Source: Setoptus koraiensis
Taxonomy: Eukaryota; Animalia; Arthropoda
Length of the DNA: 64,000 bases
Assembly (NCBI GenBank): GCA_048013815.1
Contig: CM106585.1
Location: 3,286,001-3,350,000 of the forward strand
Direction: 5' to 3'
Shown: one piece after another, positions 1 to 64,000 of the stretch
Layout: the number at the start of each line of letters is the position of its first letter
How positions within the stretch are numbered: the stretch's first letter is position 1
Position numbers and translations under genes: made by a program
Notes under the pieces: model-generated
What the model saw: the letters and a program-made list of their open reading frames with translations, nothing else
Databases searched by the model: none
Told to the model about the DNA's origin: nothing

Positions 1-1309
1 GATCAGTGGAATTGACCAACATCTCTACAGGTTTCTGACCTAATTCGTGCGCTTTATCTAGCACCTTACCGGTGAATGTTTCATCTTCTTTGGAGCGCTT
101 CTCATCCTCCCTAGATCGCGACTTGTTTTCTCTCAGTTTCTCGTCCTCTCGCAACATTTTATCACCGTCCCCTTTATCGTCGTTTCCTTTGAACATTGAC
201 TCTATCGGCCTAGCTACGGTATTGATTGCAGACTTTGTCATGTTGTGTATGGCATCGCCTGTCGATAAAATAGGATTCCTCTTGCCATCTTTATCAAGAC
301 CTAGTAGGTGATCAGTGGAATTGACCAACATCTCTACAGGCTTTTGGCCCACTTCGTGCATTTTATCCAAAACTTTACCAGTGAATGTTTCATCATCTCT
401 CTTCTCACTCTCAGCGCCTCCTTTTGGCCTCTTTTCGTCTTCTTCTTTCTTACTTCTGCTGTCACTTTTTAGATCATTATTCTTCACAGTTCTATCCGAA
501 TTTGCGGATACGCTCGAACCCGAACCACTTGAACCAGTAGAGTAAGAATGTGCTGAAGCGCTAGAACCTGAATTGCCTGAGCCAGTAGAGTAAGAATGTG
601 CTGAAGCGCTTGAACCCGAACCGCCTGAACCTGAACCGCTTGAACCCGAACCGCCTGAACCAGTAGAGTAAGAATGTGCTGAAGCGCTTGAACCTGAACC
701 GCCTGAACCGGTAGCGCTAGATTGTGCTGAAGCGCTTGATTTTATAGTGCTGGCACCACTAAAGTGGTCGGATTTTCTATCTTCACTTCTTTCATCTTTC
801 TTCGCCTCCTCTTTCTTCTTATATCCATCTTCTTTAGAAGATTCTTTCTGATGATCATGCGAATCTGAATCAAATCTCATTGTACTGTTTGCTAGATCTT
901 CGATTGGTTTTGCAATCATGTCTATTGGGGCCTTAATTGTCTCATGTATTGCATCGGCAGTCTTCAGTATTGGATCGTTCTTCTTATCGCTATTAAACAA
1001 CTTATGCCCGGGTTCTAATATTTTTTCCAAAGGAACCTTGCCAATGTCATGTATTTTATCGAACACTCTGGCCGTTTGAGATTCATTGTTTCGCCTTTCA
1101 ATGGCATCGCCTTTGATAAGTGATTCCAATGGCCTCGCCATAGAGTCTATGGGCTTTTTGGCCATATCGTGCAACTTTTGCTCGGTGGTTACAAGGGAAT
1201 GATTGGTATCTTTTTTATCGAGTCCAACCAAATGATCGACGCGCTCCAGCATTGCGTCTCTTGGCCTCTTGACATAGTCATGATACTCGTCGAACAATTT
1301 TGCAGTTTC
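1..1309 (-). repeat. Four copies of a ~67-aa protein module in the giant ORF
   Basis: Copies at about 1309-1109, 1078-889, 390-184 and 81-<1, pattern K[VL]FD..H...K.P.E.....DHL.GLDK....P.L.T.D.IH...K.PI...ARP.E. Nucleotides 1-31 are identical to 310-340 (309-bp period). Confidence 0.8.
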
Positions 1310-4300
1310 TGTTTCGTTTTGCGTCTTTTCATGACCAATCTTCTTTTCTTGTTCATGTCCTTTTGGGAGCATCTCTTTAGTCTCTTTCAGTTTGTCCATC
1401 ATCTCTTCCTTCTTTTCATCAAATTTGTCATATTTTTGATGTTTATAACTGGTCTTGGAATCTGATTGACTTTCAATCTTCGCTGAAGCCACAGCCACAG
1501 TTGATCTGCTAGATGGCTCCTGAGTGGTCTTCGAAGAAGTGTCACTACTAGTGTCAATATTGCTCTTCATAGAGTTTTTTTCGGGATGCTGAGTAGTTGT
1601 AGACTCATCGCCCCGACTTGGCTGTCGAGTTGTACCAGTAGTAGCTTTATCAATAAATCTGCCTATCGGTTCAGTTATATTGCGCAATGCAGAAGACCTT
1701 GAATCAGACTCGCGAATTTCCCTTCTTGAACGGACGTTCGCCACCTGTAATGCGCTATTGGAGGTGATTGATCGCTTCCTTCTATCTTTGTGCAGTAATT
1801 TCTGCAATGGATCAGTCAATAGAGACAGAGGATTGTTGCCGTTGTCTTTCGAATGACTATTATCTTGTTTGTCTTTATTTTTGCTGATTTTCTCGATCGT
1901 GATGATAAGCTCTTGCTTCTTCTTTGTTCCTTTCTCCTCAGTCAAGCCCAATGGGCCGTCTTTATTGACCATCACGACGGGTTTTGGTCCAGGATTCAAC
2001 TTGTTGCGCTGCAGATCTTCAAGTTGCTTGCTCAGAGCATAGCTGCCTAATTGGTTTTCGAATTTGGGCATCTGTTGTGATTGAAGCTGTTGCTGTAAAA
2101 TTTGTTGTTGGAGCTGAACTTGTTTTAGTTGTAACTGCAATTGCTGTGTCGTTGGATCAATAGATTTGAGTTGCTGTAGTGGCTCCGGAGATACGTTTTT
2201 CGTTGGCACAACTTTCGCATTTGGAGCACTTCCGGTCAAACCAACACTGGCTGATAAAGATGGATTGAATTGAGGCGAAGCTGGCGTTTGTTGCTGTTGT
2301 GTCGGTTGCTGTTGCTGATTAGGAGCTTGCATTTGCTGCGGCTGATTTATGTTCCGCAACATTTTATTCGCGATCGACTCACTACCTGTTGATCCGAAAT
2401 TCACTGATGCTGAATCAGGGCCTGTTTGATGAGCCACTTGCATTTGGTGCTGATTCGTCGCTGAATTTGTTTGCGAAATTCCGTTGACTGAGACAGCCGT
2501 ATTTGAGCCTTTCGCTATTGCTGTTGCGGAACCGGAAGCTGCTGCGGCAGCGCCTGATTGCTGAGATGGCTGCAGTTGTTGTTGCTGCTGTTGTTGCATC
2601 GATTGGGAACCAGACGCCTGAACGGAGCTCCTTGGTGTTCCGGTTGGGCCAGATGATGATGGCGGTCTGTTTTGTTGCTGTTGATCTGCTACATTTGAGG
2701 AGCTTTGCTGATGAGAGGAAACTATATCGGATTTTGGGGGCTGATTGACTTCGGGCTGATTAGTTGCCAAGACACCGGTGATTGGCAACATTGTAGAAGA
2801 ATCTATTGAATTCTGAGACGACAGAGTGGTTGCCGATGGCGCTGATGGCGCACTCACGGAGCTCCTACTCGTACCGCTAGCTTCGAGATCGTGTTGCTGC
2901 GACATTGTGTTGAATATATTTTGACTTGCAATTGATTTGGGCAAATCATCTCGGATTTGGTTGAAAATTTCGTTGACTCGGTTGACTATGTTTGCGTTGG
3001 CTTGCGTCTGGTCTCCATTTGGACTACTCGAGGTAGCCACTTGAGCAGAAGCTGGCGACGGTGATGAGCTCGATGTAAGTTCCGGAGCGGCAGATCTAGA
3101 ACTTACAGAAAAATCGCCGTTCGTTGTTGCTGATGCCGTCTTAGATGACGATTGCTTGCCTTCGGACAGTTTATTATTGATCATATCTAATTTTCGTTTG
3201 ATAACATCCAAAGCTGGCTCAACTGATTGTTGGTTAGACGAGGACCCCACACTCATTGATTGTCGATTGTCTGAGTCAGCACTGACACTCGATTTGTTGG
3301 CACCTTGTTTCTCGTCACCTTCACCATTCATAGATGATTTCGAAGAGGACGAGCTAGACGAAGAACGATGATCATTGGAATTGTTGCTGTTCACCTCAAC
3401 TCCGTTTTTCCCACCATCGTCTGATTTTTTCTTCTTCTTTTTTGTCTTTTTTGATTGCTGCTCTTCGCTTTCCTCCTCTTCTGGATCTTTTCCACGATGT
3501 TTTTTATTGTATCGACGCTTGCCAATTGCTGATCTTTCCTCGTTGCTGTTATCTTCATTGTCAGAATCGTCTTCGTTCTCTTCATCGCTGTTGTTGTTGT
3601 TGCCATTCTCGACACCGTTTCTACTCGAATCTGTGTCTTGATTTTTATGATTTGATTTAGATTTTTTCTTTCCAGATTTCTTGCTATTTTGAGAGGCAGA
3701 GGCCTCTTGATGAGGATAGCCGCCTCCACCACCACCATCGTTACCGGAAACAGAAGAAGATCGAGCCGACGAGTCGGGTTGCTGCTTTTGCTGTTCGGAA
3801 ACCGCGGACTTGCTGGACCCGTTCTGGTCTTGTTGCTGCTGGTTTTGGATATTTCCACCACGACCGCTACCGCTTTTACCTAGCGAATCGACAGTGTTTT
3901 TCGCAGCACCTGTTATATCACTCAACGAATCCAAAGTTTTAGCACCGGCGCCCAACATTCCCGTCATTCCGCCCATGATGGTTGATATTGCCTGAAATGG
4001 ATTCACAACTATATTAGATAACGTGTCTATGGTGTCACGCTTATACCGACAACAATCTGACCTTTTTTCTGTCAAATTGCTATCATTGGTGTCACTAGTA
4101 ATAATAAGCTGTTGCAAAGTTAGTAATGCTGATGATAAGGACGACGGCGACGACAACGACGACAATGACGACACTGACAATGGTGATGATTTAGATGATG
4201 ATACAGTTGTTGATATTGATGCTGCTGTTAGTGATGGTTTAGACGAAGATGAAATCGGACGATATGATGAATAATGTCGGAAAACACTACGTTTGTGGGA

Positions 4301-6376
4301 GTTTATACTACTATCGTGTTTAGCATGATGCGACTGTTGATCAGGTTTTCGCTTCTTCTGCTGGTGATGGTGAAATAACCCATCATTGTGGCCACTTGCA
4401 AGTGGATTCATTTTTGAGGACGATTCGCCATCTTCTACAGCGAATGACATCAACGTTATTGTGGCACTCAATTTGGCAGTTTTGTTGTCGTCACCATCAT
4501 CATTATCGCCAAAATCGTCTTTCTGACTCCTATCAGCATCTAAAGCAATAGCATCAATATTTGTGTCTCTATGATCCATCGAGCTCAGAGGACGAAAGCC
4601 ATTTTGCTTATTTAGATTAAACAAGTGAGTATCATCAGCATTATCAAAGCCGTAGTCGCCATTGTTGTTGTTGCTGTCATGGTCGTCATGCTTAGAAACA
4701 GAAATTTGCGGCAATGAGCCTATTGAACCTACTATTTTAACGGGTTTGGATTTGTACAATCCGACACTTTCTGGAGAAAAATTCATTTTCTTAATAGATG
4801 AGGTCCTCTTATTTTTAAACGGTCGTCTGCTGCTGAATAAATTAGGTTTATCATCAGAGAAAAGATGTCTCAGGCACGTGAGCGCCAACGATCTCTCCGA
4901 AGAATACGTTTTGGAATATCGGCTTTTTGCTATCAAATTTAGATGATATTCGAGCCATTCGTTGCTACTACTGGGACCGTTCTTGTTTGCATAAAACATT
5001 TTTCTATTATCACCCCTCTTGCCTGTCAAATCGACCAGTTTTCTACACAAAATTTTTATCTCTTCTTTCGCTTGTTCACCCTTGATTTTTTTGTAACTTT
5101 GCTTCTTCGCGAAATTCCTCGTCTCGGGCAACAAAAAACTGTGATAGTCTCCTCTCTGAGAACTAAGTGTGTTCGTTGTTAAGCTTATAAGCTGAGATTG
5201 AATCGGCTCGATGAGCTTACCGCCGAACATCATAATCCTAGAGTGTCCATCATCAGTCTTTTTGCCATCACCAATATAGTTATCAATATCAAAAACATAA
5301 CCTCTATCATCATTATCATCCATAGAATTGTCTGATATAAAACTGTAACTAAATTTAGATGGCATTTCCAATGTGTCATCGCGTCGTCGTTGCTGCTGCT
5401 GTCTGATAAGATTGCTGTTACTCGCACTTACAGGTAAATTCAATTTTTGTCCATCGCCTACAATCTGTTGCGTCTGAGCGGTTTTCTTAATTGGGTCCGC
5501 AACAGTAACAAAAACTTGCACATTTGCATGACCAATCTGCTTTTTCAATCGTTCCTCGGCATCCTTTAGACCTTGAGTCTGTTCTGCGTTGACTTGTTGC
5601 TTATCACCACCAGTGGCGGTTGTCGACAACTTACCGTCAACAGAAGGAGGCAAACTCGATGAAGATTCGCCAAAAGAACTTTTAGCTGATGCCGAGACGC
5701 CATTGACGCTGCTAGATACCTGTTGCTGGGGTTGTAATAGTGATTGTTGTGATCCTTGTTGAAGCTGCAACCCATTATTGTTGGATGATTGACCCTGTAA
5801 TTCAGCGCCACTTTGCGGAACATTGTTGACATTGTTTGTGACGGCATTGTTGCTAACGTTGCTCTGTCCACTGATTGGATAATAATTTGATTTACTGTCG
5901 TTTTTATCTTTATTGGCACTTGTCTCGGGCGCCGTTGTTGTGGTGCTTGGCTTGTTACCACCATCAAAAATATTGTCTATAGCTTTGATGAATGGATTTT
6001 TGTTTTCGCCTCCCTTGTCGGATTCTTTATTTTTATTGTCTTTGTTGCCAAATCCAAATAAATTGCCAAGATCAAATGAACGCTTGAATCTAGCATTAAT
6101 CGATATCTTTTCACTTAAACTAGAATCTTGCAACTGCTCTTGATCGCATTGAGCATAATTTACTAATGTACACAGCCATAAACTAGCTAGTAGAGCTAAC
6201 CCTATCGAGGTTGCTTGTAAATTCTTCTTACGATGGACAAAACTTATATTAGTAACCTCTTTTGAGAATAATTTGTTGCACAATGTTTTATTCTTGACGA
6301 AACCCATTGAGTGATGCTCAGGTTCACGGGCCTCACTTTCACTTCCGCCATCGCTAAAGTTACTGATAGTGAACAT
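1..6376 (-). CDS. Giant single-exon ORF (at least 2125 aa, 3' end outside the window); putative secreted, repeat-rich precursor protein
   Basis: ATG at 6376 after in-frame TAA/TGA. Manual translation MFTISNFSDGG...STD finds no stop to position 1, and the ORF track lists no minus-strand ORF in this frame, as expected if there is no stop. Hydrophobic SIGLALLASLWLCTLVNYAQC near the N-terminus; RFKR, RYKR, RRKR and RSRR sites; Q/S/N-rich segments and internal repeats. Confidence 0.85.
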   Translation of the reverse strand, partial: MFTISNFSDGGSESEAREPEHHSMGFVKNKTLCNKLFSKEVTNISFVHRKKNLQATSIGLALLASLWLCTLVNYAQCDQEQLQDSSLSEKISINARFKRSFDLGNLFGFGNKDNKNKESDKGGENKNPFIKAIDNIFDGGNKPSTTTTAPETSANKDKNDSKSNYYPISGQSNVSNNAVTNNVNNVPQSGAELQGQSSNNNGLQLQQGSQQSLLQPQQQVSSSVNGVSASAKSSFGESSSSLPPSVDGKLSTTATGGDKQQVNAEQTQGLKDAEERLKKQIGHANVQVFVTVADPIKKTAQTQQIVGDGQKLNLPVSASNSNLIRQQQQRRRDDTLEMPSKFSYSFISDNSMDDNDDRGYVFDIDNYIGDGKKTDDGHSRIMMFGGKLIEPIQSQLISLTTNTLSSQRGDYHSFLLPETRNFAKKQSYKKIKGEQAKEEIKILCRKLVDLTGKRGDNRKMFYANKNGPSSSNEWLEYHLNLIAKSRYSKTYSSERSLALTCLRHLFSDDKPNLFSSRRPFKNKRTSSIKKMNFSPESVGLYKSKPVKIVGSIGSLPQISVSKHDDHDSNNNNGDYGFDNADDTHLFNLNKQNGFRPLSSMDHRDTNIDAIALDADRSQKDDFGDNDDGDDNKTAKLSATITLMSFAVEDGESSSKMNPLASGHNDGLFHHHQQKKRKPDQQSHHAKHDSSINSHKRSVFRHYSSYRPISSSSKPSLTAASISTTVSSSKSSPLSVSSLSSLSSPSSLSSALLTLQQLIITSDTNDSNLTEKRSDCCRYKRDTIDTLSNIVVNPFQAISTIMGGMTGMLGAGAKTLDSLSDITGAAKNTVDSLGKSGSGRGGNIQNQQQQDQNGSSKSAVSEQQKQQPDSSARSSSVSGNDGGGGGGYPHQEASASQNSKKSGKKKSKSNHKNQDTDSSRNGVENGNNNNSDEENEDDSDNEDNSNEERSAIGKRRYNKKHRGKDPEEEESEEQQSKKTKKKKKKSDDGGKNGVEVNSNNSNDHRSSSSSSSSKSSMNGEGDEKQGANKSSVSADSDNRQSMSVGSSSNQQSVEPALDVIKRKLDMINNKLSEGKQSSSKTASATTNGDFSVSSRSAAPELTSSSSPSPASAQVATSSSPNGDQTQANANIVNRVNEIFNQIRDDLPKSIASQNIFNTMSQQHDLEASGTSRSSVSAPSAPSATTLSSQNSIDSSTMLPITGVLATNQPEVNQPPKSDIVSSHQQSSSNVADQQQQNRPPSSSGPTGTPRSSVQASGSQSMQQQQQQQLQPSQQSGAAAAASGSATAIAKGSNTAVSVNGISQTNSATNQHQMQVAHQTGPDSASVNFGSTGSESIANKMLRNINQPQQMQAPNQQQQPTQQQQTPASPQFNPSLSASVGLTGSAPNAKVVPTKNVSPEPLQQLKSIDPTTQQLQLQLKQVQLQQQILQQQLQSQQMPKFENQLGSYALSKQLEDLQRNKLNPGPKPVVMVNKDGPLGLTEEKGTKKKQELIITIEKISKNKDKQDNSHSKDNGNNPLSLLTDPLQKLLHKDRRKRSITSNSALQVANVRSRREIRESDSRSSALRNITEPIGRFIDKATTGTTRQPSRGDESTTTQHPEKNSMKSNIDTSSDTSSKTTQEPSSRSTVAVASAKIESQSDSKTSYKHQKYDKFDEKKEEMMDKLKETKEMLPKGHEQEKKIGHEKTQNETETAKLFDEYHDYVKRPRDAMLERVDHLVGLDKKDTNHSLVTTEQKLHDMAKKPIDSMARPLESLIKGDAIERRNNESQTARVFDKIHDIGKVPLEKILEPGHKLFNSDKKNDPILKTADAIHETIKAPIDMIAKPIEDLANSTMRFDSDSHDHQKESSKEDGYKKKEEAKKDERSEDRKSDHFSGASTIKSSASAQSSATGSGGSGSSASAHSYSTGSGGSGSSGSGSGGSGSSASAHSYSTGSGNSGSSASAHSYSTGSSGSGSSVSANSDRTVKNNDLKSDSRSKKEEDEKRPKGGAESEKRDDETFTGKVLDKMHEVGQKPVEMLVNSTDHLLGLDKDGKRNPILSTGDAIHNMTKSAINTVARPIESMFKGNDDKGDGDKMLREDEKLRENKSRSREDEKRSKEDETFTGKVLDKAHELGQKPVEMLVNSTD
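517..750 (-). repeat. Gly/Ser-rich tandem coding repeat (GSGGSGSSASAHSYST)
   Basis: The 25-mer tagagtaagaatgtgctgaagcgct occurs at 538, 586 and 664, with a variant near 713. It is interspersed with gaacc(c/t)gaaccgc units. Confidence 0.9.
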
Positions 6377-8293
6377 GATCACAATGCTAGATCATTATAG
6401 ATTTGCAAATTACTTTTTTCTGGCTAGTTTTCGGTGAAATTTGTACAAATTTTCGGTTGGTGCATGAAATTTTTCGTTGTTTGTATAGAGCTTTTGGACG
6501 CAGCAATCGCAGCATTAACAACCATCTGCAACTGGGCTAATTTATAGGTAGATTCCTAGCTCTTTCTACACTCTATCAATAATAGTGCTCTCAACTGTAG
6601 CAATTCGTTAAAAAAATAGTGTGAGCACTTGGTTGTACCTTTCACATTTAGTTAGATTACTGTAGATGTCCATGCTCAATGCTGCGAAGAAATTAATCAA
6701 TGATACAAAAAATACCAACGAAAGTACTTCATTTTTGCTTTCATCGATTTCAAACTTCCCACTGAGATGTATCAAATTTCTCGATTAACTAGGAATTGAA
6801 TGAAGTTATCCACTTCAATCTTGTTCAATCTTGTAGGCTCAATGTATATTCAAAGCTTGTATATCACGAAACAAGGTTCGGATATGCGAGTGACGTACTT
6901 TTCTGCCACCATCCACAGATCAAAACTACACAGATAAGTAATTATCGCTCGGATAGCTGAGCAGTCTGCTTAGCGATCATTTGAACTGTTGAAATGGGCT
7001 CCTGGCAGAAAACTTATTCACCTTAACAAGTAGTCTTTAGCGAAGTTATGGTGCACGAATTCGCTCCAAATCGGACAAATCGTGAATCTGTACTGATATC
7101 CTATGAAGAACTCGTTGCCTAATACATATTCTATTTGCCACAGAGAATACGACTTAAGTCCTCCTTCTGTTTAACATTTTGTTTCTGTTAGACATCACTT
7201 GGTATGTCGTAGATGGTTTAGTTGTTCTCAGTTGACTGCAGACTCTTTTTGAGAGTACTTTCATTGCATACTATAAATGAAGATGCATCTTCAATTAGGA
7301 AAATTCAATGTGAAAAACTAGCACTTGATTATTTTGATTCTTCTCTCTTCGATGATGCAATGTTCGAAAGTTTTTCGTGAGCAAAAACACTCACACCATC
7401 GATAATTGAACGAGAACCCAATTTATATTGACGGACGCAGAGCTGATGACTTATAACGGATAGTTTTCATCGCTATTTTCTAACGGTTGCTTTGCAGTTT
7501 CACTAAATCTATACATGGATTAATCTCCTCTAGAACTGAACTTGATCAAGCATTTATGTATAAGCGTATTCAATTACTAATCTAAGCTAGAAACAACTCT
7601 GTTCGGACAAACAAGGAGAATAAAACTGACTGGGTGATGGTGGATATGTTCAGATTTTGCCAGATCTGGAATAATGAATAGTCTTATAGAATCTGAATGT
7701 GCTCAATTTATTTACCATCATTAACTTTATGCTGAGCTAAAAATGTTGGTGGAGCCTCAAGGAAACACAGTTAAATGTTTGCAATTTCACGACGGGAGAA
7801 GAGTCACCACCGCATTAGAGTCATTGATAGATGAATGGAGAGTCATACGAACGAGTTCGAAAAAGTCCAAGTGTCGGTGATTGCGAAACGTCAGAGACAA
7901 AATTGGATTTAGAAAGAGATACCTATGTACTATGCGCATACATACGACTGCGCACACTAGAATTCGAAATGGTGTTCAAGCGAAAGAAGGATCCTACCCT
8001 ATTTGGCTTGATTTCCGGAAATTGGAGGAAATTTTATTGATAAATATCACACACTTACTGCATCCCACTGTGTTAAACCTTTGACAACCTTTGCGAGACC
8101 AACTCCCATCAGCACCGCCGATTATGATCCACGAAAACGTGATCCTTATGAGCAGAGGCAACGAAATCAGTTTAAAATTGATCAAGAACGAGTGGAGATT
8201 AGTGTACCAGCCAAAATGGTTTATACTCGTGGTTTAAACCATAAGGACTTTCTGCCACTTTCTACCAATACTGGTAGAAACGGTATAAAGGGT

Positions 8294-8838
8294 TTATACT
8301 CTAGCAGAAAGTGTTGAAAACCTCGATTTTCTTCTATTTCGACCATGGAGGGAAGTGACAAAAAGTCGTTTCTGCCAAATGAGAGAGGTAGAAATGGCAG
8401 AAAGCGGTCTAGACCATTGAGTTCGTACCGGCACACTAGTAAAGATATCACCATCCACATCTACGCCGAATGAAACGTTCATCAGATCCCAAGTTTTAGC
8501 GCAGTTATCGATTGTTTTTGCGATCCAAGTCTCCGGTTTGTCTTGACTCGCTTGCGGGGTCCTCCTCCAGTTTTGCTCGAGCGCTCAAGCGATTGATGTT
8601 TGTCAGCCTTTTGCTTCATATTATCATATTGTTTCTTCAGAGATTCAGCTGATCTTATGCAACCGATCGCCTTCATAGTGAACGCTTGCGTGACATGAAG
8701 CTTCATGCTTTTTTTTTTCACTGATTTCGTATCATTAGATCTTGCATTAATGATTGGTCGCTCGCGAATCAAGTCTGCAAGGAGATCTCTCTCACCTTCG
8801 ATGTAATTGCTACCTCTCTCTTTTTCTTTTCTATCCAT
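8294..8838 (-). pseudogene. Myb/SANT-like DNA-binding protein remnant (type associated with PIF/Harbinger elements), probably frameshifted
   Basis: RGSNYIEGERDLLADLI...RSAESLKKQYDNMKQKA...KTGGGP matches the Myb/SANT-like pattern R..NF..E...LL.L...R....LK..Y.N.K....KTGGGP. A second frame continues with ...FGVDVDGD. Confidence 0.65.
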
Positions 8839-9026
8839 TTCTGGTTCTCAATATTTTCGACAATTATGCAAGTAATTGATGTATCTGTTTCTTTAAGAAT
8901 GTTATAGAGCTCAGAAAGCAAGAGTAACGCGTGCGTTACCTGATTTTCCACGTGCTTTATGATCAGGACCCGCGAAGAACAAAAGAAGAAGACGCACTAT
9001 GTTAGGGCCTTTGTATTGAAATAGAC

Positions 9027-9286
9027 TGTTGAGATGGCTTCATATTTTGAGTATTCTTTTATTTATATGAAAACTGAAGCTTGATTATAATGTCTTGGTG
9101 GTATTTATATGAAATTCTTGGATAAAAATAATTTGTATAACAACTGTCTTGGCTATTAATAGTTTGGCTAAATATAGAAGTGTAAATTGGGTCAGTGTTG
9201 ATAATTGGATGTCACGGTGAACTTCCTGTGCTGACCCTTGTAAAGCGCCACGATGAGGCGACTGATGGAGACATGATAGTCCAACA
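9027..9286 (-). mobile_element. 3' LTR (260 bp) of a minus-strand LTR retrotransposon
   Basis: TGTTG...CAACA termini, internal TATAAATA and AATAAA. Immediately preceded on the minus strand by the polypurine tract GAAGGGGAG (9295-9287), with no PBS after it. Confidence 0.75.
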
Positions 9287-9332
9287 CTCCCCTTCATGAC
9301 GTAATTCTGTGGCGTTCATCGATGTAGATACA

Positions 9333-9811
9333 TTAGTGTCTTTTTGTATGAAACATTGAGTAGATGGTTTCATCCTCGAGTTGTTTGTTCTCAAATAGGG
9401 TTTCATCCATCGTCATGCAGTGGGCAATTCTCGAAGTAAAATTGGCTTGAGTTGCTCCTGTCGTTAATAAGTCGCGATAAATATTTTTGTGTGCTAATTT
9501 GCCATGACAATGGCAGTTAAATGCAAGTTTGGTTAGGATGCATCCAGATGCGATGAGTTGGGCGTAGTGAGGCCTTGACCAGTCGTCATGATGTGATTCA
9601 TAGCAGAGGTAGTGTGAAGCTGTTTCAAATAAATCCAACTGTCTTGCATACTGGGCTGATTTATCCTCCGCCGGACAGTCCGAGTTTGGATAGTTGTGGA
9701 CTTGCCTTAGCTTGTTTTCCTTGACTATTGGGACGGTCTCGTCGGAAGAATCACAAGGACAGTCGATTTTCGTCCTTGCCAATGCGCACGAGAGAGTTAC
9801 AGCGTAGTGTC
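9333..9811 (-). CDS. 5'-truncated Cys/His-rich orphan ORF upstream of the polypurine tract
   Basis: About 159 open codons ending in TAA at 9333. The ORF-track start (9854) lies inside the neighbouring copia LTR, so the real 5' part was cut off by that insertion. No RT, RNase H or integrase motifs. Confidence 0.4.
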
Positions 9812-10050
9812 TGTTGGTTATAATGGTGTGTGCAGCATTGCGCTGTGCATGCATTGGCAGTCTCGACTATGGCGCCAACGATCACGCTCGATACACAACT
9901 TGCAGTTGCATCCAATAGAAGCAATGCAAGAGGTTCAACCGTTTTTCTTGTGTGAGCCAATTGATAATAATTTCAATCAGTATGAGATTGTACACCAAAA
10001 GAGATACACAAATAAATAAGCTTTACATATATAAAACTATAACTCTAACA
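9812..10050 (+). repeat. 5' LTR of the copia element (239 bp)
   Basis: Starts TGTTGGTTATA, ends TATAACTCTAACA, AATAAA near 10012, directly followed by the PBS. Confidence 0.75.
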
Positions 10051-10064
10051 GGTTATGGGCCCAG
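10051..10064 (+). promoter_or_regulatory. Primer-binding site GGTTATGGGCCCAG (internal/half tRNA-iMet type)
   Basis: Directly abuts the LTR-terminal CA and matches the PBS known from Drosophila copia. Confidence 0.85.
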
Positions 10065-10158
10065 AGCACAATTAATTAATTGACTGACTAATCGCAGACA
10101 ATTATAATTGAACAATAGAAATATATAAGAATCGAAAGTCTTATATATTAAATTGAAA

Positions 10159-12821
10159 ATGGATAAAGATATACCAACAATAAGAAAATTCGGAGGCGAA
10201 GACTTTAGAACATGGAAATATCTCGTTGAGATAATTCTTGAATCGAAGAAATTTTTGGATTGCATAAGAACAGAGATGATTAAACCCGAACCTCCTACAA
10301 ATGAATACGATCAATGGTTAGCTAAGGATACCAGAGCAAGAGCTTTCATAGCTACCTCTCTTGAACCCAATATAATTGAGCATATATACAATTGTAAATC
10401 TGCAAAGGCAGTCTGGGACAGACTGTTGACGATATATGAACAGAGTTCATCTATCAACAGACATGTGCTAGAGGCACAACTTCACAATTATCGAATGGAT
10501 CCGAATGATTCGATCTCCACTCATGTAAGCAAGGTGGAAATGATAGCGAGATCTCTGAAAGACGCTGGTGAAACGAAGAGTGATCAGTCGATTGCATCGA
10601 AGATCATTTTGACTCTTTCTGATGACTACAAACATGTTATATCATCGTGGAATAACTTACCTCAAGATCAGCAGACTACTGCTAATTTACTGCCTAGACT
10701 ACTCGTAGAAGAGTCTCTGAATAAGCAAAGAAAAGACGATGTACAATCAGCAAATGAACAAGCTTTGTCAGCTTCATCATCACGTAACAAATTTACAAAC
10801 AAGACAAGACACAGCGGCTCGAATGGCAAAGATAAAGAGAAAGCCATTGCAGACAAGAAAAAGAACACCCAATGTGGATACTGTAAGGTCAAAGGACACT
10901 GGTGGCGTGAATGTCACAAACGGATGAGAGAAAGAGGCCCCTCAGATGATAACAATAGAGGTGGGCGAAACAACAATGTTGCATTCAGTGCTGAATTGAA
11001 TTGTGCATCGAAAGAAAACAAATCCGAAATCTGGCTAGGCGATTCTGGAGCGTCACAACATATGACCTTCAACAGAAACTGGTTCACGTCGTTCAAGCGA
11101 ATTGATGAGAAATATCCAATCACCATTGGTAACGGCAAAGTACTGTACGCTAAAGGAAGAGGAGATATCCTAATTAAAGCAGCCACAAGTGATCAAGAAT
11201 GGATCAATGGATCGATAAAAGATGTTCTATATGTACCAGAGTTAGAGAAAAATCTCTTTTCCATTGGATCTGCTGCAGACAAAGGATTCACAATAATTTA
11301 CACAGCAGACAGGTGTCTAATTAAGAATGATAGCACAACTGTAGCGATTGGCGACAGACGACAAATAAGTTATATACGATGATGTTTAAAGTTACGTCAC
11401 CAATGAAAGCCAACCCTGCATCGAATGAATCAATCCCACTTTCAATTTGGCATTAGAGGCTTGCTCATGTGAGCACGAACACCATCAAAGATATGTTTAC
11501 CAAGCAAACCGTCGATGGCTTACAATTATCAGATCAAGAAAATGTGTTTTGCGGAAGTTGTGCTGAAGGAAAGCAGCACAAATTATCATTTCAGTCGTCT
11601 CAATCAGTGAAGGCAGAGAAGAGTGGTATCTATATACATAGTGACGTGTGTGGACCGATGTCTGTTCAGTCACCTAGCGGTAGTCGATACTACATCAATT
11701 TCAAAGACGAATTTAGCGGTTATCGACAGGTGTATTTCATGAGAAAGAAGAGTGAGGCTCTTGATAAATTCAAGCAGTTCGAGATTCAGGTATTCAACGA
11801 CACCGGAAACCGCATCCAGCACCTGCTAACTGACAATGGAACTGAGTATGTAAATAAAGACTTCAAGGAATACTTATTACGTAAGAGGATCCAGCATCAC
11901 ACAACAGCTCCATACACGCCACAACAGAATGGAGTTGCTGAGCGTGATAACAGAACAATTGTCGAAGCTGCAAGATCTATGTTATTGCATAGCAAGCTAC
12001 CCAAGTTCCTTTGGGCGGAAGCCGTAAACACAGCTGGATATACACTCAATAGAGTTACGTGCAAGAGAACAGCCAACTCAACTCCTTATGAGAAATGGTT
12101 TGGGACTAAACCATTCATCGGTCATCTGAGAACATTCGGTTGTGAGGCCTATGTTCACATCGAGAAACAGTTCAGAGACAAGTTCGACAGTAAATCGAAG
12201 AGAATGGTGTTCGTTGGCTATACAGAGAAGAGCAACACTTACAGATTCTGGAACGACAACGATAGAAGAGTTACCATCAGCAGAGAAGTGTTGTTCAATG
12301 AGTCCAACACACATTCGAAAGATTATGCAATTAAGAACAAGAATGGTATCGCTATAGAAATTGAAGAAGAATCAGATACAGTAATAGAGGATACAGTCGA
12401 TGATACAATAGAAGACACACCAGATGATCAACATAATCGTGATGTATCAACCGATTACTTTGATGCCATTGATGACCATGCTAACACTGATGCACCTGTA
12501 GCCGAACAGACTAATGAACAACAACAGAGAAGCGAGACACAAAAACGATGGAATAAGTCGTACAGAACTCCATTAGCAAGAGATGCTTATCCATTGAGAA
12601 GTAGATCAAACGATGACGCAACTAGCAGTCACCGTGATGAGTCAGCCATGGTTGCTTATGACAATGAACCTGTCACTTTGAAAGACGCTATAGATGATGC
12701 TAATTATCCTCAGTGGAAGTCTGCGATGGACGAAGAGTTCGATTCGTTGATGTCCAATAAGACTTGGACATTGAAGCCACTACCGGAAGGGCGAAAAGCT
12801 ATCAAGAATAAATATTATTAA
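10159..12821 (+). pseudogene. Disrupted copia gag-pol
   Basis: First ATG at 10159. Frameshift near 11360 (gag-PR frame ends IR*, the other frame reads NKLYTMMFKV), in-frame TAG in IWH*RLAH just before 11469, truncation at 12821. Confidence 0.9.
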
Positions 12822-12921
12822 TTATTATTATTATTATTAATAACCTTAACGATATCACCATTATATTACGGTATCAACACGTACTATCATCATTGTATTA
12901 TCATACAGAAGGAAAACCATA

Positions 12922-13215
12922 ATGGTCCGCCCGAGAAATTCTCCGTTGAACAACAATAACGTCAACCGGGCAAACATCTCGAGTCGAACGTACCCAGTGT
13001 TAAGCATAATTGACCACGAATTCCGCCAAGGGAGAACCTTATATTACCTGGTACAGTGGGCTCCAGCTGGCGAGTACGACGACAGCTGGGAACCCCACTA
13101 TAACTTGCAATGCAAGGATCTTATTATTGCATATTGGGAACAACGCGCCATGGAAGAGTTTGCAGCCAATAACCGGACATCCAATGGCATTATATATAAT
13201 CCCTCCTACTGCTGA
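12922..13215 (+). CDS. Chromodomain-only small protein (97 aa)
   Basis: TYPVLSIIDH...YYLVQW...DDSWEPHYNLQCKDLIIAY fits Y.V..I.....YLV.W......WEP..NL.C..LI. Has its own ATG and stop, with AATAAA near 13333. Confidence 0.85.
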   Translation: MVRPRNSPLNNNNVNRANISSRTYPVLSIIDHEFRQGRTLYYLVQWAPAGEYDDSWEPHYNLQCKDLIIAYWEQRAMEEFAANNRTSNGIIYNPSYC

Positions 13216-13390
13216 ATTCTAACGGAGAAACCCATGGCCAGGAGTCCATTTTTTCAAAGGAGGAAGGTGTCATGCGTAAAAGTAACCTATGTAACCCCTC
13301 CCCCTCTTGCACTATGTATGCTCGTTTAACAATAAATAAAGGACAGTTGGAGTTTAGACTCGGCTGAAATAAGATCAATACGGCTTTACA

Positions 13391-14045
13391 CACGCAGTAT
13401 CATCAAAACGGATAGGTGGGAACATGTTCGAATATCACGATATTCACATGACATCCGTCATCCGAAATTTCTTTTTGTCTCTAAAACGACCAATTGATGG
13501 CTGATCATACTAGCACAGAGTGTTGCGAGCAACATGCACAACACATACACGCAGTATCATCAAAACGGATAGGTGTGAACATGTTCGAATATCACGATAT
13601 TCACATGACATCCGTCATCCGAAATTTCTCTATGTCTCGAAAACGACCAATTGATTTCTGATCATACTAGCACAGAATGTTGCGAGCAACATGCACAACA
13701 CACACACGCAGTATCATCAAAACGGATAGGTGGGAACATGTTCGAATATCACGATATTCACATGACATCCGTCATCCGAAATTTCTCTATGTCTCGAAAA
13801 CGACCAATTGATTTCTGATCATACATGCACAGAATGTAGCGAGCAACATGCACAATACACACACGCAGTATCATCAAAACGGATAGGTGGGAACATGTTC
13901 AGAAATCGATGACTATACATGACATCCGTCATCCGAAATTTCTCTATGTCTCGAAAACGACCAATTGATTTCTGATCATACTTGCACAAAATGTTGCGAG
14001 CAACATGCACAACACACACACGCAGTATTATCAAAACGGATAGGT
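13391..14045. repeat. 157-bp tandem array (4 full copies plus a partial fifth)
   Basis: Unit start cacgcagtat at 13391, 13548, 13705, 13862 and 14019, each exactly 157 bp apart, with high identity. Confidence 0.97.
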
Positions 14046-14082
14046 GAGAACCTATCCGTTTTGATAATAATCCTATCCCTAG
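14026..14082 (+). mobile_element. Perfect 20-bp hairpin followed by CTAG|T; candidate Helitron-type 3' terminus
   Basis: TATTATCAAAACGGATAGGT-gaga-ACCTATCCGTTTTGATAATA (14026-14069), a 9-nt spacer, CTAG at 14079-14082, then T. Confidence 0.5.
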
Positions 14083-14152
14083 TCATCATCACCACCCCAA
14101 TAGCAACTTAATTAAAATTAAGCGCTAAAAAATGTTATAAATCGAATATTCT

Positions 14153-14446
14153 TTATATGTTTCTACTGTAATACAGCATTTTTAATTTGTTCAGTACCAC
14201 TCTTTCTCTAAGATACTGCGTATGTTCCAAAGGCTTGAATTCGTCTTCCTGCCTCTTTATTTCTCCCCTGATTTGGCTCAATTCTCTCAGACATTTTTGT
14301 TGCCTTAATTTTTCTAGACGCGTCAAAACAGGCAGAGGTAGATCGAGTCTCGGCTCTCCTTCAGGTACTGCGGGCAGGGGTGGCAACTCGCTACTTTTGT
14401 TGTAAATTACAACGGCTACAGCCAAGATTAAAATGAGGAAGAACAT
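14153..14446 (-). CDS. Small protein with N-terminal membrane anchor or signal, Pro-rich linker and coiled-coil-like C-terminus (97 aa)
   Basis: MFFLILILAVAVVIY then PPLPAVP...LPLP and a charged helical tail. ATG at 14446, TATA-like AAATATAT about 25 bp upstream on the minus strand. Confidence 0.55.
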   Translation of the reverse strand: MFFLILILAVAVVIYNKSSELPPLPAVPEGEPRLDLPLPVLTRLEKLRQQKCLRELSQIRGEIKRQEDEFKPLEHTQYLRERVVLNKLKMLYYSRNI

Positions 14447-14461
14447 TCTTCAATTGCAATA

Positions 14462-14932
14462 GGTTGGATATATTTAATTCTGGTTGTATCAAATTAAGGT
14501 TGAATTGAATGTTGGTTATAGAAACTGTTAGCGTTTCTGAATGCGGGTTTTGCTGAGTATTTATACTAAATTCAAGTCAGTACAAATAGTCTGAAATGAA
14601 ATAGCTCGCCTGAAGATAACACGCGCGAAACTCGGCAAATAGTCTCTGAGATGGCTCGCGCGCTCACCTGTTTATTGCTATTGTGTGAAGATAACACCTT
14701 CGCGAGATCGTCGCGCGTGTTATCCTCACACAATAGAATGAGCGGGATCGCCATTCTATTTCAGAGACTAATTCCACAGAGACTAGAATCTAGTATATAT
14801 ATATATTAGCACAATCAATACAACCGTCATTCGATACAACCAGCGTTCAATTCAACCAGATTTTAGTACAACCAGCGTTCAATTCAACCAGCGTTCAATT
14901 CAACCAGCTTTTAATACAACCAGCTTTTAATA
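14462..14932. promoter_or_regulatory. Symmetric control region: central 131-bp imperfect palindrome flanked by oppositely oriented 16-bp repeats
   Basis: Palindrome 14640-14770 with core arms 14678-14697 and 14717-14736. Seven 16-bp CAACC-units at 14821-14932; inverted GGTTG-units at 14462, 14482, 14498 and 14514. Confidence 0.7.
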
Positions 14933-14982
14933 TTACAAACATCTACTATAATCAAGATCTAATTCTACAAACTTGATACACG

Positions 14983-16383
14983 ATGGATGACTCAGAACTC
15001 GATGAATCTACAAGTACCGGCTCGGTCGGAACTCCTATTAGGCCAACCAAGAGAAGTTATAAATTTCCCTGGCTCCATGAACACTTCAATATTGGTCCAT
15101 TTAGAGGCTCTGTACGAGATTTCGAATGCGTAGCCTGCGAAAAGAAATTGGTCACTGGTCATCCAGTGGTTGCATTGAATCATCTTCTCGAGTGTGACCG
15201 TACATCTGCCGAAACTGAACTAAAGGTAAATACAGAGTTGTCGAGAGGTGAGCCGAAGCGAAGAAGAGGAGAAACCTCAGACGATTTCAATCTCCGTCAA
15301 TCAAAGCAGCATAAGGCTGAATATTTCTTGAAGAAACTCACAAACATGATCATGGTCACCAATCTGCCTCTGTCTTTTGTGGATGAAAAAGAGGTTAGAG
15401 AATTCTTCACTGAGTTTCTGCCGGAGTATCAACGACCTAACCGATTCCATCTAACAAATTTTCTCATCCCGAAAGAGGTAGCAGAGATAGACCTACAAAT
15501 GAAGATAAAGATAGATACCGCTGATTCGCAATCGATCGGTATCGAGTTCGACTCGTGGGTCGACTTAAATGGTGAATCCTGCTTCGCTTTTATAGCTAAC
15601 ACACGCGAAGGAGAGAAGTTCCTATTGCAAGTCTCTAGAGAGTCAGACGCCCATCACACAGGAGAGTTTATAAGAGGTCTATTAAATGAAGTATTGATAG
15701 AAATAGGAATCAACAAAGTGAATTGCATAGTATCTGATGGAGACGGCGCGTGCACAAAAGCTAGAGGGATGATTGTAGACGAGTATCCGAGTGTATTGCA
15801 CACTCGATGCTTAGCATATCTGGCCAATCTCATAGGAGAGAAGTCTCTGATATTATCTGGGATGGACACAATTATAAAGGATGCCGATCGGTTTATAGCT
15901 TTTGTAAATCGTAACAAAGTTTTGAAAAGTACCATCCAGTCCGAAGGCGCTAGGAGATTGAAGAACACTTGCCCCAGCCGATGGTACTCTACAAACATAA
16001 CCGTCAAAAGTTTGTTCGAAATCTATCAGGACGACGCAGCTATCTATAAAGACTTTGGGGATCTTTTTATGGAGGAATCAACATTTTGGCTTGCGTTGGA
16101 GGAGATGGAAGCCTTATTGGATCCTCTGTGTGACGTTATCGCTATTTGCGAGGCCGATGATCCAAAAGTCTCACAAGCATACTACTCTTTGCTACAATTT
16201 AGAAGGATTTGCTTCGAGAAATCACACGAACCTATGATGGCATGGGGATGCTTCTCCTTCATGTCATACATCAACAAGCTGAACAAAGATCCGATTTATC
16301 TAGCTGCCTACGTGCTTGACCCACGCTATAAGAGAGAGTACATGGGTGTTGTAGCGAATAGCGACCCAGTCAGATTTCGATGA
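14983..16383 (+). mobile_element. hAT-superfamily transposase, C-terminally truncated and probably inactive
   Basis: BED finger W..F...CVAC...HLLEC, first Asp in EFDSW, second Asp in VSDGDG, RCLAYLANL (normally C..H.LNL), SRWYS, YVLDPRY. Stops before the dimerization domain and catalytic Glu. Confidence 0.85.
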
Positions 16384-16707
16384 AACTTTACACATGGAGC
16401 CCGTGGGGCTCCCTGACAACAGTTTGAGTGGTCCGGAAGTGCGGAAACTTCCGGTTCCGGTTTTACAAAAACATTGAGATACAGATTTGAAACTCACTAG
16501 ATAACTGAAACTGTGCATGCGGAATGCGATCATGTCTATTTCAAGTCTGTACGACTTCCGGTTCACGAGATATTTGGTTAAAACTGCTGAGAGGGCGTCG
16601 ACGGGACGAACTATCCGCGCGTGTTATGAAATAAGCAATTGCGGGTAGTGTTATTTTATATATAAGATATGCTCTATTTGTAGCTGGATACAGGAATGAA
16701 TCCATTA

Positions 16708-16762
16708 CTCCCTGTGCGCTCGCCTTAAATAGGCGACGGCGTAGCGTCGAGCGCACAGGGAG
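16708..16762. other. Y/T-shaped three-way hairpin
   Basis: 13-bp stem ctccctgtgcgct/agcgcacagggag enclosing the arms cgcct-taaat-aggcg and cgacg-gcgtag-cgtcg (the arms share one CG). Confidence 0.75.
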
Positions 16763-16932
16763 GAGTTTGTATGGGATATGCCATGTTGTATAACACGCGC
16801 CTGAATGAATTCGTGCGCTTAGAGGCTCATGCAATTTATCACACAAGCTGGCACAGCCTTTTTTCTGTGCCAAAAACATGTCTCCAGTTCGTTCTTTCAC
16901 CTTCATTCCTGTGTGGATTGCAGTCACCTGAG

Positions 16933-17432
16933 NNNNNNNNNNNNNNNNNNNNNNNNNNNNNNNNNNNNNNNNNNNNNNNNNNNNNNNNNNNNNNNNNNNN
17001 NNNNNNNNNNNNNNNNNNNNNNNNNNNNNNNNNNNNNNNNNNNNNNNNNNNNNNNNNNNNNNNNNNNNNNNNNNNNNNNNNNNNNNNNNNNNNNNNNNNN
17101 NNNNNNNNNNNNNNNNNNNNNNNNNNNNNNNNNNNNNNNNNNNNNNNNNNNNNNNNNNNNNNNNNNNNNNNNNNNNNNNNNNNNNNNNNNNNNNNNNNNN
17201 NNNNNNNNNNNNNNNNNNNNNNNNNNNNNNNNNNNNNNNNNNNNNNNNNNNNNNNNNNNNNNNNNNNNNNNNNNNNNNNNNNNNNNNNNNNNNNNNNNNN
17301 NNNNNNNNNNNNNNNNNNNNNNNNNNNNNNNNNNNNNNNNNNNNNNNNNNNNNNNNNNNNNNNNNNNNNNNNNNNNNNNNNNNNNNNNNNNNNNNNNNNN
17401 NNNNNNNNNNNNNNNNNNNNNNNNNNNNNNNN
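16933..17432. other. Assembly gap (500 N)
   Basis: Run of 500 N. Confidence 1.
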
Positions 17433-17555
17433 TTTTCGAATAAATATCAAGATGCGAGACAACATGTAGTGAATTTATGGGTGGCTCACAATTAACGGTA
17501 ATTTATTTCTAAGAGGAGGCACTCTCCAGATATGAGAACAAAAGGTTTGACTACA

Positions 17556-19012
17556 TCACCATAAGCCGGACTCATCATCCGAACTATCGTTGCCGTCCCG
17601 GAAACTCCAATCGTCATAGAGCCAGTTTTCATCGGAGCCACCCTCTAAAATGTTCCATAATATATAGTTGTGCACTGCAGATACAGTCCCATTAGCGCTA
17701 ATCTTTCTCCGAGGTCTAGGTGCATCCATCTCAGCAACACGGCCATCCGGATAAGTGTGTTTGTAGAAGCATGAAGCAGCGAAAGGACACTGCCCTCGGC
17801 CTTGATCAAAGTATTTACATGGCTTCTGACTGTGTTGTGGGAAAATTAGAACGGGAATGAGTTAGCGTTTAGATAGTGATAGATGAAATATCGTTTCGTA
17901 GCGTCATTATTTGTAACAAACCTTAGATTCTCTTTGTAAACTGAGATCAATTTGCCTTTGTCTTCGTTATCCTCTATCCAGTATTTACTGGGTACAACGT
18001 AATCACTACATATACGACATTCTGGACAAGCTCTTATTGTTTTTGACTCGAAACTTTTTGTGCCACGCCATGTACGAATGCAGTCAAGACAGAAAATATG
18101 GGCACATTTTTCCAATATTCCAAATCTTCTCGCAGTTATTGGTTCTTTATCCATGACCTTCTCCATACATATACCACAAATCTTATCTATACTACGTTGG
18201 ATATTGAAGCTCTCTTCCATATCTTCCTCATGATGCTTGATGCAGTCCTACATAGGAGGTCAGATGAAGTACAATAGTTAATTAGTTTTTGCTTTTAGAA
18301 ATATATGTGATATTTCATTTGTGATATAAAAATTTTACTCACTTCACGATGCTGCCTCTGCTGGTCTTCATTATATGGGTGCAAGCAGTGTCGTTCGCAT
18401 AGATCACATAGTAGGCCATGTAGATATGCACACTGGCCCTCAGGATTGGGGCATTCGCCTTCAATAGCGTATTCGCATATTGGCAAATTTTTTAGGGGAG
18501 TCTCTTCGAGGGGTTTGTTGCCACGGCATACCCGTGCATATGATTTTGATGGATTATTACACGGTTTTTCGGAAGACGTCGATTCTTGGAGTGGGAGCTC
18601 CGGAGGTTCATGATGTAAGAATCTGTATAGTAATAATAAAATCATTGTTATATCTTTTTATCATGTAATGTTTGAATCAACTCCTTAAGCATGTTTCCCA
18701 TGTAACTTACTTGCACGCGTTCCCGTATAAACATTGATTAGCTAGGAAGAAGAAACAGTATGTATCCGGTATTTTGATTGAGCTGTGAGATTCATGTGAA
18801 AATTTGCATCTACCCGTGTCCGCCTCACGACAGAAGCCTTTCCTCAGAAATCTAATTTGAAACATAACAGGGGAGAAGTAAGAAATAATTAATGCATTGT
18901 ACTAGTTGAATGTACATATTATCGAGAGAGTTTCCATTGTTGAATATACTAACGGGCAGAAGAATTTAACGGTATCAATCTTGTTTTGGCTAAGCGGATG
19001 CAGCGTTTCCAT
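17556..19012 (-). CDS. MKRN: Makorin (CCCH zinc finger + RING E3 ligase), 5 exons, 359 aa: complement(join(17556..17829,17922..18247,18343..18622,18711..18851,18954..19012))
   Basis: Three CCCH fingers, Cys-His motif [23 protein letters not shown]...[14 protein letters not shown]...CPECR, C-terminal [22 protein letters not shown]. Four GT-AG introns of 88-102 nt preserve frame (1080 nt total). Confidence 0.93.
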
Positions 19013-19835
19013 TTGCCTGTTGTCCTGTAGGTAACCTATCTATGAACGTTCGGAATGCTCGACTGTTTGTGTTACTCTGATTTGTAATTACATTAATCAA
19101 TAGTGATATTACACATGAACGTATATTTATATATTTATTGATGATATATTAATGACGATGATATCCAGAAGCCAGAGAAAACACCCAATAGATATTGTAT
19201 AGCAGTGATGTAATAGTGAGATTGTGATAGTTGGGCCCAATAATGTAAGAGCGTTTTATTGTGAGTATTAGTATTATGATAATAATGATAATAATATTAA
19301 TAATAATAACAGCAATAATAATACTAATAATTTTATAATTCTATGTTTTATTTTTATTTTTTCCTATTTGTCTCTTTGTCAATCTGAGTCACAATCATAA
19401 CAAGCTGACTTGTTTTGTCTAGCTGTGAAAGCGATGAGGCGCGCAATTTAAACTGTTTTCAAGATCGTCTCGACGATTTCTGTGTCACTCCCGATAAAAA
19501 TATCGATCTGTGTTCTTTTGAGAAAATTTTTAAGAGAATTTGTTTTATTTTTTGAAACTTATATGGTGGAAACTTATATGAAATCGATATCTTCTAGATT
19601 GCAACATCGAGAGTTATGAACAGAAAGGAAGCAGGGTCCGAAAGAATTGCAAAAAGTATTGATTGGCCGAAGTCGGTATAGTTTGCCTGACACGGGTTAG
19701 TCTATGAGGCATCGAATATCCATTGAAATTACTCCGGTCGTCGCTTCATGAGTTGATAGGTGTCAATTCCCTTTGGAGCGATCCCTCAAAAGATAGCCTT
19801 AGTGATAATAGCTTACCTCTCATGATATTATATAA

Positions 19836-21416
19836 TTAGATCCCGAGAAATTCAGGTATTTCCGGTATGCTGCAATATAATTTTGCCTCTTGAAGTGCCT
19901 CCCTCAAATGATCGATTAGCTTTCGATTGATCATTCGATGGCCCATCAAATTGTTGCCATTGAGTACCTCTTGGATGCTGCAGCCATCTCCTGAATCCCC
20001 ATCTTCCTCCAACAGCAGCATTAGCTTGTAGGCGCCCGTATATTTGAGTCCAGATTCCATAAGACCCAGAGCATCGATCGTTTTCAGTTTGCATCTGATC
20101 ACGGCCAATTGTGCCTCGTTGATGGTATCCCTAGAGCAACACTCAAATTGGTTGCAAAAGCAATAATTGAACAAGATGGACAATTTGTACATGAAATGTT
20201 TTTTCGTATACAATGTCCACAATTTAATGAGATACTGCTCGCCAAACCTAACAGATATTGTTTGGTTTGTGGACAGGCGTGCTATCGGACCCTCGCAAAT
20301 AAAATCGAAATGTCCATCGCATTCGTGATTGTACAAACTGTTCATGTCGACATATTCAAAGAATTCATCCAGACCAAATGCAACTACTTCAACATGATAA
20401 TTGTTGTCTCTGGACTGACGCTGAGCTTGGTCATTGAAAATGTTGCAATCGGGTGGCGGAGAGAATAAATCTATGGAGTCCATGCAGATAATCGAATGAC
20501 ATAAAATCAAGTCCAGCTCGTAGAGGTCGTAATGGCGGCCCAGTATCTCCATGAATGTATTCTTGTAAGCTTGTATCTGCAGTATTTGTTGGTCGTAATT
20601 CATTCGTTTGCAATCTCTAATCTCGTTGAAGCGTTTGTATCGACGCAAAAAGGTCTCCAATGTCCACTGATATCGCTTGAATAAATAGAACGTCTCACTC
20701 TTTTGATCGTCTGCTGCCTCCTCCTCCTGGGATTGGAACGAAAGCTCTGATTTTGAAGATTGTGACGATTGCGAGGATTGCGAAGACATCAACGACGACG
20801 AGTAGCTACAAACCGAATCATCCTCGTAGTCGACGTCTCCATATGTCCTTTCTGGCGTCTCCAACTTGGGTCGATACTGACGCGTAAACATTTCCGGTTG
20901 CTTGTTGGCCACACTAATGTGACTATCAAACTCCAACGATTGACGCAGAAAATAATAAAGTCTAGCCAATAGGCGCAACATCCCGCCATGATGATCGTCG
21001 CCGAACAGCAATAGCTTGCCAGTGTTTATATCGCGACAGTAGAGTCGGCATTCGGACTTATGGACCAATTTCCAGTCGAGAGAACGACATTCTAGGCTAC
21101 AATAGTACAATTGCAAACAATGTTGACATCGACATTGGTGGTCAGTTAGCACGACCTTTATGCGTTTTTTACCTCCAGGATAATGTTTTTGTCGTTGGCT
21201 TTGCTTGTGTGTCGTTGTTATCAGTTCTTTCATGCAATGCGAACAATATTTCAGCCTCGTCTCCGAACTGTTCATTGTGAACAACTTGAAATTCTTCAAT
21301 TTGCGTCTTTGTTTTTTCGCCATATTCAACTGTTCCAGTAGGTGATAATCTAATTGGTCGATAATCTGCACACTATTGTCACAACTGTTGGAACTTTCAA
21401 AATATCCGTCGTCCAT
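19836..21416 (-). CDS. MYND zinc-finger protein with degenerate SET/post-SET region (SMYD-like), 526 aa, intronless
   Basis: CSHC...CQHCLQLYYCSLECRSLDWKLVHKSEC is a MYND finger. NSLYNHEC...GEQYLIKL...YCFCNQFECC resembles the SMYD pattern NHSC...GEEL.I.Y...YCF.C.C..C. First ATG at 21416. Confidence 0.75.
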   Translation of the reverse strand: MDDGYFESSNSCDNSVQIIDQLDYHLLEQLNMAKKQRRKLKNFKLFTMNSSETRLKYCSHCMKELITTTHKQSQRQKHYPGGKKRIKVVLTDHQCRCQHCLQLYYCSLECRSLDWKLVHKSECRLYCRDINTGKLLLFGDDHHGGMLRLLARLYYFLRQSLEFDSHISVANKQPEMFTRQYRPKLETPERTYGDVDYEDDSVCSYSSSLMSSQSSQSSQSSKSELSFQSQEEEAADDQKSETFYLFKRYQWTLETFLRRYKRFNEIRDCKRMNYDQQILQIQAYKNTFMEILGRHYDLYELDLILCHSIICMDSIDLFSPPPDCNIFNDQAQRQSRDNNYHVEVVAFGLDEFFEYVDMNSLYNHECDGHFDFICEGPIARLSTNQTISVRFGEQYLIKLWTLYTKKHFMYKLSILFNYCFCNQFECCSRDTINEAQLAVIRCKLKTIDALGLMESGLKYTGAYKLMLLLEEDGDSGDGCSIQEVLNGNNLMGHRMINRKLIDHLREALQEAKLYCSIPEIPEFLGI

Positions 21417-22359
21417 CAAACTCGTTGATTATGTCTATTATAATTTTAATTATATAATGGTAATTGCATAATCTTGTACCGTAAAAGTTTGTGGTTTGTG
21501 AATGTGACCGAGCCGACATGCAGATTAGACTGAATTGGGTTCTGCTCATTGATGTCAAAGAAGCGCCAGCAATCGCGCGACAAAGAAACGAAGACAAACC
21601 TATAATCCAGATTGCACAAGAACAGTGGAAATTGTCAGAAAATGGCTATTTAAACTTTAAAGCACCGGGACGCTTCTTTCTTCGATGTTTAACACTGCCA
21701 GGGTCCCTTTAAAAGCCCGCTTCGACAGACACGTGCTACATTGTTGTTATGATGACTAATGAAAATTAGCTTTGGTCACTTGGGCCAATACGCACGTAAG
21801 AGTTACGAGACGTCTGCAATAATCACCGGCGCCAGCACACTACACTAGCTAGATTCTAGAACTAACACCAAGAACTACACGGCGCAATTATTCCTAGTTA
21901 TGCAAATGCTATCAGCATACTTTCAATGCACTGAAAGAATCTACTGAATGACGGCCCTCTGTTCAGCCTGATAGTGATCGAAATGGTGTGAACAAGGTGA
22001 GAACAGAACGCATTCAAACAGTCGAGAGATCGGCCCCCGAATGAACAGGATTGTCTGAATGCTGCAATTCAAGCGGACTTTCGACAGAGCTACAAATATA
22101 TCAAAGTACGTAATAAAAGCCAAGTATGAATACCAAGCCAAGTAAGTGAGCTGGCAACATTATAAGATACCAAGTTAGAAGGTGTTTTGATCGAGTTAGT
22201 TTATTGTATATCCACTCATACATTGTCGCGTCGATTGATATTGATCAATTATTGCTCAATTGAATTTTTTCATTATAATATTGTTGTCATTATTTGACAA
22301 TTGATTTCATCTACTTGTATGGGCTGTGATCAGGAGCAGAGACAGTTTAGAACGCGAAT

Positions 22360-25149
22360 CTATTCGAGATCCACAGCGAGTGCATGATGCTGCTGCTGAT
22401 GTGAAAAAAGCGGATTGTGCCTAAAGTAATCTGGATTTATCAGAGTCGAGTGACGCGGACTGACGTGATAAACAATGGGACTCTGTTTAATTGTTTGCCT
22501 TGCCTCCAGAGCCAATTGTTGTTTGCCCGACCTATGTCGTTGTCTACTGGTCGCCGGACTGCTCAACTCTTGCTGCTTGCGCTGCTGTGGTTGCAACGTT
22601 AATGGGGCCGATTTGCGTGGCCCGAATGCCGACTGTGAAGGAAGAGTCTTGGTAGCTTGGCCTGATGCTGCGTTTAATTGCATTGATTTTGATGTCTTTA
22701 ATTTCAGTTTTGGCTTATTATCCGGTGCGTTCGCCTGGAGAAGCATGAAGGGTCCGTTAATGTGATGTTCCTGTTGCAATTGCTGTAATGATGGCGGTGC
22801 TTGTTGTTGCTGCTGCTGTTGATGATAAAAGCCATTTGAGTTAGTGAATTCATTCATTACGGGATTATATGCTGCATTTGTTTGCTGCAACTGCTGGTGA
22901 GGCGATGATTCAACCAATTGAGCTGCCACCTCGGCCACTGCTTGCGCCTCTATCTGTTGCTGGCGATGATTTAAATGTTGATTTAAATTAACAGGATAAA
23001 CGGGATATGATGCGAATTGTTCAGGCGAACCGGAAGTGGCATCCAATGAGTAATAGTGTGCTTGGAATGGACTGGTGCGGTGCAATGCGTTGTTATTGGC
23101 GTATTGAGAAAACAGTTTCTGTATCGGATGCTGTTGTGACAAGCTCGCTGGTTGCTGTTGGAAAGATGGTTCGCCCAAATATTGGCCTGGCTCTTGTTGT
23201 CTGGCCTGCGTTGGGAACGTCTCGTAAGTTGCATATTGTTTGTTGTTGTAACTGTGCTGCTGCTGCTGTTGCGTTGGATTGGGCCCCTGGACGTTGCTTA
23301 ATCTGGGGTAATATCTTAGAGTTTGTGGTGGCTGTTGTTGTGATGGTGGCAAGAAGTGATTGCTTGAGTCGAGTGTCGCCGAATACAATTGATTGTTGTT
23401 GGCTGTTGTAGCCGGCTGGTAGTTGGCCGAAAGTAATCGCTGTATTGAGTCATAATTGAATAATAACGGTATAAATGGGGGCCCATTCAAGGGTATATTG
23501 TGCGCTGATGGCTGAGCTTGACCGTACGTTGATGCAGCAACCTGGTTAGTTCGGGTTTGCAACACTCCATTCTGATCTTGTGTCGTTGTTGTGTTAGTTG
23601 TTGTTTGGTTTTGTTTGCCCAAATCTTCAACTAAATCAATTTTCACCGGCCCATATGGTTGTCTGGTGTAGTGGACAAGTTTGTAACGTTGGTCGTAACT
23701 TACATAAGTGAAACGACCCTTAATTGTTCCATTTTTAAATGTGGTCTCCTCTCTGAACACTTTTTGCAGTTCCTCTTTGTTGTTGGTGGGAAAAAAGTTG
23801 CACTTGTTGCTGTCGTCGTTTCTGTCAATATCTTTGTCTTTGTTATTGGGTTGCAGTGTTGTCGTCGTTTGATTATTATTTGTTAATTCATTTGTTGTTG
23901 TAGTGGTTGTCTTATTGCTATCTATTGTTGTTTCATTTTTGGGTTGTTGCGTTACCATGTTGCTTGATACTATTAATGCGTTGTCCACCGCTGGCTTGAC
24001 AACTGTTGTCACTTTCTCCACTAGCATAGTGGCCACGGTGGTGCTATTTAATAGCGGTGCAACAGTTGTTGGCAGCTCCGATGCTGTCGTTGTTTGCATT
24101 GTTGTCGTTGTGGTTGTTGTTGTCATGGGTGGTGGTGGAGGTGTTACAGTTTGTGTGGTTGTAGTGATTGTCGTTGTTGCTGCCAGTGTTGTTGGTGCCG
24201 GAGTTGTGCTTGTTGTGATTGTCACGGGTGGTGGCATTGTTGTTGGTGGTGCTGGAGTAGTAGTTGTAGTTGTTGTTGTTGGCGCTTCGGTTGATGCCAG
24301 GGTGGTTGCAGCCTCAGTTGTTGTCGTAGTTGTTGCCTCAGTTGTTGTTGTGGTGGTTGCCGCCAAGGTAGTTGGCGGTGCTAGAGTAGTGGGTGCCGAG
24401 CTTGTTGTTGTTGGTGCTAGTGTGGTGGTTGTTGTTGTGGTTGGCGCCAATGAGCTCATCGACAGCTCAGTTGTTGTCGGTTGTTGGATATCTGACGCAG
24501 CTTGTGTCGAGCTCAATGATGACAGCGAATCTGGTCCATCTGTCGACGACAATGTACTAGTTGTTGCCGCTTGGTCCATTAAGGCGCTAGTAATTAGTGA
24601 TTCTGTGGACAGGCCGGCGCTGCTCTCCGCTGTTGTCAATACCGGCGGTTCCTTCAATGGATTATCTTTTTGCATGTCTTGGGGCCTGTCTTGCATATGA
24701 TCTAAGAAGGTTGAGGGCGTTGTGGACTGCTCATTCTGCTGTTGTTGTTGCTGCTGCTGCTGTTGTTGTTGTTGTTGCTGCTGTTGTTGTTGCTGTTGTT
24801 GCAAGTTTTGACCCATTGATGGCATTCCAAAGATGGGAGTCACAGGCTCATAGGGACTCTTCGCCACCTCAAGAGCATCGGTCAATTTCGGCACATCCTC
24901 CGCGGGTATCACCTCACGTGTATTTTTGGGTTGTTTTTGGCCGGTGGGCGCTGCATCATTTCCTCTTGTCGCAACGTCAATTAGGATAATCGCCAAGACA
25001 ACGATGACGTGGGTGTAGGTGGCAAACTGCTCATTGTCGACAAACGCACACACACACAAGAATTTCGCTTTATATTGGGTATAAAAATTGGGAAAATATC
25101 GCTAGAGAATTTAGGCTCGATTGGGTGACTCACTTACCTTGGATTTCAT
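22360..25149 (-). CDS. Secreted mucin-like/cuticular protein with Thr/Pro tract, polyQ and a Rebers-Riddiford-like segment; join(22360..25026,25138..25149), 892 aa
   Basis: 12-nt first exon ATGAAATCCAAG|GTAAGT splices in frame to CAG|TTTGCC, giving the signal-like MKSKFATYTHVIVVLAIILIDVATRG. EETTFKNGTIKGRFTYVSYDQRYKLVHYT (about 23641-23755) resembles G...G.Y.Y...DG....V.Y. Confidence 0.7.
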
Positions 25150-26578
25150 CTTGAACGTATAATGTGAACGTATATGATATTTCGTGCGACAAAAACTTTG
25201 GCTTGCACCTATTTCAGACCAATTTTCGATGAACTACAATTATTTGTTGTTGATTTTAAACGTGATGTGCCCACTATGTTCACTGGAGGCTCTGTGACGC
25301 AATTGGAGAGAGTGATGAACAGCGAAAAGAGATGATACGATGATGAAACAAACAGAGACTTTGCTGATAATCTAACGCTGGCCAGCTAGACAGGCGCCAG
25401 AGCTACAATAATGGCGAGACTTTTCACACGAAGACGAGTGGTCAGTAGACAAAGTCAGGTGAGTGGTGGCAAAAGTGAGCGATAATAGCGATCGGGAATA
25501 GCAAAGTTATTATCATTCAAGGTCAGTCAGGCGCTATCTGTTGTTTGTCTGCCACTAATACCGATATAATGGTCAGTTGTTAAAATTAACACCATCTCAG
25601 TTGAGTGCAACTTTCTCTCTGCTTATAATGCTGATGCTTAAACGCTAGTATTACGCAACAGTGAACAGGTGAATTTATCGCACTAACAATAACACTAACA
25701 CCAATACTAATGCTTATAATAAAATAAAATAACTGCCGCTGATCGTCGCTGTTAGTCAAGCTATACTTTGTGAAGCTCCACTAACGATGGAAAGCGACTG
25801 CGATGCTGATTTACACAACATGCAAGATGATGCAACATGAGTGTGTATGCTGGAACATAAATAATAAATAAAGTGACCAGTCTATGATTTCTGTTTTCTT
25901 GGTAGTGCGCGTGGAATTGGTCACTAACTCTCAATCTGGTCAATAATACCGATAATACAGTACAAAGTTGTTGTTGTTGTTGTTGCTGGTGTTGCTGGTG
26001 TTGCTGGTGTTGTTGTTGCTGGTGTTGCGTAACTCTGAGACTGACTGTTCAGTGTTTATGATCCTACACACAGCAGGACGGGCGAGCAAAGAACACTTGG
26101 TTGACCACCACTTGTCGATAAGCTCTACTTCCTCCTCGTATCTCGGCCTCACTGTTCCAGTGGTGCCAAAATGCGAAAAATGATTTATTAGCGCACACAG
26201 GTGAGTAGCACAGGTAAATAGATGCACGTTGGCATGCTGTTGGCTTGGGCAGTTGCAATTCGGCGCGCCGTTTGTGGAGTGGCTCGAAAGAACCTCGAAG
26301 AAGCCGCTTGAGCTAGCTGGACAAGGTCACTCACGATCGTTGCTACTATTATGAAACTGGCCAAATTTTATTGTATATATTCTTAGATATTGCTTAGGTA
26401 TTGCTCACAAAACATCTACATCGCTCGCAATTTCACTTTTGCTTTTGTCGTTGTGTGATGGGCACCATCGAAGAGTCAACTCATTCTCGCTGTGTGTGTT
26501 CCAAGTTCACCTGTGTGTCACGTCACACCGACAGATAAAGATGAGTAGCTATTGTTGTGGTTGTTGCTGTTGTGATAG

Positions 26579-26643
26579 TTGTCGTGGTTGTTGTCGTGGT
26601 TGTTGTCGTGGTTGTTGTCGTGGTTGTTGTCGTGGTTGTCGTA
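26579..26643. repeat. 12-bp minisatellite (gtcgtggttgtt), about 5 copies
   Basis: Copies at 26581, 26593, 26605, 26617 and 26629. Confidence 0.9.
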
Positions 26644-29631
26644 GTTGTTGTTGTGGGCTCGTCTCGAGATAATCATATATGTCTAGATATGCAAATATTG
26701 CTTGAGAGTGATTAAGTGAGTGACACTGGCAAAGAACGCGGATGTTTTGTGGGATCGGATTGCAATTGGAAGCCACGCACTCACGACAATCGGTTGCGAA
26801 AAGAAACTTCTAAAACTAAGAGCTCGCGTTTCTTGTCACACTGGGCTCGAATTGGTTCGATCATAGTCAACCACCACCGCAACCACAACAACAAGCCGAG
26901 CTATTTTTCAATGAATGGGTGCCGTGATTATCATTATGATTGTTGCCTATTATATTCAAGTGCACAAAGTGCGATAAACAGCGCTTATTATGATTGACTA
27001 TCTAATCATCACTTACCTTTCGTTCGTGTCACTTGTTGCTTGCACAGATGAACCTGTCTTGTCAGATATACAATAATTGCAACTTTCGATTCTTTTCTTC
27101 TATTATCTCGGCTGCTGTCAGCTCGCCTAGGCTGGGCTCGCCTACTTCTGATCTTGTGCCTCTGATCGTTCAGCCTGCCAGTTGTCTGCTGATTTCGAGT
27201 CACTTGATCTCTGTTTGCCTCAATATCAATCTATCTGTTCTTGTGTTTATTTCTATATTTTATTACTGGCGTTCTCGTTCGTTCGCTCGTTCGTTAGCTC
27301 GTTCGTTCGCTGGTTCGTTCGTTAGTTTGTTCGTTCGTTCGTCATCGATTGTCGCCACTGCTCAGCACTATGCGCCTTGTCAGAGAGTTACGTGAGCAAC
27401 GAAGCCGAAAAGAAGAGTGAACACATAGTTATCAACAGGTATCAACAGGCAGCCGTCATATGACGGAATAGGCATGGGCAATGGCATGCACTAGAAATAG
27501 CTAGCCCATAGAAACCAATTCCAATTCCAATCGCGAATAGCTAATAATTAAATAACTCCACAAGCCAGAGAGCCGAAGAGCCAAAGAGCCAAAGAGAATT
27601 GCGCAATTGCTGACAAGATAGTCTATGGATGAATGACGAGAAATGATGGAATTAGCATTTGTACAACAAATAATAATCGCGGCCATGCGGCAGTCAGAAG
27701 TCAGGCGAGGCAACGCCACTGACAATATGAGTTAACTTGGCTAAATTAGTTATGCCAGTGAGTAAGTTGCCATGGCGAGTGGTGCAAGTTGCCGAAAAGT
27801 TGCAAGGCAACATAAAATAAGATAAAATGAAATGAAATAAAATGAGATAAAGCCGAATAAAATGAAGTGAAATGCAGCCTTCTCTCCGGTTGCACTTTCC
27901 ATGAATTCGCCGGGTTCAATTGCAGCTTGTTCCAGGTGACAATCGCAAATCGTACAATTGTAGCACATAGACAGGATATGTTACGAGCGCACAATCTCGA
28001 GATTGTTGGATTCAGGTGGAAAGTGATGTAGCCGCTCGGCATCGGCTTGATTTGTGCACTGATAAAGGTGTCGGCGAGCCGAGCCGAGTTTAGCGAACTC
28101 GCCTTGAACTTGCCTGGCATGTGCGACTCCCCACCAACCGACAAACAAACAAACAAACCCACGAACGATGCCAATAACGAATGTGTAATTAGTGTAATTC
28201 TCCGATGATAGCGAAATGGTCTCGACAAATTCAAACAAAATCAAGATCAATGGCCCAGCTGAGAAGGATTGAGCCGCCGAGAGCTGAGAGAAGAATTTTC
28301 CAGCACCACTGATTCCCAGACAATTAGTATCGTTAGCGATGCTTTCGGCCGAGCTATAAATAGCAGTGCCCAATTCTCAGTCAGTTCGTCACCAAGACGC
28401 GGCCGTACGACCGTGATGCCAGACGGCGCTCATGCTGATTAGCTGGCCGATAATAAACAAATAAATGATTGTAGTATGATTTTTATGACCACCACACACT
28501 ACACACATTGTCACTTCCTATTTATGGCTAGTGGATACACGCCTGCCAATTGCAGCCTCACAGATAAACCGCTGATAAACAAATTACAACCTTTTCATTT
28601 TCAATCTCTCCAACTCTCAAATCTCAGCACACTCACGCTTGAGTTGCGCTGTCGATCTGATTAATTAATTAATTTGAACAAGGGTGAACTTTGAGAAGTG
28701 AGAGGTCGTCGGGGCAACGGACGTCGCTCGTCACAAGCGAAATAAAACCATTTATAGCTCTTGCAATGAAACCCATGATAATTGTAGTATGATTGAAGAT
28801 ATTCAAATCACCAATGTATCAGCCAGCGAACGGCCTGACAAAAAGCAGCAGCTAGTCACAAATCGGCCAGACCCACGTCTCGGCAGCATATTGGATCTAA
28901 GAGATGATGAGCTACACAAGTCGCCTATTCCGTCGTCACGAGACTTTCCCTCGGAGTTGTTGGCATTTTGTGTTTGCATCGGCGCAAATCGCACAATAAT
29001 GGCGAACAAAGAGAATAATACCAATAAAAAGTCCTCAATGACAGTCATGACGGATAGATTGATCTCATTGATGACAAAAGCATGAGGTACCATTTTTTTA
29101 TGCTTCTCATCAGCGATCGTTTTGTTCTTGTTCTTTCGAACAAAGCCATAACGAGTGCCATCAGCAAAACTGTGATTTCCAAACTTAATGATTGAATCTC
29201 GATTGATTTTCCCCCTAAAAGGTGAAATTCAATAGTTAAAGCTCGATCATAACGGCTGAGTCATGTGAGATATAGGTATTTAGTAAAAGTGTTAGGGATG
29301 GCGACCGACCGTTAGCCAGATGATGGTAGTGAAATGGCGCCAACGAAAACGGTAAACTTTGCTTTCCACTAACAGGTCATCAACAACCCCAGCACAATGC
29401 CACGACTCAGCATACTTGACCAACAAGCAAGTATAGAATGTTTTAATAAGGATTATAGCGCGTCATGTAATGATTGTGAGATGTACAGATTTTTATAAAA
29501 TATAATAATAAAATACAATAAAGATAACAAACAACATACAAGAGTGGTAAATAAGGGGCGCCTTATAATTGGCGCAATTATAACAAGTGATTGCGGACGT
29601 ATTTACATAGGTAGTGGTCGACTTGTAGAGA

Positions 29632-32600
29632 TCAACTTGTATCAAAAGGTCTGTTCATTAGACCACTATTATGACCGATTATGCCCTTCGATATTGGCTG
29701 TATTATGGTCTTGTGTGTATGAATAGATTTTAAATTATTGCTACCATTTGTTGTGGTTGATGTAGCCATTGTCGAGTTTGTCGATTGTATTGATGCTGTG
29801 GTTGTTGCGCCGTGCAAAACGCACGTCTGGCGCGGCTGCGTGGGCGGCTTATAATGATCTCTAAAATTATTATTATTATTATTACTATTGCTATTACCGT
29901 TATTATTGTTATTATTATTACTAATGTTATTGTTAACGTTACTATTGTTATTGTTGCTATTATTACTAATTTTATTGATAGAGTTGATGCTGTTTCTATT
30001 TTGGCTACTTCCGTTGACACCATTCAATTTTGGACTGCCCGGCAGAGATTTTATAGATATTAGATTCTTTGCTTGACCTAAATTAGATTGAGCTATTGTC
30101 TGTGATTGGTGATTGAGGGGCGCAAATGTTGACACCGATGCACTTGATTGGCTTGTTTTCAACGATGTGTTAACACCGTTAGCGGGATTAGACAATATTT
30201 GCTCGTCCGATCGACGCAGCGCCGACAACGGCCTGAAGCAACTTCTCACATTGGCATTGGCATCGGTTGCTGTGGTTGTTGTCGGCGACAACATATTTGA
30301 CGTGCGCGTAAAATTTGCTCCAGATATCGACGGTCTAGACAGATTGAGTCTGGGCCTTTTGGTGAGTCTTCCAGCGCGACTGCCGGTTTTTCTCAGGAAT
30401 CTGTGTATGAGGAAACCTGTATGGAAATCAATTGAATTGGCACACAAATTAGATAATAGATTAGATCACGATCAAACAACAACGATTATATTGATTGTTA
30501 CCAGCGCTTGCAAATTAGCTAATTGTGCCAATTAAATCAACTAATTAGTTACTCTGGTTACAGTTAGTATTAACACGTTATCTCACCTGTGAGCGTCAGA
30601 AATGACAAAAACGAGAATAAAGTTATTAGGAATATACTGAATCCGCTCAGTCCATTTGACTCGGTGTCCTCTATGTCCAGCGACGACACAATTTTGTTGT
30701 TGTTGTTGGCGAATTGTTGCTTTGGTTTGTTGGTTGCATTGGTGTCGTTATTGTTGTTGTTGTTGTTGTTGCTGTTGTAGCCGGGATATTTGTCTAAATT
30801 GAAGCCATTCTTAATTGCACTATCGGCGTTATTCTTACTGGAATTGGTCACTTGATTAACTGCTTGCGCCGCTGATGAGTCGTGATTGCCGGGTTGCAGC
30901 TTGTTAGTTGGCGCCTGTTTCACCTGTCTTGCCTGATTTGCGTTAATTAATTTTCCATGGGCCAGCGCAACATTAGTATGCTCATCAATGTTCGTGCCGC
31001 CACCGCCGCCGGCAGTGGGAGCAACAATGATATTATGCAAATGATCTGCATTTGTCATGCCAAACGGCACTTGATTGGCGTTGCTGTTGACACCGCCGTA
31101 GTGTGGATGGCGTTTTGGTTGCTGAGCGCGAGCTCGCATGCCATCCGACAGTGTTGTTGGCATATTGTTGCTATTGAACGGTATGGCTGTGGTAGTGGCA
31201 ACATCAAACGGGTGACTGTAGTGATGATGCTGGTTGTTGTTGTTGTTGTGATCGGTATCAGTGTTTGCGTTGTTCATGTAATTAAATATGACCCCACTGT
31301 TGGCTGGGCCCATGTTGAGTCCGTTGGCCAGCGTGGACTGGCCATTGAGGACCTGGCCCGTGGGCAAGTGTGACATTTGGCGCTTGTGTTGCTGATTCAA
31401 ATTGTTTATTTGTCTCAGCAAACTGTAGTTGTGAATGAAGCGCTGATTGTGATGATGTTGCATGGGCGACATCATGGATGGCATATTCATGTATGACAAC
31501 TGGCTACCCGGATCGCCAAACAAATGATGATGGGCCGTGTGCCTAACCGGATTGTTGGTGTTGCCCAGTGGCATGTCGCCCATTTCCTCGAAGGCCTGAC
31601 TGGTCTGTTGTTTGAGTCGCGATTGGTCGGCCTCGTTGCTGCCGTAGGTAGTAGTGCTGGATTGCGCCGGTGAGCTCTGATTTTGGCCATTCATCATCAT
31701 CTGATTGGCCTGTTGCTGCTGATTGGTGAGATCTGGGTTTGAGTTGGCGTTGGCGTTCACATTCACGTTCGAATTGGCAGCGCCCTGCTGCTGCTTGTCG
31801 CCGCCAGGTGAGCTGCTCGACTGCTGATTCGACGGGCCCGTCGCGGCACCAGCGGGCGCTGCAGTGGCCAAAAAAACGCCACCCTGATCTTGCTGATCCA
31901 GCGCCGGATGATGCAAGGACGGTGTCGACTGTTGAGGGGCCAACTGATTGGCGTTGTTGTTGTTGTTGTTGCTGCTGCTGGTTGCTTGCGCTTGATTTGA
32001 TTCACTGTTGAACTTCAGTCCGTACAATTGCTGCTCGCCGGCGCCCTCCTTGCCCGGGCCTCCGATGAAATTCAACTGGGACCCGACAACAATGTCGCTG
32101 TCATTTGCGCTGTTGCCGGCGTGTTGCAGGCCAGCGGGGCCGAGGCTGGCCCCGTTCGCGGCCAGCACGCCAACAGTCGACTGGGCGACATCGTTCGGCT
32201 GAGCGGCGGCGGCAGCGGCTTGCTGCTGATTGGCCTTGCCGGCCAGCATCAGTAGGGCGGCGTGATTCTCGGAATTGCTGAGAGCCTGATTGAATTTTTG
32301 CTGCAACTCGGCCAGTTTTTGCTGTTGCTCCTGAATCAATCGCTGACTTATCAATCGTTTGGCCAGCTCGGTGAAATTGAACTGTCTCATGTCCAATCCG
32401 GGTGGCTGCTGTGGAAGCTGCATGCTGCTCACACTCGGCGAGTATGGCGGCGACAGTGGTGACATAATATTGTTGTTTACATGATGATGGCTGACATTGT
32501 TCGGCCCGCCGGCGCCCTGTGCGTCCATTAAATTTAGCAGGGGGCGCTGTTGTTCAATCAAATTTTGATGGCTTGTCAACAATATTGGAGCGAATTGTTG

Positions 32601-35600
32601 TTGTTGTTGTTGGCGCTGTTGTTGTTGCTGTTGCTCACTTATATCGCTGCTGCTGGCCTGATAATTGATTAGATCGAGCAACTGCTGCTGCTGTTGTTGA
32701 CGAAATGCATCGTCTTGGTGCATGCCGTTGCTCATCAAGCTGGGATTGAGTGCAACGGGCATGGCCATTCGAACGGGCTGCGATGGGGCCAACACTTGAT
32801 GATGTTGTTGTTGTTGCTGCTGCATTGTTTGTGGCCGATTCGCTTGCTTGCTCATCGACAGAGACTGTGGCAATTTGATGCTGTTGCCGCTTGTTGTTAT
32901 CATGACATTGGGCCGGATCATCTCACTGTGATTGGTCAGCATCATTTGTTTGTTTGTTCTCGGTGGATAATAATTGACCAACTGGCCGTTTTGCGGCTGC
33001 GACTGATAGTTAACTTTGGCCGTCTGATCACTGTTGGGCGCTGCCGTGCTCTCCTCGTCGCCAGCGTCACTCACCTGTATCACCGATATTGGACTTTGGT
33101 TGCCCTGGCCGGGAGCTATTGTCTCTTGGCGTTGTTGATTTGGCCCGCCAAAAATAATATGCTGAGCTGGCTCATTATTTGATTGACTTTCCGCTGTCGG
33201 TTGTTGCTGATGCTCCTCCATAGATTGCTGCTGCTGCTGCTGATGATGATGATGATGAACAGAATCGTTGGATGGCCGGCCCATTTGTTGTTGGTGATGC
33301 TGCTGCTGTTGCTGATGATGCTGTTGCTGTTGCATTGCGTCATCGTCGGCACTTCCGTTTCCGCCTGACTGGGCCATCTCGTCAGAATTGTACTGATCTG
33401 AATTGGAAAATTGCTGCTGCTGATGTTGTTGTTGTTGCTGATGTTGTTGTTGCTGCTGTTGTTGTTGCTGTTGTTGTTGTTGCTGCTGCTGGGCATCATC
33501 GTCTCGCGAGCCTGTCGCTTCGCCAACATTCTCCTCAACAGGCGGCTCCTGATGTTGCTGCTGACCATCGTCCATTTGATTTGAATTTGCCGTATTGGGA
33601 TCGCCAGAGTTGTCTTGTTCCATTGTTTGTTGACCAGCGGCCTCGTCGCCCGTTTGTTTGTCGTTGCCGTCAGAATGTTGCTGTTGTTGTTGCTGCTGCT
33701 GCAAGAAACGTGTCTGGTTGTAGGCGTTGTATCGCGATGACTGATTGTGATAGGGCTCCGCACCAGACGAGTGAAAATGATGATATGACGCCGATTGATT
33801 TGGCGCCCTCGCCGGATCCCGCTTTCTTTGTTGCGCCAGAGAGCTGGGATGTGGCTCAAAATGATGTATGTGATGTATGGAGGTTGTTGTTTGCGTTGTT
33901 TGTGTTGGTGGCACGGGTACGGGCACCGGTACAGGCACGGTGGCCGGAACAATGGGCAAGGTAGTGAGTGCGGGCAATGTGGATAATTGAGCAGAGCCTC
34001 CATATGGAGCGACATTTCTCGTGGCTTGTTGCACAACATCGAATTGTTTCAATTGCGACAACAGAGCATTGTTGTTGTTGTTGCTGTTTGGATTGGTTTC
34101 CAATGGATCTAAGCCAATGATCTCAACAGGAACAATAGTGCTACTGCTACCCAAACCACCAGCTATTGTTGAGGGCAAATTATTGTTGGGACGATCATGA
34201 CTGTGATGGTGATTATTGTGGTGATAATCGTTGTTGTTGTCGTCATGCTCATTAATTATTGTCGCTGTCTGTCTGAAGGGCACCTTGACCACTTCATCGT
34301 CGTCGTCATCGCCACCAGTGGCGGCAATAATTGGCTTTGAATGGTCCCCATCGATGGGGCTCCGAAAGCGTTGCTGTTGCTGACGATATCGTTGTTGTTG
34401 TCGGTGCTGGTGCTGCTGATGATGATGATGGTGATACGGTTGCTGGCGATGATGATGGTCATTGTCGTATTGATGATGATGGTGATGTTTGTCCGGGTGG
34501 GCGACACTATGATGATGCTGTTGTGAATCACGAATATCATGATCGTGATGATTGTCATAATTGCCTTGGTCGTGATCATCGTGGTTGTGATGATGATGGT
34601 GATACTGATCATTGTTGTTGCTGTTGACACTATTTCCTTGAAATGGATGAACAATATTGCTCGACGTGTAACTGTCACTACCAAAACCACCGACAGGATT
34701 ATGATAATCGTTCAGTTGTTGGTTGTTATTGTAGAAACTCTTTTTGCTCTTTAACCTATTAGCACTATTTAGATATTTTTGCTTTACGTAAGAATGCATT
34801 TGATAGGCGGCATTGGAGCCGCTTGACAACAACGATGGCAAACTAATTGGCTTTGATTGTGATGACGTTTGTTTATTGCTATGCGGTGACACTAAATAGT
34901 CGTTTTGCGAATCGGCATCACTGTCATAGGGCCAAACAATGACCGGTCTGTTGCGATCTTCGGCCGTCTGAGTTGTGTCCAAATCGTTTGATTTATTTGG
35001 TGAGCTGCCCATTGTTTCCGTTGTGTGATTTAAATTAGAATGGCCACTAAATATGGCCTCTTTGTTGTTGTTGTTGTTGTTAGTGGATAGTGTTGTTGAA
35101 TTAATCATAACCAATTGATTGTTCTTTTGATCTCTCTCAATCGACTGCTGCAACGTCGCTGACTGAGCCCTCACTTGATGGCTAGGACTAGTGTTGATGG
35201 GGCTGGCGGCGGCGGCGGCGGCAGTGCTAATGGTGGGCGCCTCTAAACACATAACTACATTTACTATGCGATTGACGTTGTTATTATTATATCTCATATG
35301 CTGATCGTTATCATCGGAATTTTTTGTTTTAGTTGTGTCGCCGTTTGCATCATTATTGCCACTGTTTGATGCGGACGATGAACCGGAGGATGACGATGAT
35401 TTTCTATGATGCAACGACGAAATATTGTTGTCATCTGTCATGTTTGGATTGTCACCATTGTCATGGTTGTCTCTTTGTTGTTTTCTTCTTCTATTCAAAT
35501 CAAAATGAGTTGTGGAAGACAGTAGTATTAGTGTCAAAATCAACACAATTAAACTATTTGATATGGATATGTGTATCGATGAGGATCTAATTTGATTTGA

Positions 35601-36344
35601 GTGCCCACCATAATGTGTCTTGCTAGCCTGTATCATGATTGTTGTCTCTTTGTTTATTGTAGTAGTTGTTGTGGTGGTTGAGTTGTTCTCTGTTCTAGCT
35701 TTTAGCCTCCGTCTATAACCATTAACATTCTCAGTGATAAACAACGACTTGTTTGTCTCATGAGCGCTTTTGGGTAGTAGTTGCTGTTGTTGTTGGCATT
35801 TGCTATGGCTTATTGGTATGGTATCTCGCAATTTATTGTTTGCTGAGATCCTTTTGTTATTATCATTCCTTTGGCACTGATTGGCGTGAATTGTGGTCCT
35901 CGTTGTTGTAGTTGTTGTTGTGTGATTTACTAATTGTCGTTGTTGATTAACAACATGGCCATGCGTAGCATGATCATGATCGTCATGATCATAATGATGC
36001 TCGCAATTATTAGGATGATTGGTACACTTGTAATGGTGATGAAAATGATGATGATGATAGTGATGATGCTGCCGCTGCTGCTGCTGTTGTTGTTGTTGGT
36101 TCTTTTGTTGACAAACAAGCCGACAACAACAATCATTGAGGACACAACAATCGTTGGCGGTGCTCATTAGCATCAATTTTTGTTGATTTGCTGTTGTTCT
36201 ATTGGTTAAATTTTGATTCAACTTCAATTTGTTATTATTACGCAATACCAATAATGATTTCTTTTTGCACTTTCCGTCATCGCTATTGCTGCTACCATTG
36301 TTGTTGTGAATATTGCTTTTACAGAGATGCTGCAATTCGTTCAT
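29632..36344 (-). CDS. Very large N/Q/H-rich low-complexity membrane protein; join(29632..30416,30587..36344), about 2180 aa
   Basis: 5.76-kb open exon. ACAG|GTGAG donor at 30586 and CATACAG|G acceptor at 30417 join in frame and complete a TM helix FSIFLITLFSFLSFLTLTGFLIH followed by basic RFLRK. A second hydrophobic stretch SLIVLILTLILLSS lies near residue 270. Confidence 0.65.
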
Positions 36345-38091
36345 CTTGTTACTTGCTGTCGTTGTCGTGGTCACTTGTTGCTTTTAACGCTGTCATACTT
36401 GTCACCTTTAACAGTTATTATGTAACTATGTATTTGTGTATTATCTGATTCAATACTGTACTTGTACTATTTGTGTTTGTTTAGTACAAATAATATCTAA
36501 CTAATATTGACTAATCACTTCTACTATTAATTACAATAATAATGATAATAATACATATTGATTGATTAACGATTGTTGCTTGTTGCAATATGATTATGAT
36601 GGTGCATTACATATAGAAATCACTCATCGTCATCGCAACAAAAGTATACACGCGATTGATTGATCGACTCTATGGGTTCTAATGAACTTGATTGGAACGA
36701 CAACAACAGTAATATGTTGGATCAATTTTTACACAAAAGTAGTTGATCTCATTCGAATGAACTTTGTTTAACTGTAACGGTATACACTTGTTAGTGTGGC
36801 CGTTACAGCATCCCAGCACATAAGGCACCACAGAGTGACGTTGTGTTGCGTAATTTGTGTTGCATCTTCTTTTTGTCCATCAATAGAAGAGACACACTAA
36901 ATAACAAGCAATCACTTGAAAACAAGCCGCATCACAGAGTGAAAAACAGGTAAGCTAACATGAGCTTTCAAGCTTGTATGAGGGCGAGTTGTCGTTGTTT
37001 TCACTGTGTAACACTGTGACAGCATCTCATCCTATCATGTGTTTACCTTTGTTATTATACCTCCGTCTTGTCTTTTATCCAGCAACAATAACAACGACAT
37101 CGACCACTAGTAACAAGTACAAATGAAGAAAGTGTAAGTACACACAGACTCTATTCAACTAGAGAGAATATAGATTTCCTACAAAAGATTCTCTCTATGC
37201 CTGTTGTATCTTGTCCATGATTACATGTGAAAGCGAGAGATTTTTTCTCACCACTACATGTTATACGTTACATAAGACGCAACTCACACTGTTACTCTCT
37301 AACTATAGTACTCTCTAACTATATTAGTTGTGTCTAGACGAAGACATAGAACAATAACGATGTAAGATAGCTTAGTTTAGAACATGTTTTTTCTTATTGC
37401 TAGATAATATAGATGCTACAGCTACAGGTGACATTGGTTGGCGCCCAAATGGAACAACACACTGACCATAGTTAATAAAACTCTCATAGATGCCATCAAG
37501 TCATGTACTATCACAAATACAAATACACACATACTACGAGTATATATATAGTTAGGTAGACGTAATAATCCAATATAGTATCACCAAAAGAAACTCATTA
37601 TTGATTGATCGGCTCATTGATTGATTGATTGATCGACTCATTGATTAGCGCAAGATGATGGAATTGATTGAGTGAGATCTGTTATTTCTGTGTTCTGTTT
37701 TGATTTGTTCTGGACCAATCTCATCTTATCTTATCCAATATGATACCATGCAATATAATCTATCTCTAGCTCTTATACATGATCTATGTGATACAGTAGT
37801 GAGTAGTAGTAATCCTATGTACAATTGATAATATCTATCTAACAGAACAACGACTAAGTCAATCAATGGACGAATGAAGTGAAATCTTAATTTTTTCCTC
37901 GCTGAGAACATTTCTCGCTTCAATAAACTGCTCGAGAACATCACTCAAATGAAAATAATAAAGTAATAAATAAAGCTTGTACAATGAAAATGGTCGAATA
38001 CATTGCCATCACTATCTATAGGTGTATTCTCTAGTAAGATGTTCTTACTCATCAAACTAATATAATTAGTGAGTGACATATATCTTAGGGC

Positions 38092-41000
38092 TTATATCTC
38101 CGATGTTGGAGACGATTGGATATCAGCAGATTCATCGATGACCATCTCGCTTGGCGAAATAGGACTGTTAGCGAATGATTCAACCGGACTAGCGTTCGTA
38201 GTGGTGTTCTCGACTTTTTCCTCGTCACGCGATATCAGACCAATGCCCTGTTTCGCTGGGGTAACAACTTTTGATGTTGCTGCTGCAGGTGAGTCCGCTC
38301 CTGTTGGACTTGAAGCTACTGATGTTGCTTGAGCCACTGGTGTTGAACTCGCTGCTGTTGGCGTTGTTGCGCCAGTTGCTGGGGGTGTTGCTGTTGCACT
38401 TGCTGTTGCTGGAGCGGATGATGGGGCGCTAGATGAGCCGGATGGGGTTATTGCTGAGGTAATTGATGCGGCTATTGCTGGAGTAGTTGTTATGGCTGAG
38501 GGGTCGAGCGTTGAGGTTGCTGGTGTAGATGATGTTGCTGTAGTTGGGACTGTTGCTGGCCCATTTGTTGCTGCTATCGGGCTTGTTGGGGCTGTTTTCG
38601 GGCTTGCTGTTAATGTAACTGTTGTTGTTGGGCAGACTGTTGTGGCTGTTAAGGCTATTGCGGTTGATAAGGCTGTTGCTGGGCCGTCTGCTGCTGTTGT
38701 TGAGCCCGTGGTTGGGCTAGTCGGGCCTGTTTTAGGGGTTGTTGTTGTTGTTGTCGTTGGGCCTGTTGGGGCCGTTGTTGAGACATTTGTTGAGGTTGTT
38801 GAGCCTGTAGTTGGGCTTGTTGGACCTGCTGCGGGGATCAAAGGGCCTGTTGTTGGATTTAACGGGCATGCCGCTGGGTTTATTGGGCCTATGGCTGGGA
38901 TTGTTGGGACTGTTGCTGGGATAACTCTTGGTGCAGCCGGTGGTGTAGATAATCTGGGTTCGAGAAGGCGTTGTTGCTCTTGGAGACGTTGCTGTTCTTG
39001 GAGACGTTGCTGCTCTTGAAGACGTTGTTGCTCAAGAAGGCGTTGCTGCTGCTCCTGGATACGTTGTTGCTCCTGAATACGTTGTTGCTCTTGGATACGT
39101 TGGTCCTGGATACGTTGGTCCTGGATACGCTGGTCTTGGATACGCTGGTCCTGGAGACGTTGGTCCTGGAGACGTTGGTCCTGGAGACGTTGTTCCTGGA
39201 GACGTTGTTCCTGGAGACGTTGTTCCTGGAGACGTTGCTGCTCAAGAATACGTTGTTGTTCAAGAAGACGTTGCTGCTCCTGAATACGTTGCTGTTCCTG
39301 TAGACGTTGTTCCTGAATACGCTGTTCTTGTAATCTTATCTGTTCCAAGCGCACCTGCTCCTGTATCCGAGCCTCCTGAGCTCGAGCCTCTTGCGCTCGA
39401 GCCTCTTGAACTCGAGCTTCTTTCATGCGCTGTTCCAGAAGGCGCTGCGCATCTTGAGTCCTGTTGAAATCCAACAAACGAGCATCTTGCATTCGTTGTT
39501 CCTGCAGATGATGACGGGCTTGAAAGAGTTGGCTTTCTTGCATTTGTTGTAGAAGGATGGGGTTTTGAACTGGTTGGGTAGGTATGTGTGGATAGTTTAG
39601 GAAGACTTTGTTTGAGTGTGCCTGAGGAGGCATACGCTGTTGTTGTAGCAGTTGTTGTGGTTGCAGATTGAAATAGCCCAGAGGCGGAAGTCCAGGGCGT
39701 ATGGGGTCAGGTTGACGAAGTAAATTAAGAGCTGTTTCAGCATCGCTGACATGAGCCTTGACGGGTTTATTTGAATGGGCAGCTGGTGGTGTAGATAATC
39801 TAGGTTCGAGGAGGCGCTGTTGCTCCTGGAGACGTTGCTGCTCTTGAAGACGTTGTTGCTCAAGAAGACGTTGCTGCTGCTCCTGGATACGTTGTTGCTC
39901 CTGAATACGTTGTTGCTCTTGGATACGTTGGTCCTGGAGACGTTGTTCCTGCATACGCTGCTGCTCAAGAAGACGTTGTTGCTGCTCTTGAAGACGCTGT
40001 TGCTCGAGAAGACGTTGCTGTTGCTCCTGCATACGTTGTTGTTCCTGGATACGCTGTTGCTCTTGGATACGTTGTTCCTGAATACGCTGCTCTTGTAACC
40101 TCATCTGTTCCAAGCGAGCCTGTTCCTGCATCCGAGCCTCCTGAGCTCGAGCCTCTTGAGCTCTAGCCTCTTTAACACGCTGTTCTAGAAGACGTTGCGC
40201 ATCCTGAGTCCTGTTGAAATCCAACAAACGAGCATCTTGTATTCGTTGTTCCTGCAGATGATGACGCGCTTGAAAGAGTTGGCTTTCTTGCATCTGTTGA
40301 AGGAAAATGGGGTTTTGAACTTGCTGGTTAGGTAGTTGATGTGGTTGCTGCTGGTGTTGCTTATGCTGGTTCTGAGCTAGCTGCTGCTGGTGTTGTTGTT
40401 GCACTTGTTGGTGCTGAGCCTGATGTTGATGCGGTTGATGTTGGAGGGGATGATGGGGCGCATGATGAGCTGGATGGGGTGGTGGCTGAGGTGGTTGGTG
40501 CGGCTGTTGCTGGGGTGGTTGATGCGGTTGTGGGGTCGAGTGTTGAGGTGGCTGATGTAAATGGTGTTGCTGTTGTTGGGGCTGTTGCTGAGTCATCTGC
40601 TGTTGTTGTTGTTGAGCCTGTTGTTGCTGAGCCAATTGTTGCTGCTGATGAGCTTGTTGTTGGGCTTGCTGCTGTTGAGCTTGCTGTTGTTGGGCCTGCT
40701 GTTGGGCTTGCTGTTGTTGAGCCATTTGTTGCTGCTGCTGGGCCTGTTGTTGTTGCTGTTGTTGGGCTTGCTGTTGTTGTTGCTGAGCCTGCTGCTGTTG
40801 GGCCTGCTGTTGTTGTTGTTGTTGTTGCAATTGAAGTTGAAGCTGCAGCTGTTGCTGTTGTTGCTGTTGCCGAGGATTTTGGAAAGACATTTCTATAGCT
40901 TGATAAATGATATCACGAACACTTGTATGCTGCTCCTCGGGCTTTATATAAACTGGAGTACAATTCATAGGCTCGCTTGGAGATGCAGGTGGAGATATCA

Positions 41001-42456
41001 TTTCGCGCTGAGGTGAGATGGGGGGTGGTAATTGAGAGCTGGACTCATCGTCTCTGAATCTGCACGTGAAACATATCTTCATTCCTGGCTTGAATAGCTC
41101 TTGGCTTATGCCATAGAGCTGGTAGTTGGATTTCGTAACCTTACGAAATTGATTACTATCACAATCGCAAATGCAGCATGTCTGTTTATCCATTGGATCA
41201 TCCTCTGGTTCCGCTACCACAGGAGGCTCGGTTGCCGCTACTGCTGGTGTCGGTGTTTGGGCCTGTTGTTGCTGCTGAGCTGGTTTAACTAAGCTTCTCG
41301 TTCGTCTTTTTTGCTGCCTTTTCAATAACTGCTTGTAGTTTTCGCTTTTCTTGGACATGTAGTAATACTGAACGCAGTTTGTAACGCTCTTCCTAGGAAC
41401 AAAGCTAGCTATGTATCCAAAGTTTTTGGGGTGTTGTAAGTATTTTTCTCTAAAGGTTTCTTTTTCTTCGTCTGTCCATACATTGAGCATTTGAAATTCC
41501 TTATATTCAGTGATGATATCTTCTGTGATACCATTCTTGTTGATATATTGAGGTTTTTTAACAGTTATTTGTTGCAGCATAGGTGGTATCACAGCGTAAC
41601 TTTTAATGCGTTTATTCTCTTGTTCTTGTTCTTGGATTCCATCCATTATTTCCTCAAGCTCTGCATCACTACGAGCGATTCTCTGGCCTACACGAGAGAA
41701 ACGTTCTTTATCCTCGCGCTGTTTCTTGAGTTCTGGGAATTGTTTTTCAAAGAACTCGCGCTGCTTAGCATCCTTGTCCCTTTTCACTGGTTGAGAATCA
41801 ATTTGTTCAATTTCTTTGAGCCATTTTTGCATTCTCCTATCATATTCACTTATAAGTTGTTCTTCGGTTGCTTGGCGTTCCTCAAATCTTCTCTTGAAGC
41901 AAGCGATCAGCTGAGCTTTAAATTTTTGACGAAACTTTGCTGAATTTTGATGATATATAGAATTGTCGGAGGGCTGGTTGTATAATGGAAGATCTACCAT
42001 TAGATTAGCACAATTCTCTAATATTGAATGTGCCTTTTGAGCTTTTATTCTATTTTCAAAATAGACCAATTTAGCTATACTCAACTGTTTGGTATCGGCA
42101 ACGTTATCTTGATCATCAATATTTTTCGATGAGGGTTGATTGGCCGCCTCAAGATCAATCTGTTTCTTCCTTAGTTGCGTCACCTGTGATTCGGTTTGTT
42201 GAATATCACGATCGATATCATTGATATTCTTCAATATATTTTCCTTAGTCGACTTGGACAGTTCTTCATTTGGCAACGTAGGCGATATTGCCTCGACCTG
42301 TGGTGCATAAGCTGGTTCTCCGCTTGTTCCAGCGCCTCGATTAGCTCCATCTCTGGTATCTATGAGTAAAGGTTGATTGTAGGACCTCGGTCGGCGATTT
42401 TCCTGCCAATTGATCGGCCGATTCAATGGATAATAATTGTATGAGAAGGCTGCCAT
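38092..42456 (-). CDS. NCOR: Nuclear receptor corepressor NCoR/SMRT (SMRTER-like), about 1454 aa, intronless as seen
   Basis: YAPQVEAISPTLP...DIDRDIQQTESQVTQLRKKQ, LPLYNQPSD, SANT/DAD VWTDEEKETFREKYLQHPKNFGYIASF...CVQYYY, CoRNR-like VRDIIYQAIEMSF. First ATG at 42456. Confidence 0.9.
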   Translation of the reverse strand: MAAFSYNYYPLNRPINWQENRRPRSYNQPLLIDTRDGANRGAGTSGEPAYAPQVEAISPTLPNEELSKSTKENILKNINDIDRDIQQTESQVTQLRKKQIDLEAANQPSSKNIDDQDNVADTKQLSIAKLVYFENRIKAQKAHSILENCANLMVDLPLYNQPSDNSIYHQNSAKFRQKFKAQLIACFKRRFEERQATEEQLISEYDRRMQKWLKEIEQIDSQPVKRDKDAKQREFFEKQFPELKKQREDKERFSRVGQRIARSDAELEEIMDGIQEQEQENKRIKSYAVIPPMLQQITVKKPQYINKNGITEDIITEYKEFQMLNVWTDEEKETFREKYLQHPKNFGYIASFVPRKSVTNCVQYYYMSKKSENYKQLLKRQQKRRTRSLVKPAQQQQQAQTPTPAVAATEPPVVAEPEDDPMDKQTCCICDCDSNQFRKVTKSNYQLYGISQELFKPGMKICFTCRFRDDESSSQLPPPISPQREMISPPASPSEPMNCTPVYIKPEEQHTSVRDIIYQAIEMSFQNPRQQQQQQQLQLQLQLQQQQQQQQAQQQQAQQQQQQAQQQQQQQAQQQQQMAQQQQAQQQAQQQQAQQQQAQQQAHQQQQLAQQQQAQQQQQQMTQQQPQQQQHHLHQPPQHSTPQPHQPPQQQPHQPPQPPPHPAHHAPHHPLQHQPHQHQAQHQQVQQQHQQQLAQNQHKQHQQQPHQLPNQQVQNPIFLQQMQESQLFQARHHLQEQRIQDARLLDFNRTQDAQRLLEQRVKEARAQEARAQEARMQEQARLEQMRLQEQRIQEQRIQEQQRIQEQQRMQEQQQRLLEQQRLQEQQQRLLEQQRMQEQRLQDQRIQEQQRIQEQQRIQEQQQRLLEQQRLQEQQRLQEQQRLLEPRLSTPPAAHSNKPVKAHVSDAETALNLLRQPDPIRPGLPPLGYFNLQPQQLLQQQRMPPQAHSNKVFLNYPHIPTQPVQNPILLQQMQESQLFQARHHLQEQRMQDARLLDFNRTQDAQRLLEQRMKEARVQEARAQEARAQEARIQEQVRLEQIRLQEQRIQEQRLQEQQRIQEQQRLLEQQRILEQQRLQEQRLQEQRLQEQRLQDQRLQDQRLQDQRIQDQRIQDQRIQDQRIQEQQRIQEQQRIQEQQQRLLEQQRLQEQQRLQEQQRLQEQQRLLEPRLSTPPAAPRVIPATVPTIPAIGPINPAACPLNPTTGPLIPAAGPTSPTTGSTTSTNVSTTAPTGPTTTTTTTPKTGPTSPTTGSTTAADGPATALSTAIALTATTVCPTTTVTLTASPKTAPTSPIAATNGPATVPTTATSSTPATSTLDPSAITTTPAIAASITSAITPSGSSSAPSSAPATASATATPPATGATTPTAASSTPVAQATSVASSPTGADSPAAATSKVVTPAKQGIGLISRDEEKVENTTTNASPVESFANSPISPSEMVIDESADIQSSPTSEI

Positions 42457-43061
42457 AGTATCTTTCTGGATAGCGGTGCACCCAAGGACAATAGTATAAT
42501 TTTTTATTACCAAATTCGTATAATGTTATATGTATATCAGAGTAGATAATAAAGTCTAGATATATTCATATAAAGCCCCGACAGTAGAGGGTGTTTTGAT
42601 TAGGTGACCAAGCCGTAAAAAATGCTGTGCTGCACGGAAGCACAGAACGCTCAACGGTTCTGTGTGTGCCGGTTACACTAACTATGCCGTGTGTGCGGGG
42701 AATTCCTCGAATATGTTAAATCCAGTGTGTGCTCGAGCACGATCTGTGCTTGTGTATGGTCCAATGTTCATAGTAAAAAATGCACTCTGAAAGGCTGTGC
42801 AATGCATAAAGTAAATTGCCCTGACAGACGCACACGTCTACAGGAAGAAATTCCGAAACAATTGAACAGGGAATATCAAGTATATGCGCGCGACATTCGA
42901 ATTGAAATCAAAATTTGGGGGAAGCTGCAAGGATGTCTCCCCCACCAAAAGGTCGAAGATGAGCAGTTCTCTCATTTTTTACATTTGTGCATTTTAAGAA
43001 TTGATATTGTTTTATATTATACTATAATCTTTCTTTCCTACCAATAACAAAACAATCTTGA

Positions 43062-45302
43062 TTAATTTTTCTGATGTGCAATGCCGTTCTTGACAGCATC
43101 GACACATCTGGCCATTGTTCTAGAGTTTCTCGATACGCAATCCGTCTGATAGTAGTCAGCCATTGATGATAGCTTGGGTTGTAAACTAAATTTCTTTTCT
43201 TGTGTCATCTTTAGTACCTCGCCTTTGCCGCTCTTTCGTAAAGGATCAAGGATAGTATTCAACTCAACATTCAAATATGAGTGACGGACCAAATGAGGCG
43301 ATATTTCTCTCATTCTTTCTCTCAACTCCAACAAAGTGTCATATGGTAGGTTTTTGTTTGTGAGCTCGGATAAGGCTCTGACTATTTTCCAATCCTCCCT
43401 TGCTAACGATGGGGGCGTGATGGCGGCAAGAGTTTGTTGCACTCTGCCCTCCATATTTACATAGGTTGCTTGCTTTTCTGTATATGCGCAACCAGGTAGA
43501 ACAACATCAGCCATTTCTGCACCAACATCACCATTGTGTCCTTGGTATATGACTAATCCATTTTTCGACAGAGGTAGCTTGTCGTCGTCAACTCCAAATA
43601 ACCATGTGATACTGGCATCTGAGTTGGGATCTCTTTCGAAGCTGGGTTTAAAACCTATGTCAAATGCAGCATTGTGTGAAGCTTGACCAGTCAGTATATT
43701 GAATTGGGCGTTGTATTTGTCCGCGATAGAACGTGTAACCTTGTAAATGTCGTTCTGGGGAACGGCTGATCCTCTGTGGCGAACTTGTTGGCCGAGAATT
43801 ATTGCAGGATTCTTAGCATTTTTCAGTTCGGTGGCCACTTTGTGGTTGCCCGATAAAATATCATTCAGATGACTCAATGAGTCACCTATATGTTCATAAT
43901 CATATAGTAAATCCATGTCTTTGGCACCAAAAACGGCGATCTTTTCTAAGGCATGATGTCTCCATGCTTTCCGAATCCTTGCGTTGAGGAGAGGGGCTTC
44001 GAAACGAGGATTCGCACCGATAATTACGAGGTAATCTATATCGTTGAATTCGAGTCCAGCGATAGTAGTGTTGAAAGTATAGTTCGTTCTAAAGTCTAGG
44101 TCTTTAAATGTTGGCAAAGCACCAGGATCTAATGATTGATCAATATGTACATATAGATTTTCACTGCCGTAACTGTTCAATAAATCCTTGATAGCTACCA
44201 TGGTTTCAGCGTCAGTCATAGGTCCGACGATTGCTTCGATAGAATTTGGATTTGTTACACTATTGAAATAATCAGCGAGTGTGATTAAAGCATCGCCCCA
44301 TGAGCTGACTTTCAGGTTGTCTTGTCGAGTTGGTCGCATCAATGGTTCGGTTAATCGTTGTGTCTTGAGACCATCTATCGGGGCATGTCTTGCCTTATCC
44401 GCAAGCCACTCCTCGTTGACATCATCGTTGGGGCGCGGTAGTATTCTAAGTAGATCATTGGCCCTCTGACAGACAGAAATATTAGATCCAACTGCATCGA
44501 AAACATCAACTGAATCGAACCTACGTAGTTCCCACGGCCTAGCAACGAAGGCATAAGGTTTTGAGGTCAGGGCTCCAACAGGACATAAGTCAACTATGTT
44601 GCCACTGAGTTCTGTTTTCAACAAAGTATCAGCTAGATAAGTACCAATTTGCATCTCATTTCCTCTACCATAGGTTCCCAGGTCATCTACTCCGGCAATT
44701 TCGTTCATAAAACGAACACACCGCGTGCAATGTATACATCTAGTCATGATAGTCTTGATCAAAGGTCCGACATTCTTATCTTCGACGGCTCTTTTAGGAT
44801 CCTTATAAATCTGTAATCGGGATCTATCAGATCCGAAAGACATCGCCTGGTCTTGAAGATCACATTCTCCACCTTGATCACAAATCGGACAATCTAGAGG
44901 GTGATTGTTTAGTAGAAACTCCATGACTCCTTCACGTGCTTTACGTGCCTTTTCTGATTGTGTATGTACTCTCATTCCATTCATGACGGGCATGGCACAA
45001 GAGGCAACTGGTTTAACACTTTTTTCCACCTCAACGAGACACATTCGACAATTGCCAGCAACTGATAATCTTTCATGATAACAAAATCTAGGTATTTCCA
45101 CACCGACTTTTGCCGCGGCTTCTAAAATTGTTGTTCCTGGTTCCACTTCCACTCTTTTGTTGTCTATCCAGAGCTCTGAATATTGCGGCTTCTGTTCCAC
45201 AACTGGCTGTTCTTTAGTAGTTGTAGACTGTAGTCTAGTCACCCCAATGCTCCTGATTTGACGCTTAAAGCAGCCCCTCACAGCTGGCTTGATTCTAATC
45301 AT
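43062..45302 (-). CDS. NDUFS1: NADH:ubiquinone oxidoreductase 75 kDa subunit, intronless, 746 aa
   Basis: Fe-S motifs RFCYHERLSVAGNCRMCLVE, NHPLDCPICDQGGECDLQDQ and RCIHCTRCVRF...DLCPVGAL; basic mitochondrial presequence. Confidence 0.98.
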   Translation of the reverse strand: MIRIKPAVRGCFKRQIRSIGVTRLQSTTTKEQPVVEQKPQYSELWIDNKRVEVEPGTTILEAAAKVGVEIPRFCYHERLSVAGNCRMCLVEVEKSVKPVASCAMPVMNGMRVHTQSEKARKAREGVMEFLLNNHPLDCPICDQGGECDLQDQAMSFGSDRSRLQIYKDPKRAVEDKNVGPLIKTIMTRCIHCTRCVRFMNEIAGVDDLGTYGRGNEMQIGTYLADTLLKTELSGNIVDLCPVGALTSKPYAFVARPWELRRFDSVDVFDAVGSNISVCQRANDLLRILPRPNDDVNEEWLADKARHAPIDGLKTQRLTEPLMRPTRQDNLKVSSWGDALITLADYFNSVTNPNSIEAIVGPMTDAETMVAIKDLLNSYGSENLYVHIDQSLDPGALPTFKDLDFRTNYTFNTTIAGLEFNDIDYLVIIGANPRFEAPLLNARIRKAWRHHALEKIAVFGAKDMDLLYDYEHIGDSLSHLNDILSGNHKVATELKNAKNPAIILGQQVRHRGSAVPQNDIYKVTRSIADKYNAQFNILTGQASHNAAFDIGFKPSFERDPNSDASITWLFGVDDDKLPLSKNGLVIYQGHNGDVGAEMADVVLPGCAYTEKQATYVNMEGRVQQTLAAITPPSLAREDWKIVRALSELTNKNLPYDTLLELRERMREISPHLVRHSYLNVELNTILDPLRKSGKGEVLKMTQEKKFSLQPKLSSMADYYQTDCVSRNSRTMARCVDAVKNGIAHQKN

Positions 45303-45673
45303 CTTTGAAAGAGCTTATTCTAACAGTTAATTTGAATCAGAGTGGGCAAATCAAATAAATATATAGACAGTTAGATGATAATAATAAACAACAACAGCAT
45401 TTGTAATCACAGGATGACACAGTGAATAATGATGAAAATGAATAAAACCCATGATCTTGTCAAGGATACAGCGAAGATCCTCGAATAACAAACAGAGAGT
45501 TCGCGCGATGTTTGAAATCCAAATTTCGCAATTGGAATTGCACGTGGATATGTTGTCCACAGCCATGCTGCCAATCATTGCACTTGTTATCAACGCCGCG
45601 TTCCAATGTTTTTTTTTTGTTGCAATTATTCCATCAATTAAATAATTATTATTATTAAAACAATTAATTTACA
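45303..45673. promoter_or_regulatory. Putative bidirectional promoter between NDUFS1 and IMP4
   Basis: Head-to-head start codons 371 bp apart. Confidence 0.6.
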
Positions 45674-46546
45674 ATGCTTCGTCAGCAACGGTTGAGGAGA
45701 GAATATCTCAATAGGAAGAACAAAGAGCAACAAAAAGATGCCAGCGTTAATGCCAAAAATTTAGTTAAGAAAGCCTTGGATGACAACACCATTCTACCTA
45801 AGGATGTGCGTGTTGGTGCGCTCAGTCTGGAGAAAACAAACGAAATTGATGTTGTAGGTGCTGATGAGCTGACCACCACCTATCAGGATGATGAATATAG
45901 ATGGGCCGGAATAGAGGATCCCAAGGTGGTTTTCACCACATCTAGAGATCCAAGTCAAAAATTGAAAATATTCGCAAAAGAAATGAAATTAATATTTCCA
46001 AACAGTCAACGTATAAATCGTGGAAATTACGATATCAAACAAATAGTTGAAGCTTGCAAATCAAATGAGATAACCGACCTGATACTACTTCATGAGACTA
46101 GGGGAGTTCCAGATGGCCTCATTGTTAGTCATTTCCCATTTGGACCCACAGCTTATTTTCAACTGGCTAATGTCGTTATGAGACACGATATTGGTGGTTT
46201 GAGTACGATGAGCGAAGCTTTCCCGCATCTTATATTCGAGAATATGAAATCTAAGCTCGGATTGCGAGTCACAAATATCTTGAAGAATTTATTTCCTGTA
46301 CCCAAACCCGACAGTCATAGAATAATGACTTTTGTTAATCAAGATGATTTTATTTCATTCAGGCATCATAATTACAAAAAGGTCGATGGCCAGATCGAAT
46401 TGGCGGAGGTTGGTCCTAGATTCGAGCTAAAACTTTACGACATAAAACTCGCGACCATTGATCATGCCGATTCTGCCAACAGCGAATGGTCATTGAGGCC
46501 GTACATGAACACAGCGAAAAAACGCAGATTTTTAAGCGATGTATGA
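45674..46546 (+). CDS. IMP4: U3 snoRNP protein IMP4 (Brix domain), intronless, 290 aa
   Basis: MLRQQRLRREYL, DDEYRWAGIEDPKV..TTSRDPS, HETRGVPDGLIVSHFPFGPTAYF, ELAEVGPRFELK, W.LRPYMNTAKKR.FL. Confidence 0.97.
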   Translation: MLRQQRLRREYLNRKNKEQQKDASVNAKNLVKKALDDNTILPKDVRVGALSLEKTNEIDVVGADELTTTYQDDEYRWAGIEDPKVVFTTSRDPSQKLKIFAKEMKLIFPNSQRINRGNYDIKQIVEACKSNEITDLILLHETRGVPDGLIVSHFPFGPTAYFQLANVVMRHDIGGLSTMSEAFPHLIFENMKSKLGLRVTNILKNLFPVPKPDSHRIMTFVNQDDFISFRHHNYKKVDGQIELAEVGPRFELKLYDIKLATIDHADSANSEWSLRPYMNTAKKRRFLSDV

Positions 46547-48326
46547 ATAAACTAAGACCTACAACTTCATCAAGACCAAACAATGGTAATCTCTACAACC
46601 CCACTAACGTACCCTTCTCCTATCGAATAGTAACAGATCTTTTGTATTGGTTTGTTTGCAATTTGACAAAGATAATTACAATATTATATGCGCAAGGTCA
46701 GGTGAAAATATTCGTTGAGTATGAATGTAATTGAGAGAGGTAACATGTACAGAGTTGATTACAATAATAGTTGAATAGTTTGGCGGTTGAATTTACAAGA
46801 GAGAGAGAGAGAGAGAGAGAGAAAGTGACAAAATTGATCAAGCAATCCGAAAAGGATCATTAACGTTATGTTAATAAGCCCGGAATCACTATAGTTGCAC
46901 TGAGATAATTGCATATAACAACAAAAAGAAAGAACCACTCTCATCTTAAAGGTGTGTCAGGTGTTGATGGCAAAACGAAATGGTGGTCGGATAATTTGTT
47001 GCATCTAATCTAAGGGACGCAACAAAGAAAAGATGAGTGTTGGTCAAGTTTTGCGTGAGGTTAACACGAAATTTATGAGTCGGATATTATGGAGATGATG
47101 ATTAAACAAGTAACAACATAACGCTCATTAGCATTGAGAGACCAACTTAAACCAATATGTCCATTCTCACCTGTTGTTGCATATTCATTATGTTATGTTG
47201 TACTCTTGTTGTTGCTCCCGTGATACTGCTGTTGTTGTTGCTTAATTTTTATCTGTTTTGTACGCTTTCATGCGATGATATATTCTGTCTGATTTATTTG
47301 TGTGTTTGTAAGACGTTATCACACATAATCTCAATTGATGATGATTCAAGTTAAGATAGAATCATCAAGATGATGAGCGTCGTTATGAGCGATCCCGGTG
47401 ACTTGTAACGACGATTCAAGTGTGAGTGTGTTTATAATTGATGATCCGTTTGAGTTTATATTATTAAAAATTATCTATCGCTTGTCATCTGATGGCTTCC
47501 GCTGGTAACCATCGCCTGTGTGTGTAACTGTGGCGAATGCAAACGACTGGCTCTTTTCTCTCATTTCCTTGGTCATTTCTTTTGGCATCTTATATTAATG
47601 ATGCAACACACTAGCTGCAGACTAGCCGTTGATACCGTTAATCAAAATGGCCGATTAATGTATGAATGTTTGTGTGTGCGTGTGGTCACTGTGTGCCAGC
47701 ACAAGGTGTCGATTAGCTTCCTCGATTATATAATATCCTGTGTGATATTGATGGAAGCGTGGGCCAAGGACCGAAGCAAATATTTCTCGTTAGATAAGGT
47801 TGCACGCATACAGTTAACCAGGTATATACATAATATAAGTACAGTATAAAGTTATTTAGCTATATACACATGTGAGTGATTGATTACAGTGCAAGTGGTC
47901 GACCATTCCGAAAGAAGCGTTCTTCGTCATGCACTTTCGCTGCCGTCGCCGACCAGTTTGCGTTGTCGTTCACCTCCCTTCCTCTTGAGCTTCTCTCAAT
48001 ATATTTTTATCATATCATTTTGCGCCAAGTTAAGAGTGGCCAGTTGAGACGATGTTGCGACCGGCTCACCAAGTAAACTCTCTTCAAACAGTTTCGTCTA
48101 TAATTAGTTTAATATCTATAGACGTTTTATTCGGGAAAGCAGCATGCAGTGAAACGATTAAGTGAATGAGGGAGGATGCTGCTTTGAGCTATCTGCTCGA
48201 CAGTGGCCCATCATCAATCAATTCGCTGGACAAAAGTCAAATAATTAAAGAGCAACGGCTAGATGGTCGGGCAACTAGAAATTCATCAGTGATAAGTGTG
48301 TGTGTGTGTGTGTGCGTTATGTTAGA

Positions 48327-51300
48327 TTAGGTTAATAACGGTCTTACAGTCGATGTTGAATGAAATTGCATAATGGCAAATATGGCAAACAATATGGTGG
48401 CCAGAAACACTATTAAAGCCAATGTAACCGTTCCTATACAAAGTTTTCTTTCGCGCTGTTTATCACGTTGCACCCAAATTATATTGTCTCTTTGAAGACG
48501 TTTCAATTGCTTTCTATTTAATTGCGACTTCACGTGCTGCTGCTGCTGATTGTGATGACTGTGATGATGATGCTCACCCATGGACAATATGTGCTGATGG
48601 TGATTATGATGATTGTACAAATAATTATGCCCATGATACGGATGCACGATTGTGGCAGGATGCTGATGATGAAACATAATATTAGGAGCCACCTTATTGA
48701 GTCTCATTGGCGTTGAAATCTTGTTAGTGGTAGTAGTAGTTTGTTTATTTGTTGCGTCAGCGCTTCTGCTGCATAGGTCTGGCTGCAACAACCGGTTGTT
48801 TTGCATACGCACAGTGAAGCCGGGCAAGGCGCCAAATAATCTGGCACCTTTAGATTTATTTGGCATTTGTTGTTTGTTGCAATTGACGACAGGTTTATTG
48901 TTGATCCTATCAACAGCTCTCACACTGTGATGCTTGTGCTGCTGAATTAAGTTATTCGGACAATAGTTTGAATGGTTGCTGTTGTTGTTGCTGTTGCCGT
49001 TATGATAATGAAGCGCCGTCCAAGGTGGCGGCAGGTATGGTGCTTGTTGCATGGTGTATATTTGATGATGATTATGATTAATTGAGCGCGGTGTGGGATA
49101 AAAATATATTGCATTATTATAATGTTCCTGGCTGTTAGATGGATCATTTCTTTGCGACTGAGGTAACGGTAGTAGGTGCGCCTGTGAGCATGGCTGCAAT
49201 TGAATTGTGTGATTTGTTGTCAATTGGTCAATAGACGACTGATGCCGTCTTGACTGTAGCTTAACTTGTGACTTTTCACCGCCATTTTGATTAGTAGTGG
49301 TTGGCGCAGTTTGTAGTTGTTGCTTGCTTGCTTCATCAGCCGCTTGTTTTGAGCTGAAATCAGGAGCAATGTTGTTCAACGATTGCCTCTGTTGGTCGTT
49401 GTCGTCGTCGTCGTCGTCGACAATATCCTCGATTACGTGATCAACTGACGCTATTACTGTTCTAGGCGGACTTAGGCGTTTTATGTTGACGGGCACGTTA
49501 TCCAGGCCAGTATTAAGTTGGTGGCCTATGTTGTTTGTTTTATCATTACTCGTTGATGGTTTCTTGAGTTTGCTGATCGGACTAGTGTTGTCGTCTAGAT
49601 AATCTAGATGATTATGACAGTGCTTAGTTGCTATTGGACTATCGTCGGCAATCGGAATCAATTTGGCAGCATCTATTCTGATGGCGTTAGACGGTGGCGG
49701 CCCGTCAAATGGCAGTGCTATTGTTGGCGCCGAAAAAGGTTCCAGCATGGAATGCAAATGTAACGGTGGCAACAGATTTGGTGCTATATTATATATGTTG
49801 TTAAAACTATTGTCCAATTGACAGATACAATTGAATTGCTGCTGCTGCTGCTCGTTGCTGGCCTGAACTGTTTGTGTCGCTGCGGCGAAAGCGTCCAAGT
49901 GCGTATATTGTTGCCGCATCGCCTGTTGTTTTTCGTTGTAGTTGGTCGTCATGTCGAAAAATTCTGAGGCTTTCGGTTCATTTGTGTGGCAACCTGAGGC
50001 ACCGTCAGTGGTGTCTAGTCTCGAATGCTTGCTCACTTTTCTAGCTGAGCTCGCTGTAGGTTTGTCTGACACACCTGTTGTCATACTGTCACTTGTGGAG
50101 TTGGTTATTTTTTCGTCCTCTATTCGATTGTTGTTGATGTATTCAGCCAGTGACTTCATTGAAAAAGTGTTCGCTTGCTGTTGGATGGTGCATTTGTTAT
50201 TATTCATATTGTTGATACTATTGTGTTTGTTGTTGTTGCTGCTGTTGCTGCTGTTGTTGTTGTGATCATCATTATTTGTTGGTGTTTTCTTGTTGCGTTG
50301 TTCTTGTCCAACTTGCTCAAGTTGCGACTTCTTAACCGCCGATTCACTTTCGATTCCGTCATTGTTTGGCTGAGATTTGTAACATCTACCTATGACAGAA
50401 TCGGCATTGTTTGCGTCATGCTCATTCAACAATGTTAACCGCTTATTGTTGACATCGTCATTGGGCAAATGAGACGACGAATATGAATAATTGATGCACT
50501 TAGACGCTTGAGCTAAATCATAGGAACCCTTTCTAACCATTAGAGATGATGTAGACGACATGAACTTGTTATTATTATTATTATTATTTGCAACAGTTGA
50601 ATTTGTCATAGTCGATGTCAGGCTGCCACAGTCTTGTTTGTCCATTGTTGTACCATTGCTGGCCTCATGCGACAGCGCCGCCAACGGTACGAGTGGCTCC
50701 CCGAGCTCGTTGTGTCTTGTCATTTGATTGTTACCATTATCGTCGTCGCCAGCAATCTGTTGATTCTGCTCTGCCGTTATTGAGCGTAGCTGTTGGTCGG
50801 TGTGTTTGTCGGTGTGTTTGTCAGCGTGTTTGTCGGTGTGTTTGTATCAATTGAATTTGAGTTGCGCGAAAGAAACAAAGTGATTGATTAATCAGTGAGT
50901 CGGACTGGTTCGCTCTCGCTAAATAGATAGGTCGTGATAATTATCGTTAAACTGTTTGTTTGTGGTCAGTGGCAGCAAACATGGATGCATTAAGAGTAAT
51001 GGCGATGCATTTATGCTAATTGAATGGGCTCCGGCAAGCGGCTCAATCGGTCGCCAATCAATGATTGGCAAGTGTGTGTGTGTGTTGTGCTCCAATTTAA
51101 TCGTAGTGCAGCGCAACGCAGCACAACGCATCGCATCGCCACTGCCGGTATTTATCGGCATCTCTCGGCAACAAAGACCGATTTTAGGTCACTCAATTGA
51201 TCCAATTATCTAGCTCATACACAACTCATTAAAACTCTCCTTTGATTTAGACAAGTTTTTCTACTTTTTTTATCTTTTCACTCTTGATACTCGTCGGCTC

Positions 51301-52397
51301 GTTTCTCCCTCATTCACAATTTGCCCTCTGGCTCGTTCATTGGCTTGTATCATTCACTGAGTGCGCTCTCTTTTCCAGACACACACACACACACTGTCTC
51401 TTTGGGCAATCCCTATATATCAACAGCTATCCGTGTAGTCATTATTTGAGAGCTGGCTACACACACACACACACACATGTACATTGAATTATTTCGAGGT
51501 GCACTCAACGGATTCAATCATAACGGAGGCCGCTCGATGGCCCTCTTAGCAGCTTCTGGCTGTCGATTGTCGGATTCTGCAACTCACCTGTTGGCATATG
51601 ACACAATTAGCGCATTCTCTGCCATTGTTGTTGGTGCCGTTTGTGTCGCCCGTTGCTCGTTGTTGCTTATCGTCTGATTTGTTGATCGTGTTGTTTTCTT
51701 CTCTTGTTTCGCCGTTGTTTTCGTTTGGCCAATCTGACGCCTGTCGATAGTTGTTTGCATGGGCATTTGCTGTTGTTGATTTGTTCACAAAATGGCTCAA
51801 TTTTGTGCCACTGGCCTGTCTGGTCTTGTCATCGCAATCTAGGCAGCTTTGCACGGGCGAGTCGGTGGCGCCAGATTCATAGGCAGACGAGTGCGAATTA
51901 CACTGTTGTTTGCTGCTGCCCGTTCGGCTGAAATACTCGGCCGACGAACGTTTCGAATCAAAACTGTATCGCCGCTCTAGCACAATTGTGGGCGCACCGT
52001 TACGCAACGACAAACGAGCCTGGCACCGGCGATCTATTTGTATGCTCTGTGGCATGTATTTGGGCGCTCTTGTTGTTGTTGTTGCTGCTTCCGGTGGTTT
52101 GTGTTGCGACATTTGTTTCGTCGATTTCAAATCGTGACTCGACGGCTTGCTCAGATGAGCGATTTGGGTTAGATCTTGCACCATTTTGTTGAGAGTGTCC
52201 AAATTGTCGCACTTGTTGCTGTTGCTGCTGCTGGCTTGCTGTTGGTCGTCGACGCTGTCGTTGTCGTTGTCGACCATTATGCGCTCTAACAGGTCGTCCA
52301 TGACTGAGGCCACTTCAAAATAATTTGCTGCTGCCGCTGACACTTGTGAGTCGGTGCTGTCGGTTAGCGCGTTCGCGCGCTGCCGCTGTGTATTCAT
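48327..52397 (-). CDS. Low-complexity protein with one C-terminal TM helix; join(48327..50789,51588..52397), about 1090 aa
   Basis: CAG|GTGAGT donor at 51587 and CAACAG|CTA acceptor at 50790 fuse the 283-aa and 798-aa ORFs in phase 0. TM LCIGTVTLALIVFLATILFAIFAIM follows basic RERK. Confidence 0.6.
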
Positions 52398-52528
52398 GAT
52401 TGTGGTTGGTTGCGTAAACTGTGAGTGTCACTTTCATTCGTAACAACTTGCTGCCGCTGATTGTGTTTTGACGTTTCGATATATTGACACACAAATATTC
52501 ACTTCAATACGTTTGCTTGATGAGTGAC

Positions 52529-52620
52529 GCGCTCGACGTTCAGCGCGCTCAACGTTTAATGCGCTCTGTTGCGATGATAGATATATTCTAATACGCTCGA
52601 CGTTTAATGCGCTCGACGTT
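52529..52620. promoter_or_regulatory. Cluster of GCGCTCRACGTT motifs upstream of the 52397 start codon
   Basis: Copies at 52529, 52545, 52594 (cgctcgacgtt) and 52609, plus a partial at 52561. Confidence 0.5.
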
Positions 52621-55600
52621 AATGCATCGCGCCCAGCGTTGGCTTAATTGGTTAATTAACGCGATTAATTAATTGGCACGTGTGATAGCTGCTAATACAT
52701 GTCACTGTGGGCACAAGCGAGACGTGTGTCGACATGCGAGTTGTGTCGTCGACTAATGGTCAGTTTGCGATATAATCCTGGTCGTTAAGCGCGGCTAACC
52801 GGCGCGCTGGCATTAGTAGTGGCGAATTAATACTGTTAATACTCCAATGTGCAAGTTGGCCGATGATGCTCGCTTAGCGCCGCTGCAATTCGCTGCCCGG
52901 CGCCATTCGAAAGTCAAACCTGTCCCTGTCTGCTAATGGATGCTCAAATTAACATGTTACTGTGTGTGTTTGCTCGGCCAGTCTTGTCGATAATGTTAGA
53001 TTGTGTAAGGCGCTCAAGTGGACTGAGGCGTTACGTAAGCGTGTGTCACAATTTCATAATTATTACTATTATTTGCGTGTGTGTGTGTGTTGCTACTAAA
53101 TGATTAAAAGTGAAGAAGATAACGCATTCAAGTTAATAAGACGACGACGACGACGACAACAACGATAAAGTGGGAGTTGGGAATGGTTCAGTTGGCCGGC
53201 TTGAACTCATGAACTCATGTATATGCAAGAGCATGCACAGCCAGCCCGACTCTGGCCGCCAGAGAGCTTATCCCGCTCGCTCGCTAAGACAACTGTTGCT
53301 GCTGGAACCCTTCCACCCCCTACCGCAAGCAAGCGAGAGTTAAATCATTGATAGTCGCACTAAATGGCGAGCGCAACAACTACACCTAAGGCCAACTTTT
53401 GACTCAACTGTGCTGTTGTTACTTTATTAAGCAACGGCAACAACATGTGATTGATTGTGAGCAACACTGACCGACCGGCAACTGGACCCAAGCGAGGGGG
53501 AAGTCAGCTTTTCACCTGTCGTAATGTTTACTGACGCTGCTGTTGCCGTTGCTAGTGCCGCTGATGTTGATGTTGCCGTTGCGTCATGTTAACTGAGTGT
53601 CTGGCTCGGCTCACTCATCAATTAAATGCGTGCTTAATTGATTGCTTAAGAGCACACCAGCCAGCACACATGATGATGCTGATCAAGTCAAACAAATAAA
53701 ACGAGAAACGCCGAGAATCGCTATTCCACCAGCGTATTACACCATGGCCCAATGCATGAGACGGGCCATCGGATGAGCCCACACCGGCCAGTGCATGAGA
53801 CGCCTCGACAGACGTCTTGATGACTTTTGATTTTGCATTCAGCTTGTCTGCTCGCTGCAACTGGCGCGTCCACTATGTCAAATTTGATTTGGCAACAGCA
53901 AACAAAAACGAACAAACGCAGGAAAGAAAGAAAGTGCATTCATAAATAGCCCCTCGCACTATAACTATCTGACAGCTTCGCAGGCTGCCCATGGAAGAAA
54001 AAATGAAGACAACAACAAAAAGTGATTATTAGATATATATAAATATATACACTCAAAAGAGAGAGAGAGTGTATATATGAAAAAATAACGAGAAAAAAAA
54101 AACAAATAGCGCCGATACTAATAATAATAGAGCCAGCATGTGAGACTCACTCTCTCCGGTATCAATCGTGCAGCGACCTAATCAACTCGCTGACGATCGT
54201 CCGGCTGAATGTATATTATGCGCTTTATATCGGTGCTATATAATGACGCCAATGAACAGATTACACACACTCACTTTGAATAGCGCAAATTAAGCGATGG
54301 CCAACTACACTCGTTAGTTGTTTATTTTTCTCTTCACCTGTAACTGTAACTTACAAACTTACTTGTCAGACTTATTTGAACTCTCAAACATTCAAATTGG
54401 AGTTTGAGCAATCTTTTGCTTCAACAACCCAGCGAAGAAGCGAGCGCATCCATTAAGCTCTGAAAATCTAGTTAATTGTTAACTAGAGTATCGTCGCAGC
54501 TTAACCCAGCCATAAATAGGCTTACACAATGCGTTTGGGCAACAATATTTATTTATTATTATTATTATTGTTTTGTATCACAGCAACCTGAGAGATGGGC
54601 AGCAATTGTTTTTCAACTCATTTGCCTTATTATTCGCATACACGCGATACGATTTATATTGATGCTGGCGCTCTTCTATTATCTACACATTCTGGCGGCA
54701 TTTTGCTGCACTGGTCGGCCGACCGAACGACCGACTTACTTGTTTTGCAAGTGTTAGATAAGATCTAATCAATTCGAAAGTTAAATGAATATTTCTTCAT
54801 TCTAAAAATTACCGTTTCTTTCAAACTCTTGCAACTAGCTCTCATTTAATGCCGCCGCTGCACATACTTAGATATCGTAAGCTTATATTCAGTATGCGTT
54901 CGCTTTTATCGATTAGAATCACTAACTAACCAAACTGAATCAAACTGTTTAATTATTCGTGTGGCCAGAGGCTGTCATTCAAGCGCCAAGCGAATATAAT
55001 GATACCGATACAGGAATAATTTTGATTTATTCACCAATTTATTCAGCAAGTGCCATTGTGCGATTGTGATTCACCGGTTGCTTTAGTTAACATGTTGCCG
55101 GTGCATTTGAATAAGACGTTGTTGTTAGCTGTACCGGTAATTGGTTGCGCTTGTCTAAGTGGATCACTTACAAATTACTGTGAACATCAAACACAGGTTG
55201 ACATCCGATGCTTGGCGCCGGCCAGTTTAGTGAAATCGATTATGTCATCACTCAAAAACGCAAAACGGTTGCAGGCAATGTCATTTAGTAGCTTGTTGTT
55301 AGTTAGTTAGTTGATTAGTGTTTGTGTGGTAATGCGTATATGTAATGTTGCAATTGCTAATTAAATGATTGAATTCATTAACGTAATAACCAAGGTTTGG
55401 ACACGGTTACCTCAAGCTACTACCACCGGCCGCAACTGTTGCTATCACTACAGTTAATTAATGTTACTCCTCGCTGATTAGATCACTCATCGTGTCCGTC
55501 AGGCTGCCGCTGTTAGTGGCGGCCAGCGGTGATTGGCTAATCAAGCTGGCACAAACACACATACATACATACATACATACATACACACAAACATAGAGCA

Positions 55601-57880
55601 TGCAATTTAGCCAGTGGTCAAGAAAGGAAATCTGTGATTCAAATTGATCTAGTTCATGGTCACATTAACATATTGTTGTGTAACTAACTGTGCTGTTGAT
55701 AACCAAAGTGACCTCAACAACAACGGCAACAGCAACAGCAGAAACAACAACAACTGGCCACTGCCTTGATTGATGATGGACATTATGTATCAACATGTGA
55801 ATGATATTGATTGATATCATTTTATTCTGAATAAAATTCAAAGGAAAACCTTTTTAATCGTTTCTATTACCATGGCCACGATATCAAAAGTTGTAAATTT
55901 TGGCGATCCATTGAATTTGTTTGCGCTGTTGTAGAGACGATTGTTGCTAACAGTAAACAATGACTGCGACAGCGCCCACTATTGGCATTCTGAATGGTTT
56001 CATTGATTACCGTCTAGACGGTTCCATTAAATTCAATGTCAGCCATCGTTTATATAATTAAAATCGCGCTAATGATTGCGCGACGGCCATTGTAGGGCAA
56101 TTTTCATAAATTATAACGGCATCGGCAGCCCCAGTTATAGTTGTGGCTAATCGATTTTCAGTTGATGTCATCATCAAGATATCAACATATTATAATATCT
56201 GTTAATTGCGCTAAACGGATTTCCATTCAGCTCCCTTGTAGTGCGTTTCTCTCTTTATCAGACATTGATGGCTGCCGAGCCAACAAAGCGGTTATTGATA
56301 CATTTGTATTGGGAAATACGATATTCAGGAGAATGAGAGCAATAATAGAATGTAATCGACGAGCTTGCTAAAACGAAATGGGATCACTGAGTGCCAGCAA
56401 TAAACAAATGCCAGCTGAATGTGAATTGAAAGATTAAAAGTTGCCTGGCAAAAGAAACAAAACAAACGGCGAAAGAAACAAAACGAACGGCCAAAGTGAT
56501 TCGGAGACTGTTCGTCATTACTTATAGGGTCAAGGAAGTTGTTGCCTGTTGCCTACTTCAATAACAAACAATCCAGCGTCTACCTACTCTTTTCAATTAT
56601 CACACAAGGCTCTCGAAATGGATCCTGGGCCCAATAGAGTAAACTTTCTCTTTCGTTCTCAATCCGCTCGCTCGTTAACATTATCACACAATTAGCTTGG
56701 TGAAACTAAATCACTACCGATTCATGTCAAGCTCTGGCTCGTCTATGTTGCGGCTATGTGCTGCTGGCCGGCCAACGAGTATCGACACAGTCCATTCATC
56801 AGCCTCATCAGGCCCACCCATTATAACCTCTCCAAATCTGTCCATCTCTGGCCTATGTTTGCCGTTGTTGTTAAATAGGCGTCCGTTTAATAGGTATGGC
56901 ATACACATACACAATCGATTGCAAGTATCAAGACGACGAAGAGACGGCAATAGTTCACCTTTTTTTAATTCCTGTTAGTATCGTTATCATCGTCCTAGCT
57001 TGCTATATCTTCTTCGCTTCATGATAACACTACCAGTTGTGTATTCCACTTGTTAATTTACAGTACAGCGCCGACGTTTATGTCAGTGCCATATGTATGG
57101 AAACCTGCACAATTTAGAGTCTAAGCAAACAAGCTACATCAACAAGTTACTGAATACCATCACAACTATGCCACTATACAGCTAGACTGTGTGTGAGTGT
57201 GTGTGTCAGCTTAATATAATCGTCACAAAAGCTTGTAGAAATTATTAATGAGAAATGTTATTGAATTTTAGCTTGAGGTTATCAACTCCGCACACAAAAG
57301 TTGTTGTCCGTACCGTTTTATTAGTAATAACAGTATTACTAATAATAACAGGTGAGTCACACACAATTTCATAAAACCAGACACTCAGATCACCTTGTTT
57401 GCTTAGGCGCTCTCATGGCGCCTTTACTGCAATTTCCCCGCCATCGACTCATCCGTTAGTTTGTTGGCTCAACCATTGTGGTCAAGACAGCCGTTTTATC
57501 TGCATCGAGGAAATGCTAGTGCAGATAGAAACGAATACTAATAAGCAGCGAAAGTTTGAACCGGCAACAAACTCATCACATTCCACCCGCATCAATTCTA
57601 GTCTTGTCTCTCCCAAAGAGACTGCCTCTCATTACTCACTCTCTCCTACTGTCTCATTTTTTAACAATCCGACATTTCGAAGCGGCGAACGAAGCGGCTA
57701 TAACGCACACTAATCAGTGGAAGAGAACTCATGTTACTCGTTCGGAGAGGGAGAGATAGAGAAACAGTCTAGAACAACATTTATAGATGATTTGCAAAGA
57801 ATCAAAGAAAAACGGGTTATATTATAATATAAATTCATACATTTATTTTCTATTACTTTTGATTTTTATCAATTACAAGC

Positions 57881-59284
57881 TCATTCCTTAGCCACTGTAT
57901 TTGAACTCGTCTCGCTAACAGCTTCTGACACACGCCTCGATCTGGGTGCTGACGCCGGTTTGTCTGATTGGTCTGGCTGATTCTGATCCAAGTTAATAGC
58001 ATTCAATTTTGATTCAATTTCATTTAGTCGTTTGGTTGTGTCAACAGGTTGAGCCTCGCCAAAGATGGCCGGATTCCTCGTTGCCGACTCGGGCTCTAAT
58101 GGCTTAGTACGCGGTTGCAGATTTAAAATAGGTCTCCGCGGAGGTTCGGTTCTTCTTAGTAAAGGTTCTGAATTTGGACCATCCAAAAGAGGGCGATTTT
58201 GTGATGAGGATTGTGGAGTGATGGAGCGTGGATCATGTATGTTCTTCGTTTCATTTGATGCTATTGATTGCACAGACTCCGTTGGTGCATAGTGTGAATC
58301 AGATGGTCCACCATTGTTATGGTTATCTCGCTCCATTCTGGAGACTGGATAGTTGATTGGACGTGCTTCGCGCCTGACATTAGCAAAATCACGCTCTGGT
58401 TGGCGGTCGTGTTGCTGCATCATTCTATGCCTACTAAATCTATCATCACCACCGCGATCACTAAAAGAGTCCCTAATATTATTTGATGGGACACCGGGTC
58501 TTTCAGGATATGAAGAGCGACCCTCGTATTTGTTACGATTTTCAGGATCATAACTTCGTCTAGAGCCATATTGTGAACGCTGACCACCCATTCTACTATC
58601 ATTACTATACATTTGAGTTGGAGGCGCCGGCCTTTGTGCTGAGCGCCAGTCAGAGTCTGTCCTATCTGGTTCATCTGTGCCGCCAAAGCCTCCTGTAGCA
58701 TTCTTATCTCTAAATCCTGACCTTTCGCCAGTTCTATTACCATAACGATCGCCATAACCGCCTTGTCTGCCATGATAACCGCCAGAGTTTCCATAGTTTT
58801 GACCGTATAATGTCACAGTGACTTCTTTGCCTTTTAATGTAGAACCAGACTTACAAAGTGCCTCATAAAGATCATGGCCGGTTTCTAATTCTACTGTTAT
58901 GGAGGCACGTTCGAATGCAATACCACCTGGCCTAACATTGATGCCTTTGAAAAATCTGTCTATAATATCTTGCTCAGATATGCCGAAAGGTATATTAGAT
59001 AATGTTACTTTAAATGGTGGCTCCTTTGGCAATGAATCTAAATCTATGCTAGGGCCAAGATGTGATTTGGGCGCTTGAGGCAAAAAGACCTGCTTCTCTT
59101 GTGCAATGCTGTCATGCTCTGCCATTGTGGCAGCCCAATCCAAGCCGGATAAACTGGGTTGTACCGGTATGTTAACAATAGTGTGTCCAATGGGTACATG
59201 AACTTGATTGAATTCCTCCAAAGTTATTTTGGTAGTTTCCTTCGTTTTCTTCTTTCCTTTTCCTGTCTTAGATGCAGCACTCAT
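57881..59284 (-). CDS. EIF4B: Eukaryotic translation initiation factor 4B, intronless, 467 aa
   Basis: LDWAA, LP.AP....P.IDLD.LPKEPPF before an RRM, DRYG-rich segment, RPILNLQPRTKPLE, NPAIFGEAQPVDT. Confidence 0.88.
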   Translation of the reverse strand: MSAASKTGKGKKKTKETTKITLEEFNQVHVPIGHTIVNIPVQPSLSGLDWAATMAEHDSIAQEKQVFLPQAPKSHLGPSIDLDSLPKEPPFKVTLSNIPFGISEQDIIDRFFKGINVRPGGIAFERASITVELETGHDLYEALCKSGSTLKGKEVTVTLYGQNYGNSGGYHGRQGGYGDRYGNRTGERSGFRDKNATGGFGGTDEPDRTDSDWRSAQRPAPPTQMYSNDSRMGGQRSQYGSRRSYDPENRNKYEGRSSYPERPGVPSNNIRDSFSDRGGDDRFSRHRMMQQHDRQPERDFANVRREARPINYPVSRMERDNHNNGGPSDSHYAPTESVQSIASNETKNIHDPRSITPQSSSQNRPLLDGPNSEPLLRRTEPPRRPILNLQPRTKPLEPESATRNPAIFGEAQPVDTTKRLNEIESKLNAINLDQNQPDQSDKPASAPRSRRVSEAVSETSSNTVAKE

Positions 59285-59578
59285 CTTGCTAGCGTTTGAT
59301 GGTGGTGATTATATATTAATGTAAGTTATCAATATAATAATAATAGTAATAATAATGTTAGTAATTGGATTATTAAATAGTTGAATAATTGAAGAATATA
59401 TTTCATATAATATATATTTTGTTTTCTTTCGTCACTTGGTCTATTACTCTTTCGATCTCTTGTTTCTCTTTATTTCTCTCTCTCTCTCTCTCGCTCTTTC
59501 TGTCTCGCTCGGCTCAACATTTGCTCACTAATATCACATAATATAGGGTGGTCCAGACAACTAGGCGAGCTACAAATC

Positions 59579-60251
59579 ACATTGTGCCGCTCACTAGCAC
59601 AGAACATGCGATTGTGCGCTAGATGCCGCGTTGTTGCAGCGTGTGCTGCGAGCGCAATCAGAAAACATTTCGCCTACAATACACACTATGGCTTTGCTCA
59701 CTGTTTACTTGCGCACACCCTGTGCATGGCCGGACTTCACAGAGCGTCCCAGCCAATGCATTGTCGAATCCAGTCCCGCATCAACAGTGCAAATGGACCA
59801 AGTTGTTTCTCTCACCCTATACGCTGACACACGAACACACTCGCTAGCCGCTAGTAGTCATACAACAGTGTGCTCCACGCAGTATGTGCGTGAGTCAGTT
59901 TGTGTGTGTGTGTGTGTGCGCATCTGCGTCTGTCGGTTCTTCCGTCTGTCTCTCTTCATCATAAACTATACCACATTTGTCAGTCTGCCATGAGCATGTA
60001 TGTGCGTCTGTGGCTCTCCTCTCATGTGCTTCAGCAACATGAACCCAATGTGCGTAGGGTTTTTCCAAAAGTAGTTTCAAATTATTCCGCTTGGGTCACT
60101 TTAGTCTCACTGTAGCCGCACCATACTACGGATTAGGCATTGCGAGCGCCTCTCGCGCTCATTTGCCAAACCCAAAATGAGTGGAGCGGACAAACCTCAC
60201 ATGGTGTAGTGATTGTCGCGAGAGACCAAATAGCGCACTATTTAAATATTT
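59579..60251. repeat. Dispersed non-coding element, copy A (upstream of EIF4B)
   Basis: Six collinear blocks shared with 62287-62637, including identical 20-mers at 59933/62560 and 60232/62618. Confidence 0.75.
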
Positions 60252-60547
60252 CTAATAAGGATTTGGTCTGTCCGGAGATGCAGAACAATAACAAAAATTG
60301 CGGTCTCTAAACACGTGTTTCATTCGTTTAAATCTTCATTATCTGTTTCCAAGGACGAGTCTCACAAATTTTATACAACCTTCCTGAGTTGAATGACAAA
60401 CATTCCAACACATTTAGGGCGGGAGTTGTTCAGGGAAAATCAGAGAGATAAGGTTGGTCCAGGCTCACATGAGGTAGTAGCACATTGTGACAAACAATAA
60501 AATTGACACCTCGTGCCAGCGACTGCCTCGGACTCGAAATTTCCAAG

Positions 60548-61540
60548 ATGACTTCGCTACAGAGGCAACTGGAATCACTCAAGGCGCCTCAAACAGACGA
60601 ATATGAATATAGCCACAAGGAAAGCTTCCTCTACAATAGACAGGATGCTGCAGCCATCAATTGTGAAACTCATTGGCGTATCGCCAACAAGGGCTTGGAG
60701 AAATTAGTAGAATTGGATGACAATCTTTCGGAGTATCTGGATTTATTTGATGAAGATTCAAGAACCATTGAACGAGCCATCATGACAGAGGAACAGAATA
60801 GTCAGCTATCTACAAGACTAAGGAAGTTCATAAACAATACAATCGTGCCCTTCTTCATGTTAAGTGCATGCCACGAGACACTTGAGTATTTAGTGTACAA
60901 ATACAAAATCAACACCTACCAGCCCGATGATTTACTTGCAGCACTGTTACTTTATCACGATACTAGGCTATTTGCAAGAGCATTACAAATGGTACCAAAC
61001 TTGGACAAGAAAAAAGGTCTATGGAGTTGGTTGGCTTGTTATCAGAAGGAAGGTTTGCCAGTGCCCAAAGACAAGGTAGTCGGTATACTAACAAACAGTT
61101 CTGCTCTTTTGTCATTCTTGGGCGACAAGTTGATAGAAATCAACCGTGATTGCAAGCACAATGCAACGAAATATTGCTCGTTCTTTTCCACACTCGCCAT
61201 GGCCACGTTACAGAGGAATCAATCGGACCAATTTCTAGCAATTTTGTATCCCCACCTCCACAAGGCCTTGCACAAGGCTTACTCAATTGATCTGTACATG
61301 GTAGGCTTGGCGACATCTGTATATTTGGTTCACGAGATACTAGTTGAGGACGACTTTTTAGTTAGTTTAGAGAAAACTATAACCAAAACTCATGAAAAAT
61401 TGTTATTAAAATTTCCGGAACAAAAAGACTATTTAGATCAAGTCTACAACAATGCCAGAGAGGTGATGTCGGCCAAGAGATCCTCAGTGATGATAAGCCC
61501 GGCGGGATCGGATGACCAAATTGTGAAAATGGAACATTAA
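60548..61540 (+). CDS. HEATR1: HEATR1/UTP10 N-terminal homolog, only 330 aa
   Basis: MTSLQRQLESLKAPQ, SFLYNRQDAAAI, FFMLSACHETLEYLVYKYKI, LLYHDTRLFARALQ match the UTP10 N-terminus. Stop at 61540, AATAAA at 61560. Confidence 0.8.
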   Translation: MTSLQRQLESLKAPQTDEYEYSHKESFLYNRQDAAAINCETHWRIANKGLEKLVELDDNLSEYLDLFDEDSRTIERAIMTEEQNSQLSTRLRKFINNTIVPFFMLSACHETLEYLVYKYKINTYQPDDLLAALLLYHDTRLFARALQMVPNLDKKKGLWSWLACYQKEGLPVPKDKVVGILTNSSALLSFLGDKLIEINRDCKHNATKYCSFFSTLAMATLQRNQSDQFLAILYPHLHKALHKAYSIDLYMVGLATSVYLVHEILVEDDFLVSLEKTITKTHEKLLLKFPEQKDYLDQVYNNAREVMSAKRSSVMISPAGSDDQIVKMEH

Positions 61541-61624
61541 CTAATTGCAATCTACCAATAATAAAATTACTAGCAACAAAGACGGTGTAATACGCTTTAG
61601 AGCTTTATTTGTAATATTATTCGT

Positions 61625-62080
61625 CTACAGTCTACGACCACGTCTACCTCCCTTCCTTCTTGTTTGGTCAGATGGTATTGGAGTCACATCTTCAATTCTA
61701 CCTATTTTCATACCTGATCTAGCAAGGGCTCTTAGCGCACTCTGAGCTCCTGGTCCCGGTGTCTTTGTCTTCGTACCTCCTGTAGCCCTCAATTTGATAT
61801 GCAAAGCATTGATTCCTAGTACCTTGCATCTTTCGGCAACATCTTGAGCAGCCAACATAGCGGCGTAAGGTGAAGCTTCATCACGATCAGATTTAACTTT
61901 CATACCACCAGTTACACGGCAGAGGGTTTCTCTTCCAGACATATCGGTAACGTGAACGAATGTGTCGTTGAAGCTAGCATAAATATGAGCGACACCAAAG
62001 ACATTTTCGCCCTCCTGAGCTTGTGGTCCTAGTTGAACAACTGGTGCATCCTCTGTTTTCTTTCCCTTTCTTGGAGCCAT
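61625..62080 (-). CDS. RPS14: 40S ribosomal protein S14 (uS11), intronless, 151 aa
   Basis: [64 protein letters not shown]. Confidence 0.99.
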
Positions 62081-62286
62081 TATTCCAAAGTTTTGATGGA
62101 GATTGAATTATCTTGTGTTGCCAATACAATTTTATCAATTGTAATTAAATTATTTAATAGAAGAAGTATGTATTGTATGCAATAATACAAGTCGATTGGG
62201 TTCACCACTCGATCTATCTATCTCACTCTAGCCAGCATTCGCTCACTCAAATGCAGGGTGGTTCATGAAACAAGGCAAGCAACGAA

Positions 62287-62637
62287 CACATTGTGCAGCA
62301 CACGAGCACAGAACATGCAACCGTGCACCCGGTGCAGTTGATCGCTGCAGGATGGGCGCGCACCTCTCAACTAAGCAGATTCGAGCTGACTCTAGCCGTG
62401 CTCACTCTTTACTGGTGCACACCCTGTGCCTGCACCGACTCCACAATGAATTGTCGAAGCCGGTTTTGATACAATAGTACACTGAACTAAGTTGATTGTG
62501 ACACCTTGTACGCCGATACACCACAGCAGTGTGCTCCATACAGTGAGTGTGTGCGGCAATCGGTTCTTCCGTCTGTCTCATTCCAATACCGTAATGACCA
62601 TACTGCGTTCACGAGAAAGCGCACTATTTAAATATTT
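62287..62637. repeat. Dispersed non-coding element, copy B (upstream of RPS14)
   Basis: Collinear paralog of 59579-60251. Confidence 0.75.
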
Positions 62638-64000
62638 TTTTGCAGGCTGCAGGAACTCGATTTTTCCCTAACTGCAGGACTCCATGACAGAATCTGTAGC
62701 TTCGCACCAAGTTTCTGCCGTACAATGTATCACTATCCAAATTATCTCTTCGAAGTTTGCAAGGGGACAATCCGACAAAAAAAAACTTTGTGGGTCCGTT
62801 CAGCGAAGTTGTTTTCAGTCTCTACTCTCATGGATGTTACTCTTCGCCCTAATTGAGAGTTCATGCAGAATAAATTATCATGACAGATGGGTCGCTGGGG
62901 TGCTAAAACAAAAAGCCCGACTGGTATGCATGATCGGTAGCGATGGTTTGCATACAGGTCTAACCAGACTCGACTGGTCGACCCGGTTCACTTTCCATTA
63001 ATCATTCAGGCGGTTGCACTCAACAGATTTGCAGGCGTTGAACGGCATGCAAGGCCTATTGATTAGGAGCTTCTATTTGTAAGATCGGAACTATGTATGT
63101 GAGCGTTTATTCTATATATGTGTGGCACTGACTGTAAGGGTTACTATGGGCAAATTTCAAGAGACCTTCACCCATAAGCAATAAAACAGCAACAAAATGT
63201 GCAACCACTACCTCTTTGCACTCTGTTTACTTAAGATATACAAGCAAACAGAGTAAACGTCTGAGACCGATGACTATCGGTGTCTTCGATCTCACACAGC
63301 TAAATTGATAGAGTTAACGTTGGAAAGTCAATACACATATTGGACGTGATATAGATGTTGTAAATTCATAGGCACGATACGACCAGAATATTTCACAACC
63401 GAGCTTGGCGATATAACGTGACACTGTTGCAATCTCATTCTGGGACACATAAGGTATGTATGTACCTCGATAGTAGAACGTGATTATGAAGATTGCAAGT
63501 GTTTCGAAAGTGAATCCACCAGTGAAAAAGTTTCGTGCCACAAAATCTACTTAAAGTTCCACCAGGAGCGCTGACGGCGAGTTGCAAATGCACAAGCAAG
63601 CCAGGAGTGTTCCATTAGAGATTTACGGTTTTTTTTCTCTAATTGATACCTTTTTGGTGCATCGCGCTTTGGGCATACACGCGATTCTCGCCACGAGAGG
63701 TGCGCTGCTTGTTGCTTGATTCATCATCCTGCAAACAGTCAGTACATCGTGTAGTAATCATTTAGATACATTGAGAGATGCAATGCTAACCACTTACATA
63801 ATAAAAGTTATGTATTGCATGCGAAAATCCATTTAGCGCCGCCCTGGCGGATTTTATTCGCACTGAATGTGTCAGCATTAGAAAAAGCGCACACAGCGAA
63901 ACTGTGACAGTATGTGGGTACAGAAAGAACAATCTAATTGTGTTTACTACGATTCAATGACAGCCCTAGCTATCTCTGTGTGTGTAGAGAGAATGTATGT

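Follow-up and report, generated by a model that had tools for sequence, protein, structure and literature searches.

An apparently intact giant gene of Setoptus koraiensis and its probably secreted, modular product from an unnamed protein family

We found that a minus-strand open reading frame of 2,751 codons, lying across the edge of a 64-kb stretch of Setoptus koraiensis DNA (the window), is real coding sequence. We favor, with moderate confidence, the reading that it is an intact gene whose extracellular, secreted product is built of several blocks and is for the most part disordered, and that this product is the genome's sole member of an undescribed family. The function of the protein is likely that of a self-associating extracellular material. 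Molecular knowledge of the secretions of gall mites and their relatives is very scant, and most of the content of their genomes lacks annotation in public protein databases. The present analysis defines a conserved, probably secreted protein family that has no Pfam entry, solved structure or named member, and shows that the copy in this genome, by duplicating modules and acquiring a long region of unique sequence, has become three times as large as is usual. In kind, such a protein is no surprise, as arthropods have many secreted proteins that are low in complexity and specific to one lineage.

An open frame of 2,751 codons

The original prediction described a minus-strand frame open from the ATG at 6376 to the window edge. 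The frame was indeed open, with 2,125 codons free of stops (translation of window positions 2-6376, minus strand; all features of the gene given below lie on this strand). When we extended it past the window, as had been suggested, it continued for another 1.9 kb to a TGA ending at G000:C1:3284121 (window position -1879), giving 2,751 codons from the ATG. Codons 1-2125 thus occupy window positions 1-6376 and the remainder precedes the window; the whole ORF corresponds to L010:624-8876 and its stop codon to L010 621-623. It is true that this frame had been missed by the ORF track, but the cause is trivial: the listing leaves out ORFs that run off the sequence edge.

The size of the ORF alone says little, because long low-complexity ORFs are common in the 64-kb window. 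We found no stops in the 2,751-codon frame, however, against about 170 expected from base composition; the other two frames of the strand contain 124 and 301. The gene is single-copy in the genome, and a search of the rest of the same genome for paralogues of its modules or its N-terminal region found none. The gene is apparently single, intact and intronless.

These observations weigh against the notion that we are looking at a non-working gene, a decaying or transposon-derived frame held open by biased composition. Such an origin would suit the surroundings, as the frame sits among transposon relics (copia-like ORFs at 10153-12821), and it would suit the large amount of low-complexity sequence. 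Besides the missing stops and the single copy, however, a single 229-bp Gly/Ser repeat is all of the low-complexity sequence that is tandemly repeated at the DNA level, the module cores show a dN/dS of about 0.1, and homologues are conserved in other genomes. We consider a non-working gene very improbable.

The first in-frame ATG (6374-6376) has an upstream in-frame stop five codons before it. A second in-frame ATG lies at 6305-6307 (residue 24), and no further Met precedes the hydrophobic segment described below. By eye we noted a TATAAA at 6541-6546, about 165 nt upstream of the ATG, which is a weak candidate for a promoter element; two tiny upstream ORFs would fall in the leader. An AATAAA (L010 518-523, before the window) stands 98 nt past the stop.

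The hydrophobic segment and furin-type sites

A hydrophobic, signal-like segment had been predicted about 55-75 residues into the protein. We located it at residues 55-77 (6146-6214), or 55-73 when bounded more narrowly, where it forms the only strongly hydrophobic stretch of the protein, with basic residues before it and small residues at -3/-1 after it. The segment has the appearance of either a signal peptide or a signal anchor. It starts 55 residues from the first ATG and 32 from the second, which is unusually far for a cleavable signal peptide, and a signal anchor or an additional, unseen 5' exon may be present instead. The 54 codons preceding the segment are free of stops (P about 0.03 by chance), and therefore argue for an unspliced start. 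In the family of relatives described below, 15 of the 25 sequences, all those that look N-terminally complete, open with a single signal-peptide-like hydrophobic stretch, have no other, and continue with Gly/Ser/Ala-rich sequence, which supports the "secreted-type" label given originally. Judging from the segment and from the relatives' signal peptides, the protein is probably secreted; because the signal-like segment lies so far from the first ATG, we infer secretion rather than show it.

The placement of the segment, a hydrophobic stretch of about 20 residues 55 from the start, would also fit a membrane-anchored or intracellular protein. On that reading the segment would either serve as a type II signal anchor or have no bearing, and the role of the charged and Q-rich stretches would be an intracellular one, perhaps nuclear. 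In its favor are Lys-rich runs that look like nuclear localisation signals, K-rich and acidic blocks that a nuclear protein could equally have, and the neighboring genes, from which it is clear that this genome commonly encodes intracellular proteins rich in Q. However, the signal peptides of the relatives are classic and stand at the very start with no other hydrophobic segment following, and in the protein itself the small residues at -3/-1 come after the hydrophobic core, with a furin-type site soon after. An intracellular or anchored protein is thus, in our assessment, quite unlikely.

The protein contains four furin-type R-x-K/R-R sites versus 0.6-0.9 expected (P 0.003-0.011). All four are in the unique N-terminal part, and such sites are absent from 21 of 22 relatives. 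Site 1 (6080-6091; residues 96-99) lies 22 residues past the putative signal cleavage site, and site 2 is at 4037-4048 (residues 777-780). Sites 3 and 4 form a pair (1721-1783; residues 1532-1535 and 1549-1552) with the unique N-terminal body on one side and the family-like C-terminal sequence on the other. These sites raise the question of a polyprotein precursor, from which several separate products, possibly including short active amphipathic peptides, would be cut out in the secretory pathway, in place of one structural protein. The excess of sites and their lack in the relatives would agree with such a precursor, as would the location of site 1, which is as in propeptides, and the 17-residue spacing of sites 3 and 4 exactly at the border between unique and family-like sequence. 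Yet the resulting pieces would be very large (about 680, 755 and 1,200 aa), unlike those of neuropeptide or antimicrobial-peptide precursors, and we could detect no relatedness among the segments that follow the sites. We regard a polyprotein of this type as rather unlikely.

Helical-hairpin modules and an unnamed family

The protein carries six modules (M1-M6), each a pair of amphipathic helices of about 28 residues. M1 lies at 1106-1309 (residues 1690-1757), M2 at 881-1081 (residues 1766-1832) and M3, the first of three young copies, at 179-397 (residues 1994-2066). M4 (L010 2370-2588; residues 2097-2169) is partly in the window, at 1-88, and M5 (L010 1977-2195) and M6 (L010 1701-1925) precede it. 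The amphipathic character of the helices is seen in a hydrophobic moment of 0.43-0.50 (z 3.4-4.1) that peaks at 98-100 degrees, and the motif P-[IVFL]-[DEQ]-x-[ILMFA] occurs 18 times versus 0.7 expected. With the family alignment, AlphaFold2 predicted helix-loop-helix modules (pLDDT 70-80) with disorder between them (overall pLDDT 60.6, pTM 0.28); without an alignment, pLDDT was 44 and the model uninformative. A Foldseek search of the family-alignment model against the PDB gave no match, and a wide VIA-align search returned only generic helical hairpins (Z <= 6.7) and no specific fold match. The proline-containing helical-hairpin repeat is a new object for structural study.

We found that dN/dS in the module core was 0.09 and 0.14 when the older copy was compared with each of two younger ones; the youngest pair gave 0.71, a value resting on 7 differences only. 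From the values of 0.09-0.14 in two of the three comparisons, we conclude that purifying selection has acted on the module cores ever since they were duplicated.

A phmmer search against 1.84 billion representatives identified 12 true relatives (E 5e-49 to 2e-14), and a profile word search added 11, for a total of 23 (P0001-P0012 and P0014-P0024; P0013 was rejected as a spurious repeat match). Genomic copies are at L017:9236-12802 and L018:9019-12013, both on the plus strand. None of the relatives has a name, and their sources are raw-read assemblies or metagenomes; for one of them, the assembly bears the label plant metagenome. Their lengths range from 600 to 1,200 aa, and their architecture comprises a signal peptide at the N-terminus, Gly/Ser/Ala-rich stretches whose repeats reach about 330 residues, and four conserved helical-hairpin modules. 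They lie in compact animal contigs, where the genes for SMAD, MAD2 and mitochondrial carriers lack introns and share 51-76% identity with their counterparts in this genome. We detected no microsynteny with the two genomic relatives, whose neighbors map to another contig or more than 1 Mb away. Homology to the family is limited to residues ~1,720-2,400, about a quarter of the 2,751-aa protein. Residues 1978-2385 are collinear with residues 413-799 of P0014 (E 4e-56), and identity to the relatives across the family alignment is 22-31%. The protein is thus not an orphan, and the tie of its C-terminal third to a small unnamed family agrees with its earlier description as lineage-specific.

A search of the genome with the family profile matched this ORF only, six times, and the 2,751-aa protein is the only family member in this genome. 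Five of its six modules best match family module II, M2 best matches IV/I, and none is of type III; the C-terminal family motifs V and VI and the N-terminal Thr-Pro-Lys amphipathic motif were not found in the protein's unique parts. Because module III and these C-terminal and N-terminal motifs are missing, the protein is a divergent, rebuilt member of the family and not a plain orthologue. It shares with the family helical-hairpin modules with paired Pro-hydrophobic-acidic heptads and a conserved His/Asp at each helix start, Gly/Ser-rich stretches, one hydrophobic segment on the N-terminal side, almost no Cys, and a gene without an intron or perhaps with one short intron. In contrast to its relatives, it is 2.3 to 4.6 times longer, with ~1,700 unique residues in front and ~350 behind; it has six modules, five of them module II-like and three recent duplicates, where the relatives have four distinct types; it has four furin-type sites where nearly all of them have none; and its signal-like segment stands some way in from the N-terminus.

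The protein could also be a salivary effector, delivered into plant tissue, which would alter host cells or defenses and would not be structural. A secreted-type architecture, lineage restriction and fast divergence would fit: the family core is only ~30% identical, versus 51-76% for the housekeeping neighbors, and one relative is from the plant metagenome assembly mentioned above. In an eriophyoid genome paper more than half of the predicted secreted proteins were without orthologues outside the lineage (PMC7738191). However, one would expect a length of 2,751 aa, repetitive blocks and conserved helical modules in a matrix or material protein more than in an effector, and the selection on the module cores is purifying, not diversifying. 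An effector is, like a polyprotein, a reading to which we assign little likelihood. Our literature search found no eriophyoid secretion proteome. The gene offers proteomic studies of mite saliva, spermatophores or egg cement a concrete target.

Composition, possible assembly and comparison with known proteins

The protein is mostly disordered. The original prediction had portrayed it as a mosaic of Q/S/N-rich linkers, a K/E-rich block, GS repeats and repeated helical modules, and all of these parts are present. Q/S/N-rich stretches occur along with a K/E/D-rich block near residues 900-1000. The unique N-terminal body (1784-6079; residues 100-1531) consists of Q/N/S-rich, Ser/Thr-rich and K/E/D-rich low-complexity sequence, with a less biased part at ~330-830, and a charged C-terminal tail (residues 2397-2751) lies before the window. 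Between M2 and M3 is a Gly/Ser/Ala/His repeat of 16-residue units (511-739; residues 1880-1956), much as Gly/Ser/Ala-rich low-complexity stretches flank the relatives' modules; these 229 bp are the gene's only DNA-level tandem repeat. The protein has 29 N-glycosylation sequons, 6.5% Gly, 5.9% Ala and 7 Cys in 2,751 residues.

Genome, word, profile and database searches found no relatives of the first ~1,700 and last ~350 residues. This included a word search with N-terminal residues 280-830, which gave no match, and the regions near the relatives' genes, which held no counterparts of the unique N- or C-terminal parts. Outside the modules, no part of the protein resembled another at E<1e-4. Neither the module region nor the N-terminal region had a usable match in the ESM Atlas, and a word search among long proteins with the module region likewise gave no match. 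Pfam searches of the ORF and its pieces yielded nothing above threshold, in line with the original view that no known domain is recognizable, and those of 24 aligned family members yielded only sub-threshold scatter (DUF7792 in 7, YtxH in 5). Neither the protein nor the family profile retrieved a PDB entry by sequence, apart from one match at E 0.9 on a Gly/Ser stretch, which we dismissed as due to chance. No named protein showed sequence similarity in our searches.

For the secreted multi-block protein that we favor, we propose that the segment at residues 55-77 would route the protein into the secretory pathway, and that furin-type convertases may then cut at the four R-x-K/R-R sites. A cut at the paired site (1532-1552) would separate the unique front half, rich in Q/N/S, from a family-like piece of ~1,200 aa. 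The hairpins, being amphipathic, would stick together, and hydrated low-complexity spacers would link them, so that an extracellular gel, a glue or a material resembling fibre would form; candidate secretions are saliva, spermatophore, egg cement and web. More speculatively, and as a possibility that we hold only tentatively, the protein could represent a new class of arthropod biomaterial: a furin-processed giant precursor with a prion-like Q/N-rich and mucin-like front and a proline-punctuated hairpin array, in which a hairpin family confined to gall mites and their kin would self-assemble into glue, spermatophore, web or a plant-facing secretion.

Several known systems share features with the protein. 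Mucins and granin-type precursors also have long Ser/Thr/Pro-rich and acidic disordered stretches, sequons, and dibasic or furin-type sites. In mucins, Pro/Thr/Ser tandem-repeat domains stand between Cys-rich domains. We rejected a mucin identity, as the protein has Ser/Thr-rich stretches but 7 Cys in total, no Cys-rich end domains and no Pfam domain; Pfam detected no granin motifs. Apolipophorin-III and other exchangeable apolipoproteins, as well as LEA/YtxH-like proteins, have tandem amphipathic helices broken by prolines, but their repeat lengths differ and the structure matches do not rise above the generic-hairpin background. An apolipophorin-III or YtxH identity was likewise rejected, the Pfam scores falling far short of the threshold (Pfam ApoLp-III, E 0.21 in 1 of 24 members; YtxH, best E 0.048, in 5 of 24).

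The original prediction also named silk as a possibility. Like silk fibroins, the protein is of secreted type, with a large single-exon gene and Gly/Ser/Ala-rich repeats; its conserved parts, however, are amphipathic helices and not beta-forming repeats. Spider-mite and insect fibroins consist mostly of short Gly/Ala/Ser-rich repeat units. Here the Gly/Ser repeats make up about 77 of 2,751 residues (~3%), and silk in the strict sense is not supported. The coiled-coil silks of aculeate insects, to which we found no homology, offer only an analogy: amphipathic helices with heptad-like hydrophobic seams and Ser/Ala/Gly-rich disordered flanks in a secreted protein. Whereas those silks have one long coiled coil, the protein described here has six short hairpins (2 x 28 residues) with internal conserved prolines.

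An open frame of 2,751 codons

The original prediction, that one minus-strand frame stays open from an ATG at window position 6376 to the window edge, was borne out: translation of window 2-6376 (minus strand) gave 2,125 codons and no stop. The window covers positions 3286001-3350000 of contig C1. Extending the frame past the edge, as had been proposed, we found with the DNA before the window added that it reaches a TGA ending at genome position 3284121 (window -1879), for a total of 2,751 codons from ATG to TGA. In L010, the locus that holds the giant gene together with this added DNA, the whole ORF is a continuous frame at 624-8876 (minus strand). An upstream stop is close, as the frame opens just five codons 5' of the ATG (2,756 open codons in all). 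The base composition of the ORF itself predicts about 170 chance stops, compared with none observed, and the remaining two frames of the same strand contain 124 and 301. The ORF is indeed missing from the ORF track, for the trivial reason that the track leaves out ORFs running off the sequence edge.

Reading by eye, we noted a TATAAA at window 6541-6546 (minus strand), about 165 nt 5' of the ATG, and an AATAAA at L010 518-523, 98 nt 3' of the stop; neither carries much weight. Residue 24 (counted from the ATG at 6376) is the second in-frame ATG, and no further Met precedes the hydrophobic segment near the N terminus. Because the 54 codons ahead of that segment all stay open (P about 0.03 by chance), an unspliced start is mildly preferred to a hidden 5' exon. 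No part of the locus resembles human sequence.

Protein layout and helical-hairpin modules

The predicted protein is rich in Ser (14.8%), Lys (10.5%), Asp (8.2%), Asn (6.7%) and Gln (5.9%), and contains seven Cys and two Trp. The mosaic that had been described was recovered in all its parts: Q/S/N-rich linkers; a K/E-rich block, found as a K/E/D block near residues 900-1000; the GS repeats, a Gly/Ser/Ala/His repeat of 16-residue units at residues 1880-1956 that is the gene's sole DNA-level tandem repeat; six repeated helical modules; and a signal-like hydrophobic segment at residues 55-73, the sole strongly hydrophobic stretch. The protein also carries 29 N-glycosylation sequons and long Ser/Thr runs.

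The six modules (M1-M6), of about 70 residues each, are spread over residues 1690-2392. Each consists of two halves of about 30 residues that open with a hydrophobic-Asp-x-x-His turn and continue with heptads, one or two per half, that read Lys/Arg-Pro-hydrophobic-Asp/Glu-x-hydrophobic-hydrophobic; 18 instances of the pattern P-[IVFL]-[DEQ]-x-[ILMFA] were counted, compared with 0.7 in shuffles. Three modules, with starts at residues 1996, 2099 and 2230, share about 90% DNA identity and arose by recent duplication. In their 68-residue cores, comparison of the older copy with each of the two younger ones gave dS of 0.25-0.33 and dN of 0.02-0.045, and thus a dN/dS of 0.09-0.14, so the modules have been maintained as protein by purifying selection; the youngest pair gave a dN/dS of 0.71, from just 7 differing sites. 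The giant ORF is real coding sequence under selection, and that it is a dead ORF is very improbable.

AlphaFold2 run without an alignment was uninformative (pLDDT 44). With A2, the later family alignment, the model of residues 1960-2420 (mean pLDDT 60.6, pTM 0.28) contained helix-loop-helix modules (pLDDT 70-80) with disordered linkers between them. The helices, of about 28 residues, are strongly amphipathic, with a hydrophobic moment of 0.43-0.50 (z 3.4-4.1 against shuffles) and a best angle of 98-100 degrees, and the family consensus, read by eye, has hydrophobic positions at 3-4-3-4 spacing. Foldseek of the model against PDB returned no match, and a full VIA-align pass returned generic helical hairpins alone, none of which exceeded Z 6.7, a level that helical models reach as background.

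An unnamed family and its rebuilt member

Consistent with the earlier statement that no known domain is recognisable, a Pfam search of the giant ORF was empty. Sequence searches of PDB and of the ESM Atlas with the giant protein found nothing, and a word search restricted to long proteins found no relatives. An exhaustive protein search with residues 1660-2420 yielded 13 matches, 12 of them true relatives (E 5e-49 to 2e-14, identity 29-36%); the thirteenth was set aside as a spurious repeat protein. With A1, the alignment of these first relatives, a profile word search enlarged the family to 23 sequences, all of which derive from Logan assemblies of raw reads or from a single JGI metagenome. 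For these 23 we found no names, NCBI or UniRef records, or Pfam domains, and the family profile had no match in PDB.

Two relatives have genomic copies, in L017 (JGI contig Ga0058701_10000220) and L018 (ENA UOVY01000105, labelled plant metagenome). Beside the family gene lie intronless animal genes: a short-chain dehydrogenase and a mitochondrial carrier in L017, and SMAD, a HORMA/MAD2 gene and ACAD9 in L018. These neighbours are 51-76% identical to their Setoptus koraiensis copies, which places the relatives in compact animal genomes moderately related to that of S. koraiensis. The MAD2/HORMA match in S. koraiensis (contig C2, 7914973-7915662, minus strand) contains two in-frame stops, one TGA and one TAA, likely caused by an intron. 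No microsynteny was found between the giant gene and either locus. The L017 copy is a single uninterrupted ORF of 1,188 codons; the L018 gene is split into plus-strand ORFs at 9019-9381, which carries the signal peptide and Gly/Ala/Ser start, and 9449-12013, and a short intron or a frameshift might explain the 67 nt between them.

Family members are 600-1,200 residues long. Fifteen of 25 sequences, all those apparently N-terminally complete, begin with a single signal-peptide-like hydrophobic stretch and have no second hydrophobic segment. The predicted signal peptide is followed by Gly/Ser/Ala-rich stretches, which in L017 amount to about 330 residues, then by short amphipathic motifs led by Thr-Pro-Lys, four distinct and well-conserved helical-hairpin modules (I-IV), two shorter motifs at the C terminus and a tail rich in Q/S. 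In the relative P0007, about a dozen tandem Lys/Gly/Glu/Val amphipathic units of ~20 residues lie ahead of the modules (residues ~330-620), so repeat-driven N-terminal expansion appears to occur elsewhere in the family as well.

The match of the giant protein to the family is confined to residues from about 1,720 onward, with residues 1978-2385 collinear with the family core (E 4e-56 to the relative P0014). This core is about 30% identical to the relatives, compared with 40-66% among the relatives themselves. Module II is the best-scoring type for five of the six giant-protein modules; M2 scores best against IV, with a narrow lead over I, and type III is found in none. Neither the family's C-terminal motifs nor its N-terminal motif was found in the giant protein. 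Its array has been rebuilt by duplicating a single module type. As the family profile matched nowhere in the S. koraiensis genome outside the giant ORF, the giant gene is that genome's sole member, though a rebuilt one. The first ~1,700 and last ~350 residues have no counterpart in the family sequences or in the L017 and L018 loci; residues 280-830 found no relatives in a word-indexed protein database, nor did the unique N-terminal part in the ESM Atlas, and that part has no second copy or relative in the S. koraiensis genome. We conclude from these comparisons that the protein belongs, as an atypical and divergent member, to a family whose proteins bear signal peptides and for which there is no name, Pfam model or structure, and that its predicted amphipathic hairpin modules are set among disordered low-complexity spacers. 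Both the family and its hairpin repeat, which contains prolines, are new.

Processing, possible role and neighbouring ORFs

Four furin-type R-x-K/R-R sites, at residues 96, 777, 1532 and 1549, occur in the giant protein, compared with 0.6 expected from whole-sequence shuffles (P 0.003) and 0.9 from block-wise shuffles (P 0.011); the motif is absent from 21 of 22 relatives. The first site lies 22 residues after the putative signal cleavage site, and the paired third and fourth mark the point at which the unique front gives way to the family-like back; cutting there would free a piece of ~1,200 residues, the size of the largest relatives. The confirmed enrichment of these sites (4 against 0.6-0.9 expected) would suit a polyprotein whose released pieces act separately; however, no relation among the segments behind the sites was detected, the giant protein having no internal similarity at E<1e-4 outside the modules, and we consider a polyprotein unlikely.

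We slightly favour a secreted, self-associating extracellular structural or adhesive protein. It would enter the secretory pathway via the segment at residues 55-77 and might then be cut by a furin-type protease; the hairpins could self-associate into higher-order bundles tethered by hydrated spacers, which are probably glycosylated, judging by the 29 sequons and the Ser/Thr runs, and the end product would hence be a gel, glue or fibre outside the cell. Its passage through the secretory pathway is quite probable; a membrane-anchored or intracellular protein is distinctly improbable. Its role being structural or adhesive falls a little short of an even chance, and a secreted protein might instead serve as a salivary effector, to which we give a small chance.

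Lineage-specific secreted low-complexity proteins are to be expected, and in the way it works we liken the giant gene to other secreted block proteins of arthropods, among them silks, glues, cements and mucus-like proteins. The giant protein differs from fibroins in that repeats make up ~3% of its length, from mucins in having no Cys-rich domains, and from apolipophorin-like proteins in matching neither their profile nor their fold. Among proteins that might make up the secretions of these mites, this one is a good candidate.

The same window holds further ORFs of 800-1,900 codons that are intronless and of low complexity; the four described here are on the minus strand. An 899-aa ORF (window 22360-25059) with an N-terminal hydrophobic stretch, long polyQ and long Thr/Pro-rich mucin-like runs is a further candidate secreted low-complexity protein. 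The ORF at window 30570-36374 (1,934 aa, intronless) is extremely Q/N/H-rich and has two hydrophobic stretches, one internal and the other C-terminal; it shows how common giant ORFs of low complexity are in the S. koraiensis genome. The Q-rich ORF at window 38092-42513 (1,473 aa) contains two long, repeated coiled stretches of Gln/Glu/Arg, and the ORF at window 48327-50723 (798 aa) has a hydrophobic C-terminal tail. The surroundings of the giant gene also contain mobile-element relics: 4 kb upstream, adjacent plus-strand ORFs of 409 and 450 aa (window 10153-12821) resemble the gag/protease and integrase portions of a retrotransposon of the copia type.
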